DNA from: an uncultured Chloroflexia bacterium
Lineage (GTDB): Bacteria > Chloroflexota > Limnocylindria > Limnocylindrales > CSP1-4
Length of the DNA: 64,000 nucleotides
Assembly: GCA_963720715.1 (NCBI GenBank)
Contig: CAVRGM010000003.1
Coordinates: 45,427 to 109,426, forward strand
Direction: 5' to 3'
Positions 1 through 64,000 of this stretch are shown piece after piece (position 1 is the first letter of the stretch; the number at the start of each line of letters is the position of its first letter). A program made the position numbers and the translations under genes. The notes under the pieces were generated by a model. It was not told where the DNA came from, did not search any database, and saw only the letters and a program-made list of their open reading frames with translations.

Positions 1-728
1 TGGGGTTCGCCTCGGCGTATGTCCGCGAGCGACTCTGGTACCTGTCGATGCTCTTCGTGCTGCCCGAGTTCCAGGGAGCCGGGCTCGGTCGCCGGCTGCT
101 CGCTCAGGTCGATGCCGTCGATCCCTCGATGACCCGGGCCGTCGCCACCGACAGCGCCCAGCCGATCTCGAACGCGCTGTACGCCAGTCTGGGTCTGGTC
201 CCGAGGATGCCGCTGTTCAACCTGACCGGCCTGCCACGCCAGCCAGAGATGTTCGGGGCACTGCCGTCGGGGGTGGTCCCGATCGCGTTCGCGGACATCG
301 CCACAGATGGGCCGGACGGCCAGGGCCACCGGATGCTCGCCGACGCCATCGACGAGCTGGATCGGATCTGTCTGGGCGTCGCGCATCCCATCGACCACCG
401 GTTGCTCCGCATGGAAGACCGGCACGGCTGGCTGTACCGCGGCCCGGACGGGACGCCGATCGGATACGGCTATGCCGGCGAGGCCGGACGGGTCGGCCCG
501 ATCGCCGCCGTCGACCCGTCGCTGGTCAGCGCGGTCATCGGTCATCTGACCACGGCGGTCATGCCACGTGGCGCGTTCGCCATGTGGATCGGTGGCGCGG
601 CCGACCATGCCTTGACGGCCGCCCTGCAGGCGGGCTTCCGGATCGACACGTTTCCGGTCCTGATGGCCTGGGATCGGCCGTTCGCCGACTTCGCGCGCTA
701 CATGCCGAGGTCGCCCGGGCTCCTCTGA
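1..728 (+). CDS. GNAT family N-acetyltransferase (5' end outside window)
   Basis: ORF 48..728 contains the acetyl-CoA binding motif context 'LFVLPEFQGAGLGRRLL' typical of GNAT fold. The reading frame is open to position 1, so the N-terminus lies upstream of the window. Confidence 0.55.
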   Translation, partial: GFASAYVRERLWYLSMLFVLPEFQGAGLGRRLLAQVDAVDPSMTRAVATDSAQPISNALYASLGLVPRMPLFNLTGLPRQPEMFGALPSGVVPIAFADIATDGPDGQGHRMLADAIDELDRICLGVAHPIDHRLLRMEDRHGWLYRGPDGTPIGYGYAGEAGRVGPIAAVDPSLVSAVIGHLTTAVMPRGAFAMWIGGAADHALTAALQAGFRIDTFPVLMAWDRPFADFARYMPRSPGLL

Positions 729-953
729 CCGCCATCGGGCCGACGAAGGTCCGGTGCGCCGATGCACCGGACGTCACGTTTGCCGGACCATGGTCCGGGT
801 GGTAGCCTCGACGCCGATGAGGCTCCCCTGTCGTGCCCGCGGACGGAGTCCACGACCGTCCAGACGCGGCACCGTCCGCCGCCAGCCTTGACCGCGGAGC
901 CGAATGTGACCGTTGCCCCTGCGCAGAGCGCATCGCGCTCGCTTCGTCATCGC

Positions 954-1682
954 GTGCTTGGCCGGACCCGCGACCAGGCCAAGCAGGAACGGGCCGTTCT
1001 CGTCCTCCACGACGTGACGAAGCAGTACCCGAACGGCAAGATCGCCCTGCGCGATGTCGACCTGGTGATCCCCGAAGGTGCGTTCGTCTTCCTCGTGGGG
1101 CCATCCGGCGCCGGCAAGTCGACGCTCATCAAGCTGCTCATCCGTGACGAGGTGGCCACCCGGGGTGCGGTCGTGCTCGATGGTCAGGACGTGGCCAAGC
1201 TCGGTCGTCGCCAGGTGCCCCGGATGCGGCGCAAGATCGGGATCATCTTCCAGGACTTCAAGCTGCTGCCGTCCAAGACCGTCTACGAGAATGTCGCGTT
1301 CGCGCTCGAGGTCACCGGCACGCCCCGTCGCCAGATCCGGCCCGCGGTCGAGCGCGTGCTTGCCCTCGTCGGCCTGACCGCGCAATCCGCGCAGCGACCG
1401 CACCAGCTGTCCGGCGGCGAGCAGCAGCGCACAGCGATCGCCCGGGCCCTCGTCCACGACCCGCGCCTGATCATCGCCGACGAGCCGACCGGCAACCTCG
1501 ATCCGCTCATCAGCTGGGAGATCCTCCAGCTGTTGCTCCGGATCAATGAATTGGGCGTGACGGTCATGATGGCGACCCACAACGCCGAGGTCGTGACCGC
1601 GCTGCGCAAGCGCGTCGTCGCCCTCGAAGAGGGTCGGATCATCCGCGACGAGGTCGGTGGCGCCTACCATCGCGAGGACTGA
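954..1682 (+). CDS. ftsE: cell-division ABC transporter ATP-binding protein FtsE
   Basis: Walker A 'GPSGAGKST', signature 'LSGGEQQR', Walker B '[12 protein letters not shown]'. It lies directly upstream of an FtsX-like permease. The ORF track starts at 762, but homology begins near '[11 protein letters not shown]'. A GTG at 954 is a plausible start (uncertain). Confidence 0.85.
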
Positions 1683-1685
1683 CCG

Positions 1686-2570
1686 GTGATCACCTTCGTC
1701 CTGTTCAGTCTCAGGCGTGCCTGGCAGGGGTTCTGGCGGAACGCCGTGATGAGCCTCGCCGCGACGGCCACGATGGTCCTGATGCTGCTGTTGCTGGCCG
1801 GCTTCTGGATCATCCAGACGGGTCTGCTGGCCGGCCTCCAATTCACCGAAGAAAAGGTCCAGGTCGAGGCTCGGCTGTATCCGAACACCACCGACACCCA
1901 GGTCCTGGCGCTCCAGGCGCAGATGCGGTCGATGCCGGAGGTCGCATCGGTCGTGTACATCAGCCGGGACGACGCACTCGCCCGGTTCCGGGCCTCCATG
2001 GCCGCCCAGGGTCGCGAGGACCTGACCCGCTACCTCGACTCCAACCCGCTGTACGCCAGCCTGGAGGTCAAGCTGGTCGATCCGACCCAGGTTCGGGTCG
2101 TCGAGGATGCACTCCGGGCCGATCCGAGCATCAAGAACGTCTACAACATCGAAGACCTGGTCGACCGGGTCCTGACCATCACCAGCGTCCTGCGCACGGC
2201 GGGCACCGCCGTCCTGGTCATCGTCGGGATCATCGCCCTGTTCATCATCATCAATACCATCAGACTGGCGGTCCTCGCGCGGGCCGAGGAGATCGAGGTC
2301 ATGCGCCTCGTCGGCGCATCGGATGCCTTCATCCGCTGGCCGTTCGTATTCGAGGGCGCCTTCGTCGGGCTCCTCGGATCGGTCCTGACCCTGGTCATCC
2401 TGGCGGCCGTGGCCGATCCACTGAGCGCGTTCATGGCCGACTTCTTCCGGGTGCTGCCGCTCCAGTTCGGATCGCTCACACGCGACCTCGTGACGCTGAT
2501 CATGGGCGCCGGGGTGGGCCTCGGCATCCTCGGGTCGTGGCTGTCAGTCCGGACCTATCTGATCCGCTGA
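1686..2570 (+). CDS. ftsX: cell-division permease FtsX
   Basis: 294 aa with an N-terminal TM segment, a large extracytoplasmic loop and a C-terminal triple-TM FtsX pattern ('RLVGASDAFIRWPFVFEG'). The start is 4 nt after the ftsE stop. Confidence 0.85.
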   Translation: MITFVLFSLRRAWQGFWRNAVMSLAATATMVLMLLLLAGFWIIQTGLLAGLQFTEEKVQVEARLYPNTTDTQVLALQAQMRSMPEVASVVYISRDDALARFRASMAAQGREDLTRYLDSNPLYASLEVKLVDPTQVRVVEDALRADPSIKNVYNIEDLVDRVLTITSVLRTAGTAVLVIVGIIALFIIINTIRLAVLARAEEIEVMRLVGASDAFIRWPFVFEGAFVGLLGSVLTLVILAAVADPLSAFMADFFRVLPLQFGSLTRDLVTLIMGAGVGLGILGSWLSVRTYLIR

Positions 2571-2649
2571 CGACCTCCGACCGCCCTGCTGCACGAGTCG
2601 TTGTACCCTAGGCGCCCCTCCCGGACGCCGAACGCAGGACGGACCAGCG

Positions 2650-4011
2650 ATGGTTGCCAACGACCCCGAACCCAGCACCGTCATCGAGCCCGGCCCGCAG
2701 GGATCGGGCGCCTCCCCGTCGACCGCCGGACCGACCGCGGGCGAAGTCGTGGAGCCTCGTCGGATCCCGCTTCTGGCGATCTCCATCGCGCTCGTCGCTG
2801 TCCTGGCCGGGGCGGCGCTGTTCGTGTCGGGCTACTCGACCGGTCGCCAGGCGGCATCGGACCCGGGCACACCGGTCTCGGATGCGGATGCGTTCCAGCC
2901 GTTCTGGGACACCTACCACATGATCAACGACCGCTATGCCGGTGGCGATGTCGACCGCGAGACCCTGGTCCAGGGCGCCATCCGGGGCATGATCGATTCG
3001 CTGGGTGACCCGTTCTCTGCCTACCTCACCTCGGAGGAGTACCGGCAGAGCCTGCAGGGGATCAGCGGCCAGTTCGAGGGGATCGGTGCGAGGATCGGGA
3101 CGCTGGCCGGCGATGGGACGGAAGGCTGTGCCCCGCTCGGGCCGACGTGTCGGCTGGTGGTCACCGAGCCGATCGGCGGCTCGCCGGCCGAGAAGGCCGG
3201 GATCCTGGCCGGTGACGTCATCGTCGCGGTCGATGGCGGATCGCTCGACGGCCTGACCGTTGACGATGCGGTCGGTCGGATCCGCGGACCGCAGGGCTCG
3301 AGCGTGACCCTGACCATCGAGCGCGCTGACGCCCCTGTCATGGACGTATCCATCACCCGCGATGTCGTCCAGCAGCAGGAAGTCGAATCTCGGGTGCTGG
3401 CGGATGGATCGGTCGGCTATCTGCGCGTTGCCGGCTTCTCGGATGCGGCGGCCGATCAGCTGGTCGCCGCGCTTGCCGATCACCTGGCGGCCGGCCGCAC
3501 CGATATCATCCTCGACCTGCGTGGCAATCTGGGTGGGTACGTCACGGCCGCTCGCAAGATCGCCAGCCAGTTCATCGCGTCCGGACCCATCTTCTGGGAG
3601 CAGGATTCCAGGGGCGTCCAGGTCGCCACGGACGCACTCGGTGACGGGATCGCGACACAATCGGCGGTCCATCTCGTGGTCTTGATCGACGGCAACAGCG
3701 CGTCAGCCAGCGAGATCGTGGCCGGCGCGCTTCAGGACACCGGTCGAGCGACCCTTGTGGGGCGGCAGTCGTATGGCAAGGGTACGGTCCAGCAATGGCA
3801 GGAGCTGAGCGGCGAGGGCGGCGCATTCAAGCTGACCATCGCCCGCTGGTTGACTCCCGACAAGCGCTGGATCCACGGGGTCGGACTCACCCCCGACGTG
3901 GTCGTGACTCTGCCGGACCCGGTGCCGGCCGGGACCGATCCGGACATCGACGCCGCGCTGGATGCGCTTGGGGTTCCGGTCGCGGCGGAGCTGGATCGTC
4001 TGGCGGCCTGA
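2650..4011 (+). CDS. ctpA: carboxyl-terminal processing protease (S41 peptidase with PDZ domain)
   Basis: N-terminal TM anchor, PDZ-like 'GGSPAEKAGILAGDVIVAVDG', and an S41 catalytic region 'LVVLIDGNSASASEIVAGALQD…GRQSYGKGTVQ'. The order ftsE-ftsX-protease is conserved. Confidence 0.8.
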   Translation: MVANDPEPSTVIEPGPQGSGASPSTAGPTAGEVVEPRRIPLLAISIALVAVLAGAALFVSGYSTGRQAASDPGTPVSDADAFQPFWDTYHMINDRYAGGDVDRETLVQGAIRGMIDSLGDPFSAYLTSEEYRQSLQGISGQFEGIGARIGTLAGDGTEGCAPLGPTCRLVVTEPIGGSPAEKAGILAGDVIVAVDGGSLDGLTVDDAVGRIRGPQGSSVTLTIERADAPVMDVSITRDVVQQQEVESRVLADGSVGYLRVAGFSDAAADQLVAALADHLAAGRTDIILDLRGNLGGYVTAARKIASQFIASGPIFWEQDSRGVQVATDALGDGIATQSAVHLVVLIDGNSASASEIVAGALQDTGRATLVGRQSYGKGTVQQWQELSGEGGAFKLTIARWLTPDKRWIHGVGLTPDVVVTLPDPVPAGTDPDIDAALDALGVPVAAELDRLAA

Positions 4012-4643
4012 GCCGCCTCGGTCCGTCCACCGCGGTGGCTGGCCAAGACATCGCCGGTACGAGACGGGTCCGGCCCCCAGGGAACGTCCCGCACCGCCCC
4101 GAAACCCGGGCGATGGTCGCCAGGCGAGCGCTTGTCACCACAGGACCGGCGAATGCTTCACCAGACGGTCGATCTGGCGATGACCCGACCGGCCATCGGG
4201 TCGAGAACCGGCAGATGCTCACCATACGGGCATCCGGCATGCAGGACGCTGTCAGGCGCTCGCCAGACGGGCATGTGTCATGGGACGGTGGGGCCGCCAC
4301 GCTCAGGCTTCGCATGATCGACGGCGTAACCGACTCCACGATCGCGACGTGCGCTCGCCTGACGGGCATCTGACACGAACCGTGGTGCCGCGGGACCCGT
4401 GGGACGGCGGACCGGGGCGGGGCCGATGCCTGGGCGGTTGCAACCTCTTGCACGGACCCCCGCCATCGAGTACGGTTTCCGGGAACGAAAGGAGGTGATG
4501 TGCAGTGATCGACAGTATGCCTAGCTGCACCACCTCGCAGGAGATGGCCGTTTAGTCGGACACCCTGTGGGTGGTACGCAACTCGGACGCCGGCCCACGA
4601 TCGGGCCGGCGTTCGTGCGCCCAGCCCGTGAAGGAGCCGTCTC

Positions 4644-5111
4644 ATGCGCGACGAGCAGACCGTCGCCCTCAATCGAAGAGCCCGCCACGATTTCACGATC
4701 GACGACACGTTCGAAGCCGGCCTCGTCCTGACCGGCACAGAGATCAAGTCGATCCGGGCCGGAAAGATCACGCTGTCCGACGCATACGCTCGAGTCGAGC
4801 GGGGGGAAGCGTGGCTGATCGGCGCGCACATCGCGCCGTTCGAAGGCGGCAACCGCTACAACCATGAGCCGAAGCGGACGCGCAAGCTGCTCCTCCATCG
4901 CTCGGAGATCGACGAGCTGCTCGGTCGTGCCAAGGCCAAGGGCCAGACCATCGTCCCACTCCGCCTGTATATCGACCCGAAGGGCCGGGCCAAGGTCGAG
5001 CTCGGGCTGGCCCGGGGCAAGCAACTCCACGACCGCCGACGCGATATCGCCGAGCGGGACGCGCGCCGCGACGTGGCTCGCGAGCTCGCCGATGCCCAGC
5101 GCGGCCGGTGA
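4644..5111 (+). CDS. smpB: SsrA-binding protein SmpB
   Basis: 155 aa, 'NRRARHDFTIDDTFEAGLVLTGTEIKSIRAGK…PKRTRKLLLH', full-length SmpB-like. RBS GAAGGAG lies 8 nt upstream of the ATG. Confidence 0.9.
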   Translation: MRDEQTVALNRRARHDFTIDDTFEAGLVLTGTEIKSIRAGKITLSDAYARVERGEAWLIGAHIAPFEGGNRYNHEPKRTRKLLLHRSEIDELLGRAKAKGQTIVPLRLYIDPKGRAKVELGLARGKQLHDRRRDIAERDARRDVARELADAQRGR

Positions 5112-6208
5112 CGACGGCCGGTGACGACGGCGTGACCGGGATCCCGGAACGGCTCCGGATCGGCGAGGTGGTCGAGGCCGTCGATGCGCATGCGGCCGGC
5201 GAGCCCGGGCGGGTCATCGTCGGTGGCGTGGATGTCGCACCGGGCACGACGATGTTCGAGGCGATGACCTGGCTCCAGTCGAACCGCGATGACGTCCGGT
5301 TGCGGATGCTGCGCGAGCCGCGTGGCTACCCGGCCGCGAACTGCAACCTGATCCTGCCGTCGGCTCATCCTGAGGCCGATGCCGGCTACGTGATCATGGA
5401 GCAGGTCGAATACCCCGGTATGTCCGGAACGAACACGATCTGCGTCGTCACCGTGTTGCTCGAGACCGGGATCCTGCCGATGACCGAGCCCGTCACCGAG
5501 CTGACCCTCGAATCGCCGGCGGGACTCATCCGGGTCCGGGCGGATTGTCGCGATGGGAAGGTGGAGGCGGTGACGTTCCGGAACGTACCTGCATTTGCGA
5601 CCCACCTGGACGTCCCGGTCGAGGTGCCGCACCTCGGGACCGTCGATGTCGACGTCGCCTATGGCGGGATGTTCTACGTCATCGCGGACGCGGAGCGATT
5701 CGGGCTTCGCCTGACACCGGACGAAGGTGCCGACATCGTCCGGATCACCGAGATGATCAAGGCCGCGGCAGCGGTCCAGCTGCCGGTCGTCCATCCCGAC
5801 CAACCTGGCTTCGCGGGCATCACCATCGGCCAGCTGTCCGGGCCGCCGCACGACCCCGCCAACAGCCGCCGGAACGCGGTGACCGTTTCGACGGGGACGC
5901 TCGACTGGGAGCGCCCGGCGACGTGGACCGGAGCCATCGATCGATCCCCGTGCGGGACCGGGACCTCGGCCAAGATGGCCACCCTCCATGCGCGGGGAAC
6001 GCTGCGGATCGGCGACACGTTTCGCCACGAGGGCGTCCTCGGCACGGTCTTCACCGGGCGGGTGGTCGAGGAAACGACGATCGGGGACTACCGGGCGATC
6101 GTTCCGACGATCACCGGCCAGGCCTGGATCACCGGCTTCGCCCGCTACGTCGTCGACCCGACCGACCCCTTCCCCGCCGGCTACACCGTCGGTGATATCT
6201 GGGCTTGA
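5108..6208 (+). CDS. proline racemase / 4-hydroxyproline epimerase family protein
   Basis: 366 aa with the two catalytic-site motifs of the family ('MSGTNTICV' and 'DRSPCGTGTSAKMA'). The GTG start overlaps the smpB stop (GTGA). Confidence 0.75.
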   Translation: MTTAGDDGVTGIPERLRIGEVVEAVDAHAAGEPGRVIVGGVDVAPGTTMFEAMTWLQSNRDDVRLRMLREPRGYPAANCNLILPSAHPEADAGYVIMEQVEYPGMSGTNTICVVTVLLETGILPMTEPVTELTLESPAGLIRVRADCRDGKVEAVTFRNVPAFATHLDVPVEVPHLGTVDVDVAYGGMFYVIADAERFGLRLTPDEGADIVRITEMIKAAAAVQLPVVHPDQPGFAGITIGQLSGPPHDPANSRRNAVTVSTGTLDWERPATWTGAIDRSPCGTGTSAKMATLHARGTLRIGDTFRHEGVLGTVFTGRVVEETTIGDYRAIVPTITGQAWITGFARYVVDPTDPFPAGYTVGDIWA

Positions 6209-6271
6209 CTGCCCGGGAGATCACCCAGCGGGCGCCGGACTGACGTTGCCGACCGGCATCCGCCGGACCGG

Positions 6272-7510
6272 TCAGGCAGGCTCCGGCGAAGCGAGCTCGA
6301 GGGGCAGACTGACAGCGGCCGTTGGCGCGGGGTCGAGCACACTCACACGCGCATACAGGATCACGCCGACGGCGGTGCACCCGGCACACAGCAGGAGGCC
6401 GCTGGTCACGTTCACGATGCCGAGCTGGAGCAGCACGCTCATCGCGAAGGCGGCGACGATGCCGCGCGCACCCGTGACGGCGTTCCAGCCGGCCATCGCC
6501 GCCGCACGTCCCTCGATCGTCGTGTGGTCGCTGACCGCGGCGGCGATCCCGACGTCGATGGAGGCGCTGCCCGCTCCGGCGCCGATCGCGGCGATCCACA
6601 GGATCCGGACATCCGGCGCGAGCGCATAGGCGATCAGGGCGATAAGCCCGAACGCGCTGCCGATCCGCATCGCGACCAGCGGCCCGCGGCGGTCCGCGAC
6701 TGCCCCCCAGACCAGGAAGAACAAGGTCGTCGCACCGGCCGTCAGGATGCCGATGACGCCGACGTCCGAGAGCGACAGGTCGAGCCGATCGACATTGACG
6801 ATGGCGTATAGGGGCACGGCCGCGATCAGCCCGCCGCCATAGAAGCCCTGCGCGAGGGCGATGCGACCGAGGATCGGGCGTTCCCGAAGCGTGCGGATCG
6901 AGTCCCGAGCGGAAAATGTCGGTTGGCGTGGGGCGGTCGGGGCACGCAATCCGAGGTAGGCGGATGCGCACACCAGACCGAACAGACCGGCCATCGCGAC
7001 CGCCACCAGGCCACCGAAGTGGTCGGCAGCGACGCCTCCGACCAGTGCCGCGACGGCCGCGGCAGCCGCTCGGGCCGATCCGACCACGCCGACCAGTCGC
7101 CCGCGGATCCGTGCCGGATACATCGACCCCCACAGCCCCAGGTAGTACGGGCTCGAAAGCGAGAGGCTGAGCCAGAACGCGAAGGTCGCCGCGATGAGGA
7201 TCGGCGGGATCGAGAACACGACGAGCAACAGGAGGGACCCGGCTCCGGCCGCCCGGATCAGGCCGAGCTGGCGAGCGGATCGGGGACCTACCCGACCCGC
7301 GAAGGCGCCAAGAAGGTTGGCCACGAACGGTGCGGCCGCCAGGGCGGCCAATCCGATGGGTTCCAGTCCGCCACGCCGGGCGATGGTCGGCAGCAGCGTC
7401 GTGATCAGCGCGGCGGTGACGCCGACGCCGACGGCGGCGATCAGGTCGAAGCCCAGGTTTCGCCAGACAGCGCGCTGTTGCACGGACGGATGGCGTGACG
7501 GCCGGAACAC
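6272..7510 (-). CDS. MFS transporter
   Basis: Minus-strand ORF 6272..7684 with about 12 predicted hydrophobic helices and Gly/Ala-rich TM segments. The N-terminal ~60 codons of the ORF look non-coding (Arg/Ser rich), so the start is placed near 7510 (uncertain). Confidence 0.55.
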   Translation of the reverse strand: MFRPSRHPSVQQRAVWRNLGFDLIAAVGVGVTAALITTLLPTIARRGGLEPIGLAALAAAPFVANLLGAFAGRVGPRSARQLGLIRAAGAGSLLLLVVFSIPPILIAATFAFWLSLSLSSPYYLGLWGSMYPARIRGRLVGVVGSARAAAAAVAALVGGVAADHFGGLVAVAMAGLFGLVCASAYLGLRAPTAPRQPTFSARDSIRTLRERPILGRIALAQGFYGGGLIAAVPLYAIVNVDRLDLSLSDVGVIGILTAGATTLFFLVWGAVADRRGPLVAMRIGSAFGLIALIAYALAPDVRILWIAAIGAGAGSASIDVGIAAAVSDHTTIEGRAAAMAGWNAVTGARGIVAAFAMSVLLQLGIVNVTSGLLLCAGCTAVGVILYARVSVLDPAPTAAVSLPLELASPEPA

Positions 7511-7726
7511 GACGTACCTCGAAGCAGCCCGTCCGGCCTGCGAGGTGAGCTGTCGGGCTCGGCGGTGGGATCGCCGTCGCGTCTTCGCGATTCGCCCCGA
7601 AGGATCTGGGTCCCCCGTCCTCCACGAGGAGGTTCGGCCACGGATAACGGTAGCAGTCTTGTCGTTCGTCGTCCGCTGACCCATTCGTCCGGCCTGAGAC
7701 AGGCGACCTTCGGCGCAAAGCGTGGT

Positions 7727-7732
7727 AGCATC
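7727..7732 (+). promoter_or_regulatory. candidate -10 element (TAGCAT) upstream of ssrA precursor
   Basis: A TAGCAT hexamer lies ~28 nt upstream of the mature tmRNA 5' end. tmRNA is processed from a precursor, so an upstream TSS is plausible. This is weak evidence. Confidence 0.25.
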
Positions 7733-7760
7733 CCCGGTCCGAGCCGGTTCTCGGACCTGT

Positions 7761-8135
7761 GGGGATGTGTGGTTTCGACAGGGCCTGGCTACCGGGGAAC
7801 GCGAGCCGAGGACGCCACTGGGCCTCGTTAATCACGTGGCAAAAAGAAGTACCTGGCAACCGCCAGTCGACTCTCGCCCTCGCTGCTTAGGCAGTAAGGT
7901 GAGCGTGGAAGCTGCCTCCGCCTCGCGGGTAGTGGAAGCGTCATGCAGCGAGGCTGCGATCCGGATGAGTGACGCGTAGTCCGGAGTCAAGCCCGATCTA
8001 GGGACACGTGACTGGACCGCCCGGCAGGGTGCCGATGTTCGTTCGGGCGGTCGACGACAAACCATCGGACACGCTCGTAGTGGTTTCCGGCGAAGGGTTC
8101 TGGACGGGGAGTTCGACTCTCCCCCATCTCCACCA
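7761..8135 (+). ncRNA. ssrA: tmRNA (SsrA), encoded CCA
   Basis: The 5' end 'GGGGATGTGTGGTTTCGACAGGG' matches the conserved tmRNA 5' acceptor/TLD. The 3' end 'GGACGGGGAGTTCGACTCTCCCCCATCTCCACCA' is the T-arm plus acceptor stem pairing with the 5' GGGGATG. An internal reading frame ends '…AAC CGC CAG TCG ACT CTC GCC CTC GCT GCT TAG' (…NRQSTLALAA-stop) at 7855-7890, the hallmark ALAA degradation-tag ending. Confidence 0.85.
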
Positions 8136-8321
8136 ATTCCAAATCTTTTGGCGCCGGGCGGCCGCCGGCTTTCGTGGGCTTGAGGCATTGCGCGGACTGT
8201 CTACTGACCCGCAGTCAGGACATGACCTCCCGACGCTGATCACCGCTGAAGGCCATCTGGACCTTGTGGAAGCGACCCCTGGCACCCTGGCAACGGTCGT
8301 CGCCCGTGGTTTGATGAGGTC

Positions 8322-9693
8322 ATGTACAGGCGAGTGACCAGACCATCTGTCGGGGTCCTGATGATCGCTCTCGCATTCGGGCTCGGATGGGCTCCGACGC
8401 CAGTCCTCGCGGCCGACCCGGTCATGGTCGGCGCCGGTGACATCGCCGGTTGCGGTACGACCAAGGACAGCGCGACGGCCGACCTGCTCGCGTCGATCGA
8501 TGGCACCGTGTTCACGCTCGGCGACAACGTCTACACCTCGGGCACGGCCGCCGAGTTTCGTCAGTGCTATGACCCGACCTGGGGCCGGTACAGGGATCGG
8601 ACGATGCCGGCGGCCGGCAACCACGACTACAAGACGACCGGTGCGAAGGGCTACTTCGCCTACTTCGGCGCGGCCGCCGGCGAGCCGGGCAAGGGCTACT
8701 ACAGCTATGACGTCGGGACCTGGCACATCGTCGTCCTGAATTCGAACTGCAGCGACGTGGGCTGCGGCGCGGCCTCGCCACAGGGACAGCTGGCTGCGGG
8801 CCGACCTCGCTGCCAACGACGGCAAGGACGTCCTTGCCTATTGGCATCACCCGCGCTTCAGCTCGGGCTTCCACGGTGGGTCGACGAGTGCGAAGGCCTT
8901 CTGGAAGATCCTGTACGACGCGGGAGCCGACGTCGTCCTGAATGGGCACGACCACGACTTCGAGCGCTTCGCCCCACAGGACCCTGACGGCCGTCGCGAT
9001 GCCGACCATGGGCTGCGCGAGTTCGTCGTCGGCACGGGCGGAACGGAGTTGCGCCCTCGCGCGACCCATGCTGCCAACAGCCAGGTCTTCTCGACGACCT
9101 ACGGCGTCCTGCGTCTGACCCTGCACCCGGGCCGCTACGACTGGACATTCGAGCCGATCGCCGGGAGCTCATTCACGGATTCAGGCAGTGCCGCGACCCA
9201 TGGACCGCCACCGCCCCGGACGACATTCGCCGTGTCGGGCGATGCCGACGTGGACCAGGCGCGACCGTTGGCCAACTCCGGCGGGTCGAGCAAGCTTCGA
9301 GTCGACGGTGATACCGGCCACGGTCTCGATCGCGAAACGTATCTGAAGGTCCGGGTAGCCGGCCTGCCCGGGTCCGTGGACCGAGCCGTCCTGCGCGTCT
9401 GGGTGAGGAACGGCACGACCGACGGACCGCAGGCGTATCCGACGAGCACCGATTGGAAGGCGAAGACGATCCGCTGGCGCGGCCGACCGGCAGCCACCGG
9501 TCCGCCTGTCTCCGATGCGGGAACGATCGCGGGCGGGACCTGGTTCGATATCGATGTGACCGGGATCGTCGACGGGAATGGCACCTTCGGCATCCTGCTC
9601 CGACCGACATCGGGCGACGGCCTCGCGTTCGACTCCAACCAGGGCGCTCACCCGCCGACGCTCATCGTCGAGACCGTCCCGAGCGGCGGCTGA
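8322..9693 (+). pseudogene. calcineurin-like metallophosphoesterase, reading frame interrupted near 8790 (frameshift or sequencing error)
   Basis: The N-terminal part (ORF 8322..) has a signal peptide and the 'GDNVY…GNHDY' phosphoesterase motifs. The C-terminal part ('WLRADLAANDGKDVLAYWHHP…LNGHDHDFERF…GTGG') continues in the +1 frame from ~8791 and joins ORF 9049..9693. A single nucleotide around 'cagggacag c tggctg' (8787-8793) separates the frames. Confidence 0.6.
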
Positions 9694-9738
9694 GCCATCC
9701 GACACTTGACGCGGCCTTGGCCGCGGAGGCCCCGACGG

Positions 9739-10770
9739 TCAGTGGTCGCCGAACGCCTCGAATGTCAACTCCTGGCGCGCTTGCCGGATCGACGCGGCCG
9801 ATCCGGCCTCCGAGATCCGCCCGGAGCGGGCCATGGCGTCGAGACCCAGAAGTGCTGCCCCGAGCACCGGCGGGGCGTCCAGACGCCGGAACCGAGCGCG
9901 AGACGCGACCGACCGGATCCCGGCCCCGATCCGACCCTCGAAAGACGGATCGGCGGCGCGCGACACGCCACCAGCCAGCGACACCTCGACATCGAGCCGG
10001 GTCATCCCGAGGCGACGGATGATGGCCAACGCCATGGTCGCCAGCTCGTCGGCCATGTGGTCGATGATCTCGACGGACACGGGGTCACCGGCCTGCGCGG
10101 CCCGGAACACGACCGGCGAGAGTGCACGCAGGCGATCCTGAGGTAGCCGTCCGCCTTCGATGGCCATCGTCAGATCGATCGGACGTCGGAAGCCGAAGAA
10201 CGCGGGCACAGAGCGCTCGAGCGACGTCCGCCGACCTCGGCCGTCACGTCCCCGGACGGCCGCGCCGAGCGCTGCCAGCCCGATATCGCCGCCACCGCCC
10301 CAGTCACCCGAGATGGCGCCGTACGCCGCGAACCGTGCCGTGCGGCCGTCGGGCGCGACCCCGGCACCGTTGACACCCGCGCCGCAGATCAGGCCGACGC
10401 CCCAACCCCGCTCGGACCCGGCTCGAACCGGGGCGAACGCGTCGTTGACCACGAGCACGTCGTCGGCCAGCCCGGCTCGTTCGATCGCCGCGCGGAGGTG
10501 CCGGGTGTCCGCTCGCGTATCGGCGCCCGCCACCGTGAACGATCCGACCGCGGCCGTGGCATCACCGATCCCTGCCTGTCGGGCAGCGCCATCGATGAGT
10601 CCCTGCAACGCTGCGGTCCCGGCGTCCAATCCGACCTGCTGGTGCGACGTCGTGGGTCCGCGGACGGCGCCAAGCAGCCGGCCGTCCCAGCCGACCAGGG
10701 CAAGGTCCGTCTTGGAATTGCCGCCGTCGACGGCGAGGACTGCGACTGTTCGCTCGGCTGGGTCGGTCAC
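9739..10770 (-). CDS. BadF/BadG/BcrA/BcrD-type ATPase (putative N-acetylglucosamine kinase)
   Basis: 343 aa. The N-terminal 'LAVDGGNSKTDLALV' and 'ICGAGVNGAGV' glycine loops are typical of the ASKHA-fold BadF/GlcNAc kinase family. Confidence 0.65.
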   Translation of the reverse strand: MTDPAERTVAVLAVDGGNSKTDLALVGWDGRLLGAVRGPTTSHQQVGLDAGTAALQGLIDGAARQAGIGDATAAVGSFTVAGADTRADTRHLRAAIERAGLADDVLVVNDAFAPVRAGSERGWGVGLICGAGVNGAGVAPDGRTARFAAYGAISGDWGGGGDIGLAALGAAVRGRDGRGRRTSLERSVPAFFGFRRPIDLTMAIEGGRLPQDRLRALSPVVFRAAQAGDPVSVEIIDHMADELATMALAIIRRLGMTRLDVEVSLAGGVSRAADPSFEGRIGAGIRSVASRARFRRLDAPPVLGAALLGLDAMARSGRISEAGSAASIRQARQELTFEAFGDH

Positions 10771-11399
10771 GCCCAGCTCGGTGTCGCCGGGATGCCGGGG
10801 AGCCGGTCGATCGTGACGAAGACTGCCCCATCGCCCCGGAGTCGCTCGATGATCGGTTCGATCGCCGCGGCCATCCCGTCGGTCCAGGCATGGAGGAGGA
10901 TGACCGACCCGTCGCCGTGGCCGGCGACCCCGGTCAGGATCTCCCGCGCGATCGTCGGACCGTCACGACCGTCGTCCCAGTCAAGACCGTCGATGTGCCA
11001 GCCGACGTGTCGATAGCCGGCCGCCTCGACCGCGCGGAGGAGGCGCGGGTCGGTCGCACCCGCCCCGAATGGACAGCGGAACCAGGGTCGCGGATCGACG
11101 CCGGTCGCCGCCTCGACGACGCGGCCCGCTTCGGCCAGGTCCTCGGCGATCCCGACGTCGGTGAGGAGCGGCATCCGGGCATGGTAGTGCGAGTGGCTGC
11201 CGACGACGTGGCCGGCGCTCGCGATCGAGCGGGCGACCGTCGGATACGCCTCCGCCCAGCGTCCCTGGATGAAGAAGGTCGCGGGGACACCACTGCGGTC
11301 GAGGATCTCCAGGAGTCGCTCCGTCGTCCCCGGCGTCGCCGGACGATCCGGATGCTCGGTGTCGAAGGTCAAGGCCACCCGACCGGGCGCGAGACTCAT
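10767..11399 (-). CDS. polysaccharide deacetylase (NodB/CE4 family)
   Basis: 210 aa. 'LTFDTEHPD', 'HSHYH' and 'LLHAW' correspond to conserved CE4 motifs (TFDDG, HSxxH, LxH). It overlaps its neighbours in an operon-like way. Confidence 0.7.
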   Translation of the reverse strand: MSLAPGRVALTFDTEHPDRPATPGTTERLLEILDRSGVPATFFIQGRWAEAYPTVARSIASAGHVVGSHSHYHARMPLLTDVGIAEDLAEAGRVVEAATGVDPRPWFRCPFGAGATDPRLLRAVEAAGYRHVGWHIDGLDWDDGRDGPTIAREILTGVAGHGDGSVILLHAWTDGMAAAIEPIIERLRGDGAVFVTIDRLPGIPATPSWA

Positions 11400-12514
11400 T
11401 TGTCGACGCCGGTGATGACGATCCCGCGAGTGAAGAACCGTTGGGTCAGCAGGAACGCGACGACCGGGATGACGAGGGTCATGAGCGTGCCGGCCTGGAT
11501 GAGCCCGGGGTCGCGATAGTGGACGCCGTTGAACCGCTGGAGCCCGATGGCAAGCGTCTGGAGCTCCGGCTTGGTGGACAGGTAGATCAAGGGCTCGAAG
11601 AAGTCGTTCCAGGCATAGACCAGATGGAAGATCGCGACCGCGACCACCACCGGGATCGATTGCGGCAGGACCACCGACCAGAGCGTCCGGAACGGACCGG
11701 CGCCGTCGATGGCAGCCGCCTCGTCAAGGTCGGTCGGGATCGTCAGGAAGTACTGACGCATGAGGAATACGTCGAACGCGTTCGCGAAGAACGCCGGCAC
11801 CAGGAGTGGCAGCCACGTCCCGACCCAGCCCAGCTTGACGAAGATCGTATAGGTCGGGATGACGGTCACGGCGCCGGGCAGGAAGATCGTGGCGATGAGC
11901 ACCGTGAACAGGATGTTCCGACCGGGAAACGAGAACCGCGCGAATCCGTAGGCCACGACGATGCACGACAGGAGCGTCCCGATCGTGGAGATGACCGCGA
12001 TGGCCAGCGTGTTGAACAGCAGGCGCGGATAGTCGATCAGATCCCAGACCTTGCCGAAATTCTCGAAGTGCGGCGCGAAGACGAACACTCGATCGAGCGT
12101 CCGCCATGCGCCGTCCCAGACGATCGGCTCGGCGTCCGGTGCCGCCGGGTCCACGAACGTGCTCTGCTGGCGACCCGCCTTGAGCAGGCCCAGTTGGCGG
12201 ACCGTGCCGTCGATCGGGACCTGGAAGAGTTCAAGGTCTTCACCCTGGTAGGAGAAGGTCGCAGGGTCCGCCGGATACAAGGGCGATCCCGAGAGCGACA
12301 GCTGGTCGTGGCTCTTGATGGCGACCGTCGCGGCGCGAAGCATCGGCGACAGGAAGGCCGCGATGGCGAGGACCGCGATCAGGGTCAGGACGAACGACCG
12401 GCGCCCGTCGCCGCGCTGGCGCGGCGGCCGACTGCCGGTCGCCATCTTCGGGCGACTTCGGAGCCGGGTCCAGACCGAAGGGCGAGCGACGGTCGTCGAG
12501 TCGGTGACGGCCAC
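11396..12514 (-). CDS. carbohydrate ABC transporter permease (UgpE/MalG-like)
   Basis: The C-terminus 'LIQAGTLMTLVIPVVAFLLTQRFFTRGIVITGVDK' and the EAA loop 'DEAAAIDGAGPFRTLWSVVLP' are typical. The start is set at 12514, 4 nt after the upstream permease stop. The N-terminal ~120 aa contain one TM segment plus a large loop. Confidence 0.75.
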   Translation of the reverse strand: MAVTDSTTVARPSVWTRLRSRPKMATGSRPPRQRGDGRRSFVLTLIAVLAIAAFLSPMLRAATVAIKSHDQLSLSGSPLYPADPATFSYQGEDLELFQVPIDGTVRQLGLLKAGRQQSTFVDPAAPDAEPIVWDGAWRTLDRVFVFAPHFENFGKVWDLIDYPRLLFNTLAIAVISTIGTLLSCIVVAYGFARFSFPGRNILFTVLIATIFLPGAVTVIPTYTIFVKLGWVGTWLPLLVPAFFANAFDVFLMRQYFLTIPTDLDEAAAIDGAGPFRTLWSVVLPQSIPVVVAVAIFHLVYAWNDFFEPLIYLSTKPELQTLAIGLQRFNGVHYRDPGLIQAGTLMTLVIPVVAFLLTQRFFTRGIVITGVDK

Positions 12515-12518
12515 GCCC

Positions 12519-13472
12519 CTACCGGACCTCGCCCGCGTAGTAGACCCAGCGGCGAGACAACCGGAACAGGATCAGGGTGATCGCGAGGGTGATCCCGAAC
12601 AGTAGCCAGGCGAGCGTCGCCCCGTAGGCCATGTTCTGGAAGGTGAAGAAGTTCTTGTAGATATACAGGTTGTAGAAGTAGGTCGACCCGCCCGGTTCGC
12701 CCGTCCCATTCTTCAGGACCAGTGGCACCAGGAAGTATTGAAGGACCTCGACGCAGGCCAGGATGAGCGTGTAGAAGATGACCGGCGAGATCATCGGGAT
12801 CGTGACGTAGCGGATCTGGGCGAATGCCCCGGCACCATCGATCCGGGCCGCGTCGTACAACTCACTCGGGATGCCCTTGAGCCCGGCGAGGTACACGATC
12901 ATCCCGGCTCCGATCCCCCAGATGCCCATGATCACCAGGCCGGAATAGATCCAGGTCGGATCCTGGAGCCAGTCCGGCGGATCGCCGATCCCGATCGCCC
13001 GCAGGCTGTCGTTGATCCAGCCCGACTCGTTCGACAGCATCCCGCCCCAGATGAGCACACCGGCGATGAACGGGACGACGTACGGCAGGTAGAACAGGAC
13101 CCGGAATGCGCCAGATCCCTTCAGATGGCGCGAATGGAGCGTCAGCGCGACGAGGAGCGGCAGGGCGACGGCGACCGGCAGGGCGAGGAGGGCGTACTTG
13201 AGCGTCACGACCAGGGAATCCCAGGTCTGTTTGTCGGCGATGAGTGTCTGCCAGTTCCTGAGCCCGACGAAGGTCAGCGGGTCGGACTGGTCGAGATTGA
13301 TGTTGGTGAAGGTGAACCCCAGGGTGGCCAGCATCGGGAACAGGGTGAACAGCAGGAACCCGACGATCCACGGGGCGATGAACACATACCCCCAACGCGC
13401 GCGCCGCCACGCCAGCCCCGATCGACGGGGCAGGGCCAGGCGGCGCGGTCGCGCGACGCTGGGGGCTGTCAT
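12519..13472 (-). CDS. carbohydrate ABC transporter permease (UgpA/MalF-like)
   Basis: 317 aa with six TM segments and the EAA motif 'YDAARIDGAGAFAQIRYVTIP'. Confidence 0.8.
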   Translation of the reverse strand: MTAPSVARPRRLALPRRSGLAWRRARWGYVFIAPWIVGFLLFTLFPMLATLGFTFTNINLDQSDPLTFVGLRNWQTLIADKQTWDSLVVTLKYALLALPVAVALPLLVALTLHSRHLKGSGAFRVLFYLPYVVPFIAGVLIWGGMLSNESGWINDSLRAIGIGDPPDWLQDPTWIYSGLVIMGIWGIGAGMIVYLAGLKGIPSELYDAARIDGAGAFAQIRYVTIPMISPVIFYTLILACVEVLQYFLVPLVLKNGTGEPGGSTYFYNLYIYKNFFTFQNMAYGATLAWLLFGITLAITLILFRLSRRWVYYAGEVR

Positions 13473-13479
13473 CCGGAGG

Positions 13480-14958
13480 TCAGCCGGCCTTGTCCCAGAT
13501 CGCCTGGAGCTGGGTCTTGAGGTCGTTGATCTCAGTGTCGAGATCCAGGCCTGGCGTCGCCTGCCACTTGGTCCCGAAGGTATTCAGGAGGTCGAGCGAC
13601 TCGTTGTAGGCCGGCATATATGACTCGAAGTTCGGGACGTCGGCGTGATCGACACCCTGCTTCGCGACATTCCAGTCGATGACCTGCGGGTAGAGCGGGT
13701 TGCCGTCGTCATCGGTCTGGCTCTGGAGCGTCTCGAAGAACGCATCCTGCTCCTCGGGGCGGGCGGGCATCCCGCCATAGGCGGTCAGGAGGTCGGCGGA
13801 GCCGTCACCCAACAGGTAGGTCAGGACCTTGAACGCCTCTTCCGGATGCTTGCTGTCCTTGAGGATCCGGAACGTGTCGGCATTGAATGCGGCCGTGGTC
13901 TGGCCGTTGTACGAAGGAGTGGCGGCGAGGTTCCAATCGTCACCGGCGTCGGCCACGCCATACGTCGACCACAGGTAGTTCTCGCTCATCGCCACGTTCC
14001 CGGTGAAGAACGGGTAGTCGCTGGGGTTGAGCTCCTGACTCTGGAACTGCGGCCCGGTCATCGACATATGGTCCTTCCAGATCCCGTCGTAGAACCAGTG
14101 CCAGGCAGCCGCCCAGGAGTCCGGGATCTGGACGGTCTTGCCGTCGTCGCCAGCGGCCAGCTGGCCGGCCGTCCAGTAGGCCCCGACCTGGCGCAGGTCG
14201 TCGCGCTGCGGTTCGAATCCCCACTGGACGATGTTGTCCGGGTCGAAGTCGGCTTCGGTGGCGTCATGGCCGTTCTTGTCCACCGTGAGCAGCAGGCCGA
14301 GCTTGCGCGCTGCGTCATAGTCCCAGGGCACGGTCGTGCCGTCGGGCATCGTGTAGGTACCGCCCCATTCGTGGGGTGGCTCGGCCAGGCCGGCTTCCTC
14401 GAACAGGCTGGCCTTGTAGAACAGCGCTGACGGGTACACCGCGAACGGGATCCCCACCTGGCCTTCACCGCCGACGTTGTAGAGCTCGACCGTCGATTCT
14501 GGGAACTGCGACATGTCGTAGCCGGAACTGTCGATGTTCGGCTGGAGGTCGAGCCACTGGCCGTGGAACGCCTCGGCGCCGCCGATCCCGACGGGGCCGA
14601 CGATGTCCGGGCCGTTGCCCGAGGCGATCTGTGTCGCCAGGGCATCGCGGGCCCCAGCGTAGGGGACCGCCTCGAAGGTCACGTGGATGCCTGGATTGGC
14701 CGCATTGAACGCTTCGGCGACCTGTTGCTCGACCGCGACCTGCTCGGGGGCATCGCCGCCGCCGAGGCAGCAGAACCAGCGGATCTCTACATCGCCGGCG
14801 GCGCCGGTCGAGACCGGCGACGTGACCGGGGCGGCCGGGTCGACCGACGCTTCCACACCCGTCGATGGGGCCGATGTGGTGGTACTCGATCCGCACGCGG
14901 AGGCGATCAGCGCGACCCCCGCAAGCAGGATCCCGAACTGGCCGATCTTCCGTTTCAT
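13480..14958 (-). CDS. ABC transporter extracellular solute-binding protein (family 1), lipoprotein
   Basis: The start is taken at 'MKRKIGQFGILLAGVALIASACGSS' (lipobox). An AGGAGG RBS lies ~9 nt upstream on the minus strand. The protein is ~490 aa and Trp/Tyr-rich, typical of a sugar-binding protein. Confidence 0.8.
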   Translation of the reverse strand: MKRKIGQFGILLAGVALIASACGSSTTTSAPSTGVEASVDPAAPVTSPVSTGAAGDVEIRWFCCLGGGDAPEQVAVEQQVAEAFNAANPGIHVTFEAVPYAGARDALATQIASGNGPDIVGPVGIGGAEAFHGQWLDLQPNIDSSGYDMSQFPESTVELYNVGGEGQVGIPFAVYPSALFYKASLFEEAGLAEPPHEWGGTYTMPDGTTVPWDYDAARKLGLLLTVDKNGHDATEADFDPDNIVQWGFEPQRDDLRQVGAYWTAGQLAAGDDGKTVQIPDSWAAAWHWFYDGIWKDHMSMTGPQFQSQELNPSDYPFFTGNVAMSENYLWSTYGVADAGDDWNLAATPSYNGQTTAAFNADTFRILKDSKHPEEAFKVLTYLLGDGSADLLTAYGGMPARPEEQDAFFETLQSQTDDDGNPLYPQVIDWNVAKQGVDHADVPNFESYMPAYNESLDLLNTFGTKWQATPGLDLDTEINDLKTQLQAIWDKAG

Positions 14959-14977
14959 GCTGTGCCTCCTTTCGAGA

Positions 14978-15787
14978 TCACCTGGCGACGAGACTCGGTG
15001 TGATGCCATCCGTTCTCTCCTCCTCCTGTGTCGCTTCTCCGCGATGCGGGCGCACGACGATCCGTTCCACGTAGTACCGGGTCCGATCCCCGCGGACGAA
15101 CGTCCGACCGAACTCGACCGGAGTCCCGTTCGCGGTGGATGCGATCCCCTCGATGAGCAACGCAGGCGATCCCGCCTTTCGATCGAGGAGCCGCGCCTCG
15201 CGACTCCGCAACAACACCGGCTCCAGGAACTCGCGGGCCGTGGCGACACGGACGCCGTAGCGCTCGGTCAACAGGTCGTACAGGGAGCCGTGTTCCAGGT
15301 CCGAGGCGAGGAGCCCCGGGAATCGTTCGGCCGGCAGATGGACCTGCTCGAGCAGCAACGGCTCCCCAGCGGCCAGGCGAAGGCGCTCGACATACAGGGT
15401 CGGCGCTCCGACTTCGAGGTCCAGGACACTCGCGACACGCTCGCCGGCCGACTCGCGACGGGCGTCGACCAGGCGAGTCTCCGGATCGAGGCCGCGCCGT
15501 TGCATCTCGTCGGTGAACGACAGTTCATCGGCGAAATCCCGATCGATGCGCGGGTGGAGGACATACGTTCCACGACCACGGGTCCGTTCGATGCGCTGCT
15601 CCCGTGCCAGCTCGCTGAGTGCCCGGCGGACGGTGATCAGGCTGCAGCCATACCGGTCGGCCAGGTCGCGTTCGGTCGGCAGACGGTCGCCCGGGCGCCA
15701 TTCCCCGAGATCCAGGGCGTTTTCAAGATCCAGGTAGACCTGGTGGTGGAGCGGGACGGGACCAAGCTCGAGTCGGAAGCGAGCCAT
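14978..15787 (-). CDS. GntR family transcriptional regulator (HutC/UTRA subfamily)
   Basis: N-terminal wHTH 'PTERDLADRYGCSLITVRRALSELAREQRIERTRGRGTYV' followed by a UTRA-like effector domain. It lies directly upstream of the ABC/sugar genes in the same orientation. Confidence 0.75.
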   Translation of the reverse strand: MARFRLELGPVPLHHQVYLDLENALDLGEWRPGDRLPTERDLADRYGCSLITVRRALSELAREQRIERTRGRGTYVLHPRIDRDFADELSFTDEMQRRGLDPETRLVDARRESAGERVASVLDLEVGAPTLYVERLRLAAGEPLLLEQVHLPAERFPGLLASDLEHGSLYDLLTERYGVRVATAREFLEPVLLRSREARLLDRKAGSPALLIEGIASTANGTPVEFGRTFVRGDRTRYYVERIVVRPHRGEATQEEERTDGITPSLVAR

Positions 15788-15905
15788 CTGTCGGACCGAA
15801 CCTCACTGGCGGGGCGGGGCGGAGAAGGGGCTTGTACCGTCGATGATTGCTGATAACGTTATAAGCAATGGTGTCAAGCCCGGTGGCTTGGATACTGGAG
15901 GGAGC

Positions 15906-17174
15906 ATGGGCGTCAAGATCACCGTCGTCGGTGGCGGGAGCACGTATACCCCGGAACTGATCGAAGGGTTCGAGGCGCGACGCGACCGCCTGCCGATCGA
16001 CGAGATCGTCCTGCTCGATGTGGATCCGGAGCGCCTGGCCATCGTCGGCGGACTCGCCCAGCGGATGCTCGATCGGCTGGATTGGACCGGGCGGCTGCTG
16101 TGCACGGAGGATCGCGATGCCGCCATCGATGGCGCGGATTTCGTCCTGATCCAGCTCAGGGTCGGTGGTCAATCGGCCCGGCTCGTAGATGAAACCTTGC
16201 CCCCGACGTTCGGCGTGATCGGCCAGGAAACGACCGGTGCCGGCGGGTTCGCCAAGGCCCTCCGGACGATCCCGCTGGTGCTCGACATCGCCGAGACGAC
16301 CGCCCGACGGGCCGCTCCGAACGCCTGGATCGTCGATTTCACCAACCCGGTCGGGATCGTCAGCCAGGCGCTTCTCGATGCCGGGCATCGGGCGATCGGG
16401 CTGTGCAATGTGGCCATCAATCTTCAGCGCGGGATGGCCGAACGGTTCGATGTCGCGCCGGAGCGCGTCCGGCTCGAGCACGTCGGGCTCAACCACCTGA
16501 GCTGGGAACGCGCGGTATTCGTCGATGGTGTCGATCGACTACCCGAGTTGCTCGCCACCGACGCAGATGGGCTCGGCGAACACGTCGGCCTGCCCGGCGA
16601 ACTCGTCCGAGCCGTGGGCGCGATCCCGTCCTACTACCTGCATTACTACTACCAGACCCGTGCCGTGGTCGAGGACCAACGCGCCGGCCATACGCGCGCC
16701 CAGGAGGTCATCGACATCGAGCACGAGCTGCTCGAGTTGTACAAGGACCAGGGCCTGGCCGAGAAGCCGGCGATGCTGGCCAGTCGGGGCGGTGCCTACT
16801 ACAGCGAGGCGGCCGCGCAACTCATCGCATCACTGCACGACGGTGCAGGCGACATCCAGGTCGTTGATACTCGCAATGCTGGCGCGCTGCCCGACCTGCC
16901 GGACGCTGACGTCGTCGAGATCCCGGCCCGGATCGATCGAGACGGTGCGCATCCCTTGCCGCTCGGACCGCTGTCGGCCGATCAGCGCGGACTGGTCCAG
17001 GCGGTCAAGGCCTACGAGCACCTGACCATCGCCGCCGCGCTGTCCGGTGATCGCGACGTCGCGTTGCGGGCGCTGATGGCCAACCCGCTGGTCGCCGACT
17101 TCGACGTGGCGGTGCCGCTCCTCGAGGCGCTCCTCGAGGCCAACCGGACGTACGTCCCTCGGTTCTTCGACTGA
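15906..17174 (+). CDS. glycoside hydrolase family 4 (6-phospho-beta-glucosidase/alpha-glycosidase-like, NAD+/Mn2+ dependent)
   Basis: 'MGVKITVVGGGSTYTPELIEG' Rossmann NAD-binding start and 'GLCNVAINLQRG' (the catalytic Cys region of GH4). The ATG at 15906 has a GGAGG RBS. The ORF track's upstream 21 codons are probably not translated. Confidence 0.75.
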   Translation: MGVKITVVGGGSTYTPELIEGFEARRDRLPIDEIVLLDVDPERLAIVGGLAQRMLDRLDWTGRLLCTEDRDAAIDGADFVLIQLRVGGQSARLVDETLPPTFGVIGQETTGAGGFAKALRTIPLVLDIAETTARRAAPNAWIVDFTNPVGIVSQALLDAGHRAIGLCNVAINLQRGMAERFDVAPERVRLEHVGLNHLSWERAVFVDGVDRLPELLATDADGLGEHVGLPGELVRAVGAIPSYYLHYYYQTRAVVEDQRAGHTRAQEVIDIEHELLELYKDQGLAEKPAMLASRGGAYYSEAAAQLIASLHDGAGDIQVVDTRNAGALPDLPDADVVEIPARIDRDGAHPLPLGPLSADQRGLVQAVKAYEHLTIAAALSGDRDVALRALMANPLVADFDVAVPLLEALLEANRTYVPRFFD

Positions 17175-17185
17175 TCCGGCCGGGA

Positions 17186-17698
17186 TCAGGGCGCGTCGGC
17201 GGGCGACTTCCGATCCATCGAGTCGAGCCACTCGCGAGCGCCTTCATCCATATCCGACTGGACCTGGAACCCGCCGGCTACAAGCAGCCCGACGATGGTG
17301 AGCGTCGGTGCGTCATCGGGCAGGTCCGAGGTATCGCGGACGTCCTGGAGGCCGCCGAGACCTCGCGTCGTGGCGATGACGCGCCACTCGGGCGGGACGA
17401 TGATCTGGCCGCCGCCGAAGATGGCCCGCACATCGAGCACGGCGCCGTCCGGGTGGAGCACCGCGTCGCGCAGGTCGAGGACGCCGCCGCCGTACCACAG
17501 TTCCAGGGTGCCGCCACGAAGCTGTTGCGACGTGCTGTGGTAGGCGAGCGGACCGAAGATCGCGGAGGCGGCGATGTCGTCAGCGCCTTCGTCCGAGTTC
17601 GGACCAAGACGTTGCTTGACCCGGAAGGCGGCGATCGCGCCACCGATCATGGTCGCCAGCCAGCCGATGACCAGCAGCTTGATGATCCCCTTGAACAT
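17186..17698 (-). CDS. hypothetical membrane protein (LiaF-like C-terminal domain, tentative)
   Basis: 170 aa with an N-terminal TM helix 'IIKLLVIGWLATMIGGAIAAF' and a Gly-rich beta-rich C-terminal domain. The resemblance to cell-wall stress LiaF-type domains rests on composition only. Confidence 0.35.
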   Translation of the reverse strand: MFKGIIKLLVIGWLATMIGGAIAAFRVKQRLGPNSDEGADDIAASAIFGPLAYHSTSQQLRGGTLELWYGGGVLDLRDAVLHPDGAVLDVRAIFGGGQIIVPPEWRVIATTRGLGGLQDVRDTSDLPDDAPTLTIVGLLVAGGFQVQSDMDEGAREWLDSMDRKSPADAP

Positions 17699-17763
17699 GG
17701 TCGTGTCCCCTTTTGCGAGTCGCTCGATCCTTTCAGGAAGTCCGTACCCTCGGGCGTCGTCGA

Positions 17764-18741
17764 TCAGGCCGGGTCGCGCGGCACCAGCACGACGCGTCGG
17801 TTCGGCTCCTCGCCGATCGATTGGGTCGCCACACTCGGGTTGTCCCGCAGAGACAAGTGGATCCAGCGTCGCTCGAGCGCGGACATGGGCTCGAGCTGGA
17901 GCATCTTGCCCGTCTCGACGACGCGCGCGGCGGCCCGATCGGCCAACTCGTGCAGCTGGCGTTCACGCCGACCGCGGTAATCCTCCACGTCGACCAGGAC
18001 CCGGGTCCACGCCCCCATCTTCTTCGAGAGCATCAGGTTGACCAGATGCTGGAGAGCGGAAAGGCGCTCACCCTTGCGCCCGATGAGCGCACCCAGGGAT
18101 TCCTTCTCCGCGTCGTCGGCGACCACATTCAGCCGACTGGTCTCGCCTGTCTCGACATCGACCCGGACGTCGAAACCGAGATGCTCCATCAGCCGTTCGA
18201 GGATCGCCTTGCCGGCGGCGAGCGCCTCTGGCGACGCTTCGGAGGCCTCGAGATCCGCGCGTTCAGCGGCGAGACTCCCGCGGGCGGCCGCGACTTCGGC
18301 CGCTTCGGAGGCCGAAAGACCCGCCGAGTCGGTTCGCGCCGGTGCGCGCTCCCGATCCTGGCGCGGTGGCCGGTCATCACGACGTGGCGGTCGGTCCGCC
18401 CGAGGTCGATCGTCACGAGGTCGGGCGTCGCGGCGCGGCGGGCGATCGTCGCGCGGGCGATCGTCACGAGGTCGGTCGTCGCGGGGGCGATCGTCGGTAT
18501 GTGCCGGCGGTGGCGGCAGCGGCGTGCTGGCGGCAGCCTCGCGGCGCGGGGTGGAGCCGCCCAGGGCAGCTCGCGGTGCGGCCACGATCCGTGCCGGCTC
18601 AGCGCCCATGCCAAGGACGCCCCGGCTGCCCGGGGTCAGGATCTCGAAATCGAGGTCATTGAGTTCCGCATCGAACGCCTCGCAGGCGAACTTGAGGGCC
18701 TCCTCGACGGACTTGCCGGTGAACTCCTGGTATTCGCTCAT
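17764..18741 (-). CDS. jag: Jag/KhpB (R3H-KH RNA-binding protein) with internal Arg/Asp/Pro-rich repeat
   Basis: The start is set at 'MSEYQEFTGKSVEEALKFACEAFD' (Jag_N). C-terminal KH/R3H motifs 'LIGRKGERLSALQHLVNL…ERRWIHLSL'. The conserved position is immediately downstream of yidC. An internal (RDDRP)n low-complexity insert is present. Confidence 0.75.
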   Translation of the reverse strand: MSEYQEFTGKSVEEALKFACEAFDAELNDLDFEILTPGSRGVLGMGAEPARIVAAPRAALGGSTPRREAAASTPLPPPPAHTDDRPRDDRPRDDRPRDDRPPRRDARPRDDRPRADRPPRRDDRPPRQDRERAPARTDSAGLSASEAAEVAAARGSLAAERADLEASEASPEALAAGKAILERLMEHLGFDVRVDVETGETSRLNVVADDAEKESLGALIGRKGERLSALQHLVNLMLSKKMGAWTRVLVDVEDYRGRRERQLHELADRAAARVVETGKMLQLEPMSALERRWIHLSLRDNPSVATQSIGEEPNRRVVLVPRDPA

Positions 18742-18742
18742 T

Positions 18743-19933
18743 TCAGCGTCGTCTCCCTCGTCGGCCCTGACGGCCCCGCTCACGGGGGCGGATCGTCGAA
18801 GCGGCCGTGGTCTTCTTCTCGGCGTCGGTCAGGATGGCCGCACGCTTGGATGGCTCGGGTGGGGGTGGCATGGTGACCGGGAATCTGGGGGTATGGCCGG
18901 TCGCGAAGGCCGGGGTTCGGCCGAAGAACGGGAACATCCCGCCCCAGCCGACGATGAGGTACTGCTGGGCGATCGAGAAGATCGTCGCGGTGATCCAGTA
19001 GATGAACAGGCCGGCCGGCAGAAACCCGCCGTAGAACACGGAGATGAGCGGCAGGAAGAGCATCGTCTGACGCTGGATCTTGGTATTCGGATCGTCGTCT
19101 TCCGGCTTGGTCTTGGGCAGCATCATCCGCGACTGGACGAGTTGCAGGCCGGCCGAGGCGATGGCCAGGATGCTGATACCCAGCACGAAGCCGCCGACCC
19201 CGACGGAGAAGATGGTCGACGGCTGGCTGACGTCGACGGTGATCCCGAAGACCGAGATGACGGTGTTGATGCAGGGACCCAGGGCGATATCGGGCATGCC
19301 GGTGGCCGGGTTGATGTTGTTGCAGTTCAGCGGCACGACCTGGTGGCCGAAGACCTCCAGCATCGCCGACGGGTTGACGTTGGTCAGGCCGTTCTGGATG
19401 ACCGAATACATGATGAACAGGAGGGGCATCTGGAGGAGGAGCGGCAGGCAACCGGCCAGGGGGCTGACGCCCCGCTCCTTCATCAACTCCTGCTGCGCCG
19501 CCCGCGACTTCATCGCGTCGCCCTTGTACCGACGCTGGATCTCCTTGATCTCCGGCTGCAACATCTGCGTCCGACGCTGCGACACGAGCTGGCGGCGATA
19601 CAGCGGGATGACCACGCCACGGACGACCAGGGTCAGGACCACGATGGCCCAGCCGATCGCGGCGATGGCGCCAAGACCGGTCAGGAAGTCGTAGACCGCG
19701 ACCAGGATGATGAACATGACCTTGAAGATCGGGGTGAACAGCCAGGCCAGGAAGCTGATCGGGTCGGCGCCGGGCTCGGCGGGCACCAACGGGACGGCCG
19801 CGTGCGACGGTGGCGGGGTGGCCGACGCGCCCGCCTCGGTGCCCGGGGCGGCGCAGGCGGCCAGGGCCACCACGACCAGGATCAACAGGGCGATCGAGCC
19901 GATCCGGTCCCAAGGGATCTGACGGCGTCTCAC
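18743..19933 (-). CDS. yidC: membrane protein insertase YidC
   Basis: 396 aa with a lipoprotein-like N-terminus and the conserved 'GCLPLLLQMPLLFIMY' and 'FLPAGLFIYWITATIFSIAQQYLI' YidC/Oxa1 core. It is flanked by yidD and jag. Confidence 0.85.
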   Translation of the reverse strand: MRRRQIPWDRIGSIALLILVVVALAACAAPGTEAGASATPPPSHAAVPLVPAEPGADPISFLAWLFTPIFKVMFIILVAVYDFLTGLGAIAAIGWAIVVLTLVVRGVVIPLYRRQLVSQRRTQMLQPEIKEIQRRYKGDAMKSRAAQQELMKERGVSPLAGCLPLLLQMPLLFIMYSVIQNGLTNVNPSAMLEVFGHQVVPLNCNNINPATGMPDIALGPCINTVISVFGITVDVSQPSTIFSVGVGGFVLGISILAIASAGLQLVQSRMMLPKTKPEDDDPNTKIQRQTMLFLPLISVFYGGFLPAGLFIYWITATIFSIAQQYLIVGWGGMFPFFGRTPAFATGHTPRFPVTMPPPPEPSKRAAILTDAEKKTTAASTIRPRERGRQGRRGRRR

Positions 19934-19948
19934 AGGTCTGGCGCCTCG

Positions 19949-20155
19949 CTAGCGGACCGGGTCATAGCCGCTCCCGCCCCATGGATGGCAGCGGGCGATC
20001 CGCCGGGCCCCCATCCAGGATCCCTTGAACAGGCCGTACTTGGCGATCGCCTGCTCCGTGTAGTACGAGCAGGTCGGCTCATACCGACAGCTCGACGGCA
20101 TCCACGCGAAGACGAGGCGGTAGAGCTTGATCGCCCCGATCCCGATTCGCTTCAC
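19949..20155 (-). CDS. yidD: membrane protein insertion efficiency factor YidD
   Basis: 68 aa, 'CRYEPTCSYYTEQAIAKYG…RCHPWGGSGYDPV', a canonical YidD. The GTG start overlaps the rnpA stop. Confidence 0.85.
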   Translation of the reverse strand: MKRIGIGAIKLYRLVFAWMPSSCRYEPTCSYYTEQAIAKYGLFKGSWMGARRIARCHPWGGSGYDPVR

Positions 20156-20484
20156 CCAGTGGATCCTCCGAGAGCGCCGCCCTTGATGAGCGTTCGACGC
20201 AGGACGCCGACCAACGTTTCCAGGTCGGCATCGACGATCGCCGGCCGGGCGATGATGAGAACGTCCCAGCCAGGCTGGAACGAAGGCGCCATCACCTTCA
20301 GCGCCTCGCGGAGCCGGCGACGGACTCGATTGCGAACCACCGCCCCGCCGAGCGCTCGGCCGGTCGACAGCCCGAAGCGGGTCGTCTCGAGATCGGTCCG
20401 CCGGAACCGGGCGATAAGGAAGGGGTGGGACCGAGTTGTCCCGCCCGCCTGGAACGCCGCGAAGTCCTGCGGTCGGGAGAGCAT
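20152..20484 (-). CDS. rnpA: ribonuclease P protein component
   Basis: ~110 aa, 'MLSRPQDFAAF…TRFGLSTGRALGGAVVRNRVRRRLREA', the RnpA signature. The ORF track's long N-terminal extension (to 21000) is not RnpA. Coordinates are ±2 nt. Confidence 0.8.
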   Translation of the reverse strand: MLSRPQDFAAFQAGGTTRSHPFLIARFRRTDLETTRFGLSTGRALGGAVVRNRVRRRLREALKVMAPSFQPGWDVLIIARPAIVDADLETLVGVLRRTLIKGGALGGSTG

Positions 20485-20520
20485 CACGAGCCGCGGCGGG
20501 TTGGGGCCGCGTCCGATGGT

Positions 20521-20654
20521 CAGGCTGTCAGCCGTTTTCGACCGCGAGCCCGACGTGTCGCCAGGATGCGACGGCCACCGGCCGACCTCATCCGGGCGCG
20601 GAAGCCGTGCTCCTTGGCGCGGTGGCGCTTCTTTGGCTGATAGGTCTGCTTCAT
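20521..20654 (-). CDS. rpmH: 50S ribosomal protein L34
   Basis: The minus-strand translation '[44 protein letters not shown]' is a textbook L34. It is not listed in the ORF track because it is too short. The stop position is approximate (±3 nt) and lies immediately before rnpA. Confidence 0.8.
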
Positions 20655-21509
20655 CGGGACTGTCCGGGATCCTCTCCATCCGGCCTCGGGGACGGTCTGT
20701 CACTACCCCCTGAAGGCACACGAACGCGCCTGGCACTCGAAAGCGCACGGCGCGTCGTCGTCGGGCGGATGATAGGCCGCCCCCGCGAGGAGTGTCAAAC
20801 GAAGCTGGGTGGGACCTCGGCGGCTGTTCAGCCCTGCGTGAGGCGGCCGACCGTGAACCCGAAGGCAACCGCGACCAGCAGGATCGATCCGCCAAGCAAG
20901 CGTTCGTCAACCGCAGGGATTCGGAAACGGACGGAGCGTCGACCCGGATGCGTGGGGCCGGCGATGCAGCTCCCGATGCAGCTCCCTGGTTTCCGGTCAT
21001 CTGCTCGTCACCCGAGCATCTGGCGGTGGGTTTCGTGACGATCGCCCATCAGACGCGCACCTGTCACCGCCTCCGCCGGCGACGGTCGCGGGCCACGCTT
21101 GGATCGCTCGGTGGTCGGGTGCCTGGCCGAACGGTTCGTGACCAACGCTCGCCGGATGAGCATTCGCCGGAAACCTGGGTCCGCGCCACAACCCGGGTCC
21201 GCGCCACAACCCATCGCGTGACGACTGGCACCGCCGGATCCGTCATCGCCAGTCCATTCGGTGATACTCCCTGGGAGTATCACGGGTCCGCCTTGCGGTG
21301 GCCCTTGGCGCGGTGCTATCCTCTCCGAGCCCTCGGCGCCGGAGACGTACAAGGGGCCCCCGAACCGCCCGAAAACGGCTCATCGGGCATAGCTTGACCG
21401 GTGCCGACGACGTCACGGACCCCACAGCGCGCGACCCCAGGCTCCGTCACCTATCCCTGGCCGACGCTACCCATCTACCGACGAACCTAACGCAGGATCC
21501 CATCGACGA

Positions 21510-22913
21510 ATGGACGCAAAGCAAGTCTGGCGAGCCGCCCTCGGAGAACTCCAGGTGTCGCTCTCCCCGGCCAATTTCGAGACCTGGCTGCGCGATACCC
21601 GACTGGTCGATGTCGACGACCAACGGTTCCGGATCTCAGTCCCGAATGGCTTCGCCAAGGACTGGCTCGAGTCGCGCTATCGGTCGCTGATCAGCCAGAC
21701 CCTGGCCCGCATCGTCGGCTACAGCGTCCAGGTCGAATTCATCGTCGGGAGCACCGAGGAAGCCGCTGGCGGCGACCCGGAGCCGGCCCCGGATGGCACG
21801 GATCCGTCGGTTGGCCGGCCGACGGCCATCGCTCCGGAACGACAGCACGTTCGGGTCGAGCCGGGTCGTGTCGGCGGCGAGGGCGGGACCACCTACATCA
21901 ATCCCCGCTACACCTTCAACAACTTCATCGTCGGATCTGCCAATCGGCTCGCTCACGCCGCCAGCCTGTCGGTCGCCGAACGACCGGGGCACGCCTATAA
22001 CCCACTCTTCCTGTACGGCGGGGTCGGCCTCGGCAAGACCCACCTGATGCATGCCATCGGGAATCAGGTCATCGCCAAGTTCCCACGCAAACGAGTCGTC
22101 TATGCGACGAGCGAGAAGTTCACCAACGAATTCATCGCCTCCATCCAGCAAGGCAAGATCGACGAGTTCCGGGCTCGCTACCGGCGGATCGATCTGCTCC
22201 TCATCGATGACATCCAGTTCATCGCCGACAAGGAGCGGACCCAGGAAGAGTTCTTCCATACGTTCAACGCGATCCACGAGGACGGCAAGCAGATCGTCCT
22301 GTCGAGCGACCGGCCACCCAAGGCCATCCTGACCCTCGAGGAGCGCCTCCGCAGTCGATTCGAGTGGGGTCTCATCGCGGACCTGACCGCACCGGATCTT
22401 GAGACCCGGATCGCCATCCTCCGGGCGAAGGCCGAGGAAGGCGCCGTCCCGATCACGTCGGACGTCATCGAATTCATCGCGCGCAAGGTCGTCAGCAACA
22501 TCCGTGAGCTGGAAGGCGCCCTCAACCGGATCGTCGCCTATGCCAGCATGGGTGCCATGCCGATCAGCATCGAACTGGCCCAGGCCGTGCTGTCGAATGT
22601 CCTGTACAACCCCAAGAAGCGCCAGGTCACGCCGGAACGGATCGCCCGGGTCGTGTCCGACTACTACTCCGTCCCGATGGACGTCCTGCAGGGCAAGAAG
22701 CGGGACAAGGCGATCGTCGTGCCGCGCCAGATCGCGATGTTCCTGATGCGCGAGGAGACCGACGTCTCGCTGCTGCGGATCGGCGCCGAACTCGGCGGCC
22801 GGGATCATTCGACCGTCCTCCACGCCTGCGACAAGATCAACCGCGAGGTCGCGGTCAATGACGAGCTCCGACGCGAGATCGCCGCGGTCAGGGAGCTCAT
22901 CTACGCCGACTGA
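21510..22913 (+). CDS. dnaA: chromosomal replication initiator DnaA
   Basis: 467 aa with domain I, a Pro/Gly-rich linker, AAA+ 'GGVGLGKTHLMHAIG', and the C-terminal DNA-binding 'LLRIGAELGGRDHSTVLHA'. Confidence 0.95.
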   Translation: MDAKQVWRAALGELQVSLSPANFETWLRDTRLVDVDDQRFRISVPNGFAKDWLESRYRSLISQTLARIVGYSVQVEFIVGSTEEAAGGDPEPAPDGTDPSVGRPTAIAPERQHVRVEPGRVGGEGGTTYINPRYTFNNFIVGSANRLAHAASLSVAERPGHAYNPLFLYGGVGLGKTHLMHAIGNQVIAKFPRKRVVYATSEKFTNEFIASIQQGKIDEFRARYRRIDLLLIDDIQFIADKERTQEEFFHTFNAIHEDGKQIVLSSDRPPKAILTLEERLRSRFEWGLIADLTAPDLETRIAILRAKAEEGAVPITSDVIEFIARKVVSNIRELEGALNRIVAYASMGAMPISIELAQAVLSNVLYNPKKRQVTPERIARVVSDYYSVPMDVLQGKKRDKAIVVPRQIAMFLMREETDVSLLRIGAELGGRDHSTVLHACDKINREVAVNDELRREIAAVRELIYAD

Positions 22914-23214
22914 ATCCGGTGGATATCCGGCCAGCCGGGCGTCGACGAGTGGCCGCTCGACGGTGGACGGCGGTTCCCGATCAGGCTCTGATCGTGGGCC
23001 GACATGCGAACTGTCCACCGTCCGTCAACCACCGGTCCCCGACCGCCGGCTAGATCGCCCACCGCCCGGGACGGCCTGTCCACCACCCGACCGCGCACGA
23101 CCACACGAGACGACCCACACTGTCCACACCATTACTACGGTGATGATGAGGTGAGAAGATAGGGAGAGATACCCACCTACCGACGGGCGCGTTCGCGCTC
23201 GGGAACGATGTGGA
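22914..23214 (+). promoter_or_regulatory. dnaA-dnaN intergenic region with three DnaA-box-like motifs (candidate oriC core)
   Basis: xTGTCCACx motifs lie at 23013-23019, 23077-23083 and 23121-23128 (the last is CTGTCCACA), all in the same orientation. They are followed by a more AT-rich stretch 'cattactacggtgatgatgaggtgagaagataggg' before dnaN. Actinobacterial oriC typically lies between dnaA and dnaN. Confidence 0.5.
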
Positions 23215-24345
23215 GTGCAGCCCAACGTGAAACTCTCGGTCATGCAAGAGAACCTGGCGCGCGGTCTATCGGTCGTGAGCCGCGCCGTGTCCAATCGCAG
23301 CACGTTGCCGGTCCTGGCCAACGTCCTGCTCAAGACGGAAGACGCCGGACTCAAACTGACCGCCACGAATCTCGAGATCGGCATCACCTACTGGGTCCCC
23401 GGCAAGATCGAGACCGACGGCGCGACGACCGTACCGGCGAAGCTGTTGACCGATCTGGTCGGTTCACTGCCGGCGGGCGACCGGGTCGATCTGGAATTGA
23501 ACGCCGGTGACACCCTGCACCTGCGTTGTGGACGGTTCGAGACCAACGTCAAGGGCATCGATGCCGACGAATTCCCGGCGATCGGGGCCGCCGGCGAGCG
23601 ACCGACGACCCGCATCTCGCAATCGATCCTGAAGCGAGCGCTGGCTGAGACCGCGTTCGCAGCGGCCACCGACGAAGCTCGGCCGATCCTGACCGGTGTC
23701 CTGGCCCGTTTCGAGGGCGACCAGTTGACATTGGCGGCCGCTGACAACTATCGGATCGCGGTCAAGACCATCCCGATCCTGGACGCGGTCCCCGAGACGA
23801 GCATCGTCATCCCGGCCAGGGCGCTCAATGAGCTGACCCGCATCCTGGCCGATGTCGACGACCCGATCGAGGTCGTCCTGACCGGTGGCCGGAACCAGAT
23901 CGTGTTCCACCTTGATGGGATCGACCTCGTCAGCCGACTCATCGACGGCCAGTTCCCCAACTACCAGCAGGTCGTACCCCAGAACCACACGACACGGGCC
24001 GAGCTCGATCGCGAGGAGCTGTTGCGAGCGGTCCGGCCTGCGGCCCTGATCGCCCACGAATCGGCGAACATCGTGAAGCTCCAGGTCAGCGCCGATGGGG
24101 AACCGGGGATCACGGTCAGTGCCAACGCGGAGGTCGGCGACCTCGTCGGCCAGGTCGAGGCCACGGTCGAGGGTGACGGGACCACGATCGCCTTCAACGC
24201 CCGCTATCTCGCGGACGTCCTGACCAACGTGGCTGCGGATCGGTTCGCTCTTGAATTGAACGGCCCGCTCTCGCCAGGCGTCTTCAAGCCGATCGGCGAT
24301 GACGGCTACATCCACGTCGTCATGCCGGTCCGGACCACCTCCTAA
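23215..24345 (+). CDS. dnaN: DNA polymerase III beta sliding clamp
   Basis: 376 aa with three-domain beta-clamp conservation. A GTG start at 23215 or 23227 ('VKLSVMQENL') is possible. Confidence 0.9.
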   Translation: MQPNVKLSVMQENLARGLSVVSRAVSNRSTLPVLANVLLKTEDAGLKLTATNLEIGITYWVPGKIETDGATTVPAKLLTDLVGSLPAGDRVDLELNAGDTLHLRCGRFETNVKGIDADEFPAIGAAGERPTTRISQSILKRALAETAFAAATDEARPILTGVLARFEGDQLTLAAADNYRIAVKTIPILDAVPETSIVIPARALNELTRILADVDDPIEVVLTGGRNQIVFHLDGIDLVSRLIDGQFPNYQQVVPQNHTTRAELDREELLRAVRPAALIAHESANIVKLQVSADGEPGITVSANAEVGDLVGQVEATVEGDGTTIAFNARYLADVLTNVAADRFALELNGPLSPGVFKPIGDDGYIHVVMPVRTTS

Positions 24346-24368
24346 GAGCGGCGGATCGGAAGGGACCC

Positions 24369-25508
24369 CTGCTCGAGTCGATCGACCTCCTCGATTTCCG
24401 TGGGTACGGGTCGCTCCATGTCGAGTTCGGAGCCGGTCCGCAGCTCATCTGGGGTCCGAACGCGACCGGCAAGACCAGCCTCCTCGAGGCGATGGTCCTG
24501 CTCGCCTGGGGTCACTCGCACCGAACCAGCGCGGACGGTGAACTGATCCGCTGGGGGACAGACCTGGCGAGGATCGAAGGCCTGACCGGCCGCGATACGA
24601 TCGAGGTCGCAGTCGTTCGATCGGGCGCCGGCGGAACGGCTGGTCGCAAGCGGATCCGGGTCAACGGCGTGGGCCGGCGGGTGGCTGGACTGGCCGGACT
24701 CCTCCGCATCGTCGTGTTCGCTCCCGAGGAGATGCTCCTCGTGGTCGGCTCCCCGACGCTCCGGCGAACGGTCATGGATCGCCTCGCGGCCGCCGGCTCA
24801 CCGGCCTATCTCGACAGCCTGACGACCTATGGCCGGGTCCTTCAGCAACGGAACAGCCTGTTGCGGGCGATCCGCGAGGAAGGTGCGCCAAGGGACGAGT
24901 TGCGGTTCTGGGACGGAGCCTTCCTCGACGCCGGCGCCGCGATCGTCGGCGAACGGCGGCGGCTCCTGGAGGCTCTGGCGGGACCCCTTGCGGCGGCGCA
25001 CGCCGAGATCGCCCCGGATGAGGCGTCGGTGAGTGCCCTCACGGTGCGCTACCAGACCAACGCTCCGCCACTCTCCGGGGAGTCGCCGCGGGACGCGCTC
25101 GCCCGCCGCCTGGCCGACACGGCCGACAAGGAAGTCTGGAATGGCTCGACCCTGGTCGGCCCACACCGCGACGACCTCGTCTTCGAACTGGCCGGTCGGG
25201 ACCTGACGACGTTCGCGTCGCGCGGCCAGCAGCGGACCGCCATCCTGGCCCTCAAGCTGGCGGAACTCGACCTCGTGACCGGGATCGACGGGCGCCCACC
25301 CTTGCTCTTGCTCGACGATGTCTTCTCCGAGCTCGACCCGGACCGTCGAGCCCACCTCGTCCGGCGCATCGCGGCCCTGCCCCAGGCGTTCGTGACCACG
25401 ACCACGCTCGATGACCTTGATCCGAGCCTTCGGGCGAATGCGACCAGCTGGGAAGTCAGGAGCGGGGCGGCGGGGGCCGGGCTGATCTCGTCGGACGGGA
25501 AACCGTGA
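24369..25508 (+). CDS. recF: DNA replication and repair protein RecF (start codon unresolved)
   Basis: RecF Walker A 'GPNATGKTSLLEA' lies upstream of the first ATG (24492) in the same frame, and the frame is open back to the dnaN stop. C-terminal signature 'LLLLDDVFSELD'. No ATG/GTG/TTG precedes the P-loop in frame, so a CTG at 24369 or another rare start is inferred. Confidence 0.8.
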   Translation: MLESIDLLDFRGYGSLHVEFGAGPQLIWGPNATGKTSLLEAMVLLAWGHSHRTSADGELIRWGTDLARIEGLTGRDTIEVAVVRSGAGGTAGRKRIRVNGVGRRVAGLAGLLRIVVFAPEEMLLVVGSPTLRRTVMDRLAAAGSPAYLDSLTTYGRVLQQRNSLLRAIREEGAPRDELRFWDGAFLDAGAAIVGERRRLLEALAGPLAAAHAEIAPDEASVSALTVRYQTNAPPLSGESPRDALARRLADTADKEVWNGSTLVGPHRDDLVFELAGRDLTTFASRGQQRTAILALKLAELDLVTGIDGRPPLLLLDDVFSELDPDRRAHLVRRIAALPQAFVTTTTLDDLDPSLRANATSWEVRSGAAGAGLISSDGKP

Positions 25509-25837
25509 GCCCGGCCAGGCGCCGACCGATGGTCAGGATCGGTGACCTCATCCCCGATGCGGCCCGATCCCTCGGGTTGGAGGACGAACTCCGGTCCTCG
25601 CGGGCGATGGCCACGTTCGAGGCGCTGGTCGCCGAGCGCGTCCCGGCCGCGACAGGCGCCTGCCGGGTGGTCCGCCTTGAAGGGTTCATCCTCGACGTCG
25701 AGGCTGATGCGCCGATCGTCGCGCAGGAACTGCGGCTTCGATCGACCGAGCTGCTGGCCGCCTTCGCGACCGCGCCAGGTGGCGTCGGCGTGCGCGAGAT
25801 GCGGGTCCACGTGCGGCCCGGAGGCGCCCGCGTATAA
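25505..25837 (+). CDS. DUF721 domain protein (DciA-like, recF-associated)
   Basis: 110 aa with a GTG start overlapping the recF stop. It sits in the recF-gyrB neighbourhood position typical of DUF721 proteins. The assignment rests on position, size and basic character. Confidence 0.55.
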   Translation: MSPARRRPMVRIGDLIPDAARSLGLEDELRSSRAMATFEALVAERVPAATGACRVVRLEGFILDVEADAPIVAQELRLRSTELLAAFATAPGGVGVREMRVHVRPGGARV

Positions 25838-25949
25838 TCCCGCCTACCTGCCAGCCAATTTCCGAGGCGGTCGATCCGAATGTGGATCCGGCCAGCCCGT
25901 TCGCCGCGAGCCCCGGATGATCGGGGACGCCTGATCACGAGAGGCCCGG

Positions 25950-28229
25950 ATGGCCGTACGGCTCAACATGACCCTCGGCGTCGTCGCCGAGCACGACCGA
26001 CTCGCCGACTCGCCGGACACGCTGACCGTGGTCGAGCCGAGTGTCGGCTCGGTCGCGCGCTCCAAGGGCAACCTGTACCTGCTGGTCACCTCGCGCCTCT
26101 CATCCCGCCACGCCCTGGAGGCCACCCGGCTGGCGGCCGAGACGATCCGGAACGAGTACTACTACGACGAGTCGGCGGGGATCCGGGTCTGCCTCCAGAA
26201 GTCGATCGCGACCGCCAACAAGCGACTCGCTCATCAGGCCGACCGGTTGGGTCTCAAGTCGGCCGATGGCAACGGCCCGATCGGGATCGGGGTCGCCGTC
26301 GTCCGCGGCACGGAGATGTACGTCGCCACGGTCGGTCCCGCTGAGGCCTACCTGATCCGTCAGGCTCGGCTATCGACCTTGCCCGATCCGAACCGGGACA
26401 GTGGCTTGCCGGCGGGGGCGCTCGAACCCGAAGTCTGGCGTGGCGAGATCGCGGTCGGCGATTCGCTCGTGCTGGTATCGCCCAACGTCATCGCCAAGCT
26501 GGGGGCCGATGAGCTGAAGGACGCCATGTTGACGCTCCATCCGCAATCGGCCATGGAGCACCTCCATCAGCGCTTCGTGAGCGCCGATGGGTCGGGCAGC
26601 GATGGCGCGATCGCCTTCGAGGCGACCGAGGTGTCTTCGACAAGCCGCGCCCGGACGCTCGTCCCGGTCCGTCCGGCCGAGCCGCTGGCCGGTGCCCCGG
26701 ATCGCTCGCCGATCCCCCTGGCCGACAATGTCCAGGCTGCCGGGGTCGCGGTCAGTGCCGCGGCCGGCAACGCGCGCGACGCCGCGGGCAACGCCGTCGA
26801 GCGGACCGTCGCCCGCGTTCAGGGCCTGATGCCGCGTCGCAAGCAGGCGTATCGACGAGTCACGCCGCTCGCCTCTCGACGCGAGACCCAGCGGCGGGCG
26901 GCTCTGGCCGTCCTCGTCCTGGCCATCGTGGTCGGCGGCCTCGGGCTGGCGGTCTATGCCTTGAGCGGCAACACCCCGCAGCAGGCGATCAGCTCGGTCA
27001 ACACCGGCCAGGCTGCGCTGGATCTCGCCCGGACCGACCTGGCCAAGGTCAGCGGTCCCGGGATCGACCTGATCACCGACGATCGCGCCCAGGCGCTGGA
27101 CCTGCTGACCGAGGCCTATGCCCAGCTCGACGTCGCGGCAAAGGCCAACGTCAGCGAATCGGTCATCGCCCCGCTGCGTGCCCAGACCGTGGCCGGCCTG
27201 GACCGCCTGTACGGCGTGGTGCCGGTAGCGTCGACGGACCTGTACACCTTCAAGCCGGAAGCAGACGCCGACCCCATCGACCTGTCGGCGATGGTCCGGG
27301 GACCCGACGGGATGCCCTACGTCATCGATCGCTCGACCAAGACCGTCTATCGCATCAACCTGAAGACCGGTGAGGCGACGACGGTCATCCGGCAAGGCAC
27401 CAAGGGCCCGGGCGGGACCGTCGCCAACCCGCGATTCCTTGCGGTGGGTGGACAGGATCTGTTGATCATGGATGCCAGGAACGTCCTGTGGCGCTGGCGC
27501 CCGGCGAACGATTCCGGCAAGGGCACCCTGACCCGGGTCACCGTCAACGGCTCGGCCTCTCTGGGCGACGACATCATGGGCATCAACACGTTCCTGCGTC
27601 CCGGTACGCGGGGGCTGTACAACTTGTACATCGTCGACCCATCCGAGCAGCAGATCCGGGCCTTCTCGCCGGCCGCTGACGGCGGCGGCTTCCCGGCCAA
27701 GGCCACCGACTGGTTGGCCACTGCGCGCGATGTGTCGAAGATGACCGCGACGTACGTCGACGGCGACCTCTATGCGACCGACGATGGCCAACTGGTGCGC
27801 TTCTACGGGGGCAAGAGCGAAGGCTGGAACCCGAAAGCCCCCGACGATCAATCGCTGCGGCCTGCTCCGGTCTACTCGCTCCTGGCGTCGGCCAGCGAAA
27901 CGAGGTCAGGCGTCATCTACGCCTTCGATGGACCGAATGACCGGGTCATCGCCCTGGCCAAGTCGGACGGCAGCTACCAGGCTCAATATCGACTGGCCGG
28001 CGGAGCCCAGGACTGGTCGGATCTGCGGGCGATGTACGTGGTTGCCGGCGAGGCGGACAAGCCGAATACGCTCGTCTGGATGTCGGGTGACGGCGTCCAC
28101 CAGGCGATCCTCGTCGCGGTCCCGGACGACGTCCCGGCCGCGACGCCCAGTCCGACCCCCACGCCCACGGCGGAGCCGACCAAGAAACCGCCCAAGAAGA
28201 AGAGTCCCAAGCCGACCAAGAAGCCCTGA
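25950..28229 (+). CDS. membrane-anchored protein with degenerate PP2C-like N-terminal domain, extracytoplasmic beta-rich domain and Pro/Lys-rich tail
   Basis: 759 aa. The N-terminal ~250 aa follow the PP2C fold pattern ('GNLYLLVTSRL…EMYVATVGPAEAYLIRQARL…GDSLVLVSPNV') but lack the canonical metal-binding Asp residues. A single TM 'AALAVLVLAIVVGGLGLAVYAL' sits at ~aa 300. The C-terminus 'PTPTPTAEPTKKPPKKKSPKPTKKP'. Confidence 0.55.
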   Translation: MAVRLNMTLGVVAEHDRLADSPDTLTVVEPSVGSVARSKGNLYLLVTSRLSSRHALEATRLAAETIRNEYYYDESAGIRVCLQKSIATANKRLAHQADRLGLKSADGNGPIGIGVAVVRGTEMYVATVGPAEAYLIRQARLSTLPDPNRDSGLPAGALEPEVWRGEIAVGDSLVLVSPNVIAKLGADELKDAMLTLHPQSAMEHLHQRFVSADGSGSDGAIAFEATEVSSTSRARTLVPVRPAEPLAGAPDRSPIPLADNVQAAGVAVSAAAGNARDAAGNAVERTVARVQGLMPRRKQAYRRVTPLASRRETQRRAALAVLVLAIVVGGLGLAVYALSGNTPQQAISSVNTGQAALDLARTDLAKVSGPGIDLITDDRAQALDLLTEAYAQLDVAAKANVSESVIAPLRAQTVAGLDRLYGVVPVASTDLYTFKPEADADPIDLSAMVRGPDGMPYVIDRSTKTVYRINLKTGEATTVIRQGTKGPGGTVANPRFLAVGGQDLLIMDARNVLWRWRPANDSGKGTLTRVTVNGSASLGDDIMGINTFLRPGTRGLYNLYIVDPSEQQIRAFSPAADGGGFPAKATDWLATARDVSKMTATYVDGDLYATDDGQLVRFYGGKSEGWNPKAPDDQSLRPAPVYSLLASASETRSGVIYAFDGPNDRVIALAKSDGSYQAQYRLAGGAQDWSDLRAMYVVAGEADKPNTLVWMSGDGVHQAILVAVPDDVPAATPSPTPTPTAEPTKKPPKKKSPKPTKKP

Positions 28230-28250
28230 CGAGCATGGGATAATCCGGCC

Positions 28251-28814
28251 ATGGACGACGGACTGGTCGAGATGGTCGTCGAGAGCGTCCGGGTCCACAT
28301 GCTCTCCAGCCGCCACGTGGTCATCCTCAAGGAGGCGGCCGCCGAACGCGAGCGCTACCTGCCCATCTGGATCGGCCCGTGGGAAGCGAGCGCCATCGCC
28401 ATGCGACTGCAGGGCCTGGCCCCGGAACGTCCGCTGACGCACGACCTGTTCGCGGCCACGCTCGAGGCGGTCGGTGCCCGGATCGAACGGGTCGTCATCA
28501 GCGACTTGGCCGACGAGACGTTCCACGCCCGCATCCTGCTCGATCGGGATGGCCGGTCGTCAGAGGTGGATGCCCGGCCGTCGGACGCGCTCGCCCTGGC
28601 GGTCAGGACAGGGTCGCCGATCTACTGCTCGGAGGCCGTCCTGGAACAGGCGGCACTCGGCCGGGACGGCGGCCTCGGCGATGACACCGATGACGAGGGC
28701 TCGACCCTTGAGACGACCGGCGAGCGGTTGGTCGATCCGCGCCTGGATGTCTTCCGTGACTTCGTCAACTCGCTGGAGGCAGACGCCGAGGGGGGCGAAG
28801 GGCGCTCGAGCTAG
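28251..28814 (+). CDS. bifunctional nuclease (BFN/DUF151 domain) protein
   Basis: 'LPIWIGPWEASAIAMRLQG…RPLTHDL…ETFHARILLDRDG…DARPSDALALAVRTGSPIY' matches the DNase-RNase BFN domain pattern. Confidence 0.7.
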   Translation: MDDGLVEMVVESVRVHMLSSRHVVILKEAAAERERYLPIWIGPWEASAIAMRLQGLAPERPLTHDLFAATLEAVGARIERVVISDLADETFHARILLDRDGRSSEVDARPSDALALAVRTGSPIYCSEAVLEQAALGRDGGLGDDTDDEGSTLETTGERLVDPRLDVFRDFVNSLEADAEGGEGRSS

Positions 28815-30337
28815 ATCGACGTCCGGCGACCGATGACCCGGCTGAGTTTCGAGGCATCGACGCCATCGATGTACTCGAGGTCGTAGCGCGCGGCCAGGGC
28901 GGTCACCTCGCGCGGATCGGTCCGGATGACGTAGACCGGCCGACGCCCGAGGTTGGCATCGATGACGTCATAGATCGAGCCGAGATCCTCGTCCAGCCGG
29001 GTCCGGTCGTCGACGATCTCGATGTCGGGACGCTCGCCCAGGACCCGTTGTCGATACCAGAGGGGTGTGGAGTAACTCCACCAGCTCACGATCACGGCGT
29101 CTGGTCCCATGATGGTCAACGCGTGGTCCACCCACTGCTCCGCCGAACGGTTCTGGCTGGCATCCACGGTGGGGTACCGCTTCGGGATCGCGCCGATCGT
29201 CGGCCACACCAGGGCGAGGGCCACGATGATCGGGACGACCCGGCGGATCGGCGCTGATCTCGGTGACGGTCTGCCGACAAGGCCGACCAGGGCGTCCACG
29301 ACCGTGCCAGCCAGGATCGCCAGCCAGGTCCAGGTCATGAGGACCGGACCGAGGTAGTAGCGCAGGATGTTGGCGTTGTCGTACGACGCCGCGAAGAAGC
29401 AGGTGATCGCGACAGTGAGTCCGGTCAGGAGCGCATAGCGTGGCTGACGGATCGCGGTCACCACGAAGGCGATCGGGATGGCCGCGGCCAGGATCCCGTA
29501 CTGGTCGATCGCGCGTTGGACCAGCGTCCCGAATTTGCCCGGCAAGTCGCCCAACGGATCGATCACACTGCCCGTGAATTGCTGGCCCAGGACGACGTAC
29601 AGAAAACCGCTCAGGGTCTCGGGCCGGCCGTACACGAGGGGGGCACGGAACGGTCCCGCCCGGAGCGGCAATTCGAGGTAGACGATCGCCAGAGTGACCG
29701 CCAGCGCGAGGACGCACATCGCCACCAGGCGTCGATCACGCCAGATCGTCTGGTCCACCGCCAGGACATACAAGCCGACCGGCAGGGCGAGAAGCAGGGT
29801 CAGCGAATGGTTGCCGACGGCCAGACCGAAGACGACCGCGGCAGCGATCAGGTAGCGGTCGTCACGGCCATCACGCTCAGGGTCGTCCCAGGCGACGAGC
29901 AGCCAGAGCAGGATGGCCACGAAGGCGAGATGGAGTGAATGGGCCTCGGCCCGCGTGGCGATGGCCCAGGCGATCGGGGTCAGCGCCAGCCCGATCCCGG
30001 CCGCCAATCCGATGGCCAGCCAGCCGGACAGGCGGCGCGCCAGGTCCACGGTCACGCCGGCTGCGACGGCGAGGCAGACCGCCGAGAACAGGTTCATCCG
30101 AAACGCCGGCTCGCCGAATCCCTGGAGCAGGATGGATGCGACCCAGCCGAGCAGGACATAGGTCGGGAACCCTGTCGGGTGGGCGGTCCCCAAGAGTGGT
30201 CCCACGGCCTGGAGCTCAGCCGTGTCCCAATAGCCAAGACCGGGCAGGAGAGCCAGCCAGCCCGCGATGAAGGCGACACCAGCGGCGAGAAAGACGGCGG
30301 CCAGCCTGACCCGGCGCGACGTGACGGCATCGTTCAT
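28811..30337 (-). CDS. DUF2723-type integral membrane protein (GT-C-like glycosyltransferase, TMEM260-like)
   Basis: 508 aa and polytopic. 'GYWDTAELQAVGPLLGTAHPTGFPTYVLLGW' resembles the conserved first-loop motif of DUF2723/PMT-like GT-C enzymes. It is divergent from the giant GT-C gene. Confidence 0.55.
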   Translation of the reverse strand: MNDAVTSRRVRLAAVFLAAGVAFIAGWLALLPGLGYWDTAELQAVGPLLGTAHPTGFPTYVLLGWVASILLQGFGEPAFRMNLFSAVCLAVAAGVTVDLARRLSGWLAIGLAAGIGLALTPIAWAIATRAEAHSLHLAFVAILLWLLVAWDDPERDGRDDRYLIAAAVVFGLAVGNHSLTLLLALPVGLYVLAVDQTIWRDRRLVAMCVLALAVTLAIVYLELPLRAGPFRAPLVYGRPETLSGFLYVVLGQQFTGSVIDPLGDLPGKFGTLVQRAIDQYGILAAAIPIAFVVTAIRQPRYALLTGLTVAITCFFAASYDNANILRYYLGPVLMTWTWLAILAGTVVDALVGLVGRPSPRSAPIRRVVPIIVALALVWPTIGAIPKRYPTVDASQNRSAEQWVDHALTIMGPDAVIVSWWSYSTPLWYRQRVLGERPDIEIVDDRTRLDEDLGSIYDVIDANLGRRPVYVIRTDPREVTALAARYDLEYIDGVDASKLSRVIGRRTSI

Positions 30338-30347
30338 CGGCGCAAGG

Positions 30348-33300
30348 ATGCCCTATCTGCGCCCTGTGCTACGCTCCCAGCCACCTTCCACGCTCGTGCA
30401 GGAGCCGTTCCCGGTGACTGGCCCCGAGACACACGGGATCGAGCGAGAGACACGAGCGCCGTCATTGGTGACCGGGACGCGGGGAGCCGTCGGCGCGATC
30501 CTCGTCGTCCTCGCGCTCGGCCTGGTCTTCCGTCTGATCCTCGCATATCGACTTCCAGGCTCCGGGTTCGAGGTCGACCTGGGCGCATTCCGGTACTGGG
30601 CGTCGAACCTCGCCTCCGAAGGGCCGTTCGGCTTCTACGACCGCGACTTCTTCCACGACTACACGCCTGGCTACCTGTACGTCCTGTGGCTCGTCGGCGT
30701 CGTCGGCAACGTCGTCGGTGGTGTTGGCGACCTGATCAAGATCCCGCCGATCCTGGCCGACCTGGCCATCGGCTGGCTCGTCTGGTCGATGGTCCGCGAG
30801 CTCGGCGGGCGGGACCGGCTGGCGCTGGCGGCGGGGCTCGTGGCCGTCCTGAACCCGATCACCTGGTTCGACAGCGTCGTCTGGGGCCAGGCCGATTCAG
30901 TCGGTGTCGTGTTCCTGTTGCTCGGGTTGCGCGAGCTGTGGCGCGACCGGCCCGAACGGGCGGCGATCTTCACGGTCGTCGCGGCGATCATCAAGCCGCA
31001 ACTCGGGATCCTCATCCCGATCGTCGCCGTGGTCACCATCCGGCGCGCACTCTGGCCAGCCGGCGGGCACGGCGACCCGACCCGGACCGGGCGACCGCTC
31101 AGGATCCTGACGACCGGTCTGGCCGGCTACCTGACCGCCGTGGTCATGTGCCTGCCGTTCGGCCTGACCGTCATCGGGTTGAGCGGCCAGCCGCCGTATC
31201 TGACGTCCGGGCTGCTGGAACAGGTCGCGGTCGCAGCCGGCGGCTATCCGTACCTGACGGTGAACGCCTACAACCCCTGGGCGCTGATGCCGTCCGATCT
31301 CGGCCAGAGTCTGGCCAACGCCGGGCAATGGGTCTGTGACTATGCCGGGACGGCCGCGGACTGTGGGGCCGGGTCGGCCACGTTCGGACCGATCCCTGCC
31401 GTAGTCGTCGGTACGACCCTGCTCCTGGCGGCGATCGCGCTGATCCTGGTGGTCGTCGCCCGGCGTCCCGACCGGCTGACCCTGCTCGTCGGCCTGGCCG
31501 TCCTGGCCCTGGCATTCTTCGTCCTTCCGACCCGGGTCCACGAGCGGTACGGCTTCCCGTTCTTCGCCATGGCCGTGATCCTGGCGGCGATCTCGTGGCG
31601 CTGGCGGATCGCCTACCTCGTCCTGTCCGTGGCGACGTTCGCCAACATGTACGTCGTCCTGACCACGCTCTATCCCGACAACCCGTCGATCGCGGATTGG
31701 CTGGGCCTCGGGCCGGCCATCCGCTCCGAGGCGGGAGTCATCGCCGTCTCCGTGCTGCATACGGCGGCCTTCGCCTGGGCGTTCCTGCAGCTCAGGTCGG
31801 GGACGCGCGCCCGGCTCGCCAACGAACTCGCGGCAGCGTCGGTGAAGGATCCGCCCGAGGCGGCAGCGGATCCCGGAGAACCCGTCGCGCCTCCCGTTCC
31901 CGCGCTGGGGACCGGCATTCGAACCCGTTCCGCAGGGGCCGCGGTCCGACCACCCGTGGTCGGACCGGCCGTGGCCGCGACCATGCCGACCTGGAAGGCT
32001 CGGCCCAGCTTCGAGGAGACCGGCATCGTCGGCTGGTTCCGGGCTCGCCTGGCTGACCCTCCCGTCCGGCCCGACCGGAGTGCCGTCCTTCGGTCGGAGG
32101 GCGGGGGGCGGCTGGACCGACTCGATCTGTGGTTGGTCATCGCCCTCGTCGTCGGCTCGATGTTGCTGCGCACGTATCGACTCGAACAGCCGTACCAGAT
32201 GCACTTCGACGAGGTGTACCACGCTCGGACCGCGGCCGAATTCCTCCAGGATTGGCGCTACGGCCTGTCCCACGACATCTACGAATGGACGCACCCACAC
32301 CTGGCCAAGTACGCGATGGCCGGCGGGCTCGTCCTGTGGGGCGGCGATCACGTCGGCGCGACGAGCGACCTCGGTGTGCCGGTCCGTGGCGTCGCGGTCG
32401 AGCCTCGGCGGCTCGACCAGTCGGCTCCCGGATCGCGGGCCGGTGAACGCCTCCACGTTGCCACTGGGTCCGAGGTCCGAACCTACGACCTGAACAGCCG
32501 AGCGCTGCTCTCAGTCGTCCCCTCTCCGGGCGCCACGAGCGTGGCCATCGATGACGCCCGAAACCAGCTGGTCGTCGGGGGTGAAGACGGCAGCCTGTCC
32601 ACTCTCGACCTCGCCTACCTCGACGCCGACGGGCAAGAGGCCGGGGTGGAGCCGCTTGCACTCGCGACCGTCGATCACCCGGTCGACCATCTGCTGGTCA
32701 GCCAGGACGGCGCAACGGTCATCGCGGCCTCCGGCGAGCGGCTGTCGGTGGTGGACCTTGACAGCGGCCAGGTGAAGGGCTCGATGGACCTGCCGGCCAT
32801 CGCCGATCTGGCGCCTGGGGGCAGTGGATCGTCGGTCGTGGCCGACATCGATGAAGTGACCGACCCGGCGGCTGTCGCCTCCGCCCTGGCGGCCATCCTC
32901 GATGCGGACGGGTCGTCCGGGTCCGAGGCCGACCTGGCCGCCGATTTCGAGGACCGCCTGGCATCTGGCGCGGCCGGCGGTTCGGTCACGCTCGGTGACC
33001 CGGGCAGCGGCGATACCCGAACGGCGCTCGACGACGCCATCGCCAGCGGGTCACTGCCGGGTGTCCGGGTCGACCAGGTCGACCGGATCGCGGTGGCGAC
33101 CGGCGACGGGGTCGCCTTCATCGATCCGGACCGGGTCTCGCTGATCACGACCGTCGTGCTCGAGGGTGGTGCCCACGGCCTCGCCATGGCGACCGGTCTG
33201 GATGACCCGAAGCTGTACGCGACAGCCGGTGACGCCAGCGCACCCGCCTACGAAGTGATCACCGTCGGCGGTGACTCGGCCAAGGGAGGACCGGTCGCCA

Positions 33301-35774
33301 GCGGGGACCACCCGCTCCCCGGGCTCGGGTCATCGGTCGCGTACGACCCGGCCAGCCAGATGATCCACATCCTCGGGCAGGCGCCGGCGCCGGATCAGGC
33401 CGACTGGACCGTCTACGTCGTCGAACCGCACGGCAACTCGGTCTTTGCCGACGCCCGCCTGCCCGAAGGGACGACACCGAGCGCCTGGGCGGCCGACTTC
33501 AACGCTGACTACCCGTCAGAGGATCGCCAGCAGTTGCTGGTGTTCGACGCGGACGGCCAGACCGCCGCCATCGACACCGGCTCGCACGCCTTTGCCTGGC
33601 GCCTGCCTGGCGTCATCGCCGGAGCTTTGACGGCCGGATTGCTCTTCCTGCTGACCCGGATCCTGTTCCGTCGACGCCTTGTGGCGGGCCTGGTGGGGCT
33701 CTTCGTCATCGCCGACGGGATGTTCTTCGTCCAGTCGCGGATCGGCATGAACGACGTCTATGTCGGGCTGTTCATCGTCGCCGCGTACACCCTGTTCGCG
33801 ACCATCTGGACCGGGTGGTGGCGTAGCCGAGGGGCGTTCTGGATCGCCATGCCGATCGTCGGGATCCTGCTTGGTCTGGCTCTCGCCAGCAAGTGGGTCG
33901 CCGCATATGCGATCGGGGCGCTGGTCCTGCTGATCCTCATCCGGAGCGCGCTGGGGCGCGTCCTGGCCATCCTCGGGTTGATCGGGATCACCACCGTCCT
34001 CGGCTACATGGCCATCTCCGTCGCGGCGGTCGAAGGCGGCCCGGACCCGGGTTTCGGCAACTTGACCTTCCTGCTGATCATGGTCGCCCTGACGCTGCTG
34101 GCGGTCGTGGTCGCGGTGCTGCATCCGATCGCCTGGACCGATGAAGAGATGCGCTTCGCGGTCGTCGCTCCATCGGTCCTCGGCGGGTTCGTGTTCTTCG
34201 GCGCACTGGCCCTGGGCAAGGTCGATCATCAGATCGCGCTCGGACCACTGGCCGTCACTCCGCTCCTCACGGCCATCGCCCTGGCCCTGGGTTCGCTCGT
34301 TGTGGTCGTCCTGTTCACGATCGGCGGGCGGCTGGGCTTCGGACCGCTGGCGGGGCCACCGGCGATGGACGATCCGATCCGACTGCTGGACCCGCCCGGG
34401 ACGCCGCCGGACGGCTGGCTGCGCCCGGGCTGGCTGGCCGGGATCCCGGTCGTCTGGGTCATCGTGAGCCTGACCGTCGTCCCGTTGGCGGTCTACGTCA
34501 TCAGCTACATCCCGTGGGCGATGATCGAGAACCACCAGATCATCGCGGGATGGCCCCCGGGTCACACCGGCCAGACGTTGCTTGACCTCACCGGTCAGAT
34601 GTACGGCTACCACAACGGCCTGACGTCCGCGCACCCCGCGTCCTCGCCGTGGTGGGCCTGGCCGATGAACCTCAAGCCCGTCTGGTTCTATCAGGAGGGT
34701 CTGGCCGCCGGTACGTCGGCGGCCCTGTACGACGCGGGCAGCCTGGTCATCTGGTGGATGAGCATCCCGGCAATGGCCTTCGTGTCATACATGGCGTACA
34801 AGCGACGCAGCCTGGCCCTGACCCTGATCGCCATCGGCTTCGCGGCCCAATGGATCCCCTGGGCGCGGATCGACCGGGCGGCATTCCAGTACCACTACTA
34901 CACGGCGCTGCCGTTCCTGGTCATGTCGCTGGCCTATTTCGCCGCCGAACTGTGGCACGGGGCATCGCGCCACACCTGGCTACTTGCCCGAGCCGCGGCC
35001 GCGATCGCGATCATGGGGCCAGCGATCCTGTGGCTGCTCGATCGGCCGCTGTGCGCGTTCGTCGGCGTCGACTCGGTCAACCCCGGATCCGCCGCCTGCC
35101 CCGCGGTCATCCCCGACTTCGTCCTGACCGCCCGAACGGCCGGGCTGGCGCTCGTTGCCGGCATCGGACTGGTTCTCATCGTGTGGCGCTTCCTCGCGTT
35201 CGAGTCTGACGAGGAGGTCGACGGCGAGGGTGGCCGGCTGACGTCAGCGCTCCGGTCCCTGGTCCTGACCGGGATCGTGGTCATCGTCGGGTTGATCGTC
35301 GTGGCGTTCCTGCCGGACACCCAGATCCTGGTCCTGACCAACGTCCCGGTCGAACCGATCGCGCTGGTCGTCGCGATCCCCCTCGGCTTCCTGGCGCTCC
35401 AGGTCTTCGCCTCACGCGACGCCCGCCGATTCGTGGTCGGTCTCGGGGTGGCGGTCGTGGCCTGGTTCGTCATCCTGTACCCGAACATCAGTGCGCTACC
35501 GCTCCCGTCGGCCGTCGTCGCCGCGTACCAGGGGATCCTGCCGACCTACCTGTATGCGTTCCAGTTCCCGGTCAGCACCGTCACTCGCGCCACCGACACG
35601 CCGATCCTGACCCCGATGCTCGCGATCCTCGGGATCGCCCTGACCGTGACCTGCCTGGTCGTCGCCTATTCGGCCTGGGTCTGGCGGCTGACGCTGGCCG
35701 ACGCGAAGGCGGCGTCCACTGAGTCAGCGACCGCGGACGGCCCCGAACCGATCGTGCGGACCGGGGGGACCTGA
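30348..35774 (+). CDS. giant (~1800 aa) membrane glycosyltransferase fusion: N-terminal GT-C domain (DUF2029/GT87-like) + beta-propeller-like repeats + PMT/GT39-like polyprenyl-phosphate-dependent glycosyltransferase
   Basis: The N-terminal polytopic domain has 'FRYWASNLASEGPFGFYDRDFFHDYTPGYLY'. The middle (~aa 700-1100) has repeated 'V(V)DLxSGxV…DG' strands. The C-terminal half carries the PMT signatures 'QMHFDEVYHARTAAEFL' and 'YEWTHPHLAKY', with a PMT-like TM core 'IADGMFFVQSRIGMNDVYVGLFIVAAY'. The start is set at the ATG at 30348 (a GTG at 30414 is an alternative). The ORF track's start at 30267 would overlap the divergent gene. Confidence 0.7.
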   Translation: MPYLRPVLRSQPPSTLVQEPFPVTGPETHGIERETRAPSLVTGTRGAVGAILVVLALGLVFRLILAYRLPGSGFEVDLGAFRYWASNLASEGPFGFYDRDFFHDYTPGYLYVLWLVGVVGNVVGGVGDLIKIPPILADLAIGWLVWSMVRELGGRDRLALAAGLVAVLNPITWFDSVVWGQADSVGVVFLLLGLRELWRDRPERAAIFTVVAAIIKPQLGILIPIVAVVTIRRALWPAGGHGDPTRTGRPLRILTTGLAGYLTAVVMCLPFGLTVIGLSGQPPYLTSGLLEQVAVAAGGYPYLTVNAYNPWALMPSDLGQSLANAGQWVCDYAGTAADCGAGSATFGPIPAVVVGTTLLLAAIALILVVVARRPDRLTLLVGLAVLALAFFVLPTRVHERYGFPFFAMAVILAAISWRWRIAYLVLSVATFANMYVVLTTLYPDNPSIADWLGLGPAIRSEAGVIAVSVLHTAAFAWAFLQLRSGTRARLANELAAASVKDPPEAAADPGEPVAPPVPALGTGIRTRSAGAAVRPPVVGPAVAATMPTWKARPSFEETGIVGWFRARLADPPVRPDRSAVLRSEGGGRLDRLDLWLVIALVVGSMLLRTYRLEQPYQMHFDEVYHARTAAEFLQDWRYGLSHDIYEWTHPHLAKYAMAGGLVLWGGDHVGATSDLGVPVRGVAVEPRRLDQSAPGSRAGERLHVATGSEVRTYDLNSRALLSVVPSPGATSVAIDDARNQLVVGGEDGSLSTLDLAYLDADGQEAGVEPLALATVDHPVDHLLVSQDGATVIAASGERLSVVDLDSGQVKGSMDLPAIADLAPGGSGSSVVADIDEVTDPAAVASALAAILDADGSSGSEADLAADFEDRLASGAAGGSVTLGDPGSGDTRTALDDAIASGSLPGVRVDQVDRIAVATGDGVAFIDPDRVSLITTVVLEGGAHGLAMATGLDDPKLYATAGDASAPAYEVITVGGDSAKGGPVASGDHPLPGLGSSVAYDPASQMIHILGQAPAPDQADWTVYVVEPHGNSVFADARLPEGTTPSAWAADFNADYPSEDRQQLLVFDADGQTAAIDTGSHAFAWRLPGVIAGALTAGLLFLLTRILFRRRLVAGLVGLFVIADGMFFVQSRIGMNDVYVGLFIVAAYTLFATIWTGWWRSRGAFWIAMPIVGILLGLALASKWVAAYAIGALVLLILIRSALGRVLAILGLIGITTVLGYMAISVAAVEGGPDPGFGNLTFLLIMVALTLLAVVVAVLHPIAWTDEEMRFAVVAPSVLGGFVFFGALALGKVDHQIALGPLAVTPLLTAIALALGSLVVVVLFTIGGRLGFGPLAGPPAMDDPIRLLDPPGTPPDGWLRPGWLAGIPVVWVIVSLTVVPLAVYVISYIPWAMIENHQIIAGWPPGHTGQTLLDLTGQMYGYHNGLTSAHPASSPWWAWPMNLKPVWFYQEGLAAGTSAALYDAGSLVIWWMSIPAMAFVSYMAYKRRSLALTLIAIGFAAQWIPWARIDRAAFQYHYYTALPFLVMSLAYFAAELWHGASRHTWLLARAAAAIAIMGPAILWLLDRPLCAFVGVDSVNPGSAACPAVIPDFVLTARTAGLALVAGIGLVLIVWRFLAFESDEEVDGEGGRLTSALRSLVLTGIVVIVGLIVVAFLPDTQILVLTNVPVEPIALVVAIPLGFLALQVFASRDARRFVVGLGVAVVAWFVILYPNISALPLPSAVVAAYQGILPTYLYAFQFPVSTVTRATDTPILTPMLAILGIALTVTCLVVAYSAWVWRLTLADAKAASTESATADGPEPIVRTGGT

Positions 35775-36925
35775 GGGACGGCCGAGCGGAAGTCGGGCGG
35801 CAACGCCCCGTTGGCCTCCAGGCGCCGGATCACGAACCCGTAGTAGTCCTCGACCTTGGCCGTGACACTCGGCCAGCTGAACGCCTCGGCGCGCGCCCGA
35901 CCGGCGCTGCCCATCTCGCGACGCAGGTCTGGGTCATCGAGCAGCCGAGCGATCGCGGCGGCCAGTTCATCCGGATCTCGTGGCGGGACGAGCAGGCCCT
36001 CGCGCCCGCGCCGGACGACGCCCTTGTAGCCGTGGATGTCCGAGGCCACGATCGGCGCCCCGGCGGCCATCGCCTCCAGCAGGACGATGCCGAATGACTC
36101 GCGTCCGGTCGCCGGAGCCACGTAGATGTCGGCGGTCCGGAACAGCTGGGCCTTCTCGGCATCGCTGACGCGCCCGAGGAACTCGACGGCCTGGAGACCG
36201 CGTGTCGCGACGTACCGTCGTGCTTCGCGCTCCTGCGGTCCGGACCCGACGACGAGCAGGCGCTCGTCGTAGCCCGACTTGCGCAGGATCCGATGTGCCT
36301 TGAGCAGGTCGAGGAGGCCCTTGCGTGGCTCATGCCGGCCGACGAAGAGGACGTTGGGCGTGCCGTCCTGCCAGCGCGCGATGGGGACGGCACCTTCGAA
36401 CCGAGGGATATCGACGCCGTTGGGGATGACCTTGTAGTCGCCGGGGAAGAACCGGTCGATGAAGTGGCGGGCGGCGGCGCTGACCGCGATCCGACCGTGG
36501 AGCTTCGCGGCATGGTCCTTCATCACCCGACTGCCGATCTCGTACGACGGCGAGAACCCCGCGTAGGCGTGGAAGGTCGCGATGTTGACACTGCGAGATT
36601 CACGCAGGAGGAAGAGCGACAGGAACGGCACGAATGGCTCGTGGAGGTGGAGGATGTCGAATCGCTCGCGGGCGAGCAGATCGCGGACCTGGCCGACATA
36701 GCGCGGCGAGAACGTCAGCGTCCCGATGGAGCCGTTGAGCGGCATGCTGAAGCCGACACCGATCCGCAGGATGTCGCCCTCCGACGAGCGCTGCGGTCCG
36801 TGGCTGGCGGTGATGATCCGGACGTCGTGCCCGCTCAGCCGAAGGTTCTCGTAGAGGTGACGGACGTGCTGGGCCACACCACCGGCTTCAGGGTAGATGT
36901 ACGGGCAGACCAGGCCGATCTTCAT
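35666..36925 (-). CDS. pimA: GT4 glycosyltransferase, PimA-like phosphatidylinositol mannosyltransferase
   Basis: 419 aa. The N-terminus 'MKIGLVCPYIYPEAGGVAQHV' and the C-terminal 'ESFGIVLLEAMAAGAPIVASDIHGY' EX7E region are typical of GT4/PimA. Its 3' end overlaps the convergent giant GT gene by ~108 nt. Confidence 0.8.
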   Translation of the reverse strand: MKIGLVCPYIYPEAGGVAQHVRHLYENLRLSGHDVRIITASHGPQRSSEGDILRIGVGFSMPLNGSIGTLTFSPRYVGQVRDLLARERFDILHLHEPFVPFLSLFLLRESRSVNIATFHAYAGFSPSYEIGSRVMKDHAAKLHGRIAVSAAARHFIDRFFPGDYKVIPNGVDIPRFEGAVPIARWQDGTPNVLFVGRHEPRKGLLDLLKAHRILRKSGYDERLLVVGSGPQEREARRYVATRGLQAVEFLGRVSDAEKAQLFRTADIYVAPATGRESFGIVLLEAMAAGAPIVASDIHGYKGVVRRGREGLLVPPRDPDELAAAIARLLDDPDLRREMGSAGRARAEAFSWPSVTAKVEDYYGFVIRRLEANGALPPDFRSAVPQVPPVRTIGSGPSAVADSVDAAFASASVSRQTQAE

Positions 36926-37752
36926 CGTGGGCCGCCGTCACCGAGTTTGCCGAGATCCGCGCCCTCGAACCGCGGGGGCCGTTGCCGACCGCCAGGGTAG
37001 CCGTGGTCGCGACCGGTGCCATCACGTCGGATCCGGCCGGCGACCTCGTCCCGTGCGTCGCGTCCACGCTTGCGCAACTGTTCGCCGAACGTGCCGAGCT
37101 GTCCGGCCGTGGCATGGAACGACCCCCCGTGTTCCGTCGTCCGGGCATCGATCGCCCGCCGCAGGTCGGCGGCATCCCGGCCAGGGAACGTCGTCCAGCC
37201 TGTTCCGATGGCGTCGACCGCGTGGGCGTCGCTGTTCCCGAGGTGGGCCAGACCGTGGTCGTCGGCGAAGCGGACGACCCTGCTGTGGAGCGGCCGACCC
37301 AGGCTCGTCGGATTGAACGTCTCGAGACCGTCGGGCCTGGCCCCCGGGTCGGCGTCGTCGAGGAGACGGCGCAGGGTCCAGGCCTGGGCACACAGCGGGT
37401 AGGGCACCAGGGGATGGGCCGGGATGGCCAATCCGCCGGCCTCGTGGACGGCGAGGATCGTCGTCCGCATCGACCGATAGGGTCGGATCGGGCCGTCGAT
37501 GAACAGGGCAAGCAGGTGACCGCCGAGCGTGGTGACCTCTTCGCCGACGACGACCTCGAAGGGCAGGGCTCGATCGATGGCCATCGTGCGGGCGGCCAGC
37601 GCGGCGTCGATCCGCTCGTGGTCCGTGATGGCGATGACATCCAGGTCACCCCGGTCGGCCACCGCAGCGAGGATCGTCTCGACCCCGGCGGTGCCGTCGC
37701 TGGCCAGGCTGTGGATATGCAGGTCGGCTCGCCCTGGCTCAGATGCCGTCAT
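36922..37752 (-). CDS. PHP-domain metal-dependent phosphoesterase
   Basis: 'ADLHIHSLASDG', 'AITDHE', and 'HLGNSDAHAV' form the PHP His/Asp metal-binding pattern. The start is at 'MTASEPGRADLHIHS'. Its stop overlaps the pimA-like start, indicating an operon. Confidence 0.7.
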   Translation of the reverse strand: MTASEPGRADLHIHSLASDGTAGVETILAAVADRGDLDVIAITDHERIDAALAARTMAIDRALPFEVVVGEEVTTLGGHLLALFIDGPIRPYRSMRTTILAVHEAGGLAIPAHPLVPYPLCAQAWTLRRLLDDADPGARPDGLETFNPTSLGRPLHSRVVRFADDHGLAHLGNSDAHAVDAIGTGWTTFPGRDAADLRRAIDARTTEHGGSFHATAGQLGTFGEQLRKRGRDARDEVAGRIRRDGTGRDHGYPGGRQRPPRFEGADLGKLGDGGPR

Positions 37753-38705
37753 GCGAGTGCCCCGGCCCCATCGTCGGGCGCGCCCACGGTCGCGTGCTCG
37801 AGATCCGGCCAGATCGGGAAGAAGATCGCCCACCACTGGTCGGGCGCATCGGCGATGAGTTCTTCGAACGCAGCGGACAGGCGGGTCATCGTGGCGGTCA
37901 CCCGCTCGCGACGAGTCCCATCGGTCGGGATGTCGATCGGGATCAGTCGGCCGCGATAGTGGCCCGCGGCGGTCCGCCGCACGGTCATGCCGTACACGGG
38001 CACGCCAGACTCGACGGCCAGCATGGCCGGGCCCATCGGCAGCCTGGCGGGTGCTCCGAACAACGGGATCGTCGCGCCGCCGCCGGTCAGGTCGCGATCG
38101 CCCACGAGACCGACCGGGATCCCGTCGCGAAGCGCGTCCATCAGCGCCCGCCGAGCTTCTCGAAGACCGACCAGACGGATCCCGTGGACACCCCGGGTCC
38201 GCTCGAAATAGGCCTGCAGGCCAGGGTCCTCGATGGTCTCCATCGGGGTGACCGTCGTCCCGACACGGAGCGCGAGATAGATCACGGCCAGCTCGAGCGA
38301 ACCGAAGTGCAGGCCGACGAACAGGACGGCCTTGCCTGGCACGACGGCTTCGGCGATCAACTCCGGGGTGTCAAGGCTCAGACGCTGGTCGACGTATTCG
38401 CGGGTCACCGCCGGCGTCCGGGCGACCTCCAGGTAGTAGCGAGCGGAATGCCGGAACGACGACCGGACGAGACGCTCCAGCGCGTTCGGGTCGGTCGCGG
38501 CTGCCTGGACCCGCGCGCTCCCCCGGCCCGACGCGGCGAGGGACCCGCAGACCCGCCGAAGGTTGCGTCGCGCCTGGTCGGCCCGTCCAGGGGCAAGCCG
38601 ATACCACAGGTCGCCGACGACCTCTGCGACGCGGAATGCCGGGCCCTCAGGAAGCCGGCAGGCAACCCACGACATGGCCAGGAGTAGGCGGCCACGGACC
38701 GTCAT
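37749..38705 (-). CDS. lysophospholipid/lipid A-type acyltransferase (LPLAT, PatA-like)
   Basis: The start is at '[20 protein letters not shown]'. The HtrB/PatA family shows in 'AVLFVGLHFGSLELA' (HX4D-type motif region) and 'VGLVGDRDLTGGG'. The ORF track's N-terminal extension to 39578 overlaps the next gene and is rejected. Confidence 0.7.
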   Translation of the reverse strand: MTVRGRLLLAMSWVACRLPEGPAFRVAEVVGDLWYRLAPGRADQARRNLRRVCGSLAASGRGSARVQAAATDPNALERLVRSSFRHSARYYLEVARTPAVTREYVDQRLSLDTPELIAEAVVPGKAVLFVGLHFGSLELAVIYLALRVGTTVTPMETIEDPGLQAYFERTRGVHGIRLVGLREARRALMDALRDGIPVGLVGDRDLTGGGATIPLFGAPARLPMGPAMLAVESGVPVYGMTVRRTAAGHYRGRLIPIDIPTDGTRRERVTATMTRLSAAFEELIADAPDQWWAIFFPIWPDLEHATVGAPDDGAGALA

Positions 38706-39754
38706 GTGGCGGAAACGGGTTCGGGCTCGGTCGCGGCCTGATCCGCGTCCCCGGTGGCCGGTCCGGGATCCGGGTCGCCGGCCTGCATGGCTCGCGCTCG
38801 TCGCTCCAGATCGGCCGCCTCGGCTGCGGTCGCCGGCCAGGTCGGCTTGAAGCTGTACCACTGTTCCGGGGCGGGACGGATCGACTCGGCAAGGACGTCG
38901 GCGATGGCCTGGGTCGCCCGTTGGAGCTCGGCTGGATCCGTCGAGGCGACGACGATCGGCTCGCCCAGGCTGAGATGCAGCCGCCGATCCGGGAGGCGCC
39001 TGGCCCGGACCGGCAGGATCCGTGACGATGTCTTGGCGGCCAGCGTGGCCGGACCAGCCGGCAGCGTCGTCCAGCCATCGAACAGCTTCACCGGGATCCC
39101 GTCGCTCCGATACCCCCAGTCCACGAGCAGGCCCAGGAGCTCGCGGCGCCGAAGCACCCCGAAGATCGCGCGCAGGTTGCGCCACGGGATGAGCGTCGTG
39201 CTCCAGGCCTCCCGCTGGCGCTGCAGGTGCTCGAACAATTCGGGAAAGGCCGAGTCGTCGGCGACGACGCTGAGCGGCAGGCCGAGGTGGGCGATCGCCG
39301 CACCGATGACGTCGTTGTTGCCGACGTGGCCGACCGTGATGATGAGACCGCCGTCGGGGGCAGCATCGCGGATCCGCTGGATCTCGGCCGGGTCGAGACC
39401 CTCGACGAGGTCGATGACCTCGGCCTGGGGCAGGTACGGGACCCGCATCAGCTCGACCAGATATCGACCGTATTCCCGGTACGCGCGGAGAGCCATCCGC
39501 CGGACGCGCGGGTCGTCGGGCGGCAGCCCCAGGACGTGCCCGAAGTTCTGGTTGGACCAGGTCCGCCTGGTCGGCCACAGGAGGTACGAGCCCTGGGCCG
39601 AAAGCCCGAGGATCGCCCCGGTCGGACCGGGCGGCAGCGTCCGTAGCAGCCAGGACACCGCGCGGTAGCCGATGACGGCCGAGCGCTCGACGATCCTGGG
39701 GCTGGACCCGCCGCGCCGGTGGGGCGCCTCGAGCCGTTTTTCGGCGTCGGTCAC
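38702..39754 (-). CDS. second LPLAT-family acyltransferase (PatA-like paralogue)
   Basis: 350 aa with '[21 protein letters not shown]' and '[13 protein letters not shown]', paralogous to the downstream acyltransferase. It ends with a Pro/Ala/Asp-rich tail. Confidence 0.7.
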
Positions 39755-40989
39755 TTCGCGGCGGTGGCCACCTTGGCCTTGGTCCCGGCCATCCGCTTGA
39801 CGGTCTTCTTGACCGGCGCTTCCGTGCCGACCAGGGTCTCGTTGTCGTCGCCGCGGATGAACGCCTCGACGCGGTTGAACGCGATGTCGTCGTGGATCTG
39901 GTGGGGCGGGCTCTTCATGAAGTAGCTGGACGGGGCCACGAGCGTGCCGGTCAGGCCGCGATCGAGTCCCAGCTTCAGACAGCGGATGGCATCGGTGATG
40001 ACGCCGGCGCTGTTGGGGCTGTCCCAGACTTCAAGTTTGAGCTCGGCGTTGAGCGGCACGTCGCCATAGGTCGTGCCCTCCATCCGGATGTAGCACCACT
40101 TGCGGTCGAGCAGCCACGGCACGTGATCGCTCGGCCCGACGTGGACATCGTCGGGATCCATCTCGTAGTCGAGCATCGACGTGACGGCGTTGGTCTTGCT
40201 GATCTTCTTGGACTCGAGCCGCTCCCGCTCCAGCATGTTGAGGAAGTCGGTATTGCCGCCGAAGTTGAGCTGGTAGGTCCGGTCGAGGCGGACGCCGCGA
40301 TCCATGAACAGGCGGGTCAGCACGCGATGGCTGATGGTCGCGCCGACCTGACTCTTGATGTCGTCTCCGATGACCGGCAGGCCGGCGGCCGCGAAACGGC
40401 GCTGCCAGTACGGCTCACGGCCGATGAACACGGGGATCGCGTTGACGAAGGCCACGCCCGCCTCGAGCGCCTGCTCGACGTACCACTTGGTCGCCTGTTC
40501 ACTGCCGACCGGCAGGTAGCTGACCATGACGTCGACTTCGCGTTCCTTGAGGATGCCGACGATGTCGGCGGTCGGGCCGGGGGCCTTCTCGATGACCTGG
40601 GACAGGTACTTGCCGAGGCCGTCGTGGGTCATCCCCCGCTCGACCGGCACGCCCATGGGCTGGACCTGCTGGAAGACATAGGTGTTGTTCGGCTTCGTGT
40701 AGATGGCTTCCGACAGATCCTTGCCGACCTTGTTCTTGTCGATGTCAAAGGCCGCCACGAACTCGATGTCCTTGACGTGGTATCCGCCAAGGTCGACGTG
40801 CATCAGCCCCGGCACAAAGTCGTCCTTCTTGGCGTTCTCGTAGTAGTAGCGACCCTGGACCAGGCTGCTGGCGCAGTTACCGACGCCGACGATGGCCACC
40901 CGGATCTTGCCGTCGCCGCGGCGACCGGCGCCCGCCCAGGTATTGGTCGGCTTGGAGCCGTTCTTGCCGTTCTTGCCGTTGGTTGCCAC
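39751..40989 (-). CDS. ino1: myo-inositol-1-phosphate synthase
   Basis: 412 aa with '[18 protein letters not shown]' NAD-binding, '[30 protein letters not shown]' and '[11 protein letters not shown]'. It is full-length Ino1 of the archaeal/actinobacterial type. Confidence 0.9.
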
Positions 40990-41006
40990 GTTGATCTCCG
41001 TTCTCC

Positions 41007-41645
41007 TTACTTGGTCGAGGTCTGGATGGCCGACTTGGCCTGGCTGCGGACATGGAGGATCCGCTGGATGACGGTGATGACGGCGCCGAGCGTGATGATC
41101 ACGAGGGCGATGGACAGGATGTCGAGGTTGCTCGTCGCCCCGGCGACGATGAGGCCGAGGCTGAGGATCACCAGCCGGATCTCGCGCGGCATGACCCCGA
41201 CGGCGGCCATCCCGGTACCGGCGGTGAAACCGAGCCCTTCTGACTTGGCCCGGGTGTAGCTGACCATGAACGCGGCACCGAGCGCCGCCGTGGCCAGGAT
41301 CGCGACCGGGTCAGATCCGGCCAGGACCCCGCCCCAGGCGATGCCGAGGTACACGATCGCCTCGCCCCAGCGATCGAACACGCTGTCCATGAAGGCGCCG
41401 AGGGTGCTGACCTTGCCGGTCGCCCGGGCGAGCGTGCCATCGAACATGTCGAAGACGCCGCCGATGAACACGACGATGCCCCCGACCAGCCAAAGCTGGG
41501 CGGCCAGCATGGCGGCCCCGATCGTGGTGATGCCGAAGCCGATGAGGGTCAGACCGTCAGGGGTCAGGCCCAGCCGGCCCATCCCGAGGGCGATCGGCTC
41601 GAAGACCTTCTTGATCCGGCCGCGGGACTCATTCGAGATCGTCAT
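41007..41645 (-). CDS. pgsA1: CDP-alcohol phosphatidyltransferase (phosphatidylinositol-phosphate synthase PgsA1-like)
   Basis: 212 aa with '[30 protein letters not shown]' = the D-x2-DG-x2-AR…G-x3-D-x3-D signature. It lies adjacent to ino1 and the acyltransferases, as in PI/PIM loci. Confidence 0.85.
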
Positions 41646-41653
41646 CGACGTGC

Positions 41654-42034
41654 TCAGCCTGCCACGCCAAGAACGGCGCGTTCGCGGGCGGCGAACTCGG
41701 AGAAGGCTTCCTCACGAAGGCGGCAGATCGTCTCGCGTCCGTTCCGACGCGTCTCGACGACGCCGGCTGCGCGGAGGCGACCGAGGTGCCACGACACCAG
41801 GGGTTGGCTCAGGCCGACATGGGCGATGAGTTCGGCGACCGTCGCGTCGCCCTCGGCCAGACGCCGGACGATACGCAACCGGTTCACGTCGGCCATCACC
41901 TTATGGAAGGCGCGCAGCTGGCGCAGCTCCTCGGGTTGGGCGACGGCCGCGGCGATGGTGCCGCGGACTCTGGCGGGTGACGGGGACAGGGCGGGACTCC
42001 GCTTTGGGGCGGTGCATCGTGGCACATCAACCAC
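41654..42034 (-). CDS. ArsR/SmtB family transcriptional regulator
   Basis: 'LRIVRRLAEGDATVAELIAHVGLSQPLVSWHLGRLRAAGVV' wHTH. The start is uncertain: internal Met at 41896, or upstream up to 42034. Confidence 0.6.
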   Translation of the reverse strand: MVDVPRCTAPKRSPALSPSPARVRGTIAAAVAQPEELRQLRAFHKVMADVNRLRIVRRLAEGDATVAELIAHVGLSQPLVSWHLGRLRAAGVVETRRNGRETICRLREEAFSEFAARERAVLGVAG

Positions 42035-42142
42035 GGTTTATATCAATCGCCGTTGATGCTAGGCCTCTGACCGGGCCGTGTCAACCTCCCTGAGGCGCGT
42101 TTCGCGGATCAGGAACGCCGCCGCGTGACCCTGCCTGGCAGG

Positions 42143-42556
42143 CTATCGGGCCGATCCGGATGAACCCGGTTGCTTCAATCTGCGCCAGCCTCCCGCCCGG
42201 TTGTTCGCGATGATCTGCTTGAACATCGCGAGCAACGCCTTCGATGGGACCGTCTCGCCCGCATAGACGGCGACAGTCCTGGCGGTCTTGTTGTCATGGC
42301 CCGCGGTGATGATCCTCTCAGGATCGGGGACGATCGCCCCGTCGTACAGAAAGACGTTCACGTGGTCCTTCGTCGCGAGCAGGGCACAGATGTTGCCCTC
42401 GAGAACGAAGTAGGGCCGGTCGGTCCGCTTGATCGTCTCGACCACGTCGGGGTCGGCAGCATGGACCAGCTCGCGTACCTCGCGGCAGATCGCCTGTTGC
42501 CAGGCCGGCAAGACATCGATGTACGCGTCGATGCGAGGATCTGCGCCGTGGCTCAT
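42143..42556 (-). CDS. DUF1801 domain protein (YdhG-like)
   Basis: 137 aa from 'MSHGADPRIDAYIDVLPAWQQAICREVRELV'. The upstream part of ORF 42143..43204 is Arg/Asp-rich low complexity and is rejected. Confidence 0.55.
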   Translation of the reverse strand: MSHGADPRIDAYIDVLPAWQQAICREVRELVHAADPDVVETIKRTDRPYFVLEGNICALLATKDHVNVFLYDGAIVPDPERIITAGHDNKTARTVAVYAGETVPSKALLAMFKQIIANNRAGGWRRLKQPGSSGSAR

Positions 42557-42625
42557 GGTCCGGATCACGATACGCCACAGGCCGGCATGGCGATCGGACG
42601 CCTCGAACCGGTCTAGCATCTGCTG

Positions 42626-44173
42626 GTGGATCGGTCGGCCCTCCCGGGGCGCCTCGTCAGACTCGCGATCGCGGTCGGGCTGGGTGTCGTCCTGTCGACC
42701 ATTGTCGTCGCGGTCCTCGAGCAGCGGCTGGGCGTCCCGAACGCCTCGAGCCTGTACGTCGTGGCCGTGGCGATCGTGGCCATCACGTTCGGGATCGCGG
42801 GAGCCGCCCTCACAGCGTTCATCTCCGTCGTCGTGTACGACTACCTGTTCACGGTGCCGGTCCATACCCTGACCGTGGCTGATCCGGGCGAGTGGCTCAA
42901 TCTCGTGCTCCTGCTGTTCGTGGCGGTCATCGTCGGGCAATTGGCGGCGGCCCAACGCCGACGCGCGGAGACGGCGATCGCCCGAGATGAGGAATCCCGA
43001 GCGCTCTTCCAGGTCTCGAGATCCCTCGCCACACGGGAGTCCCTCGCGTCGGCCCTTCCCGACGTGGTCAGCGCACTGACCCGGTCGGCACGCACGGATC
43101 CCGTCTGGATCGCCCTCGGCGAAGACGATGCCGCCGAGCGGGTCGCCGCCCAATCGGGGACTCGTGCGTTGGACCGGGCCGGTCGCGGCTATTACGTGCT
43201 CCACGCCGATCCGGATGCCGCGTCCCGGTGGACCCTGGTCCGTCCACCCAGCGTCGGCCGGAGTCAGGGCGCCGCATCATCGACCCTGCTCCGAGTCCGG
43301 ATCATCGACGCCGGGAAGCCAGCTGGATCCATCTGGGCCGAACGACGTCCCGACCAGGCAACACCGAGCACGCAGGAGACCGCCCTGCTCCTGGTGGCGA
43401 CCGACTTGCTCGGGCAAGCACTTGCCCACGACCGGCTGGCCGAGGAAACTCGCCAGGCCGAGATCGCGCGACAGGCGGATGCGGTCAAGACCGCCCTCCT
43501 CGAATCCGTCTCGCACAACCTGCGGACCCCGCTGGCCTCGATCCGAGCGTCGGCTGGCACGCTGATGGATCCCGATGTGCACCTCTCCGGAGCGGAGACG
43601 CGGGCGAGCGCGGAATCGATCGATCGTGCGGCACAACGTCTCAACCGCCTCGTCGGCAACCTGCTCGATCTCAGTCGGATCGAAGGCGGTGCCCTGCGTG
43701 CCGCGCAGGACGTGGTCGACCTCGACGAGATCGTCGCGCGGGTCGTCCGCGAGATCGAGCCTCGGATCGGCGCCCGTCAGCTGGACCTGGCCATCGCCCA
43801 GGAAGCCCCAGTCCTCGGAGACCCGGTCCTGCTCGAGGAGGCCGTCCTGAACGTGCTGGACAACGCGGTCGTCCACACACCCAGGGACGCGACGGTCCGT
43901 GTGTCGGCCGGCGAGTCGGTCGAACCGGATCACATCCGCCTGACGATCGAGGACTCCGGGTCGGGGGTCCCAGACAATTCACTCGACCACATCTTCGAAA
44001 AGTTCTATCGGTACGGGACGAGCCCGCGGTCGACGTCCGGGACCGGGATCGGTCTCGCGATCGTCAAGGGCTTCGTGGAGGCGACCGGCGGCACCGTGTC
44101 GGCCCGGCGAAGCGATCTGGGTGGGCTCGCCATCGACATCGAGCTCCGGGCAGCCCCGGCGGACGCGACGTAG
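42626..44173 (+). CDS. sensor histidine kinase, KdpD C-terminal type (DUF4118 membrane domain + GAF-like + HisKA + HATPase)
   Basis: Four N-terminal TM helices, H-box 'ESVSHNLRTPLASIRAS', N/G boxes 'VLDNAVVHT…EDSGSGVP…GTGIGLAIVKG'. GTG start. It lacks the N-terminal KdpD/Usp sensor modules. Confidence 0.8.
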   Translation: MDRSALPGRLVRLAIAVGLGVVLSTIVVAVLEQRLGVPNASSLYVVAVAIVAITFGIAGAALTAFISVVVYDYLFTVPVHTLTVADPGEWLNLVLLLFVAVIVGQLAAAQRRRAETAIARDEESRALFQVSRSLATRESLASALPDVVSALTRSARTDPVWIALGEDDAAERVAAQSGTRALDRAGRGYYVLHADPDAASRWTLVRPPSVGRSQGAASSTLLRVRIIDAGKPAGSIWAERRPDQATPSTQETALLLVATDLLGQALAHDRLAEETRQAEIARQADAVKTALLESVSHNLRTPLASIRASAGTLMDPDVHLSGAETRASAESIDRAAQRLNRLVGNLLDLSRIEGGALRAAQDVVDLDEIVARVVREIEPRIGARQLDLAIAQEAPVLGDPVLLEEAVLNVLDNAVVHTPRDATVRVSAGESVEPDHIRLTIEDSGSGVPDNSLDHIFEKFYRYGTSPRSTSGTGIGLAIVKGFVEATGGTVSARRSDLGGLAIDIELRAAPADAT

Positions 44174-44185
44174 GATCGAGGTTCC

Positions 44186-44959
44186 ATGGTGCGCGATCGA
44201 GCGGACGGGTCACTCGTGCTCCTCGTCGAGGACGACGAGGCGACCCGGGCCGCGCTGCGCCGTGATCTGGTCGCGCGAGGGTTCCAGGTGTCGGACGTGG
44301 CTGACGGGCAGACGGCGTTGGCGAGATGGGAGGCGCAGCGGCCCGATGTGATCCTGCTCGACCTCGGCCTGCCGGACATCGATGGATCGGTCGTCATCCG
44401 ACGCGTCCGACGCGATGCGCAGACCCCGATCATCGTCCTGTCGGCACGCGACGCGGAGGCGACCAAGGTCGAAGCCCTCGAGCTCGGCGCCGATGACTAC
44501 GTGACGAAGCCGTTCGGTATGGCCGAACTCCATGCCCGACTGCGGTCCGTGATCCGGCGCGCGGCCGGGCCGGCCGCCGATCCGACCGGCCGGGTCGTGG
44601 CCGGCGACCTCATCTTCGATGTATCGAGCCATCAGGTCAGCGTCAGCGGACAGTCGGTCGAGCTGACCCCACGGGAATTCGAGGTCCTGCGAGTCCTGCT
44701 CGCCAACCGCGGCAGGCTGGTCACCCGTGGTCGCCTGTTGCGTGCGGTCTGGGGTGAGGCGTATTCCGGCGAGGATCACTATGTCCATGTCTACGTCAGC
44801 CAGATCCGACGAAAACTGGCCGCGGCCGATCGCCGGGGGTCGCTCCGGGGACTCATCGAGACCGAGCCGGGTGTCGGGTATCGCGTCCGGGGCGACGGCC
44901 ACACCGATGAGCGAGGCGACGATGCGCCCGCACCGGGGCCTGACTTGAGCGGTTCTTGA
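44186..44959 (+). CDS. OmpR/KdpE-family response regulator
   Basis: Receiver 'LLVEDDEATR…VILLDLGLPDIDG…DDYVTKPF' plus a winged-helix output 'LTPREFEVLRVLLANRGRLVTRGRLLRAVWG'. Confidence 0.85.
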   Translation: MVRDRADGSLVLLVEDDEATRAALRRDLVARGFQVSDVADGQTALARWEAQRPDVILLDLGLPDIDGSVVIRRVRRDAQTPIIVLSARDAEATKVEALELGADDYVTKPFGMAELHARLRSVIRRAAGPAADPTGRVVAGDLIFDVSSHQVSVSGQSVELTPREFEVLRVLLANRGRLVTRGRLLRAVWGEAYSGEDHYVHVYVSQIRRKLAAADRRGSLRGLIETEPGVGYRVRGDGHTDERGDDAPAPGPDLSGS

Positions 44960-45268
44960 GCCCTGGCCCGCCCGACCGACCGGTCCGCCTCTTGGGTCGT
45001 GGACCTACGTTGGAGGCATGCCACTCGTCCCGTTCCTGCACCTGCCCACGAGGCTTACACCGGATCCCGATGAGACCCTCGCGGAACTGACCGCTGCGAT
45101 CGACCTGGTCGCGGCCGGCCTGGCGGCACGAGTGGTCCTGACCAATCTGGGCGGCATCGAATCGGTCACGCCAGCCGCACTCGCTCGGGCGAAGGCCGCC
45201 GATGTCGCGTTCACCGTCGACCCTGGACTGGAAGGTCGGCTCCGGGTGGTGATCGGACCGCGCGCCGG

Positions 45269-47350
45269 GTGATCGGCGGCAGGCGGCCACTGCAGGGGCA
45301 CAAGCGAGGGGATCGGCGAGTCCGGATCGAGCGCCCCCACGCGACGTTCTTCCGCTACGCGGGACCGAACCAGCTGGTCGCACGCGAGGCAGCGTCCCGT
45401 CCTCGATCGCGGCTGGGGCGACTGGCGGCCCGGACACGCTCGACCGTCCTCGGACGGCCGCTCTCCAACCACGAGGAGATGGAGGAGCGCCTGCCCAAAC
45501 GCAAGGCCCTGGCGATCTTCAGCTCCGATCCGATCAGCTCGTCGGCCTATGCGACCGAGGAGATCCTGCGGGTGCTCGTCCTCGCCGGGACCGGTGCACT
45601 GCTCCTGAGTCTGCCGATCGCCGCCGCCATCGCCCTGCTGCTCGCGGTCGTCTCGACCAGTTACCGCCAGATCGGCTACGCCTATCCATCGGGCGGCGGC
45701 GCGTACGCAGTCGCGACCGCGAATCTCGGTCGTGAGGCCGCCCTCATCGCGGCCGGCGCCCTCCTGGTCGACTACGTCATGACCGTCGCGGTGTCGACGT
45801 CCTCGGCGGTCGAACAGATCACTTCGGCGATCCCGGGACTGTTCGACGAGCGCGTCCTGATCGGCGTCATGGCGATCTTGCTGATCACGGTCGGCAACCT
45901 TCGGGGATTGCGCGAATCAGGCAATATCTTCGCGTTGCCGACCTACCTATTCGTGGGATCGGCACTCCTGATGATCGTCGTCGGCTCGTTCCGGATCATC
46001 GTTCTCGGTGAGGGTGGGGCGCCACCCGACCCGCTGCCCGGCGCCCCGGATCCGCTCCAGGCCGTTGGCCTTCTGCTCATCCTGCGGGCGTTTGCCTCCG
46101 GCTCGGTCGCGTTGACCGGGACGGAAGCGATCGCCAACGGCGTGCCGGCGTTCAAGCCGCCGGAGCCGGTCAATGCCGCGAAGACGTTGACCGCCGTGGC
46201 CATCCTCCTGGCCGTTCTGTTCCTGGGCATCACGTTCGTCGCCGACAGCTTCGGGATCGTCCCGATCGACCAGCCCGAGAACAAGACGGTCATCAGCCAG
46301 GTGGCCGGCGTCGTGTTCGGGCAAGCATCGATCGGCTTCTACCTGTTCCAGACCTTCACCGCACTCATCCTCTTCCTCGCGGCGAACACCTCGTACAACG
46401 CGTTCCCGCGTCTCGCGGCGATCCTGGCCACTGACGGGTTCATGCCCCGCCAGTTCGCGTTCAAGGGCGATCGCCTCGCGTTCACGACCGGAGTCCTTAT
46501 GCTCTCGGCCGTGGCGATCGGGCTCCTGGTCGCTTCGGGCGGTGACACCCACGTCCTGATCCCGCTCTATTCCGTCGGGGTATTCGTGTCCTTCACGATC
46601 AGCCAGACTGGGATGGTCCGGCATTGGCGGCGGATGCGCAGTGCCGGCTGGCGTCGGCGGATGGCGATCAACGGGGCTGGGGCCGTGCTGACCGGTGTCG
46701 TCGCGGTGATCGTGACCGCGGCAAAGGCGCCCGAGTCGTTCCTGGTCGCCGTCGTCATCCCCATCCTGGTCGGGATCATGTTGTTCATCCACCGGCAATA
46801 TGCGAGGTCGCGCCGGTTGCTGGCCGTCCCGGAGACGGGTCGGTTGCCGGCGCCTCGTCGGGAGGAGCGTGTGGTCGTCCCGGTACCCGGGATCAGCCGA
46901 GCGGTGGTTCATGCGATCAACGTCGGGCGATCGATCACCGGCGACGTCCGGGCTGTCCTGGTGTCCGATGATCCGGCAGAAGCGAAGCGCGTGCAGAAGC
47001 GCTGGTCCAAGCAGATCCCGGACGTCCCGCTCGTTGTGGTCGAGTCCCCGTACCGAGCGTTGGTCGGGCCTCTGCTCGCGTACCTCGACGTCCTCGACGC
47101 AGCGTGGCCCCCCGAACGGGAGGCGCCGATCACGTTCGTCGTCATCCCCGAATACGTCGCTCGACGCTGGTGGGAGCGAGTCCTGTTCAACCAGTCGGCG
47201 AAACGGCTCCGTTCCGCGCTCCTGGGCCGGAAACACACCGTCGTCGTGAATGTCCCGTATCGACCGGATGACCTCGACCAGGAAGCACGGTCCATCGTGT
47301 CGTTGTCTGAACCCGAAGCATCCGCGATCATCGGACAGACGTCGCCCTAG
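45269..47350 (+). CDS. APC-superfamily permease with ~200-aa C-terminal cytoplasmic domain
   Basis: 12 TM core ('LPKRKALAIFSSDPISSSAYATEEIL…') followed by a soluble C-terminal region. GTG start at 45269. Confidence 0.65.
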   Translation: MIGGRRPLQGHKRGDRRVRIERPHATFFRYAGPNQLVAREAASRPRSRLGRLAARTRSTVLGRPLSNHEEMEERLPKRKALAIFSSDPISSSAYATEEILRVLVLAGTGALLLSLPIAAAIALLLAVVSTSYRQIGYAYPSGGGAYAVATANLGREAALIAAGALLVDYVMTVAVSTSSAVEQITSAIPGLFDERVLIGVMAILLITVGNLRGLRESGNIFALPTYLFVGSALLMIVVGSFRIIVLGEGGAPPDPLPGAPDPLQAVGLLLILRAFASGSVALTGTEAIANGVPAFKPPEPVNAAKTLTAVAILLAVLFLGITFVADSFGIVPIDQPENKTVISQVAGVVFGQASIGFYLFQTFTALILFLAANTSYNAFPRLAAILATDGFMPRQFAFKGDRLAFTTGVLMLSAVAIGLLVASGGDTHVLIPLYSVGVFVSFTISQTGMVRHWRRMRSAGWRRRMAINGAGAVLTGVVAVIVTAAKAPESFLVAVVIPILVGIMLFIHRQYARSRRLLAVPETGRLPAPRREERVVVPVPGISRAVVHAINVGRSITGDVRAVLVSDDPAEAKRVQKRWSKQIPDVPLVVVESPYRALVGPLLAYLDVLDAAWPPEREAPITFVVIPEYVARRWWERVLFNQSAKRLRSALLGRKHTVVVNVPYRPDDLDQEARSIVSLSEPEASAIIGQTSP

Positions 47351-47399
47351 GGATCGGCGGCTCCCGAGGGTCGGTGCGGATGGCCACTACACTCGGGCG

Positions 47400-49046
47400 A
47401 TGAACCAAGGCTCGAGGCTGGTGCTGCTCGCCGTCATCGGGCTTGGGGTGTTCCTCGCCGGGCTCGAGCTCATGGTCACGGCGGTGGCCCTGCCTTCGAT
47501 CCTGGCCGATCTGGCCGATCCAAGCGGTGGCAGCGCCTGGGTCGAGTTGCGCAAGGCCAGCTGGATCATCAACGGCTACCTCCTGGTCTACATCCTGACC
47601 ATGCCGATGGCCGGGCGGCTGGCCGACCTGTGGGGTGCCCGACGTCTGTTCATGGGTGCCCTGGTCGTGTTCACCGTGGGGTCGGCCCTGGCCGGTGCGT
47701 CGCAGACGCTCGACCAGCTCATCGCCGCCAGGGTCGTCCAGGCCGTCGGCGGCGGCGTGCTGGTGCCGGTCGGGACTGCCGTCGCGGCGGCGCTCTTCGG
47801 CGGCTCATCGCGGCCGCGGGCCCTGGGAGTGGTCGGGGCACTCACCTTCCTGGGGATGGCCGCGGGTCCGGTCGTGGGCGCCGCCATCCTCGCCACGGTC
47901 CACCCCGAAGGCGCGATCCTCGCGGCCGACCTGACCGGGACGTTCGCGGCCGATTTGCTGGCACCGGCCTGGCGCTGGGTCTTCTACCTCAACATCCCGA
48001 TCGGGATCATCGCGCTGACCCTGGCCTGGGCCGCCCCGACCGACTGGGCGATGCCCAGACGTGACGGGCGAGTGGATCTTGTCGGCGCGCTCCTCTTCGG
48101 GCTCGCCCTGGTCGCCGGACTCATCGGCCTGACCCTCCTCGGCTCGAGCGACATCGCCGGTACGGAGATCCCGGCGACGGCCGTCACGATCGTCCTGTTC
48201 GCTGTCGCGGCGCTGGCCACGATCGTGGCCGTCGTGCGTGGCCTGCGCGTCAGCGACCCGTTCCTCGATCCGCGACTGTTCAAGAGTGTGTCGTTCAGTT
48301 CGTCTGCGCTCGTCTCGTTGCTGACCGGCTATGCGTTTGCGACCGCGATCATCGGTGGCGCGGTGTTCGTCGACCGTGTCCTGTACGGCGGCCCGGATCA
48401 GCAGCGACTGGCGCTCGGTTCGCTGGCCGGCGCGACCGCGGTCGGGGCCCTGGCGTCCGGCTTCCTCGTCCGGGTCATCCCGCTCCGGGTCGTGGCGGTC
48501 GGCGGGATCGCCCTGAGCGTCGGCGGCCTCCTGGCGATGTCGACATGGACACCCGAGACCAGCCTGCAGACGGTCGCCATCGCGCTCGGCGTGTTCGGGT
48601 TCGGTTTCGGCTTGACGGTCACGCCGCGATCCACGGCAGCGGTCGAGGCGGCCGGTCGACGCGCCTTCGGCACGGCCTCTGCGGTGGTGACGGTGGCGCG
48701 GATGCTCGGCATGGCGGTCGGTCTTGCCATCCTTACGGCGTATGGGTCGACAACGATCGATCGCCTCTACGACGAGGTCTATGCATCGGCTGATGCGTAC
48801 CTCCAGTACATCCCGGAAGCGCTGCGTGATCGTCCCTTGCGCGATCCGTTGGTGGTCGGCGCGCTCGAGGGATGGGCATCGCGTGAGGCCGCCTCGATCA
48901 TGGTCGGGCTGTTCGTCGCGGCCGCCGGGGTGACGGCGGTGGCCGTCATCCCCAGCCTCGCCCTGGGTGGGACCGGGGCCGCGCGACGGACGCGTATGCT
49001 GGACCTCGATGGCCTCGACACCGCCGAACCCGGGCTCACGCTCTGA
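47400..49046 (+). CDS. MFS transporter, DHA2 (14-TMS) drug:H+ antiporter-like
   Basis: The start is at 'MNQGSRLVLLAVIGLGVFLAGLELMVTAVALPSI'. The MFS motif A is 'GRLADLWGARRL', and there are 14 hydrophobic segments. Confidence 0.75.
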   Translation: MNQGSRLVLLAVIGLGVFLAGLELMVTAVALPSILADLADPSGGSAWVELRKASWIINGYLLVYILTMPMAGRLADLWGARRLFMGALVVFTVGSALAGASQTLDQLIAARVVQAVGGGVLVPVGTAVAAALFGGSSRPRALGVVGALTFLGMAAGPVVGAAILATVHPEGAILAADLTGTFAADLLAPAWRWVFYLNIPIGIIALTLAWAAPTDWAMPRRDGRVDLVGALLFGLALVAGLIGLTLLGSSDIAGTEIPATAVTIVLFAVAALATIVAVVRGLRVSDPFLDPRLFKSVSFSSSALVSLLTGYAFATAIIGGAVFVDRVLYGGPDQQRLALGSLAGATAVGALASGFLVRVIPLRVVAVGGIALSVGGLLAMSTWTPETSLQTVAIALGVFGFGFGLTVTPRSTAAVEAAGRRAFGTASAVVTVARMLGMAVGLAILTAYGSTTIDRLYDEVYASADAYLQYIPEALRDRPLRDPLVVGALEGWASREAASIMVGLFVAAAGVTAVAVIPSLALGGTGAARRTRMLDLDGLDTAEPGLTL

Positions 49047-49047
49047 A

Positions 49048-50085
49048 GTGGATGCCTCGATCCCGCTCGACGCGCGAGTCCGGAGAACGGGGGCGATCGC
49101 TGCGGTCGGGCAGCCGGGCAGCGTTCGGGTCACGGCCATGGATGGCGACACGGCCCGGGATCTCGAGGTCGCTACCGCGCTCAGGGAGCTGCCGGACCTG
49201 TTGCGCCGGCAGGATGCCGCGATCTGGATCGACCTGACCGCTCCGTCGCCTGCCCAGGTCAAGCAGGTCGGGGAGATCCTGGGTCTGCACCCGCTCATCG
49301 TCGAGGACATCCGCGAGGGCAACCAGCGCGCCAAGATCGAGTCGACCGACGGTCTCGTCCACGTCGTCCTGTTCCACCTCACCTACGGCGATGACGTCGT
49401 CGCCTCCGAGCTGGACATCGTCCTCGGCCCGGGCTACCTGCTGACCGTCCACAACGTGGACTGGGATCCGCGATCCGGACACCATCTCGCATCGGGTGTC
49501 GGCCCGGTCCTCCGCCACGGCCCGGATCACCTGCTGTGGGCCATCGCGGACGATCTCGTCGATGGCTACTTCCCGTTCACCGACCGGATCGGCGATGCCA
49601 TCGATGACGTCCAGGACGACGTCGTCAGGGCGGCGACCCCGGACACCCTCGAGCGGCTGTTCAAGCTGAAGCGCGAACTGATCGCCGTACGCCGGGCGAT
49701 CAGTCCCGTCCGCGAGGTCTTCAACCAGCTGACCAACCGCGACGAGACGTTGATCGACGCCGATGAGCTGGTCTACTTCCGGGACATCTATGACCATGTC
49801 ATCCGGCTGACCGACGAGCTCGACAACTACCGGGAGTTGGCATCGGCGACGCTGGACGTCTACCTGACCCAGGTCAATAACAACCTGTCGGTCATCATGA
49901 AACGGTTGACCGGAGTCACGGTCATCCTGGCCGGGATCGCGGCGGTCGCCGGGATCTTCGGGATGAGCGAGGCCGGGGTCGCGTTGCGGGGTGGCGAGGG
50001 CGGCGGTTTCTGGGTGGTCACGGGGTTCGTCGTCGTCCTGGCCGTCATCGCCGCTGCCGTGCTGCGCAAGATCGACTGGATCTGA
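49048..50085 (+). CDS. corA: CorA-like (MIT family) divalent cation transporter
   Basis: A cytoplasmic alpha/beta domain and two C-terminal TMs with 'TVILAGIAAVAGIFGMSEAG', a variant of the Y/FGMN motif. Start at GTG 49048 or ATG 49138. Confidence 0.75.
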   Translation: MDASIPLDARVRRTGAIAAVGQPGSVRVTAMDGDTARDLEVATALRELPDLLRRQDAAIWIDLTAPSPAQVKQVGEILGLHPLIVEDIREGNQRAKIESTDGLVHVVLFHLTYGDDVVASELDIVLGPGYLLTVHNVDWDPRSGHHLASGVGPVLRHGPDHLLWAIADDLVDGYFPFTDRIGDAIDDVQDDVVRAATPDTLERLFKLKRELIAVRRAISPVREVFNQLTNRDETLIDADELVYFRDIYDHVIRLTDELDNYRELASATLDVYLTQVNNNLSVIMKRLTGVTVILAGIAAVAGIFGMSEAGVALRGGEGGGFWVVTGFVVVLAVIAAAVLRKIDWI

Positions 50086-50105
50086 CCATGGCAGTGTGGG
50101 AACTG

Positions 50106-50120
50106 CCCGCGGTGCGCGGG
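50106..50120 (+). terminator. GC hairpin (CCCGCG-gtg-CGCGGG) 20 nt downstream of corA stop
   Basis: A perfect 6-bp stem with a 3-nt loop. There is no U-tract (common in high-GC genomes). Weak evidence. Confidence 0.25.
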
Positions 50121-50130
50121 TGAGACCCGC

Positions 50131-50640
50131 GGCGGCCAACCTGGCGCGGCAACCTGGCGCGCGTGACGTGGCGCGGCAACCTGGCGCGTGCCGAAACGTG
50201 GCGCGGCAACCTGGCGCGTGCCGCAACCTGGCGCGTGCCGCAACCTGGCGCGTGTGTAGGACGCGGGTCTGGCACGAACACGCCTGGTGATGGCCGAGTA
50301 TCGACAATATCGGCACAAAGTCGACGTCGATCACGCCTGTTCATCCCGAACGCGCGTCTATGACACGCGGCCACGGACACGCGGCCGCCACGGTCACCGG
50401 CGCGTGGGACGTGGCGCGGCAACCTGGGACGTGGCGCGGCAACCTGGCGCGTGCCGCAACCTGGCGCGTGTGTAGGACGCGGGTCTGGCACGAACACGCC
50501 TGGTGATGGCCGAGTATCGACAATATCGGCACAAAGTCGACGTCGATCACGCCTGTTCATCCCGAACGCGCGTCTATGACACGCGGCCACGGACACGCGG
50601 CCGGCCACGGTCACCGACCGGCCACGGTCACCGGCCGGCC
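50131..50640. repeat. complex non-coding repeat: ~216-bp unit tandemly duplicated (≈50199-50414 and ≈50415-50630) containing internal 16-17-bp sub-repeats GCGGCAACCTGGCGCG(TGCC) (≥7 copies) and CCACGGTCACCG(G/A)CCGG (3 copies)
   Basis: A direct read shows identical ~165-bp cores ('tgtgtaggacgcgggtctggcacgaacacgcctggtgatggccgagtatcgacaatatcggcacaaagtcgacgtcgatcacgcctgttcatcccgaacgcgcgtctatgacacgcggccacggacacgcggccg') at 50253-50387 and 50469-50603. Each is preceded by tandem GCAACCTGGCGCG units. The region lies between the convergent corA and otsB-like genes. Confidence 0.75.
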
Positions 50641-50654
50641 ACGTCGAGTCCTCG

Positions 50655-51530
50655 TCAGCTCCCGACGTCTTGTTCGAGGGCACGGGCCAGCGCGGACAGG
50701 GCCTGGGCCGCATCCCATGGCGCCGCGAGGACCAGGTCGGACGCGGCCCGGACCTCGTCGGTCATCCCGTGCGGCCCGACGACCCCCACGGCGAGGCCCT
50801 GCACGCGACCCGCTTCCCGTGCGGCCCGCAACACGCCGAACCCGTCCGCGTCGCTCGAGTCGTCGCCGAAGGCGACCGCCACGGTCGGTGCGAACTCATG
50901 AAGCAGGTCCTCGAATGTCTCGCGTTTGCCGTCGGCGTCGCGGGGCCGGAGGTCGACCACGAGTCGACCGCGATAGTGAGCCAGGTCATGCGCCGGGATG
51001 TCGCGGCCGACGGTCACGATGGCCGCTTCGACCGCGGCTCGAGCGGCCACGCGGTCATCGGCCTGCCGAACGTGGAATGCGACGGACGGACCCTTGCGCT
51101 CCACGAACAGCCAGGCTGGCGCGCCGAGGACATCTGGCACTCTCGACGCCAGCAGCTCGGCCGCGCTCGCCGACCCCTCATACCCAGCCTGGTATTCGGT
51201 CGTGATCCGGGCCGGATCGCCGCCCCGCGGGAACGAGCCGCGCTGCAGGCCATGGTCGCCCAGGTACACGACGCCACCGACCCGGACCCGCGCCGCCACG
51301 TCGGCCACCGTCCGGCCGGTCAGGATCGCGACGGTCGCCCGCCCGGGACGCTGGATGCCGGCCCGCACCAGTCGCCGCAGGGCACGCTGCGCCAGAGGCA
51401 CGATCCGGGCCGCCGCCGGGTCGCGTGAGCCTTCGGCCAGGGTGCCGTCGAAGTCGGCCACGACCAGGAGTCGACCGCCGATCGCGGCGAGCTCCGCGAT
51501 CGCGTTGCTCAAGACGTGACGTCGACCCAC
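50655..51530 (-). CDS. otsB: trehalose-6-phosphate phosphatase-like HAD-IIB hydrolase
   Basis: 'LLVVADFDGTLA' (HAD motif I), 'VAILTGR' (motif II), and the C-terminal 'AFGDDSSDADGF' (motif IV). The start is uncertain (ORF open to 51587; a GTG near 51530 avoids overlap). Confidence 0.65.
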   Translation of the reverse strand: MGRRHVLSNAIAELAAIGGRLLVVADFDGTLAEGSRDPAAARIVPLAQRALRRLVRAGIQRPGRATVAILTGRTVADVAARVRVGGVVYLGDHGLQRGSFPRGGDPARITTEYQAGYEGSASAAELLASRVPDVLGAPAWLFVERKGPSVAFHVRQADDRVAARAAVEAAIVTVGRDIPAHDLAHYRGRLVVDLRPRDADGKRETFEDLLHEFAPTVAVAFGDDSSDADGFGVLRAAREAGRVQGLAVGVVGPHGMTDEVRAASDLVLAAPWDAAQALSALARALEQDVGS

Positions 51531-51558
51531 GGGAGGGTCGAGCGCATTCCCTCGGCGA

Positions 51559-51987
51559 TCACGTCCGGACCGATCCGCCGAGCGCACCGCGCCGGACGAT
51601 CTCGTCGACGCCGATCCAGCCGTTGCGTGCGGTCAGGTCGATCGTCCTCGGGAACGCTGCGTCCGCGGCGCTCGGGCTCGCGCTCGGGCTCACGACAATG
51701 CTCGCGCTCGCGCTGGGGCTGGGGCTCACGACAACGCTCGGCCCGGGGCTGGGGCTCACGACAACGCTCGGACTGGGGCTGGCGGCGGGGCTGGCTTCGG
51801 TCGACGGGCTCGGCGCGATCGACGCGCTGGGCGACGGCGACGAGCTGGGGGTGGCGGTCGGCGCGGTGGGTTGGGCCGACGGCAAGACCGCATCGTCGGG
51901 GGTGAGGGCGTAGATCCCGCCCAGCAAAAGCGCGGCCACGGCGATCCCGGCGACGAGACCGATGACGATAGAAAGGCGGGCCATCAT
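51559..51987 (-). CDS. hypothetical membrane-anchored Ser/Pro-rich repeat protein
   Basis: An N-terminal TM 'LSIVIGLVAGIAVAALLLGGIYAL', then 'SPSVVVSPSPGPSVVVSPSPSASASIVVSPSA' encoded by ~30-nt tandem DNA repeats (51690-51790). Low-complexity coding status is uncertain. Confidence 0.35.
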   Translation of the reverse strand: MMARLSIVIGLVAGIAVAALLLGGIYALTPDDAVLPSAQPTAPTATPSSSPSPSASIAPSPSTEASPAASPSPSVVVSPSPGPSVVVSPSPSASASIVVSPSASPSAADAAFPRTIDLTARNGWIGVDEIVRRGALGGSVRT

Positions 51988-52058
51988 GTCGTGGCGGAGG
52001 GTACCAGTACGAGCGGTTCGGGGCGGCTGCGACGACTCACTGCTAGGATGCCGGTCCC

Positions 52059-52784
52059 ATGAGTCGCTACGCGGACTGGCTCCGTCTCCGGGTGATCCCG
52101 GCCATCATCGTCGCGCTCGGGGTGACGTTCCTGGCGGCGGGGATGCTGTCGTTCACCAACCCGGCGGCCGCCGATCCCATCGCGGTCGCGACCCCGACAC
52201 CGACGCCCGGCCAGGCCTCCCCGCCCAGCCCGACCGCCAGTCCGCTGATCACCCTGCCGCCGATCGATCCGGGCGATCCGACGCCGACCCCATCGGTCGA
52301 TCCCGCGGATCGCCTCGCCACCCGCGTCCGGGTCGCTGCCCTCAAGATCGATCTGCCGGTCATCGCCCCGAAGGGCGGCTATCCGCCGTGCAACGTGGCG
52401 CTCTACTACGGCGATGATCGGCTCGGCCAGCCGGGCCAGGGCAAGGCCACCTACCTCTATTCCCATGCCCGGACCGGGATGTTCCTGCCGATCCTCGAGG
52501 CATCCAAGGTCAACAACGGAAAGAAGATGATCGGGATGGTCGCCGAGGTCTGGACCAGCGACGACCAGCGATTCCTGTATGTCATCACCAAGGTCCTTCG
52601 TCACGTGCCGTACGACCAGGTCTTCAACAAGCCCTTCGCGGCGAAGGGTGAGCAGCTCTGGTTGCAGACGTCGGAAGGGGTCGGGACGCAACCGAAGCTG
52701 CAGATCGTCGCCGAGCCGCTCTCGACCGAAGCGGCCGACCACGCCGAGGCGAACCCCGTGCCGAAACCGATCGACTGCGGCTAG
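52059..52784 (+). CDS. hypothetical secreted/membrane-anchored protein (Pro/Thr-rich linker + globular domain)
   Basis: An N-terminal TM 'VIPAIIVALGVTFLAAGMLSF', a Pro/Thr/Ala-rich spacer, and a C-terminal ~150-aa domain with a sortase-like spacing of 'H…' but no catalytic Cys. No confident family assignment. Confidence 0.45.
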   Translation: MSRYADWLRLRVIPAIIVALGVTFLAAGMLSFTNPAAADPIAVATPTPTPGQASPPSPTASPLITLPPIDPGDPTPTPSVDPADRLATRVRVAALKIDLPVIAPKGGYPPCNVALYYGDDRLGQPGQGKATYLYSHARTGMFLPILEASKVNNGKKMIGMVAEVWTSDDQRFLYVITKVLRHVPYDQVFNKPFAAKGEQLWLQTSEGVGTQPKLQIVAEPLSTEAADHAEANPVPKPIDCG

Positions 52785-54280
52785 GTCGGCAGCTGGGCCA
52801 CCAGCGACTGGGCCGCGTCACCCGCGGCATCGAGGAGCCCGGTCGGGAACAGACCGAGCAGGATGGTCAGCGCCGTCGCAGCCGCCAGCCCGCCCCACAT
52901 CAGGCCGCCATGACGAGGCGCCGGCGCCTCGCTCGTGCTGTCGCGCATGAACATGTAGACGACGACGCGCAGGTAGTAGAACGCGGCCACGGCGGCGTTG
53001 AGCACCGTGATGACGGCCAGGACCGTCAACGGCCCACCGGCCTGCACGGCGGCCAGGATGATGTTCGCCTTGGCGAAGAACCCGGCCGTCGGTGGGATCC
53101 CGATCAACGACAGGAGGAAGAGGGTCATCAGGACACCAAGCAGCGGCTCGCGCCGACCCAACCCGGCGAACGTCCCGAGACTCGAAGTGACCCCGCTCCG
53201 CTTCTGGAGCGCGGCGATGACCGCGAAGGCACCGAGGTTCATGAACGCGTAGGCCACCATGTAGAACAGAAGCGCCGAGATCCCGGCACCGCCCGGGTCC
53301 TGCGCCCAGGCGGCCAGGCCGACGAGCATGTACCCGGTGTGCGCGATGGAGCTGTAGCCCAGCATCCGCTTGACGTTGTCCTGGGTCAGGGCGACCAGGT
53401 TGCCCAGGGTCATCGTGATCGTGGCGAGGACGATGACGACCGGCAGCCACCAGTCGGCCAGCGGCCCGAGTGCTTCGACGAACAGGCGCAGGATCAACGC
53501 GAAGGCGCCGACCTTCGGTCCGACCGACAGGTAGCCGGTGATGGGTGTCGGCGAGCCCTGGTAGGCGTCCGGAGTCCAGTAGTGGAACGGGACGGCCGCG
53601 ATCTTGAACGCGACCCCGGTCGTCAGGAAGGCCAGACCCATCGCCAATCCGGGTGACAGCGTGCTGGAGCCGGCGACGATCGCCGCCAGCTGGTCGGCGA
53701 TGACGTCGAGGCGCATCGATCCGGTCACTCCCCAGACGAACGCCAGCCCGAACAGGAAGATCGCCGAGCTGAACGACCCGAGCAGGAAATACTTGATCGC
53801 GCCCTCGGTCGAGTAACCGTCGGCCTTGTGGAAGCCGGCCAGGAGATAGCCGGGCAGGACCATGAGCTCGAGGCCGATGAACAGCAGCAGCAGATCGGCC
53901 GAGGCGGAGATGAGCATCGCGCCGGTCATCGCGAAGACGAGGATGGCCGCGAACTCCGCCACCGGCAGCCCCCGCGGGACCAGATAGTCCGGTCCGAACA
54001 GGATGGTCATGGCGATGACCGCCACGAACAGGACATCCAGGAAGGTCGTCAACGCGTCCACCTGGTACGAGCCGCCGAACGCGGTCCCAGGCGTATCCCC
54101 GGCTACCACGGATGACCCGATGGCGACGGTCAACGCCGCCGTGATCGCCAGGCCGAGCAGCGCGGTGAAGACGGCGACCGACGGTCGTCCGGGTCGGATC
54201 AGGTCGACGAGCAGGATCGCGGCTGCGGTCAGGATCCCGACGACGAGCGGGCTGATCGTGACGAAGTCATCGCCACTCAA
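52781..54280 (-). CDS. nuoN: NADH-quinone oxidoreductase subunit N
   Basis: 499 aa, polytopic, NuoN/ND2 family (antiporter-like fold). It is last in the nuoJKLMN series. Confidence 0.9.
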   Translation of the reverse strand: MSGDDFVTISPLVVGILTAAAILLVDLIRPGRPSVAVFTALLGLAITAALTVAIGSSVVAGDTPGTAFGGSYQVDALTTFLDVLFVAVIAMTILFGPDYLVPRGLPVAEFAAILVFAMTGAMLISASADLLLLFIGLELMVLPGYLLAGFHKADGYSTEGAIKYFLLGSFSSAIFLFGLAFVWGVTGSMRLDVIADQLAAIVAGSSTLSPGLAMGLAFLTTGVAFKIAAVPFHYWTPDAYQGSPTPITGYLSVGPKVGAFALILRLFVEALGPLADWWLPVVIVLATITMTLGNLVALTQDNVKRMLGYSSIAHTGYMLVGLAAWAQDPGGAGISALLFYMVAYAFMNLGAFAVIAALQKRSGVTSSLGTFAGLGRREPLLGVLMTLFLLSLIGIPPTAGFFAKANIILAAVQAGGPLTVLAVITVLNAAVAAFYYLRVVVYMFMRDSTSEAPAPRHGGLMWGGLAAATALTILLGLFPTGLLDAAGDAAQSLVAQLPT

Positions 54281-55929
54281 TGTGCGACCCCGCCTTCAGG
54301 TTCAAGGCGCGCTGGACGTGGCCGGGTCAGCGCCCAGCCGATGCGGGCGACGATGAGCACGACGACCAGCGCCAGCAGCCCGCCGGCGACCTCGATCGGG
54401 ATCGCGATGGCGGTCGCCGGCTCGACGGCCGCGAGGGTGGATGTCACGGTCCCGGAGAAGAGGTCGAGCAGCAACCCGGGTTGAAGGCCGAATACGACGA
54501 CCAGCGTGCCCAGCGGGACCACGGTCAGGATCTCCACCGGGGTCATGTCGGTCAGGTGGTCGCCGAGCCCGGTCAGGAACTCGGATAGTTCGCCGAGTAC
54601 GACCCGACCGTACATGTACAGGAGGTAGCCGGCCGCCAGGATCATCACGAATGTCGCGACCGCGGCAGCGTACGGGTAGACCTCGAACGTTCCGACCAGG
54701 ACGAGGAACTCGCCCACGAACCCGGACAGGCCGGGCAGGCCCGCCGATGCGAACACGAAGAACCCGAAGACCGCGGCGTAGACCGGTGTCCGGCTCGACA
54801 GCCCACCCATCTTCGCGATGGTCCGATCGTGCGTCCGTTCGTAGATGACGCCGACCAGCAGGAACAGGGCGCCGGTGATCAGGCCGTGGTTGATCATCTG
54901 GAGGACGGCACCCTGCAGGCCCTGCTCGGTGAACACGAAGATGCCGAGCGTCACGAAGCCCATGTGACTGACCGATGAGTAGGCCACAAGCCGCTTCAGG
55001 TCGGGCTGTACGAGGGCCACGATCGCCCCGTAGATGATGGCGATGAGCGACAGCACGATGATCAGCGGCGCGAACGTTTCGGCCGCCGATGGATAGAGCG
55101 GCAGGGCGAACCGGATGAAGCCGTAGGCGCCCAACTTGAGCATGATCGCGGCCAGCATCACCGAGCCGGCGGTCGGCGCTTCCGTGTGCGCGTCGGGCAG
55201 CCAGGTATGGAACGGGAACATCGGGACCTTGATCGCAAAGGCCAGGAAGAAGGCCAGGAAGGCCAGGATCTGGAGACCGTCCGCGAAGCCGCCGGTCCCG
55301 GCGTAGTGCCGGAGCGCCTCGAAGTCGAACGCGCCCTGCCAGCCGGTCAGCGGGTGGCCGAGCTGGTAGGTATAGGCCGTGGCCAGGATCGCGACGAGCA
55401 TGAGCAGCGAACCGACGAGGGTGTACAGGACGAACTTGATCGTGGCGTAGATCCGGTTCGAGCCGCCCCAGATGCCGATGATCAGATACATCGGGACGAG
55501 GACGATCTCCCAGAAGATGTAGAAGAGGAACGTGTCCAGGGCGAGGAACACGCCGATCAGCCCGACCTCGAGGATGAGGAACGAGATCATGTATTCCTTG
55601 ATCCGAGTCTGGATCGGCTTGAAGCTGGCCAGGATCGCGATCCAGCTGAGCAGCGTGGTCAGGACGACCAATCCGACCGACAACCCGTCCGCGCCGATCT
55701 TGTACTGGATGCCGAAGGCCGGGATCCAGTCAACGCTTTCGACGAACTGGAAGCCCGGCCGACCGGGCAGGTAGCCGATCAGCAGGAACAACGAAACGAC
55801 GAACGTCAGCAGGGCGAAGGTCAACGCGATGCCCCGGGCTGCACTCGGCGGCGCGACGGCGACCACCAGGGCGCCGATGAGTGGCAGGAACGTGATGACG
55901 GTCAGGATCGGGATGTCGCCGATGTTCAT
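54277..55929 (-). CDS. nuoM: NADH-quinone oxidoreductase subunit M
   Basis: The start is at 'MNIGDIPILTVITFLPLIGALVV', with an ND4-type antiporter-like core. The ORF track's upstream Arg-rich extension is rejected. Confidence 0.9.
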   Translation of the reverse strand: MNIGDIPILTVITFLPLIGALVVAVAPPSAARGIALTFALLTFVVSLFLLIGYLPGRPGFQFVESVDWIPAFGIQYKIGADGLSVGLVVLTTLLSWIAILASFKPIQTRIKEYMISFLILEVGLIGVFLALDTFLFYIFWEIVLVPMYLIIGIWGGSNRIYATIKFVLYTLVGSLLMLVAILATAYTYQLGHPLTGWQGAFDFEALRHYAGTGGFADGLQILAFLAFFLAFAIKVPMFPFHTWLPDAHTEAPTAGSVMLAAIMLKLGAYGFIRFALPLYPSAAETFAPLIIVLSLIAIIYGAIVALVQPDLKRLVAYSSVSHMGFVTLGIFVFTEQGLQGAVLQMINHGLITGALFLLVGVIYERTHDRTIAKMGGLSSRTPVYAAVFGFFVFASAGLPGLSGFVGEFLVLVGTFEVYPYAAAVATFVMILAAGYLLYMYGRVVLGELSEFLTGLGDHLTDMTPVEILTVVPLGTLVVVFGLQPGLLLDLFSGTVTSTLAAVEPATAIAIPIEVAGGLLALVVVLIVARIGWALTRPRPARLEPEGGVAH

Positions 55930-57896
55930 CAGCGCGCCAAGAGCAGGTACGACCCGGCCATCACGATCAGCCCGATGGCGATGCCGAGAGCATAGTTCTG
56001 GACCCGACCGGTCTGGACCTGACCCAGGCCGCGACCGGCGTCGACCGTCGCGCCGCCGATGGCGTTGACCGTCCCGTCGACGACTTCGCGATCGAACCAC
56101 CAGAGAGCCGCGGCGAGCCGGCCGCCGATGACCATGAACAGGAAGTGATACAGGTCATCGAACCACCACTTGTTGAGGGACGCCCGATACAGGAAAGGTG
56201 CCCGGGCGGTCAACTCCCGGACGCGCTCAGGACGTGACGGCATGCGGAGTGGTCCCACGCGGACCCCGAACAGGCGCCACCCGATGACCATCCCGACGAC
56301 CGCGATGGTCACGCTGGCCAGGATCAGGACCCCGTCCAGGCCGAACAGCTCGTAGTTGGGCTCCGCTTCCGTATGCAGGATGTGCAAGCCCTCGGCGAAC
56401 ACCGGTTCGAGCCAGCCCGTGATCCGACTCGCACCCAGGGGCAGCCCCAGGTAGGCGCCCAGGAAGATGGTCGGGATGGCCAGCAGGATGAGCGGGATGG
56501 TCATGACCCGCGGCGACTCATGGATCTTGTCCCAGATCGCCTTGGGCCCGCGGAAGGTGCCCCAGAAGGTGAGGCCCATGAGCCGGAACATGTAGAACGC
56601 GGTCATGCCGGCGACCAGGAAGCCGATCGCCCAGACCCACAGGAATCCGAACTTGAACGCCTCGCCGAGGATCTCGTCCTTCGAGAAGAACGCTGCCAGT
56701 GGCGGGATCCCGGACAGGGCCAGCGAGCCGATGAACATCGTCCAGTACGTGATCGGGATCTTGGACGACAGGCCACCCATCTTGCGCATGTCCTGTTCCT
56801 CGTGGACGGCGTGGATGACCGAGCCCGAGTCGAGGAACAGCAGACCCTTGAAGAAACCATGGGTCATCAGGTGGAAGATCGCCGCCGTCCAGGCGCCCAC
56901 CCCGAACGCCGCGAACATGTAGCCGAGCTGGCTGAGGGTCGAATAGGCGAGGACCCGCTTGATGTCGGTCTGGGTCATCGCGATCGACGCCGCCAGGATG
57001 GCCGTGAAGATGCCGATCGCCGCGACGACCACGAGGACCGACGGCGCATAGGCGAAGATCGGGTTGGTCCTGGCCAGCAGGTAGACACCGGCATTGACCA
57101 TGGTCGCGGCATGGATGAGGGCGGAGACCGGGGTCGGGCCCTCCATCGCGTCCGGCAGCCAGACGTGGAGCGGGAACTGGGCGCTCTTGCCCATCGCCCC
57201 GGCGAAGATGAGCAGCGCGATGATCACGATCGTCGCGCTGTCGAGCTCGCCGATGCGGGCGATGACCTCACGGATGTCGAGCGTCCCGAGGCTGACGAAG
57301 ATGAGCATGATGCCCAGGGCGAAGCCGACGTCACCGACCCGGTTGACGATGAACGCCTTCTTGGCCGCCAGCGCCGCCGACCGCTTGCGATACCAGAACC
57401 CGATGAGCAGGTAGCTGCACAGCCCGACCAGTTCCCAGGCCACGAAGACGACCAGGAAGCTGCTGGCCAGGATGAGCAGGAGCATCGAGAACATGAACAG
57501 GTTGAGGTAGGCAAAGAACCGCCAGTAGCCCGGGTCGTGGCTCATGTAGCCGATCGAGTAGACGTGTACGAGCAGGCCGATCGTGGTCACCACGATGAGC
57601 AGGCAGGCGGTCAACGAATCGACGACGAAGCCGACTTCGACGTGGAAGCTGCCGGCCGGGATCCAGGTGAACGCCGTGACCGCATAGCCATGCGAGTCTT
57701 CCGAGCCGGGCAGGAGCGGGGCGCTGCCGCCGAGGACATCCACGACCAGAGCCATCGCGATGACCCACACCGCCAGGATGGCCAGGACCGGGATCCAGTG
57801 GGCCTGCTTGCCCAGCCGTCGCCCGACCAGCGCCGTCAGCCCGAACCCGGCGATGGGCAGCACGACCAGGGCCGGGATCAGGGCCTCGAGCGTCAC
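55929..57896 (-). CDS. nuoL: NADH-quinone oxidoreductase subunit L
   Basis: 655 aa, 'MTLEALIPALVVLPIAGFGL…', ND5-type with a long C-terminal extension (HL helix). Confidence 0.9.
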   Translation of the reverse strand: MTLEALIPALVVLPIAGFGLTALVGRRLGKQAHWIPVLAILAVWVIAMALVVDVLGGSAPLLPGSEDSHGYAVTAFTWIPAGSFHVEVGFVVDSLTACLLIVVTTIGLLVHVYSIGYMSHDPGYWRFFAYLNLFMFSMLLLILASSFLVVFVAWELVGLCSYLLIGFWYRKRSAALAAKKAFIVNRVGDVGFALGIMLIFVSLGTLDIREVIARIGELDSATIVIIALLIFAGAMGKSAQFPLHVWLPDAMEGPTPVSALIHAATMVNAGVYLLARTNPIFAYAPSVLVVVAAIGIFTAILAASIAMTQTDIKRVLAYSTLSQLGYMFAAFGVGAWTAAIFHLMTHGFFKGLLFLDSGSVIHAVHEEQDMRKMGGLSSKIPITYWTMFIGSLALSGIPPLAAFFSKDEILGEAFKFGFLWVWAIGFLVAGMTAFYMFRLMGLTFWGTFRGPKAIWDKIHESPRVMTIPLILLAIPTIFLGAYLGLPLGASRITGWLEPVFAEGLHILHTEAEPNYELFGLDGVLILASVTIAVVGMVIGWRLFGVRVGPLRMPSRPERVRELTARAPFLYRASLNKWWFDDLYHFLFMVIGGRLAAALWWFDREVVDGTVNAIGGATVDAGRGLGQVQTGRVQNYALGIAIGLIVMAGSYLLLAR

Positions 57897-58210
57897 TGCC
57901 GCATCGCGTCGTACTCGTCGACCAGCGGCGTCTTCTTGTTCCGGTAGATGGCGATCACGATGGCCAGCCCGGCCGTCGCTTCGGCGGCCGCGACGGCGAT
58001 GACCATGAGCGCAACGACCGAACCCTGGGCGGCCATCGCGGCGTCCGCTCCGAATGCCGCGAACGCGAGGATCGCCAGGTTGACCCCGTTGAGCATCAGT
58101 TCGATCGACATCAGCATGCTGATCGCATTACGGCGGGCGAGGAACCCGAAGGAGCCGATCGCGAAGAGCAGACCGGCCAGGACCAGGTAGGCGTCGAGCG
58201 ATCCACTCAT
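57893..58210 (-). CDS. nuoK: NADH-quinone oxidoreductase subunit K
   Basis: 105 aa, 'LVLAGLLFAIGSFGFLARRNAISMLMSIELMLNGVNLA', canonical NuoK/ND4L. Confidence 0.9.
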   Translation of the reverse strand: MSGSLDAYLVLAGLLFAIGSFGFLARRNAISMLMSIELMLNGVNLAILAFAAFGADAAMAAQGSVVALMVIAVAAAEATAGLAIVIAIYRNKKTPLVDEYDAMRQ

Positions 58211-58800
58211 GACGGCCCGCCCGGTTCGCGCTTGGCCAGGTACACGCCACCGATGACGGCGGCCAGCAGGAGCACGCTGATGATCTCGAACGGGAGGACG
58301 TAGTCGGCGAAGAGCACCCGCGACAGCGCAGCGGCGGTGACCTGGAACCGCTCCGTCGCCTCGCCCCAGTCGGTCGCGGCGATGGCCAGGGCGATGACGA
58401 CGGCGATGACGATCGACGCGATGGCCGCCGGCACCGCCTGGGTCTGGAATACGAGGCGGCTCGGTGCGTCCTTGGTCTGGGTCAGCATGATCGCGAACAG
58501 GATCAGGACGCTGATCGCCCCGATGTAAACGATCACCTGAGCGGCAGCGACGAGGGTCGCACCCAGGATGACGTAGATCCCGGCCAACGCCCCGAAGCAG
58601 ACGATCATCGCCAGGCCGCAGCGGATGATGTCGCGCATCGTCACGACGAGCAGGGCCGATCCGATCATCAGCGCGGCGAAGATCCAGAACAGGGCATCAG
58701 TCCAGTCCTGGCCGAGGAAGACGAGCATGATCGCGGCCACCGCCGTGACCAGGCCGAGGACGGCGAGGCCGAGGATGATCGGGACCAGACGATGCATCAC
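58207..58800 (-). CDS. nuoJ: NADH-quinone oxidoreductase subunit J
   Basis: 197 aa with the ND6-like five-TM pattern. It is immediately upstream of nuoK. Confidence 0.85.
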   Translation of the reverse strand: MMHRLVPIILGLAVLGLVTAVAAIMLVFLGQDWTDALFWIFAALMIGSALLVVTMRDIIRCGLAMIVCFGALAGIYVILGATLVAAAQVIVYIGAISVLILFAIMLTQTKDAPSRLVFQTQAVPAAIASIVIAVVIALAIAATDWGEATERFQVTAAALSRVLFADYVLPFEIISVLLLAAVIGGVYLAKREPGGPS

Positions 58801-58809
58801 GACCGTCGC

Positions 58810-61419
58810 CTACTCGTGGTGGCTTGGTGCGATGGCCGCCCCGTCATGACCGTTGCCGTGGTCATGGCCATGACCGTGACCGTTGCCGTTGGCGGTCACC
58901 CCGGTCACGGTCGGTGGCAGCATCGGCAGCATCCGGGCGGTATCGATGAGCCGGCCCTCGGCCGCCGCACGGCTGGCCCAGTCACGCTCGCGATGGATGT
59001 AGGTGACCTCGGTCTCGCGGTCGACCGCCGCGATGGCCATCAGGTCGATCATCGGATCGGCGCGGCTGGTGTGCGACAGTTCGATATCGGCACCATCGCG
59101 CAGGGCGTCGTACGGGCAGGCATCGACGCAGATCCCGCACAGGATGCAGCGACTCTCGTCGACCTCGTACTTCTCGAGGATGCGCGGTTTGGGCATCAAC
59201 GCGCCGGTCGGACACGTCTCCGCACAGCGGCCGCACGAGACGCACGGCGTGTCGTTCAGGCTCATGTCCAGGGGCGTCGTCACGAGCGTGTCGAAGCCGA
59301 TCCGCATGAAGTCGTAACAGGCCGCACCGACGACCTCCGAGCAGACCTGGGCGCAGCGGCCGCAGTCGATGCAGCGGGACGGCTCGCGCAGGATGAAGGC
59401 GTGCGAATCGTCGCGGATATAGTCGTGATTGACACCCGTGAACCGGTTCTCGGTGACGCTCCGGAAGCCGGCGCCGGCATGATGCTGGGGCTCCAGGGTC
59501 GGCAGGGTCGTGCCGTACTCGATACCCAGCCGACGCAGGTCGCAGAATCCGATGGCCTCGCAGGTGCACTGCAGGCAACGGGTCGATTCGGCCACCGCGT
59601 CCTCGCGGGTGTACGGCAGCTCGTATTCGATGTACGACCGATTGCGTTCCTCGGCCTCGAGCGCGGTCAGGCGGTACCGGGGCGTCTTGGTCTCGGCCGT
59701 GAACGGCACGATGGACAGGAATTCGGGTTGCGGCTCGGCCAGCGTCTGGCGGGTCCGGATGGCGGCCAGATCCATCCCGCGCAGGTACGCGTCGACGGCA
59801 TACGCCGAGCGCCGGCCCTCCGCGATGGCTTCGACGACGGTGGCCGCGCCGATCCGAACGTCACCGCTTCCGAACACGCCCGGCCGGTCGGTGGCGAACG
59901 TGACCGCGTCGGCCTTGAGCCGGCGTTGCTTGGTCGCCTCGATACCGCCCGAGCCGGGCCCGATCCAGGTCAGGTCCGGGCCCTGGCCGATGGCAAGCAG
60001 GACCCGGTCGCAGGGGATCGTGAACTCCGTGCCGGGCGCCGGTTCCGGACGGCGCCGACCTGAGGCATCGGGCGCACCCAGGGCCATCCTGATGAATTCG
60101 ACTCCGGTCACGTTGCCGCTCGGGTCGGTGATGACCCGCACCGGACCGGCCTGGAAGATCGCGGTGACGCCCTCTTCGATCGCCTCATGGACCTCGTTCG
60201 AGGCGGGCATGTCCTTCATGTCGCGGCGATAGACGAGGGTGACCTCCGCGGCGCCCTGGCGGACCGAGGTCCGCGAGCAGTCCATCGAGGTGAAGCCACC
60301 GCCGATGACCACGACCCGCTTGCCGACATGACCCGGGTAGGGCAGCCCGAGCGTCGCCGTCCGGAGATACTCGAGGCCGTCCAGGACCTCCGCTGCGTCC
60401 TCGCCCGGGATCCCGAGCTTGTTCGTGTCGTAGCAACCGATCGCGACGACCACCGCGTCGAAGCCCTGGAAGGTCAGGTCATCGAGCGTGAAGTCCGTGC
60501 CGAGGCCAGCGTTGCAGACCAGCTTGCCGCCCAGCCGGGTGATCGATTCGTATTCCGCTTCCAGGACTTCCACCTTGGGCAGGCGGTACTGGGGGATCCC
60601 ATAGCGCAGCATCCCGCCGGGCGCGGGGTCACGTTCGTAGACGGTCACGTCGTGGCCGGCGAGGAGCAGGTAGAACGCTGCGGCCATGCCGGCCGGGCCG
60701 GACCCGATGACAGCCGCCCGACGTCCGGTCGGAGCCTGGCGCTCGAACGGCAGCGGCGGATCGACGCCGTCGTCGAGCATCGCCTTCAGGACCTGGTCGC
60801 CGGCGTAGCGGTGGCTGTCCCGGATGGCGATAGCCTCGTCCACCTCGTCACGGCGGCAATGCTCCTCGCACGGCGCTGGACAGACGCGCCCGAGGACGCT
60901 CGGGAAAGGGATCGTGCGTTTGAAGATGCGGGCGCTCTCGCGCCAGTCCGCTTCCGCGTTGGCCTTCAGGAAGCCGGGGATGTCGATGTGGCTGGGGCAC
61001 TTGTTCTGGCAGGGCGGCAGGCAGTACGCGTTGTGATCGGAGAAGATCAGCTCGAGGTTGGTCCGGCGCAGCCGTCGCAGCTCGTCGGTCTGGGTCTGGA
61101 CCTTCATCTCGGGCTCGCACGTTCGTGAGCAGGAGATCGGCGGGTGCTCCTCGCCTTCGACCTCGACGACGCACATCCGGCAGGCCCCGAAGCCCGGCAG
61201 TTTGGGCTCGTAGCACAACGTCGGGATCTCGATCCCGTTGTCGCGGCAGACCTCCAGGATGGTCTGCCCCTCGAAGCCTTCGACGACCCGCCCATCGACC
61301 TCGATCCGGATCCGCGTCGTCGACTGGGGACGTTGCGGCGACTGCGTGTCAAGGAGGCGCTCGGCAAGCGATGACTCGATCTCGGGGCGGCTGTCTGGGC
61401 GCGTGATCAGGTCCGCCAT
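58810..61419 (-). CDS. multidomain Fe-S flavoprotein: NuoG-N-terminal-like [2Fe-2S]+[4Fe-4S] + GltD-like FAD/NAD(P)H oxidoreductase + 2x[4Fe-4S] ferredoxin + NuoI C-terminal half + His/Gly-rich tail
   Basis: Domains in order. (1) 'CRDNGIEIPTLCYEPKLPGFGACRMC' [2Fe-2S]. (2) 'HNAYCLPPCQNKCP'. (3) 'GRVCPAPCEEHC' then 'AAVIGSGPAGMAAAFYLLLAGHDVTVYERDPAPGGMLRYGIPQYRLPK' and 'GKRVVVIGGGFTSMDC' (GltD/SudA-type). (4) 'CIDCGRCAQVC…CVSCGRCAETCP'. (5) 'KYEVDESRCILCGICVDACPYDAL…MIDLMAI' matching the second half of NuoI. (6) A 'GNGHGHGHDHGNGHDG' tail. The start is set at 'MADLITRP' (61419), just after the nuoF stop. Confidence 0.7.
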   Translation of the reverse strand: MADLITRPDSRPEIESSLAERLLDTQSPQRPQSTTRIRIEVDGRVVEGFEGQTILEVCRDNGIEIPTLCYEPKLPGFGACRMCVVEVEGEEHPPISCSRTCEPEMKVQTQTDELRRLRRTNLELIFSDHNAYCLPPCQNKCPSHIDIPGFLKANAEADWRESARIFKRTIPFPSVLGRVCPAPCEEHCRRDEVDEAIAIRDSHRYAGDQVLKAMLDDGVDPPLPFERQAPTGRRAAVIGSGPAGMAAAFYLLLAGHDVTVYERDPAPGGMLRYGIPQYRLPKVEVLEAEYESITRLGGKLVCNAGLGTDFTLDDLTFQGFDAVVVAIGCYDTNKLGIPGEDAAEVLDGLEYLRTATLGLPYPGHVGKRVVVIGGGFTSMDCSRTSVRQGAAEVTLVYRRDMKDMPASNEVHEAIEEGVTAIFQAGPVRVITDPSGNVTGVEFIRMALGAPDASGRRRPEPAPGTEFTIPCDRVLLAIGQGPDLTWIGPGSGGIEATKQRRLKADAVTFATDRPGVFGSGDVRIGAATVVEAIAEGRRSAYAVDAYLRGMDLAAIRTRQTLAEPQPEFLSIVPFTAETKTPRYRLTALEAEERNRSYIEYELPYTREDAVAESTRCLQCTCEAIGFCDLRRLGIEYGTTLPTLEPQHHAGAGFRSVTENRFTGVNHDYIRDDSHAFILREPSRCIDCGRCAQVCSEVVGAACYDFMRIGFDTLVTTPLDMSLNDTPCVSCGRCAETCPTGALMPKPRILEKYEVDESRCILCGICVDACPYDALRDGADIELSHTSRADPMIDLMAIAAVDRETEVTYIHRERDWASRAAAEGRLIDTARMLPMLPPTVTGVTANGNGHGHGHDHGNGHDGAAIAPSHHE

Positions 61420-61426
61420 GGTCGCC

Positions 61427-62752
61427 TCATGAGATCGCACCAGCGGCCACCGCGATGGGATGGCAGACGCCGGCCGGGCAGGTGCTGCGCAGGATGTGGT
61501 CGTCGAGCTCGGAACTGAAGTATCGCATCCCGCTGGTCAGCGGAAGCGTCGTCAGACGCTCGTGATCGCAGAGGGCTGAGGCCACGATGTCCTCGGCCAG
61601 GTCGGTCAAAAGTTGCGGATCGGTCGGTCTGGGCCGGCCGTCGACGACGCGATCGGCGATCTCGGACAGTCGCCGCGTCCCGATCCGGCAGGGGATCGTC
61701 TTGCCGCAGGCCTCACCCGCGCAGAACCGGGTCAGCAACCTGGCCAGGTCGACGACGCACGTCCGGTCGTCGGCGACGACGATGGAGCCCGAACCGATAT
61801 GGGCGCCGACGGCTCGCAGGGGCTCGAACGCATACGCGGTGTCGAGCAGGTCAGGCGGCAGGATGCCGCCTGACGGTCCGCCCACGAGTACGGCCTTGAG
61901 CGACCGGCCCGTTGCCGGTTCGCCGCCAAGCTTGACGATGTCACCGAGGGGCGTTCCGAGCGGGACCTCGGCGATGCCCTCGTCGCCGGCGGTCCGGACC
62001 TGGACGAGGATCGTCCCGGGAGCGTCGGGCGCGCCGATCGCGGCGAAGGCCTCGGGACCGTTGCGGACGATCCAGGGCACGGCGGCCACGGTCTGGACGT
62101 TGTGGACGACGGTCGGCATGCCGTCGAGCCCGCGCTCGGCCGGATGCGGCGGACGCTGTTCGGGCTGGCCGCGCTTGCCTTCGAGCGCCTTCAGCAGGAC
62201 CGTCTCTTCGCCGAGCATGTAGGCGCCCTGGACCGGCCGGACCGTCACGTTGATGTCGTGGCCGGAGCCAAAGGCGTCGTAACCGACGTAGCCGGCCTCC
62301 TGGGCCGCTCCGATGGCCGCGGTCAGGGCCCTGATCGATGCGGTCGCGTCGGTCCGAACGGCCACGAACACATCCGCGGCGCCGATCGCGAACGCGGTGA
62401 TGGCCGCACCCTCGATGACCGCGAACGGATCTCGCTCGAGCAGATACCGGTCCGTGGCGCTGGCCGGGTCGGCGCCGTAGCCGTTGACCACGACGAACCG
62501 GCGCGGCGCATCGGTCGATGCAGCGGTCCGCCACTTGTCCGCGGCCGGGAACCCGCCTCCGCCACGCCCGCGCAGTCCGGCCTGACCGATCATCGCGGTC
62601 GTCGCGGTCGCCCCGAAGTTGCGGATGACCCGACGCATCGCATCGAAGGCCCCGGCTTTCGTCGCGGCATCGAGATCGGTCGGATCGGCCGCCCCGACCC
62701 GCTCGAGGAGGACGGTCGGCCAGGCGGCAGGTGTCGTCAGCAGTTCGACCAC
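61427..62752 (-). CDS. nuoF: NADH-quinone oxidoreductase subunit F (51-kDa, FMN/NADH-binding)
   Basis: 441 aa with 'GLRGRGGGGFP' FMN site, NADH-binding Gly-rich region, and the C-terminal 'CAGEACGKTIPCRIG' [4Fe-4S] N3 motif. Confidence 0.85.
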   Translation of the reverse strand: MVELLTTPAAWPTVLLERVGAADPTDLDAATKAGAFDAMRRVIRNFGATATTAMIGQAGLRGRGGGGFPAADKWRTAASTDAPRRFVVVNGYGADPASATDRYLLERDPFAVIEGAAITAFAIGAADVFVAVRTDATASIRALTAAIGAAQEAGYVGYDAFGSGHDINVTVRPVQGAYMLGEETVLLKALEGKRGQPEQRPPHPAERGLDGMPTVVHNVQTVAAVPWIVRNGPEAFAAIGAPDAPGTILVQVRTAGDEGIAEVPLGTPLGDIVKLGGEPATGRSLKAVLVGGPSGGILPPDLLDTAYAFEPLRAVGAHIGSGSIVVADDRTCVVDLARLLTRFCAGEACGKTIPCRIGTRRLSEIADRVVDGRPRPTDPQLLTDLAEDIVASALCDHERLTTLPLTSGMRYFSSELDDHILRSTCPAGVCHPIAVAAGAIS

Positions 62753-62757
62753 CGTCC

Positions 62758-63444
62758 TTACGCCCGCGCCGTCGCTTGGCCGTCGTCCGGTCCCGACGCC
62801 CCGCTGAGCGCGGCACCAAGTGCTGCGACGTAGTCCGCTTCGGCCGGTCGATGGGCCGCCATCGCGGCCGCCTGGGCGGTCGCGTCGACGGGCTCGAACC
62901 GAAGGTGGCTGTAGTACGTCGCGGTCCCGTAGATCATCGCGTACCAGGCACCGGTCTTCTGACTGATCCGCTTGAGCGTCGCGACGGGGAGGTAGCCATA
63001 GGCGGTCTGGGTCGCCTCCAGGATCTCGAGCATCCGGTCCGGATCGTGATCGTATTCCTCCAGGATGGCGTCGAGGGATGTCAGATCGACCGGCTCGAAC
63101 GGCCGATAGGCCGGATCAGGAACGGCCCGGCCGGAGCGCCGGAGGGCCAATTCCTCGCGCCGCTCGCCATAGGTCTCGGGCGCGCCCCAATGGACGTGGA
63201 AGCGGCCGCGCGTGTCGATCCCGCCCATGTCGATGCATTCGATCGGGCAGGCCTGGGCGCACTGGAAGCAGGTCTCGCACTTGAGCGTGCCCCATTCGTC
63301 GTACAGGAGCTGCAGTCGACCCCGGAACTTGGGCGGTGGGTCGCGCCGGTCCTCCGGGTACATGACCGTGACCTTGGGCTCGAAGAACCGGCGGAGGGTC
63401 AGGGCCATGCCCTTGGCGATCCCAAGGCCGGGTACGAAGCTCAT
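62758..63444 (-). CDS. fusion of NuoI N-terminal half (one CxxCxxCxxxCP motif) with NuoE-like N-terminal domain lacking Fe-S cysteines
   Basis: The start ATG overlaps the nuoH stop (ATGA). 'MSFVPGLGIAKGMALTLRRFFEPKVTVMYPEDRRDPPPKFRGRLQL…CETCFQCAQACP' = NuoI residues ~1-75. 'MLEILEATQTAYGYLPVATLKRISQKTGAWYAMIYGTATYYSHLRFEP' then follows as the NuoE N-domain, with no second ferredoxin motif and no NuoE [2Fe-2S] cysteines. The ORF track's N-terminal 140 codons upstream overlap nuoH and are rejected. Confidence 0.65.
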   Translation of the reverse strand: MSFVPGLGIAKGMALTLRRFFEPKVTVMYPEDRRDPPPKFRGRLQLLYDEWGTLKCETCFQCAQACPIECIDMGGIDTRGRFHVHWGAPETYGERREELALRRSGRAVPDPAYRPFEPVDLTSLDAILEEYDHDPDRMLEILEATQTAYGYLPVATLKRISQKTGAWYAMIYGTATYYSHLRFEPVDATAQAAAMAAHRPAEADYVAALGAALSGASGPDDGQATARA

Positions 63445-64000
63445 GAGGAACGGACCGACGTGAAGACGACGATGGCGGCAGCGGTCACGAACAGATTGAG
63501 CAGGGAGGCCGGCAGCATCCACTTCCAGGCGAAGTCCATCAGTTGGTCGATCCGGACTCGGGGCAGCGTCCCACGCATCCAGACGAAGGTGAACACGAAG
63601 ACGTACGTCTTGCCCATGAACCAGAGCAGGCCGGAAACCCATTCGATCCCCACGTAGGCCATCGCACCGATGACCGCGGCGATGAACAGGTTGGCCAGGA
63701 CGAAGCCGCCGATGAGCGCCTGCCAGCCCTTGATCCTGGCACTGGCCATCCAGATCGGGGCGGCGAAGGCGATGGTCAGGAGGACCGGCACGACCGAAAC
63801 GAGGATGAGCAGCTCGATGCCCAGGCCCCCGGGATCGAGTGACAGCGTGACGTCCCACGGCCATGGGATGGGGGCATTCCAGCCGCCGAAGAAGAGGGTC
63901 ACGGTCAGGGCGGAGATGATGAACACGTTGACGTACTCGGCGAAGAAGAAGAAGCCGAAGCGCATCCCCGAATACTCGGTTGCGAACCCGGCGACGATCT
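63441..64000 (-). CDS. nuoH: NADH-quinone oxidoreductase subunit H (C-terminal part; N-terminus beyond window)
   Basis: 'FFFAEYVNVFIISALTVTLFFGGWNAPIPW…WMRGTLPRVRIDQLMDFAWKWMLP' = conserved NuoH/ND1 C-terminus. The ORF is open to the window edge. Confidence 0.85.
   Translation of the reverse strand, partial: IVAGFATEYSGMRFGFFFFAEYVNVFIISALTVTLFFGGWNAPIPWPWDVTLSLDPGGLGIELLILVSVVPVLLTIAFAAPIWMASARIKGWQALIGGFVLANLFIAAVIGAMAYVGIEWVSGLLWFMGKTYVFVFTFVWMRGTLPRVRIDQLMDFAWKWMLPASLLNLFVTAAAIVVFTSVRSS

Follow-up and report, generated by a model that had tools for sequence, protein, structure and literature searches.

A conserved candidate CsoR-type operator upstream of dnaA, beside a probable single-part replication origin, in a Limnocylindrales-type chromosome

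Our analyses of the sequence around dnaA in an uncultured bacterium indicate that the locus probably combines a single-part origin of replication, confined to the gap between dnaA and dnaN, with a separate divergent promoter spacer in which a CsoR-type operator stands at dnaA. The origin itself is routine, and the conserved operator at the dnaA promoter is the more interesting part: if bound, it would directly connect the sensing of copper or thiol stress with the replication initiator. A search of the literature returned no report linking CsoR to a dnaA promoter, and a CsoR-type operator at dnaA appears to be undescribed so far.

Locus, host and related genomes

Limnocylindria constitute an abundant, uncultivated class of soil and freshwater bacteria. 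On the labels of its closest DnaA matches, the host of the stretch analysed here (hereafter the window, 64 kb in full) is a Chloroflexota soil bacterium of the Limnocylindrales type, homologues at 91% identity to its DnaA carrying the label Candidatus Limnocylindrales. The window was compared with 11 related genomes, picked by DnaA similarity alone, giving a set of 12 loci. The gene order yidC-rnpA-rpmH / dnaA-dnaN-recF-dciA, assigned with Pfam, is canonical for an origin:

18743-19933, minus strand: yidC (60KD_IMP, E = 5e-44)
20152-20523, minus strand: rnpA (Ribonuclease_P, E = 2e-18)
20520-20654, minus strand: rpmH, ribosomal protein L34 (Ribosomal_L34, E = 8e-21)
21510-22913, plus strand: dnaA (DnaA_N, Bac_DnaA, Bac_DnaA_C)
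23212-15, plus strand: ribosome-binding site of dnaN, GGAG
23227-24345, plus strand: dnaN, with its true start at GTG 23227-29 (three DNA_pol3_beta domains from residue 1)
3' of dnaN: recF (SMC_N, RecF-like) and dciA (DciA)

The initial annotation had read dnaN from 23215. In the alignment only the second GTG (23227) is conserved, the first being out of frame in most relatives, and the start was therefore moved to 23227, whose frame the relatives share. Because dnaN starts there, the dnaA-dnaN gap extends over 22914-23226 and measures 313 bp, not 300. The description of the origin position as actinobacterial likewise had to be given up, the DnaA homologues placing the host in the Chloroflexota; an origin between dnaA and dnaN is not peculiar to actinobacteria.

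A palindrome conserved at a fixed distance from the predicted dnaA promoter

The following elements were recognized upstream of dnaA:

21261-21283: perfect palindrome GTGATACTCCC-T-GGGAGTATCAC
21263-21281: conserved core of the palindrome, GATACTCCC-T-GGGAGTATC, proposed operator of the CsoR family (DUF156)
21293-98 and 21314-22, plus strand: predicted dnaA promoter, with a -35 element TTGCGG, an 18-nt spacer and an extended -10 element TGC-TATCCT

The palindrome is present as first described. Other perfect inverted repeats with arms of 11-12 nt occur in the window, which rules out any statistical uniqueness, and its significance lies in its conservation instead. The core GATACYCC-N3-GGRGTAT is kept in 10 of the 11 relatives; it is absent from 69 other dnaA loci, and no further copy was found in the 64-kb window with up to 3 mismatches allowed. 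The earlier suggestion that elements of this spacer are candidate binding sites for regulators is supported for the palindrome, a good candidate in view of its wide retention among the relatives and its fixed distance from the predicted promoter; it is not supported for the tandem repeats described below, which are not conserved. Among the relatives, position 5 of the half-site is either T or C and varies independently between the two arms, as would be expected of a site read by a protein more than of a hairpin in RNA.

The dnaA promoter was predicted by conservation alone, TTGC and GCTA...T being invariant across the 12 spacers; it agrees with the consensus at 7 of 12 positions, and a strict consensus scan gave no call. 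Transcription is predicted to start near 21329. The element TGCTAnnnT is also found ahead of leaderless trxB genes in the order of the host, and GTGCTANNNT, considered as a general promoter motif, has 2 matches in the window, too few for judgement. CAGAAT, which follows straight after the palindrome in several relatives, was considered as a second dnaA promoter and rejected, as it is absent in the window. In the dnaA 5' untranslated region of about 190 nt, the search for conserved RNA structure yielded one small hairpin only, with no covariation.

The palindrome centre lies 44-45 bp from the dnaA -10 hexamer in the window and nine of the ten relatives that keep the core, and 56 bp from it in the tenth. 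Metagenome loci linked to dnaA and with a placeable -10 element fall, among the matches listed, into the same two classes (44-46 bp in 21 loci, 54-56 bp in 19), which may stem from a single 11-bp insertion event. The centre, which in the window lies 45 bp upstream of the -10 hexamer, is thereby placed at about -57, and at about -68 in the longer-spaced class. Between palindrome and -35 element there is a further conserved block, GAATCGCC.

The same sequence at copper and thioredoxin reductase genes

The type 2 operator of CsoR is a TAC-X9-GTA inverted repeat with G/C tracts, in which two short tracts lie 2-4 bases apart and outer AT-rich inverted repeats about 11 bp apart (PMC3902906). In the palindrome, TAC (21265-67) is followed by TCCCTGGGA and GTA (21277-79), and 10 of the 11 relatives have the motif; ATA and TAT are separated by 11 bp and enclose CCC and GGG, tracts that are one base apart here (CCC-T-GGG) and arranged as CCCC-TGG-GGGG and similarly in the relatives.

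The exact sequence GATACTCCCNGGGAGTAT was found at no fewer than, that is at least, 120 metagenome loci, and among the matches listed 52 are rpmH-dnaA spacers and 68 are other sites. Among the matches listed, these 68 non-dnaA loci include 24 just upstream of thioredoxin reductase genes, 18 just upstream of copper P-type ATPases, five before genes for YHS proteins and five before csoR (PF02583; the neighbouring CsoR genes were confirmed with Pfam), so that 52 of the 68 adjoin a copper ATPase, YHS, csoR or trxB gene reading away from the site. All 17 specified bases of the palindrome are shared with the sites at copA, copB, YHS, csoR and trxB. The trxB loci are from the order of the window's host: one homologue bears the label Limnocylindrales, and on three contigs of 1-1.9 Mb the site is found at about -32 of trxB. 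Metagenome-assembled genomes of Limnocylindrales encode CsoR with the Cys-His-Cys ligand set for Cu(I), and their csoR genes have ATACT...AGTAT sites upstream.

On this evidence the palindrome is probably an operator for a Cu(I)-sensing repressor of the CsoR family, and the distribution of the sequence suggests that the CsoR regulon of this lineage includes thioredoxin reductase. Elsewhere in the lineage the same operator would overlie the promoters of thioredoxin reductase, copper-exporting ATPase, YHS and csoR genes. At dnaA it does not overlap the core promoter, its centre being at about -57 as compared with about -32 at trxB; a position upstream of the core promoter weakens the case for classical repression of dnaA, not that for CsoR binding. 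Tetramers of apo-CsoR at about -70 to -45 might modulate dnaA transcription rather than shut it off, for example if they covered the upstream DNA that RNA polymerase contacts; they would leave the operator under Cu(I) or thiol stress. We tentatively propose, as a possibility that falls somewhat short of an even chance, that throughout Limnocylindria a CsoR sensing Cu(I) or thiol stress occupies this conserved operator, helically phased with the dnaA promoter just downstream. It would in this way tie metal or redox stress directly to the level of the initiator, and dnaA would share a regulon with the copper exporters and thioredoxin reductase. The arrangement hints that metal stress and replication initiation may be linked.

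The palindrome might instead bind a different protein particular to the dnaA promoter, either a dimeric regulator or a nucleoid protein; its match to the copper and trxB sites would in that case reflect convergence or cross-talk, with CsoR having no control over dnaA. We regard this as unlikely, though not negligible. It would account for a dnaA site lying upstream of the core promoter when that of trxB is centred near -32, and for the lack of any csoR gene in the 64-kb window, and the block GAATCGCC could belong to a larger composite site. Against it, the 17 specified bases are identical to those of the copper, YHS, csoR and trxB sites, which make up 52 of the 68 non-dnaA loci among the matches listed; any CsoR that the cell contains should also recognize the copy at dnaA; and the T/C wobble of the relatives corresponds to the CsoR-type ATACCCC variant. 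That the palindrome works within a transcript, as a hairpin that directs for example processing or termination, is scarcely credible: a stem of 10-11 bp would be stable, and on the minus strand pairing is kept in 10 of 11 variants if G-U is allowed, but C-A mismatches arise in 4 of the 11 when the plus strand is considered, the stem has no T-run after it and a terminator scan gave no call, the palindrome lies upstream of a conserved promoter, and the copies that precede promoters at trxB and copA are found in both orientations.

The rpmH-dnaA spacer as a probable divergent promoter region

The operator candidate lies in the spacer between rpmH and dnaA (20655-21509, 855 bp), which is probably a divergent promoter region and not part of the origin. 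Its remaining features, from the rpmH side, are:

20655-20762, minus strand: leader at the 5' end of the rpmH mRNA, conserved and structured, with two predicted hairpins (highly conserved columns)
20769-20798, minus strand: rpmH promoter, TTGACA (20798-20793), 18-nt spacer, TATCAT (20774-20769)
20800-21250: lineage-specific non-coding filler of about 460 bp, aligning to nothing in the relatives
20962-20986: 12-bp tandem repeat, 2.1 copies, in the filler (Tandem Repeats Finder)
21172-21212: 18-bp tandem repeat, 2.3 copies, in the filler (Tandem Repeats Finder)

The consensus fold of the rpmH leader (RNAalifold) has a free energy of -36.7 kcal/mol and comprises 31 pairs, with compensatory changes at 3. 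It matched no Rfam family at the gathering threshold; across the whole window Rfam recognized only a tmRNA and a c-di-AMP riboswitch, both outside the region. The rpmH promoter agrees with the consensus at 11 of 12 positions and is the sole sigma-70-type match in 20500-23300, its elements GTGTCAAAC and GGATGATA each being found in 10 of the 12 spacers.

The spacer is indeed long, as had been remarked, but no special significance attaches to its 855 bp, since those of the relatives span 331-966 bp; on this comparison its length is a lineage-specific accident. Searches by blastn and tblastx in the relatives, in the extra ORF of L006/L009 and in more than 200 loci gave no match to the filler, and neither a codon-position GC signal nor a Pfam match to any of four spacer ORFs pointed to a hidden gene. 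The filler would be evolutionarily young, and we propose no function for its repeats. Both tandem repeats exist as announced, and they have the look of duplications by slippage more than of protein-binding sites. That these exact or near-exact tandem copies inside a regulatory spacer serve as binding sites for a regulator is hardly to be entertained, as they sit in a filler without homologue, have no counterpart in any relative or in the 200+ loci, and are among 75 rows reported by Tandem Repeats Finder for the window, several of which score as high or higher.

A single-part origin candidate in the dnaA-dnaN gap

The gap contains a cluster of DnaA boxes followed by a candidate unwinding element:

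22918-26, minus strand: DnaA box ATATCCACC (10.3 bits)
22962-70, minus strand: DnaA box CCGTCCACC (11.0 bits)
23011-19, plus strand: DnaA box CTGTCCACC (aligned conserved column block)
23055-63, plus strand: degenerate DnaA box TCGCCCACC (aligned conserved column block)
23076-84, plus strand: DnaA box CTGTCCACC (aligned conserved column block)
23111-19, plus strand: degenerate DnaA box CGACCCACA (aligned conserved column block)
23120-28, plus strand: DnaA box CTGTCCACA, abutting CGACCCACA (aligned conserved column block)
23129-23180: candidate DNA unwinding element, of low stability and conserved in the relatives, containing CC, then TTA CTA (bottom strand 3'-AAT GAT-5'), then the GATGATGA block
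23153-61 and 23164-71: 9-mers GAGAAGATA / GAGA-GATA in the unwinding element
23169-77: weak DnaA box ATACCCACC in the unwinding element

Seven 9-mers resembling DnaA boxes, two reverse and five forward, thus lie within 210 bp (22918-23128). Five reach at least 10 bits with a position weight matrix trained on the boxes of the relatives, and the other two are degenerate and were placed by alignment with conserved boxes of the relatives. For each forward box the alignment of the 12 loci shows a conserved block of columns, (C/T)GTCCAC, and the reverse boxes occupy a portion of the gap that is used in the relatives as well; the clade consensus is yyGTCCACv. The positions and orientation of the boxes, together with the block downstream, are conserved column by column in the 12 loci. 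The three TGTCCAC motifs of the initial annotation are confirmed (23012-18, 23077-83 and 23121-27, the first shifted by one base), and that inventory of three forward boxes is to be completed by the reverse boxes at 22918-26 and 22962-70 and the degenerate ones at 23055-63 and 23111-19, which it had missed.

TGTCCAC occurs 9 times in the 64 kb, against 8.1 expected, and three of the nine copies fall within 116 bp on one strand. For the shorter TCCAC, the gap is the single densest spot of the window (6 in 313 bp, a count reached by 0.05% of windows), with 16.6 per kb in the 12 dnaA-dnaN gaps, 1.65 in the 12 rpmH-dnaA spacers and 2.0 window-wide. An oriC is expected to contain at least three DnaA boxes at an average spacing below 100 bp (PMC7561715), as the gap does, and it also has an adjacent unstable element and a conserved position at dnaA. 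The segment after the boxes had been noted as richer in AT, which its GC content bears out (0.57 against about 0.68): only one 50-bp duplex in the 64 kb is less stable than 23130-23180 (z = 4.2), the block is also the second least stable 30-bp stretch (z about 4), and the least stable 80-bp stretch of the window is 23099-23179.

The rules for basal unwinding systems call for a box with at most 2 mismatches to TTATCCACA and a tandem second box with at most 4, and, on the complement of the TTATCCACA strand, for a run of three or more NAN trios (consensus 3'-GAT-5') no further than 16 bp from the box (PMC8287927). The tandem pair conforms, CTGTCCACA having 2 mismatches and the abutting CGACCCACA 3. 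Only two canonical trios stand by the boxes, 3'-AAT GAT-5' (top strand TTA CTA, 23132-37); the sole run of three permissive NAN trios is 3'-CAC TAC TAC-5' (23140-48), 11 bp from the box, which by a rough estimate has a chance of about 10% of arising at random. In the corresponding region of the relatives the 3-nt periodicity is kept and GAT is not.

The proposal of an origin in the gap is thus upheld by the box cluster, the block of low stability and a layout common to the 11 related genomes, which make this region the best candidate for what would be an ordinary, single-part chromosome origin within the 313 bp. From this anatomy, DnaA would bind the two reverse and five forward GTCCAC-type boxes, oligomerise from the last two abutting forward boxes, which point at the low-stability block, and open that block, whereupon the helicase would be loaded with DciA. 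The locus offers a first sequence-level view of the oriC of Limnocylindria, with yyGTCCACv boxes, a single part, a conserved unwinding block and dciA nearby.

Two other arrangements were weighed. The boxes might serve only the autoregulation of dnaA and dnaN, with the true origin elsewhere on the chromosome, which we hold to be quite improbable. The scarcity of canonical DnaA-trios would agree with it, as would the lack of a GC-skew switch (0.014 to the left of the locus, 0.011 to the right). In the window, GC skew simply follows the coding strand (-0.015 for plus-strand genes, +0.040 for minus-strand genes) and therefore neither supports an origin at this locus nor counts against one; such a test needs more than 64 kb, and both skew and gene-strand bias proved uninformative over this length. 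What speaks against a distant origin is that seven boxes adjoin the least stable non-coding DNA of the window, conserved over 12 genomes, that the strand polarity matches that of the E. coli unwinding element and its R1 box, and that the gene context, dciA included, is canonical.

An origin in two parts, with the rpmH-dnaA spacer as its second half in the manner of Bacillus subtilis or Helicobacter pylori, is more improbable still. Bipartite origins flanking dnaA are known (PMC7561715) and the spacer is long, but, as the initial annotation had seen, it has no DnaA boxes: TCCAC does not occur once in its 855 bp, and its density over the 12 spacers is under the window average. The spacer is moreover mostly non-conserved and has no unusually unstable stretch.

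Comparison with known systems

The single-part origin candidate resembles other origins between dnaA and dnaN, such as the unwinding regions of B. subtilis incC and C. difficile oriC2 with their basal unwinding system (Richardson 2019, Pelliciari 2021), in adjoining dnaA, in its cluster of TTATCCACA-like boxes with a tandem pair aimed at the unwinding region, and in a short GC spacer followed by A/T-richer DNA; it shares with the E. coli unwinding element and R1 box the polarity of box and pyrimidine-rich strand. It differs from those dnaA-dnaN origins in its box core, GTCCAC (yyGTCCACv) in place of TTATCCACA, and in having only two canonical trios (3'-AAT GAT-5') after the spacer, the relatives showing a 3-nt periodic ATG/GTG-ATG-ACG (3'-TAC-5' on the expected strand). 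It is also of one piece, the region upstream of dnaA lacking a box cluster, and the helicase loader encoded nearby is DciA in place of DnaD/DnaB/DnaI.

The palindrome is like the type 2 operators of CsoR (Streptomyces lividans, consensus ATATACCCCTNAGGGGTATAT; B. subtilis copZA; PMC3902906) in its TAC-X9-GTA dyad, in its AT-rich outer repeats 11 bp apart around a C-tract and a G-tract, and in the presence of the same sequence upstream of copA, copZ-like and csoR genes. It departs from them in its half-site, ATACTCC with T or C at position 5, and in the single base between C3 and G3. Known CsoR operators overlap the core promoter, whereas this one lies at about -57 of the dnaA promoter, and the regulon, unlike those known, would apparently take in thioredoxin reductase and, newly, dnaA. 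The outer TACT/AGTA inverted repeat around a G/C tract also recalls the type 1 operator of E. coli RcnR (DUF156), TACT-G6-N-AGTA; the RcnR sites have an unbroken G6 tract and are tandem, which is not so here, and the CsoR homologues associated with the sequence described here have the Cys-His-Cys ligands for Cu(I) and not the Ni/Co set.

In other phyla, regulators of stress responses or of the cell cycle that have sites at dnaA promoters or origins include MtrA in Mycobacterium, CtrA in Caulobacter and Spo0A in Bacillus. The candidate operator described here would be a comparable case, in that a site for a transcription factor other than DnaA is conserved next to dnaA and oriC; MtrA, CtrA and Spo0A differ in belonging to different protein families that respond to different signals, none of them being known as a metal sensor.

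Gene order, host lineage and flanking features

The locus shows the canonical order yidC-rnpA-rpmH / dnaA-dnaN-recF-dciA, as assigned with Pfam, with an 855-bp spacer between rpmH and dnaA and a 313-bp gap between dnaA and dnaN, the latter counted to GTG 23227. The spacer is bounded by two genes:

20520-20654, minus strand: rpmH
21510-22913, plus strand: dnaA

The dnaN start was moved to GTG 23227, which is preceded by GGAG at 23212-15, because the gap alignment shows that the first GTG, at 23215 in the window, does not keep the reading frame in most relatives, and that the second alone is conserved. Relatives were chosen by a DnaA protein scan, with one genome per species, yielding eleven close relatives (L001-L011; DnaA 73-92% identity). 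All are metagenome-assembled genomes of Chloroflexota, under differing labels (Thermomicrobiales, Chloroflexia, Chloroflexota, Candidatus Limnocylindrales), and DnaA homologues at 91% identity in a large protein database carry the label Candidatus Limnocylindrales, an order within the class Limnocylindria. The actinobacterial setting assumed for the origin in the initial annotation is thus contradicted by the DnaA relatives, which place the host in the Chloroflexota.

The gene for DciA (PF05258), the ancestral helicase operator, lies directly 3' of recF in the origin cluster (25505-25837, plus strand). It is followed, in a position often held by gyrB, by an ORF of 759 aa (25950-28229, plus strand) with a clear coding signal and no Pfam match, even at E < 0.1. 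Origin flanks are insertion-tolerant in this clade, because L005 carries a 3.2-kb insertion (L005:4152-7322) between dnaA and the box cluster/dnaN, and L006 and L009 each have an additional ORF between rpmH and dnaA.

Elsewhere in the window, a c-di-AMP riboswitch (70 bits; 7520-7649, minus strand) adjoins the tmRNA gene (118 bits; 7761-8135, plus strand). An AT-rich near-perfect palindrome, ATTGCTGATAACGTTATAAGCAAT (15846-15869), also among the least stable stretches of the window, lies where a gene for a glycoside hydrolase of family 4 begins and is probably a sugar-regulator operator. A complex tandem array at 50132-50643 (216-bp period x2, 97% identity) includes 13-30-bp sub-repeats, e.g. 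GCGGCAACCTGGCGCGTGCC.

The predicted origin in the dnaA-dnaN gap

The three TGTCCAC motifs previously noted in the gap are present, starting at 23012, 23077 and 23121. The word is not enriched in the 64-kb window (9 copies vs 8.1 expected); three of the nine copies fall within 116 bp on one strand. GTCCAC is the commonest hexamer of the 12 dnaA-dnaN gaps, those of the window and the eleven relatives (60 copies, mostly as CGTCCAC). Alignment of the gaps identified five conserved forward boxes, and the proposed scan for further boxes, performed with a weight matrix made from the relatives' boxes (clade consensus yyGTCCACv), added two reverse-oriented ones:

22918-26, minus strand: reverse-oriented box ATATCCACC, weight-matrix scan
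22962-70, minus strand: reverse-oriented box CCGTCCACC, weight-matrix scan
23011-19, plus strand: forward box CTGTCCACC, gap alignment
23055-63, plus strand: degenerate forward box TCGCCCACC, gap alignment
23076-84, plus strand: forward box CTGTCCACC, gap alignment
23111-19, plus strand: degenerate forward box CGACCCACA, gap alignment
23120-28, plus strand: forward box CTGTCCACA, gap alignment, a 9-mer abutting the preceding one

TCCAC reaches 16.6 per kb in the 12 gaps, compared with 1.65 in the 12 rpmH-dnaA spacers and 2.0 window-wide, and its highest density among 313-bp stretches of the 64 kb is in the dnaA-dnaN gap. The same search confirmed that the rpmH-dnaA spacer holds no DnaA boxes.

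Directly 3' of the tandem boxes (23111-28) lies a conserved block, CC-ATTACTACGGTGATGATGAGGTGAGAAGATAGGGAGAGATACCCAC. The weaker duplex anticipated after the boxes agrees with nearest-neighbour energies, which rank this block second in instability at lengths of both 30 and 50 bp across the window (z about 4) and 23099-23179 first at 80 bp. Two 9-mers inside the block, GAGAAGATA and GAGA-GATA, 11 bp apart (23153-23171), are kept in relatives (8 gaps have 13 copies of AGAAGATA between them) and recall, on the complementary strand, the 13-mer repeats of E. coli oriC. We read the strand polarity as that of E. coli: here, as at the R1 box and unwinding element of that species, the box reads TGTGGA on the pyrimidine-rich strand. 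In the basal unwinding system, 0-16 bp of spacer separate a box from three or more NAN trios of consensus 3'-GAT-5' (PMC8287927), with the strand geometry taken here from the C. difficile example (PMC7561715). The two boxes and spacer in the window fit this system. Candidate trios comprise only two canonical ones, 3'-AAT GAT-5' (top strand 23132-37), and, under a permissive NAN rule, 3'-CAC TAC TAC-5' at 23140-48.

The GC skew of the 64-kb window follows the coding strand (-0.015 for plus-strand genes, +0.040 for minus-strand genes) and does not differ between the two sides of the dnaA locus, hence undiagnostic for the origin. In substance the origin call holds, and the origin it describes is an ordinary one: the box cluster, unstable block and conserved alignment uphold the dnaA-dnaN position. 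The phylum to which it was assigned does not stand. DnaA would occupy the seven boxes, and the tandem pair would steer its oligomer into the unstable block, which would open for DciA-assisted helicase loading.

Two copies of a 16-mer, TACCCAyCTACCGACG, 15/16 identical, stand at 21468-21483 (42 nt upstream of the dnaA start) and at 23170-23185 (57 nt upstream of the dnaN start). Relatives keep the core TACCCAYC at both sites, and the 16-mer could be a weak DnaA box (ATACCCACC) for autoregulation.

Architecture of the rpmH-dnaA spacer

Spacers of the relatives measure between 331 and 966 bp, the two longest having an extra gene; the spacer in the window contains neither coding signal nor Pfam-recognisable ORF. 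Just three parts align across relatives: 145 bp on the rpmH side, the palindrome, and the block right after it. The extents of spacer, palindrome and tandem repeats were borne out:

First 145 bp beside rpmH, minus strand: rpmH promoter TTGACA, 18 nt, TATCAT (sigma-70-type scan, 11/12 positions)
20655-20762, minus strand: rpmH 5' leader, ~108 nt, highly conserved in relatives
20962-20986: tandem repeat, 12 bp x2.1, inside filler
21172-21212: tandem repeat, 18 bp x2.3, inside filler
21261-21283: perfect 23-bp palindrome
21293-98, plus strand: predicted dnaA promoter -35 TTGCGG (conservation)
21314-22, plus strand: predicted dnaA extended -10 TGC-TATCCT, 18-nt spacer to the -35 (conservation)

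The rpmH promoter is the only strong sigma-70-type promoter called in the region. Its leader is predicted to form two conserved hairpins (consensus energy -36.7 kcal/mol, compensatory changes in 3 of the 31 pairs), matches no Rfam family and may serve as the leader of an r-protein or RNase P operon.

Both tandem repeats, initially considered candidate regulator sites, lie in about 460 bp of filler that has no match in relatives or other loci compared, as DNA or translated. Because of this, and because two-copy repeats of equal or higher score are present elsewhere in the window, we conclude that they are most plausibly recent slippage duplications in fast-evolving filler, that is, noise; as binding sites they are very unlikely, given their non-conservation and ordinary scores.

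The block after the palindrome has the consensus CGCCTTGCG...GGTGCTATCCTCTCC, with invariant positions exactly TTGC and GCTA...T. We read it as the putative dnaA promoter on the basis of conservation, since a strict consensus scan gives no call. There is also a resemblance to the TGCTAGGAT elements found in this lineage. GTGCTANNNT recurs just once in the window, as GTGCTACGCT (30366-30375), likewise within a divergent intergenic region, a position consistent with TGCTAnnnT as the lineage's extended -10 element.

A conserved palindrome shared with copper and thiol genes

Of all these elements the palindrome alone merits follow-up, as it is probably a CsoR-type operator kept at the dnaA promoter throughout the class. 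Taken alone it is statistically unexceptional in the window. The comparison with relatives envisaged in the initial annotation revealed that ten of the eleven have one copy of its core, GATACYCC-N3-GGRGTAT, some 240-250 bp upstream of the dnaA start, whereas the other 69 dnaA loci compared have none. Its centre is 45 bp away from the -10 hexamer in the window and in eight of the ten; the remaining two have distances of 44 and 56 bp. Arm position 5 varies between T and C independently in each arm, and because the resulting C-A mismatches affect the plus strand of 4/11 sequences, the palindrome is a better fit to a protein site than to an RNA hairpin.

Further copies, for which the initial annotation envisaged a search of the genome, were sought by scanning metagenome contigs for exact GATACTCCCNGGGAGTAT, which retrieved at least 120 loci. 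Among the matches listed, 52/120 are rpmH-dnaA spacers of the same clade; those with a placeable -10 fall into two spacing classes that differ by one turn of the helix, 44-46 bp in 21 loci and 54-56 bp in 19, but any helical-phasing argument is weak because both classes may derive from a single insertion. In the 68 non-dnaA loci listed, the gene directly downstream of the site encodes thioredoxin reductase in 24, a copper P-type ATPase (HMA-type or His-rich) in 18, a YHS/Cys-rich protein in five and a CsoR-family protein in five, all reading away from the site, with identities confirmed by Pfam.

The loci with thioredoxin reductase come from the same order, one homologue carrying the label Limnocylindrales, and on three contigs of 1-1.9 Mb the palindrome lies about 32 bp upstream of a leaderless-type trxB start. 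In Limnocylindrales trxB has a leaderless-type promoter, in which TGCTAGGAT is followed by 6-7 nt and then ATG, and the centre of the CsoR-type palindrome is near -32 (loci L201-L203, around 2960-3010; L117, L120 and others); this suggests that trxB is a member of the copper regulon there. The thioredoxin reductases of these loci also have an N-terminal extension of ~45 aa. CsoR proteins encoded in Limnocylindrales genomes have an RLxR-type motif as well as the Cys-His-Cys copper(I) ligand set, and ATACT...AGTAT sites occur upstream of those csoR genes. The 64-kb window contains no csoR gene, and comparison of the DnaA and TrxB homologue lists found no genome with both dnaA-type and trxB-type sites.

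A predicted copper-responsive input to dnaA

Anatomy, conservation and co-occurrence of the palindrome sequence with copper and thiol genes are direct observations. A link between CsoR and a dnaA promoter, predicted here, appears undescribed, because the literature searched contained no report of one. A pair of CsoR-family tetramers would sit on the palindrome. At trxB and copA, where it covers the -35 region, classical repression lifted by Cu(I) would be expected; at dnaA, where its position of about -57 (or -68) is farther upstream than the core promoter, a modulating effect, e.g. through disturbed upstream RNA polymerase contacts, would be expected rather than a full switch, as would suit an essential gene. 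Known CsoR operators bear the signature TAC-X9-GTA, in which G/C tracts lie inside AT-rich outer repeats spaced about 11 bp apart, and the Streptomyces consensus is ATATACCCCTNAGGGGTATAT (PMC3902906); the site in the window reads GA-TAC-TCCCTGGGA-GTA-TC, and relatives carry the ATACCCC variant.

Follow-up and report, generated by a model that had tools for sequence, protein, structure and literature searches.

Does the very long reading frame at this locus encode one protein, and what would a chain do that joins two GT-C modules to a beta-propeller? Within the window, the whole 64-kb stretch of DNA that was analysed, the frame and its divergent neighbour are laid out as follows.

28811..30337, minus strand: TMEM260-like (DUF2723) GT-C protein, 508 aa, Pfam PF11028
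30338..30413, no strand: divergent intergenic region, 76 bp, as follows from the GTG start
30414..35774, plus strand: giant fusion gene, 1,786 aa from GTG 30414; ORF open from ATG 30267 (1,835 aa)
30474..31838, plus strand: N-terminal GT-C module of ALG6/ALG3/PIG-M/PimE type, residues ~70-524
31839..32099, plus strand: Pro/Ala/Arg-rich linker, residues 525-611, predicted cytoplasmic
32100..32351, plus strand: PMT module part 1, residues 612-695, TM1 and loop-1 helices
32352..33578, plus strand: 7-bladed beta-propeller nested in the PMT module, residues 696-1104, predicted extracytoplasmic
32865..33044, plus strand: small alpha/beta subdomain looped out of the propeller, residues ~867-926
33579..35036, plus strand: PMT module part 2, residues 1105-1590, TM2 onward including the PMT_4TMC region
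35037..35774, plus strand: C-terminal extension, residues 1591-1835, about five extra TM helices

The ORF from 30267 to 35774 (+) was uninterrupted over 1,835 aa. GTG 30414 is likely to be the start, because the database twin P0001, which is 100% identical to the giant protein, is 1,786 aa long and because the homolog consensus begins there (its N-terminus ‘MTGPASGG’ aligns with ‘VTGPETHG’ of the giant protein). An AGGAG lies ~10 nt upstream of this GTG, and the 76-bp gap in front of it presumably holds both promoters.

The idea that two neighbouring genes were merged by a sequencing or assembly error, or that the frame is a chance ORF in GC-rich DNA, can draw on the frequency of spurious long ORFs in the window (68% GC), on database relatives called as ~700-aa pieces (P0121, L001) and on others that are 1,424-aa forms without the N-terminal module. 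However, in L001 the TMEM260-like neighbour gene is also fragmented, which is typical of indel errors, and for the 1,424-aa form full-length relatives exist at 80% identity. GC3 was 0.82-0.92 in each 100-codon block and uniform over the entire gene. Relatives are encoded in 457 species-representative genomes, and the best 80 loci among these, from independent assemblies, each gave a single continuous full-length match (80/80, 50-74% identity), so one-piece carriers number at least 80 species-level genomes. An artefact is thus effectively refuted, with next to no chance left to it. The giant gene encodes one polypeptide, in which a disordered basic linker connects an ALG6/PimE-like GT-C module to a PMT module. 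The first-pass annotation was right to see a single ~5.4-kb ORF rather than two genes or a frameshift, but wrong to call the fusion architecture unusual: it is rare in the literature, not in nature. Module order was the same in relatives of at least 1,200 aa that keep the N-terminal module, down to 36-40% identity, and hundreds of Limnocylindria genomes keep the modules together as their normal arrangement, which is conserved across this uncultured class.

The identity of the PMT module was supported by two Pfam models over their gathering cut-offs, PMT (PF02366; 38.5 bits against 22.7, residues 1107-1225) and PMT_4TMC (PF16192; 47.2 bits against 32.4, residues 1438-1582). The PMT profile match is split by the propeller, with positions 3-64 at residues ~627-695 (E 0.0018 on the isolated segment) and positions 81-198 at residues 1107-1225. 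Both motifs quoted in the first-pass annotation as diagnostic of a PMT were present, HFDEVYHARTA at residues 646-656 and EWTHPHLAKY at 673-682 (with THPHLAK at 675-681), although they precede the propeller rather than following the beta-strand region as had been described. The DE motif within the former, D648-E649 in the first extracytoplasmic loop, was found in 152/152 aligned homologs. Model helices of part 1 are H7-29, H36-54 and H68-80; part 2 has 80 positions conserved at ≥98%, and the C-terminal extension carries an invariant Cys pair (C1596, C1611). Yeast Pmt4 (9e61) was the sole PDB sequence match of the giant protein, at residues 1443-1505. The NCBIfam equivalog for actinobacterial Pmt, NF058602, scored 43.2 bits against a cut-off of 800, and orthology of the giant protein to the characterised bacterial Pmt can thus be rejected.

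Within the PMT module, the propeller is inserted in extracytoplasmic loop 1, directly after the DE motif. It lies between the short loop-1 helix and TM2, the latter being followed by RILFRRRL, and is the sole large soluble domain of the protein; a Pfam search gave no match to a MIR domain. A periplasmic propeller in the middle of the protein had been proposed, and a propeller predicted to be extracytoplasmic is indeed present, but it sits inside PMT loop 1 rather than serving to space two GT-C domains apart. The alpha/beta subdomain looped out of it (model elements H256-270, H276-289, E295-299 and H304-315) gave a weak profile match to the PBP 4ovd_A, within that protein's N-terminal region (E 1.4e-4), and had, among the propeller sub-regions, no residue conserved at ≥98%.

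The N-terminal module is less easily assigned to a family. Pfam GT87 (PF09594) gave 10.1 bits on the giant protein (E 0.65, cut-off 25), the Pfam Alg6_Alg8 threshold was not reached by the module, and precomputed annotations of its homologs are mixed (GT87 (DUF2029), Alg6_Alg8, PIG-U). Among its structural matches ALG6, ALG3 and PIG-M were nearer than PimE, with sequence identities of 12-14% to PimE and to the ALG6/ALG3/PIG-M enzymes. The earlier label of a GT87/DUF2029-like N-terminus thus holds in so far as this part is a polytopic GT-C that groups structurally with ALG6, PIG-M and PimE and some homologs carry that annotation, and fails on the protein's own GT87 score. PimE (GT87) and ALG6/ALG3/PIG-M are stand-alone enzymes on lipid-linked glycans, whereas this module is part of a fusion. 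Its invariant residues are D104 just after TM1, D131-Y132, K243-P-Q and T422-R-V-H-E-R-Y428. D104 was found in 148/148 aligned sequences having a residue at that position, and K243-P-Q and T-R-V-H-E-R-Y in 152/152 aligned homologs spanning 40-100% identity. D104 and the conserved motifs lie just after TM1 and in the region of the weak Alg6_Alg8 match, and would thereby occupy the catalytic-Asp and phosphate-binding sites of GT-C enzymes. The linker that follows is rich in Arg/Lys, with pLDDT 45-67 over most of its length, and is poorly conserved (mean identity to query 0.23).

The divergent neighbour, correctly named beforehand as a DUF2723/TMEM260-like protein, matched PF11028 with 90.4 bits (cut-off 24.2, E 1.5e-25) and PMT_2 with 40.6 bits, and is 71% identical to L002 7003-8520. 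By tblastn, 66/82 related loci have a TMEM260-like gene upstream of the giant gene and in the opposite orientation. Human TMEM260, of the same family, is a protein O-mannosyltransferase (PMC10214176). It has a C-terminal TPR domain, in contrast to the non-TPR C-terminal domain of the neighbour, where a Pfam search found no TPR family at E ≤ 0.1 and the C-terminal ~200 aa matched no Pfam model.

On the other side, the giant gene runs into a convergent set of genes on the minus strand.

35666..36925, minus strand: PimA homolog (GT4), convergent, overlapping the giant gene's 3' end by 109 bp
36922..37836, minus strand: PHP-family metallophosphoesterase (Pfam PHP_C, PHP; NCBIfam CehA/McbA; synteny)
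~37749-38705 and 38702-39754, minus strand: two tandem PatA-like (PIM acyltransferase-like) genes, Pfam Lip_A_acyltrans
39751..40989, minus strand: myo-inositol-1-phosphate synthase (Ino1), Pfam Inos-1-P_synth, E 6.5e-35
41007..41645, minus strand: CDP-alcohol phosphatidyltransferase of phosphatidylinositol-phosphate synthase type, PDB PIPS 5d92, E 1.6e-24

An overlapping pimA with a PI/PIM gene set had been reported here from the first reading, and this was confirmed. By sequence comparison the first of these genes encodes a PimA homolog, nearer to PimA than to other GT4 enzymes: it matched PDB 2gej/4n9w (2gej, M. smegmatis PimA) at E ~5e-65 (4.9e-65 for 2gej) over its full length (residues 1-364), the next best match, PimB', reached only 3e-24, and it was present in 76/82 related loci (tblastn). 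The PatA-like genes matched PDB PatA 5f2t (E 3.5e-16) and scored 131 bits with NCBIfam PRK07920, under its cut-off of 209; the gene at 41007..41645 also matched M. tuberculosis PgsA1 6h53 (E 1.8e-18). The true start of the PHP gene is probably internal, as the product has ~273 aa in relatives (the gene size in L002). The actinobacterial pgsA1-patA-pimA operon, which serves PI/PIM initiation, likewise has PIP synthase, PatA (here two copies) and PimA homologs, joined here by Ino1 on one strand; this set differs in its Chloroflexota host and its interposed PHP phosphatase. The 64-kb window is the oriC region of the organism, which belongs to the Chloroflexota class Ca. Limnocylindria.

Our best reading of the giant protein is a predicted single-chain protein O-mannosyltransferase, and we give a probability of about 0.5 to a one-chain machine of PMT (GT39) type that glycosylates proteins with sugars linked to polyprenyl phosphate. 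Both GT-C modules would be embedded in the cytoplasmic membrane, their loop-1 active sites on its outer side. From the PMT module, exported proteins would receive a sugar on Ser/Thr, most likely mannose donated by polyprenyl-P-mannose. The propeller, anchored at both ends beside the DE motif, would form a lid on the active site that selects or holds the acceptor, a role that MIR domains play in eukaryotic PMTs and that is proposed for the separate mycobacterial propeller Rv3212/ML0810c. Its place over the DE motif, and a packing of the two GT-C modules like that of Pmt1-Pmt2, we infer from connectivity. The N-terminal module would correspond, within the same chain, to the GT87-like partner Rv0051/ML2687c, and would lengthen the glycan beyond its first sugar, as does PimE, a GT87 enzyme, on mycobacterial mannoproteins. 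It probably is still an enzyme, because the invariant Asp after TM1 and the K-P-Q and H-E-R-Y residues are kept, and may elongate the glycan. Protein O-mannosylation had been listed second in the first-pass annotation, and is now favoured by the report of a mycobacterial complex of Pmt with GT87-like and propeller proteins. Counting against it are the conserved neighbours of PI-mannoside type, which would suit a PimE-/PIG-M-like, lipid-directed N-terminal module, the finding of no polyprenyl-P-mannose synthase gene in the 64-kb window, and the low NF058602 score (43 bits against 800).

Those neighbours suggest a different pathway, in which an acylated PI-mannoside is made on the cytoplasmic face, flipped, and extended with polyprenyl-P-sugars into a lipomannan-like glycolipid by the PimE/PIG-M-like N-terminal module and perhaps the PMT-like module, while the propeller binds the growing glycan or the wall. 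In essentially all relatives with sufficient flanking sequence, PimA, the two PatA-like genes, Ino1, PIP synthase and the PHP phosphatase follow immediately downstream, the best structural matches of the N-terminal module all use lipid-linked acceptors (PI-anchored glycolipids in the case of the PIG-M type and PimE), and its catalytic-type residues are invariant. But dnaN, recF, DciA and a nuclease-domain gene on the other side, like everything else across ~25 kb, keep their order equally well, so adjacency in these small genomes says little about shared function. The PI/PIM genes also lie on the opposite strand, convergent to the giant gene, and are therefore not co-transcribed with it, and the models that the C-terminal module fits are PMT and PMT_4TMC, which are protein-directed, rather than those of GT-C families for lipomannan or arabinan. 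In M. tuberculosis, deletion of Rv0051, the GT87-like Pmt partner, left cell-wall glycolipids unchanged, according to unpublished data cited in PMC3229680. A link of the giant gene to PIM/lipoglycan synthesis through gene order is possible, and we consider lipoglycan elongation rather unlikely; of the ~13-kb lipoglycan island proposed earlier, the PI/PIM-type genes are real, and the island itself was drawn from adjacency. Somewhat less probable still is a protein O-mannosyltransferase whose N-terminal module is non-catalytic, like Pmt2 or ML2687c, and acts as dimer partner and acceptor-binding surface. The mycobacterial ML2687c/Rv0051 is described as without catalytic residues, the N-terminal module stays under the GT87 and Alg6_Alg8 thresholds, and its invariant residues could be kept for folding or for binding lipid rather than for catalysis. 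Against this, the conservation of D104 and of the K243-P-Q and T-R-V-H-E-R-Y motifs goes beyond the needs of a scaffold, and these residues would stand at the GT-C catalytic-Asp and phosphate-binding places.

The O-mannosyltransferase reading has its closest parallel in mycobacteria, where three proteins are pulled down with M. smegmatis Pmt, one GT87-like, one a periplasmic beta-propeller and one DivIVA-like; the complex comprises Pmt/Rv1002c (GT39), Rv0051 (GT87-like), Rv3212 (propeller) and Rv1209 (DivIVA-like), with the propeller above the DE motif in an AlphaFold3 model (bioRxiv 10.64898/2026.07.15.738315). O-mannose chains are elongated by PimE and other GT87 enzymes (PMC12757957). At the level of architecture, the giant protein has the same three kinds of component: a DE-motif GT39, a GT-C of the GT87/ALG6 group and an extracytoplasmic propeller beside the PMT active-site loop. 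The mycobacterial components are separate proteins, however, whereas here they share a single chain in which PMT loop 1 holds the propeller; eight blades are described for the mycobacterial propeller, against seven in this YncE-like one; the second GT-C keeps invariant catalytic-type residues that ML2687c is said to be without; and no counterpart of the DivIVA-like part was identified for the giant protein. GT39-GT87 translational fusions in Paenibacillus, a member of the Bacillota, also place PMT-type and GT87-type GT-C units in one chain, as far as a one-sentence description tells (UniProt V9WAU2; bioRxiv 10.64898/2026.07.15.738315). The eukaryotic Pmt1-Pmt2 and POMT1-POMT2 likewise have paired GT-C units, a loop-1 DE motif and an outside soluble domain over the active site. 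That pair consists of two paralogous PMTs rather than a PMT with an ALG6/PimE-like module, and in place of a propeller in loop 1 it carries a beta-trefoil MIR domain in a later loop (EL4); bacterial PMTs are without MIR domains (PMC12331936).

What is new here is the fusion in one chain of GT39, GT87-like GT-C and propeller, which in mycobacteria are reported as separate proteins that together attach mannose to exported proteins. Gene fusion is classic evidence that separate proteins work together, and a class-wide fusion of PMT, second GT-C and propeller gives independent support to the proposed mycobacterial Pmt complex, which matters for M. tuberculosis virulence. The giant protein is a natural fused model of it, a single-chain target of fixed stoichiometry for structural and biochemical work, and its invariant catalytic-type N-terminal residues allow a direct test of whether the GT87-like partners of PMTs are enzymes or scaffolds. 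More speculatively, and we think it doubtful, the protein could be a self-contained bifunctional O-glycosylation holoenzyme in which the PMT starts the glycan, a catalytic N-terminal module extends it and the propeller gates access, the partnership being ancient. If so, the Chloroflexota fusion would make the partnership of GT39, GT87-like protein and propeller general in monoderm/Terrabacteria lineages rather than restricted to Actinobacteria. In a bolder version, the giant protein would join the glycosylation of proteins with that of the PI-mannoside glycolipid at a single site. With these findings, predicted PMT-type glycosylation reaches into an abundant uncultured class of soil and freshwater Chloroflexota, and PI-mannoside synthesis apparently does so too.

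The frame that holds the giant gene is open over 1,835 codons (30267..35774, +). G+C across the window was 64–72%, in agreement with the 68.9% reported for class Limnocylindria (PMC10608941), and third-position G+C in the frame was 0.82–0.92 in each 100-codon block, the linker included, so the coding signal is unbroken through all parts of the gene. The start was set at the GTG at 30414, because a database protein 100% identical to the giant protein (P0001) is 1,786 aa long, the homolog consensus N-terminus 'MTGPASGG' aligns with 'VTGPETHG' at this position, and an AGGAG lies about 10 nt 5' of the GTG. This start is separated by 76 bp from the ATG (30337) of the divergent TMEM260-like (DUF2723) gene.

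Relatives of the giant protein were found in 457 genomes in a scan using one genome per species, and the best 80 loci of that scan each gave a single-piece match from residue 1 to about 1,780, with 50–74% identity. When 1.84 billion cluster representatives were searched, 608 matched below 1e-30; the best 150 of these were mostly fragments, and included full-length forms down to 37–47% identity. The source names on homologs were 'Candidatus Limnocylindrales', 'Limnocylindria' and 'Chloroflexota'. Module order was compared in representatives of at least 1,200 aa that retain the N-terminal module, and was unchanged among them. 'Split' homologs were rejected as pairs of genes, the neighbouring gene in the related locus L001 being equally fragmented, and 1,424-aa N-terminally short forms were rejected as genuine, full-length relatives 80% identical to them being available; both kinds are assembly or gene-calling artefacts. 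An unfused lineage was sought among the relatives, with no convincing case found. Since one-piece matches are widespread and the split and short forms artefactual, the fusion is genuine and is the normal state of the family. The continuous coding signal and the one-piece matches in the 80 best loci thus confirm the single giant fused ORF proposed in the first-pass annotation. That annotation had also placed a GT-C domain, a propeller and a PMT-like half one after the other; the three parts are present, but their order is different, with the propeller lying inside the PMT module.

The PMT module passed the curated Pfam cut-offs for both PMT (38.5 versus 22.7 bits) and PMT_4TMC (47.2 versus 32.4 bits). 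The PMT match came in two portions, profile 3–64 at about residues 627–695 and profile 81–198 at residues 1107–1225, with a beta-rich region between them. In a structure model of residues 612–1811 (pLDDT 79.3, pTM 0.76), TM1 of the PMT module is followed by the helix carrying the DE motif and then by a 13-residue helix (HPHLAKY...), which is too short for a membrane span; 28 strands then form seven four-stranded blades, after which comes TM2. Because TM2 is followed by RILFRRRL, the positive-inside rule predicts that the propeller lies outside the cell membrane, and an Arg-rich stretch before TM1 is concordant. D648-E649 is invariant, as is most of loop 1. Conservation is lowest in the propeller (37–71% identity across loci, versus 53–86% for the flanking modules). 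A small alpha/beta subdomain (32865-33044, +; residues ~867–926) is looped out of the propeller and shows the lowest conservation within the insert; a family profile gave a weak match to a penicillin-binding protein (4ovd_A, E 1.4e-4), in its N-terminal, non-catalytic region. Beyond PMT_4TMC the chain continues with about five more TM helices and has a pair of invariant Cys residues. By Pfam's definition the giant protein belongs to the PMT family, but its 43 bits against the NCBIfam equivalog for actinobacterial Pmt fall far below the cut-off of 800, and it is not orthologous to the enzyme that has been characterised.

Two relatives depart from this architecture. P0328 (1,560 aa; cluster of 7) keeps both the N-terminal and the PMT module, with a loop-1 insert of ~350 aa in which BLAST found no similarity to the propeller, and P0322 (2,390 aa) is extended by ~900 residues after the N-terminal module and ahead of PMT TM1. 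The soluble parts of the family therefore seem to be exchangeable.

For the N-terminal module, sequence searches of PDB, Pfam and NCBIfam gave no significant family match, and fold comparison was the sole informative approach. The scores were 27.6 for ALG6, 26.6 for ALG3, 24.9 for GPI mannosyltransferase I, 21.6 for PIG-U, 20.3 for PimE, 17.9 for ArnT and 16.4 for Pmt4. This list identifies the module as a complete GT-C domain, grouped with enzymes that take their sugars from polyprenyl phosphate and act on lipid-linked acceptors. A GT-C_B label was considered and dropped, as ALG6, PimE, ArnT and PglB are placed in GT-C_A (PMC12041525). In an alignment of 152 sequences with 40–100% identity, the invariant residues of the module were D104, which directly follows TM1 where the first loop helix begins, as well as D131-Y132, K243-P-Q and T422-R-V-H-E-R-Y428. 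The first juxtamembrane helix of PimE has the catalytic Asp at its tip, and the phosphate is bound by Lys and His (PMC12041525); the invariant residues may be positionally analogous to these. The linker (residues 525–611) is Pro/Ala/Arg-rich and poorly conserved, with low model confidence, and its basic character suggests that it is cytoplasmic.

The window covers the chromosomal origin of replication and its surroundings, and the gene has the following setting, with the context of relatives read from the related loci L001 and L002:

18743-25837, replication-origin region
18743-19933 (-), yidC
21510-22913, ORF in the dnaA position, dnaA by synteny with L001 and L002
within 18743-25837, dnaN and recF
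within 18743-25837, 110-aa ORF in the DciA position
25950-28229 (+), 759-aa protein, conserved and syntenic, two genes 5' of the giant one
28811..30337 (-), TMEM260-like gene
30414..35774 (+), giant gene
35666-41645 (-), PimA homolog, two PatA-like acyltransferases, inositol-1-phosphate synthase (Ino1) and PIP-synthase-type CDP-alcohol transferase
36922-37836 (-), PHP-family metallophosphoesterase

The order 5' of the giant gene is the 759-aa single-pass protein, a nuclease-domain gene and the divergent TMEM260-like gene. The 759-aa protein matched no family in Pfam. Its N-terminus weakly resembles PP2C (NCBIfam E 2e-3), and the protein also has a single TM segment near residues 318–340, a beta-rich, repeat-like ectodomain and a Pro/Thr/Lys-rich tail, PAATPSPTPTPTAEPTKKPPKKKSPKPTKKP. 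Tails of this kind are modified by actinobacterial Pmt, and because of this resemblance the protein is a candidate substrate. Kinship with the giant protein's propeller was considered and rejected, there being no similarity. L002 has an extra polytopic membrane protein of ~485 aa (8514-9971, -) between the TMEM260-like and giant genes, as do many of the loci L003-L082, namely those in which the match to the TMEM260-like gene begins ~1.6 kb ahead of the giant one. This protein gave no Pfam or NCBIfam match and is dissimilar to the TMEM260-like protein; its gene is absent from the window.

Downstream, the series on the opposite strand starts with the PimA homolog, which matches 2gej along its entire length at E ~5e-65 and has a 109-bp convergent 3' overlap with the giant gene (35666-35774); an overlap is present in L001 too. 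In each of the two proteins, the overlapping part is a low-complexity C-terminal tail that lies outside the conserved domains. Together the PimA, PatA-like, Ino1 and PIP-synthase-type genes bear out the PI/PIM genes of the first-pass annotation, and make up a complete actinobacterial-type PI/PIM initiation set in a Chloroflexota class. If active, they would allow Limnocylindria to make acylated PI-mannosides; a literature search on Limnocylindria glycosyltransferases and PIMs in Chloroflexota returned nothing relevant. In all relatives whose flank is long enough, the PHP gene separates the pimA-like from the patA-like genes, and its product is a candidate phosphatase for conversion of phosphatidylinositol phosphate to PI, a step that is not known to have an assigned enzyme in actinobacteria. 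In M. tuberculosis, ino1 (Rv0046c) and Rv0051 are probably likewise near each other and near the origin, which, if true, would parallel the arrangement in the window.

Three proteins are reported to come down with Pmt of M. smegmatis (July 2026 preprint 10.64898/2026.07.15.738315). One, homologous to Rv0051, is a GT87-like GT-C protein described as having no catalytic residues; another, homologous to Rv3212, is a periplasmic beta-propeller with eight blades; the third is DivIVA-like. The same preprint reports an AlphaFold3 model with the propeller directly over the Pmt DE motif, comparable to the MIR domains of yeast Pmt1-Pmt2, and translational fusion of some Paenibacillus GT39 enzymes to a GT87 enzyme. 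By this published description, the GT39, GT87-like and propeller kinds are all found in the Limnocylindria protein, though in one chain rather than in separate proteins, and with seven blades instead of eight. Because all three kinds of part are in one chain, with the propeller tethered at both ends to the loop carrying the DE motif, we read the giant protein as a putative single-chain PMT-type glycosylation machine. Two roles have been published for a GT87-type partner: a non-catalytic, Pmt2-like scaffold (10.64898/2026.07.15.738315), or an enzyme elongating the O-mannose chain, as is the case for PimE and other GT87 enzymes (PMC12757957). We favour an active, elongating N-terminal module, because of its invariant Asp, K-P-Q and H-E-R-Y motifs.

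The first-pass annotation had joined the fusion and the PI/PIM genes in a lipoglycan island, an interpretation supported in part. A lipoglycan role for the giant gene is less likely than a protein-directed one, although PIG-M-type enzymes and PimE, which act on PI-anchored glycolipids, are among the closest structural matches to the N-terminal module, and the PI-mannoside set adjoins the gene. The order from dnaN to the PIP synthase was identical wherever the contig was long enough (tblastn, 82 related loci), so adjacency to the replication genes is equally conserved and adjacency to the PI/PIM genes is weak evidence for a common pathway; moreover, the genes are convergent and there is no co-transcription. 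Deletion of Rv0051 leaves cell-wall glycolipids unaltered (unpublished data cited in PMC3229680), and human TMEM260 is a protein O-mannosyltransferase (PMC10214176); the deletion data and the TMEM260-family neighbour favour protein as the acceptor. No polyprenyl-P-mannose synthase was found among the 33 of the window's 42 called ORFs scanned against Pfam. The giant gene is probably a class-wide variant of an otherwise known PMT-type O-mannosylation machinery, and would be a naturally fused version of the Pmt complex that the preprint proposes.

What the first reader, a model, noticed from the sequence alone, without database searches (positions are those of the whole stretch)
35666..41645. PIM-type phosphatidylinositol/mannoside biosynthesis cluster with a PHP phosphoesterase as candidate PI-phosphate phosphatase
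A co-directional, overlapping gene string on the minus strand runs, in transcription order, pgsA1-like CDP-alcohol phosphatidyltransferase, ino1, two PatA-like acyltransferases, a PHP-domain phosphoesterase, then pimA-like GT4.

This mirrors the mycobacterial pgsA1-patA-pimA locus, with two differences: it includes ino1, and it has a PHP phosphoesterase where mycobacteria have a NUDIX gene.

In the bacterial and archaeal PI pathway, PgsA1 makes PI-phosphate from CDP-DAG and inositol-1-phosphate. The subsequent dephosphorylation to PI is catalysed by an enzyme that, to my knowledge, has not been assigned. The PHP phosphoesterase is translationally coupled (4-nt overlaps) between the acyltransferase and pimA. 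That makes it a strong guilt-by-association candidate for the missing phosphatase.
Basis: inference. Interest (0 to 1): 0.7.

Follow-up and report, generated by a model that had tools for sequence, protein, structure and literature searches.

The report
Candidate missing phosphatase for bacterial phosphatidylinositol
A soil Chloroflexota bacterium carries a seven-gene operon for making inositol lipids, and the small metal-dependent phosphatase-like gene inside it stays with the same pathway in three phyla and is fused to the next enzyme in one actinobacterial class, so it is a testable candidate for a step whose enzyme is still unidentified in mycobacteria and archaea.

Summary
On the minus strand, 35666-42034 holds ArsR, a PIP synthase, ino1, two PatA-like acyltransferases, a 276-aa PHP phosphoesterase and pimA. 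The last four junctions are 4-nt overlaps.

The transferase keeps the CDP-alcohol motif and every inositol-phosphate-binding residue of M. tuberculosis PgsA1. Its product should therefore be PI-phosphate, which needs a phosphatase. The PHP protein keeps the full PHP metal-ligand pattern but lacks the ~85-aa insertion of its nearest characterised relatives (RNase AM/TrpH, pAp phosphatase).

- 46 of 48 fully flanked genome loci with a PHP homologue have the PIP synthase within 8 kb, in many gene orders.
- Ktedonobacteraceae have a bare ArsR-PHP-PIPS module.
- Thermodesulfobium narugense has the cluster.
- In Thermoleophilia (Actinomycetota) a sister PHP subfamily is fused to PimA.

The link is lineage-restricted. 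Only 7 of 80 PIPS loci sampled without regard to PHP had one nearby.

No paper found links PHP to this pathway. A July 2026 preprint still calls the mycobacterial enzyme unidentified. Pathway membership is about 0.9 likely; the specific PIP-phosphatase role about 0.55. No activity was tested.

The parts
42056..42084 (-). Promoter-like site upstream of the ArsR gene (TTGACA, 17-nt spacer, TAGCAT)
   Evidence: it matches 10 of 12 consensus positions and is the only such site in 35400-42400. This is a consensus match only, not evidence of function.
41654..42034 (-). ArsR-family HTH regulator, probable first gene of the operon
   Evidence: Pfam HTH_5, E 6e-13. Its stop lies 8 nt before the next start. 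An ArsR gene sits at the head of the cluster in 52 of 80 related loci and in the minimal ArsR-PHP-PIPS modules.
41007..41645 (-). Phosphatidylinositol-phosphate synthase (PgsA1/PIPS-like CDP-alcohol phosphatidyltransferase), 212 aa
   Evidence: - Pfam CDP-OH_P_transf.
- Best NCBIfam models are AIP synthase (136.5 bits) and PIP synthase (128 bits), against pgsA at 24.8 bits. Both best hits are below the curated cut-offs.
- PDB: Renibacterium PIPS E 1.6e-24, Mtb PgsA1 E 1.8e-18.
- The motif D-x2-D-G-x2-A-R-x8-G-x3-D-x3-D is present.
- The equivalents of Mtb R94, S132, Y133, K135 (as R), R137 (as K), R152, R155 and R195 are conserved.
39751..40989 (-). myo-inositol-1-phosphate (inositol-3-phosphate) synthase Ino1, 412 aa
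   Evidence: Pfam Inos-1-P_synth, E 6.5e-35. NCBIfam TIGR03450, 527.9 bits, below the 638 cut-off.
38702..39754 (-). PatA-like acyltransferase 1, 350 aa
   Evidence: Pfam Lip_A_acyltrans. The best NCBIfam model is the PIM acyltransferase PRK07920 (113 bits, cut-off 209). The only PDB hits are PatA, E 3.5e-16, and the catalytic His aligns. The GTGA overlap with the ino1 stop is read.
37749..38705 (-). PatA-like acyltransferase 2, 318 aa (start ATG 38705)
   Evidence: Pfam Lip_A_acyltrans, E 4e-31. PRK07920 scores 131.6 bits against a cut-off of 209. The only PDB hits are PatA, E 3.7e-17. ATGA overlaps lie at both ends.
36922..37752 (-). PHP-superfamily metal-dependent phosphoesterase, 276 aa; candidate PI-phosphate phosphatase
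   Evidence: - Pfam PHP_C 44.1 bits (cut-off 21.3) and PHP 20.5 bits (below 26.4).
- The metal-ligand pattern H12, H14, D19, H45, E72, H79, H113, D175, H177 is invariant or at least 90% conserved in 30 homologues.
- AF2 model: pLDDT 88.5, alternating strand/helix pattern as in a PHP barrel, plus a long C-terminal helix at 215-237.
- Nearest PDB structures are all at or below 24% identity.
- It lacks the TrpH/RNase AM insertion.
- It has a conserved PI-cluster neighbourhood.
35666..36925 (-). PimA-like GT4 (GDP-mannose:PI alpha-mannosyltransferase), 419 aa
   Evidence: PDB M. smegmatis PimA, E 4e-65, residues 1-364 against 5-366; the next best hit is PimB' at 3e-24. The ESFGIVLLEAMAAG, GRH-EPRKG and ATFH motifs align with PimA.
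30267..35774 (+). 1835-aa GT-C (PMT-like) membrane glycosyltransferase converging on pimA; conserved neighbour, possibly a downstream mannosylation step
   Evidence: Pfam PMT and PMT_4TMC. NCBIfam protein O-mannosyltransferase, weak. Present convergent to pimA in most Limnocylindria loci. That it belongs to this pathway is inference.
28811..30337 (-). Second GT-C glycosyltransferase (TMEM260-like / PMT_2), 508 aa
   Evidence: Pfam TMEM260-like E 1.5e-25 and PMT_2 E 4e-10. Its link to the cluster rests on adjacency only.

Best explanation
The region is one operon (ArsR, PIP synthase, Ino1, two PatA-like acyltransferases, PHP, PimA) that makes acylated phosphatidylinositol mannosides from glucose-6-phosphate and CDP-diacylglycerol.

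Proposed pathway:
1. Ino1 makes inositol-1-phosphate.
2. The PgsA1-type synthase condenses it with CDP-DAG to give PI-3-phosphate on the cytoplasmic face of the membrane. This step follows from family membership and conserved substrate-binding residues.
3. The PHP protein is a cytoplasmic, peripherally membrane-associated enzyme with the full PHP metal-ligand pattern. It hydrolyses the 3-phosphate monoester to give PI. This step is inferred.
4. PimA mannosylates the neighbouring 2-OH of the inositol.
5. The PatA-like enzymes acylate the product.

The PHP protein lacks the capping insertion of its nucleotide-directed relatives. It also carries a basic C-terminal helix or tail on an acidic core. 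Both fit an open active site that approaches an anionic lipid headgroup.

In Thermoleophilia the sister PHP subfamily is fused to the C-terminus of PimA. That would place the producer and the consumer of PI on one polypeptide.
For: **1. A phosphatase is needed.**
- The transferase keeps the CAPT motif and all residues that bind the phosphate of inositol-phosphate in Mtb PgsA1.
- Seven cluster transferases from different lineages all score best to PIP/AIP synthase models.
- Relatives that carry the cluster or the fusion contain mature PI or PIM: Dictyobacter and Solirubrobacter.

**2. No other phosphatase-like gene is in the operon**.

**3. The neighbourhood is conserved.**
- Of 80 genome loci with PHP homologues (40-81% identity), 78 have PIPS and/or PimA nearby.
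- Among the 48 with full flanks, PIPS is present in 46, PimA in 43, an acyltransferase in 40 and Ino1 in 39.
- Twenty ordered strings were tallied, some of them truncated forms of the same cluster; at least six basic gene orders remain.

**4. A minimal ArsR-PHP-PIPS module exists** in 5 genome and 4 metagenome loci. Its flanks hold unrelated genes (a two-component system, a NYN protein) and no glycosyltransferase.

**5. The cluster occurs outside Chloroflexota.** It is in the complete genome of Thermodesulfobium narugense DSM 14796. Two further metagenome lineages also carry it.

**6. Domain fusion.**
- 118 of the 120 best hits to the L125 protein carry both GT4 and PHP domains (570-730 aa). 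Named sources are Thermoleophilia, Gaiella, Solirubrobacteraceae and Actinomycetota.
- Three of these fusions are 33-52% identical to each other over the full length.
- They sit directly after PIPS-Ino1.

**7. The catalytic machinery is intact** **and the model is confident**.

**8. Charge distribution.** The core is acidic in 24 of 30 family members and the tail is basic in 28 of 30.

**9. The protein is translationally coupled to both neighbours**.
Against: - No biochemical or genetic test exists; the substrate is inferred only.
- The closest characterised relatives act on nucleotides: RNase AM, and the 3',5'-bisphosphonucleotide phosphatase Cv1693.
- The fusion evidence concerns a sister subfamily (B), which is about 30% identical to the window protein. 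T. narugense carries both subfamilies in one cluster, so A and B may not have the same function.
- In Gaiella a PAP2_3 gene overlaps the PIPS start. Another PAP2_3 gene sits next to a PIPS in L159. These are a rival lipid phosphatase.
- The association is not general. Only 7 of 80 PIPS loci chosen without regard to PHP had a PHP within the flanks, and many Ino1-PIPS pairs have no phosphatase nearby.
- Other lineages use or are proposed to use unrelated proteins: PgpA-like BT_1525 and EphE.
- A CPR-like family member (P0266) has no PI context.
Confidence: 0.55

Rival explanations
1. The PHP protein acts on a nucleotide linked to the pathway rather than on the lipid. For example it could hydrolyse GDP released by PimA, trim GDP-mannose, or remove pAp or CMP. 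It would then be the functional counterpart of the NUDIX domain encoded at the end of the mycobacterial pgsA-patA-pimA operon.
For: - The nearest characterised homologues are nucleotide phosphoesterases: RNase AM at 84 and 68 bits, Cv1693 at 56 bits. Weak NCBIfam hits go to RNase RNM and to nucleoside bisphosphate phosphatase.
- Fusion to PimA, a GDP-mannose user, is equally compatible with this role.
- The mycobacterial NUDIX/LemA protein is predicted to contact PimA.
Against: - The minimal ArsR-PHP-PIPS modules contain no glycosyltransferase.
- PIPS is the most constant neighbour, though only narrowly: 46 of 48 loci, against 43 of 48 for PimA.
- The ~85-aa insertion of the TrpH/RNase AM group is absent.
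- This role would leave the pathway without any candidate for the obligatory dephosphorylation.
Confidence: 0.15
2. The PHP protein removes the phosphate later in the pathway. PimA and/or PatA would act on PI-phosphate, and the PHP would dephosphorylate a mannosylated or acylated PIP intermediate.
For: The gene order places PHP between the acyltransferases and pimA with coupling to both. Fusion to PimA fits any step adjacent to PimA. The order of steps has not been tested in these organisms.
Against: - ArsR-PHP-PIPS modules exist without PimA or PatA.
- PimA mannosylates the 2-OH of inositol, next to the 3-phosphate, and mycobacterial PimA is described as using PI.
- PI itself is a major lipid in Ktedonobacteria.
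Confidence: 0.1
3. The PHP protein is a soluble inositol-1-phosphate phosphatase that supplies free inositol. It would be an analogue of the IMPase/SuhB family.
For: Ino1 is in the cluster. In T. narugense the B-type PHP lies directly upstream of ino1. PHP enzymes include small-molecule phosphomonoesterases such as histidinol phosphatase (one search lists them as distant relatives).
Against: - The transferase is of the type that uses inositol-phosphate directly, so an IMPase in the same operon would destroy its substrate.
- PHP stays with PIPS when ino1 is not nearby.
- PHP is fused to the lipid-acting PimA in Thermoleophilia.
- A basic C-terminal tail on an acidic core suggests membrane association.
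Confidence: 0.07
4. The PHP protein is a phosphodiesterase or a regulatory or turnover enzyme for PI/PIM lipids. Alternatively it is a passenger gene with no role in the pathway.
For: Some PHP enzymes are diesterases, for example RNase AM and the cyclic phosphate dihydrolase (weak hits). PHP-STAS fusions exist elsewhere in the family. One family member has no PI context.
Against: A passenger role is hard to reconcile with three observations. Linkage is conserved through many gene orders in three phyla. The subfamily is fused to PimA. The gene is translationally coupled to its neighbours. A degradative enzyme co-translated with the biosynthetic enzymes would be futile.
Confidence: 0.08

Closest known systems
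Mycobacterial pgsA1-patA-pimA operon (Rv2612c-Rv2609c / ML0451c-ML0452c region), early PIM biosynthesis
   Same: - It has the same three enzyme families in one co-directional operon: a PIP synthase with the same inositol-phosphate-binding residues, a PatA-type acyltransferase and PimA.
- It has the same logic of PIP, then PI, then PIM1, then acylated PIM.
   Different: - The window operon also contains ino1, a second acyltransferase and an ArsR regulator.
- It carries a PHP phosphoesterase where mycobacteria have a LemA/NUDIX protein.
- All scores to the actinobacterial NCBIfam equivalogs fall below their cut-offs.
- The organism is a Chloroflexota (Ca. Limnocylindrales).
BT_1525, the PgpA-like PIP phosphatase of Bacteroides thetaiotaomicron (Heaver et al. 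2022, PMC9246714)
   Same: It is a phosphatase gene sitting in the same cluster as a PIP synthase and MIPS/Ino1. Its deletion causes PIP-DAG to accumulate. This is the role proposed here for the PHP protein.
   Different: It belongs to an unrelated protein family (PgpA, against the PHP barrel). No PgpA match was seen for any gene scanned with Pfam in 17764-57896 of the window. BT_1525 has genetic evidence; the PHP has none.
EphE (alpha/beta-hydrolase), proposed mycobacterial PIP phosphatase (bioRxiv 10.64898/2026.07.15.738315)
   Same: It is a candidate for the same missing step. It too is argued from association with PimA: a predicted complex and PIM loss in the mutant.
   Different: It has an unrelated fold and is not encoded in the operon. 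The mechanism proposed for it is non-canonical. The PHP protein has a standard metal-dependent phosphoesterase site.
TrpH/RNase AM and Cv1693-type 3',5'-bisphosphonucleotide phosphatases (COG0613, PHP + PHP_C)
   Same: These are the closest characterised sequence and structure relatives. They share the PHP metal-ligand pattern and the PHP_C element. Cv1693 removes a 3'-phosphate monoester; that statement rests on my own knowledge of the family.
   Different: - Identity is 20-24%.
- The ~85-aa insertion between profile positions 92 and 98 is missing.
- NCBIfam equivalog scores are 47.6 against a cut-off of 375, and 36.3 against 400.
- The genomic context is lipid biosynthesis rather than RNA or sulfur metabolism.
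TM0559 (2anu) and BVU_3505 (3e38), structural-genomics PHP proteins of unknown function
   Same: They are the best fold matches (Foldseek E 6e-12 to 6e-11, TM about 0.6-0.74). They are compact PHP barrels of similar size.
   Different: Identity is 18-20% and no function is known, so they add no functional information.

Membership tests
PIP synthase (PgsA1/PIPS; class I CDP-alcohol phosphotransferase using inositol-phosphate) | CAPT signature D-x2-D-G-x2-A-R-x8-G-x3-D-x3-D | tested here: met
   The sequence [26 protein letters not shown] is read. The motif residues are invariant in seven cluster transferases.
PIP synthase (PgsA1/PIPS; class I CDP-alcohol phosphotransferase using inositol-phosphate) | Residues that bind the phosphate of inositol-phosphate in Mtb PgsA1 (R94, S132, R152, R155, R195; also K135 and R137) | tested here: met
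   The residue list comes from PMC6506517. In the alignment to 6h53, R94, S132, Y133, R152, R155 and R195 are identical, K135 is R and R137 is K. R90/S127/Y128/R147/R150/R181 (Thermodesulfobium numbering) are invariant.
PIP synthase (PgsA1/PIPS; class I CDP-alcohol phosphotransferase using inositol-phosphate) | Score above the curated NCBIfam equivalog cut-off | tested here: not met
   NF045883 scores 128 bits against 170. NF040950 scores 136.5 bits against 180. These are the best hits by far (pgsA 24.8), so this is a divergent member of the same functional type.
PIP synthase (PgsA1/PIPS; class I CDP-alcohol phosphotransferase using inositol-phosphate) | Forms PIP from CDP-DAG and inositol-1-phosphate in vitro | not testable with these tools
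   This needs an enzyme assay.
PimA (GT4 GDP-mannose:phosphatidylinositol alpha-1,2-mannosyltransferase) | Full-length similarity to characterised PimA, clearly above other GT4 enzymes | tested here: met
   E 4e-65 over residues 1-364 against M. smegmatis PimA. The next hit is PimB' at 3e-24, and MshA is at 1.6e-20.
PimA (GT4 GDP-mannose:phosphatidylinositol alpha-1,2-mannosyltransferase) | E-x7-E motif and the R/K pair of the GDP-mannose site | tested here: met
   RESFGIVLLEAMAAG aligns with GESFGIVLVEAMAAG, and GRH-EPRKG aligns with GRYdEPRKG. The functional role of these residues is from my own knowledge of PimA.
PimA (GT4 GDP-mannose:phosphatidylinositol alpha-1,2-mannosyltransferase) | Basic membrane-binding patch of the N-terminal domain | tested here: inconclusive
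   The PimA segment HRKVKKWI aligns with YVGQVRDLL, so only one basic residue is kept. The patch assignment is from my own knowledge.
PatA (PIM acyltransferase, LpxL/HtrB-like) | Similarity to PatA above other acyltransferases, with the catalytic His | tested here: met
   The only PDB hits for both proteins are PatA (E 3.7e-17 and 3.5e-16). His aligns in HFGSLE and HVGNND against HSGNWD.
PatA (PIM acyltransferase, LpxL/HtrB-like) | Score above the NCBIfam PRK07920 cut-off | tested here: not met
   113.1 and 131.6 bits against a cut-off of 209. These are the best hits but below the threshold.
PHP superfamily (PF02811/PF13263; metal-dependent phosphoesterases) | Conserved metal-ligand pattern HxH...D...H...E...H...H...DxH | tested here: met
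   H12, H14, D19, H45, E72, H79, H113, D175 and H177 are invariant or at least 90% conserved in 30 sequences. Assigning them as ligands is by analogy with solved PHP enzymes.
PHP superfamily (PF02811/PF13263; metal-dependent phosphoesterases) | Pfam gathering thresholds | tested here: met
   PHP_C scores 44.1 bits against 21.3. The PHP model itself scores 20.5 against 26.4 for the window protein, but passes in many homologues.
PHP superfamily (PF02811/PF13263; metal-dependent phosphoesterases) | PHP barrel fold | tested here: met
   The AF2 model has pLDDT 88.5 and pTM 0.86. There are 37 PDB matches at E<=1e-3; the 43 best-ranked matches are all PHP-domain proteins.
TrpH / RNase AM / Cv1693 subgroup (COG0613) | Insertion of about 85 residues after the third strand | tested here: not met
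   Query 77 to 92 corresponds to chain 71 to 171 in 9etk. Profile 92 to 98 corresponds to chain 84 to 171.
TrpH / RNase AM / Cv1693 subgroup (COG0613) | NCBIfam equivalog scores | tested here: not met
   RNase RNM scores 47.6 against 375. Nucleoside bisphosphate phosphatase scores 36.3 against 400.
Histidinol phosphatase (HisK) and PolX-associated PHP | Significant full-length similarity | tested here: not met
   Only local N-terminal motif matches were found: PolX E 3e-4 over 40 residues and HisK E 0.004. Foldseek TM is at or below 0.4.
Known or proposed PIP phosphatases (PgpA-like BT_1525; EphE alpha/beta-hydrolase) | Homology to either family | tested here: not met
   The PHP protein gives no PgpA or alpha/beta-hydrolase Pfam or NCBIfam hits. 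Any shared function would be by analogy, not membership.
PIP phosphatase (functional class) | Hydrolyses PI-3-phosphate to PI; loss causes PIP accumulation | not testable with these tools
   This needs an enzyme assay, complementation or lipidomics.

The most novel reading that the evidence does not exclude
Two sister subfamilies of insertion-less PHP phosphoesterases are the cytoplasmic-face PI-3-phosphate phosphatases of the PgsA1-type inositol-lipid pathway. This would hold in Chloroflexota, Thermodesulfobium and the actinobacterial class Thermoleophilia.

Subfamily A is free-standing, as in this window. Subfamily B is fused to PimA in Thermoleophilia. The fusion would hand PI directly from the phosphatase to the mannosyltransferase.

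If true, this would be the first lipid-headgroup phosphatase in the PHP superfamily. It would also be a third, non-homologous solution to the step, alongside PgpA-like BT_1525 and the proposed EphE.
Probability: 0.5. Interest if true: 0.8.

Novelty: new variant of a known kind. Interest (0 to 1): 0.72.

Why it matters
Dephosphorylation of PI-phosphate is an obligatory step of bacterial and archaeal inositol-lipid synthesis. Its enzyme was still described as unidentified in 2019, 2022 and July 2026. Downstream of this step lie PIMs, lipomannan and lipoarabinomannan.

A clear, cheaply testable candidate would have several consequences:
- It would complete the pathway in several large soil phyla.
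- It would show that the step has been solved by unrelated enzymes in different lineages.
- It would add a lipid substrate to the PHP superfamily.
- It would give a heterologous tool: a small soluble enzyme that could be used to complement Bacteroides lacking BT_1525 or M. smegmatis lacking ephE.

The candidate rests on conserved linkage in three phyla and on a natural fusion to PimA in a PIM-producing actinobacterial class.

The work also documents a PIM-type cluster across Chloroflexota, a phylum whose members report PI and unidentified glycolipids.

Tried and rejected
- **Locus search with the 30-sequence alignment A1.** It failed because no stretch was conserved enough. A 13-sequence alignment worked.
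- **Foldseek against afdb50.** The library was not available, so the family's distribution among UniProt organisms could not be read that way.
- **Long proteins in the 50% representative list.** I suspected fusions. P0132, P0185, P0155, P0195, P0145 and P0205 gave no Pfam hit at E<=1e-5 and were not interpreted further. P0125 and P0220 are PHP-then-GT4 in the same order as the overlapping window genes. They could be frameshift artefacts, so I did not use them as evidence. The GT4-then-PHP fusions of Thermoleophilia have the opposite order and are conserved over their full length. Those I accept.
- **Universal PHP-PIPS partnership.** Rejected. In a sample of 80 metagenome loci chosen by PIPS alone, only 7 had a PHP nearby.
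- **PgpA-like genes beside the PHP-less Ino1-PIPS pairs.** The small upstream ORFs are HTH_28 or Hsp20 proteins, not phosphatases.
- **Membership in the histidinol phosphatase, PolX-PHP, YcdX or RNase AM families.** Rejected on scores and on the missing insertion.
- **Family member P0266.** This is a low-GC contig, possibly from the candidate phyla radiation. It has LytR and DUF5656 neighbours and no PI genes, which marks one edge of the association.
- **Literature.** Searches for any link between PHP domains and PI/PimA found none.

Full report
**What is in the window**

The minus strand between 35666 and 42034 carries seven co-directional genes:
- ArsR-family regulator, 41654-42034
- CDP-alcohol phosphatidyltransferase, 41007-41645
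- Ino1, 39751-40989
- Lip_A_acyltrans protein 1, 38702-39754
- Lip_A_acyltrans protein 2, 37749-38705
- PHP/PHP_C protein, 36922-37752
- GT4 glycosyltransferase, 35666-36925

The junctions ino1/AT1, AT1/AT2, AT2/PHP and PHP/GT4 are GTGA or ATGA overlaps, read directly. ArsR ends 8 nt before the transferase start. The only sigma-70-like site in the region lies just upstream of ArsR.

The PHP gene starts at the ATG at 37752 and encodes 276 aa. The upstream GTG of the mechanical ORF is not the start: a 276-aa homologue is 96% identical over 100% of the length.

The closest homologues are named Chloroflexota or Candidatus Limnocylindrales. The window also contains dnaA, dnaN, recF and DciA, so it lies near the replication origin.

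**Identity of the flanking enzymes**

The GT4 matches M. smegmatis PimA end to end at E 4e-65. PimB' scores 3e-24 and MshA 1.6e-20. The E-x7-E and GRx-EPRKG motifs align.

Both acyltransferases hit only PatA in the PDB. Their best NCBIfam model is the PIM acyltransferase model, although below its cut-off.

The transferase hits Renibacterium PIPS (1.6e-24) and Mtb PgsA1 (1.8e-18). Its best NCBIfam models are the archaetidylinositol-phosphate and PIP synthase equivalogs, at 136 and 128 bits against 25 bits for pgsA.

The decisive residue test is also passed. The Mtb PgsA1 structure paper lists R94, S132, R152, R155 and R195, with K135 and R137, as the pocket that holds the phosphate of inositol-phosphate. 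In the alignment to 6h53, six of these are identical and two are conservative R/K swaps. They are invariant in seven cluster transferases from different lineages.

So the product of this enzyme should be PI-phosphate rather than PI. The operon therefore needs a phosphatase. This step follows from established knowledge of the family; it was not measured.

**The PHP protein itself**

It has a PHP_C domain above threshold and a sub-threshold PHP domain. In an alignment of 30 homologues at 30-66% identity, H12, H14, D19, H45, E72, H79, H113, D175 and H177 are invariant or nearly so. This is the canonical PHP metal-ligand pattern.

An AlphaFold2 model built on that alignment is confident (pLDDT 88.5, pTM 0.86). 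It shows the alternating strand/helix pattern expected of a PHP barrel, followed by a long C-terminal helix at 215-237 and a disordered tail.

All structural neighbours are PHP proteins at or below 24% identity:
- two structural-genomics proteins of unknown function (3e38, 2anu)
- RNase AM (7ug9, 9etk)
- PsfC
- BAD_1165
- the bisphosphonucleotide phosphatase Cv1693 (2yb1)

A family profile scores RNase AM at 84 and 68 bits and Cv1693 at 56 bits. Histidinol phosphatase and PolX give only marginal local matches. An insertion of about 85 residues present in RNase AM is absent here.

The catalytic core is acidic in 24 of the 30 members. The C-terminal tail is net basic in 28 of 30. No transmembrane segment is apparent by eye. 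I read this as a cytoplasmic enzyme that can dock on an anionic membrane; this is inference.

**Comparative genomics, forward direction**

A scan of one genome per species returned 80 loci encoding relatives at 40-81% identity. They come from Limnocylindria, Dehalococcoidia, Ktedonobacteria (including cultured Thermogemmatispora and Ktedonobacter), Tepidiformaceae and others.

I searched their six-frame ORFs with the window proteins. In 78 of 80 loci the PHP gene sits with PIPS and/or PimA. Among the 48 loci with at least 5 kb upstream and 3.5 kb downstream:
- PIPS is present in 46
- PimA in 43
- an acyltransferase in 40
- Ino1 in 39

The gene order varies:
- ArsR-PIPS-Ino1-AT-AT-PHP-PimA, 33 loci
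- Ino1-AT-AT-PHP-PimA-PIPS
- Ino1-PHP-PimA-PIPS
- ArsR-AT-AT-PHP-PimA-PIPS
- bare ArsR-PHP-PIPS, 5 loci

The bare module is flanked by a two-component system and a NYN-domain gene, with no glycosyltransferase nearby. In every lineage sampled, the adjacent transferase is of the PIP/AIP synthase type.

Outside Chloroflexota, the complete genome of Thermodesulfobium narugense DSM 14796 has PHP-Ino1-AT-PHP-PIPS-AT-GT4. Two further metagenome lineages have the cluster in still other orders. One low-GC family member has no such context.

**Comparative genomics, reverse direction, and the fusion**

I then sampled 80 metagenome loci by PIPS alone. Only 7 had a PHP in the flanks:
- 4 were ArsR-PHP-PIPS
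- 3 were PIPS-Ino1 followed by a single 652-705-aa ORF

Many others were Ino1-PIPS pairs with no phosphatase-like neighbour. The association is therefore strong but restricted to certain lineages.

The three long ORFs have GT4 domains at the N-terminus and PHP plus PHP_C at the C-terminus. They are 33-52% identical to each other over their whole length. The GT4 part matches the window PimA over positions 1-364.

A database search with one of them returned 208 proteins at E<=1e-20. Of the 120 best, 118 carry both GT4 and PHP domains, at 570-730 aa. Wherever a source names them, it is Thermoleophilia, Gaiella, Solirubrobacteraceae, Thermoleophilaceae or Actinomycetota. Two were checked in their genomes and lie after PIPS and Ino1. 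Solirubrobacter is reported to contain PI and PIMs.

The fused PHP belongs to a sister subfamily, B. It scores 126-156 bits to the family-A profile and is 42-45% identical to the second T. narugense paralogue. So the fusion shows that this kind of PHP works with PimA. Transferring that conclusion to the window protein (subfamily A) is an inference.

**Mechanism proposed**

1. Ino1 makes inositol-1-phosphate.
2. PIPS makes PI-3-phosphate at the cytoplasmic face.
3. The PHP enzyme removes the 3-phosphate.
4. PimA adds mannose to the adjacent 2-OH.
5. The two PatA-like enzymes acylate.

The arguments for step 3:
- A phosphatase is needed, and no other candidate is in the operon.
- The most constant partner of the PHP is PIPS, and the PHP persists with PIPS alone.
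- The related subfamily is fused to the enzyme that consumes PI.
- The active site is intact and, without the capping insertion, probably open.
- The location is cytoplasmic, matching where PIP is made and where PimA acts.

On my own knowledge, PAP2 phosphatases such as PgpB face the outer side of the membrane. That makes the PAP2_3 genes seen beside PIPS in Gaiella and L159 less obvious feeders of PimA. They nevertheless remain a rival.

**What is known**

In Bacteroides, the PgpA-like BT_1525 is the PIP phosphatase by genetic evidence. For mycobacteria the enzyme was "yet-unidentified" in 2019. For archaea and bacteria generally it was "unidentified" in 2022. A July 2026 preprint calls it "as-yet unidentified" and "long-sought" and proposes the alpha/beta-hydrolase EphE, without biochemical proof.

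Full-text searches combining PHP with PI, PimA, PIP synthase or Ino1 found nothing relevant. Database names for these proteins are generic: TrpH-like phosphoesterase, PHP-associated domain protein, CehA/McbA metallohydrolase, or simply glycosyltransferase for the fusions.

**Verdict**

- The cluster is a PIM-type inositol-lipid operon of a known kind, in an under-studied phylum.
- The PHP gene is very likely part of that pathway (about 0.9).
- The specific PIP-phosphatase role is the best-supported explanation (about 0.55). The main rival is a nucleotide-directed role analogous to the mycobacterial NUDIX domain.
- The question is now directly testable with a small soluble protein and commercially available PI(3)P.

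Noticed in passing
window 30267-35774 (+) and 28811-30337 (-): A giant 1835-aa GT-C/PMT-like membrane protein converges on pimA and overlaps its 3' end by 109 nt. It is conserved next to pimA in most Limnocylindria loci. A second GT-C (TMEM260-like/PMT_2) lies just beyond it. They may extend PIMs to lipomannan-like glycans or O-mannosylate proteins.
   Followed up: partly
window 21510-25837: dnaA, dnaN, a recF-like SMC_N protein and DciA lie in a row, so the window sits next to the chromosomal replication origin.
   Followed up: no
window 25950-28229 (+): A 759-aa ORF with gene-like codon composition has no Pfam match at E<=1e-4.
   Followed up: no
L081 5508-6164 and 8001-8735; L087 (Thermodesulfobium narugense CP002690.1): The PI cluster of T. 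narugense holds two PHP paralogues about 30% identical to each other. The A type sits next to PIPS and the B type next to ino1. The Thermoleophilia PimA-PHP fusions carry the B type. The two may have different substrates.
   Followed up: partly
L168 1815-2555 (Gaiella sp.) and L159 9225-10196: A PAP2_3 superfamily gene overlaps the start of PIPS in Gaiella, and another follows a 413-aa PIPS in L159. It could be an alternative PIP phosphatase or an IPC-synthase-like inositol-phosphoryl transferase.
   Followed up: no
P0240, P0248 (representative library): Two family members are fused to a C-terminal STAS domain. The meaning is unknown.
   Followed up: no
L088, L093, L108, L126 (metagenome loci): A distinct lineage has Ino1-PIPS pairs without PHP. 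They are preceded by a small HTH_28 protein and, in the two loci checked (L088, L126), a DRTGG/AAA_26 protein. No phosphatase candidate is adjacent.
   Followed up: partly
window 42626-44959 (+); L055 6771-9002: A sensor kinase and response regulator pair lies next to the cluster in the window (DUF4118-HisKA kinase). Another pair lies directly upstream of the ArsR-PHP-PIPS module in a Ktedonobacteraceae locus. This may be coincidence or shared regulation.
   Followed up: no
window 50655-51587 (-): A trehalose-phosphatase-like HAD protein lies about 9 kb from the cluster. It is not linked to the cluster in related loci.
   Followed up: no
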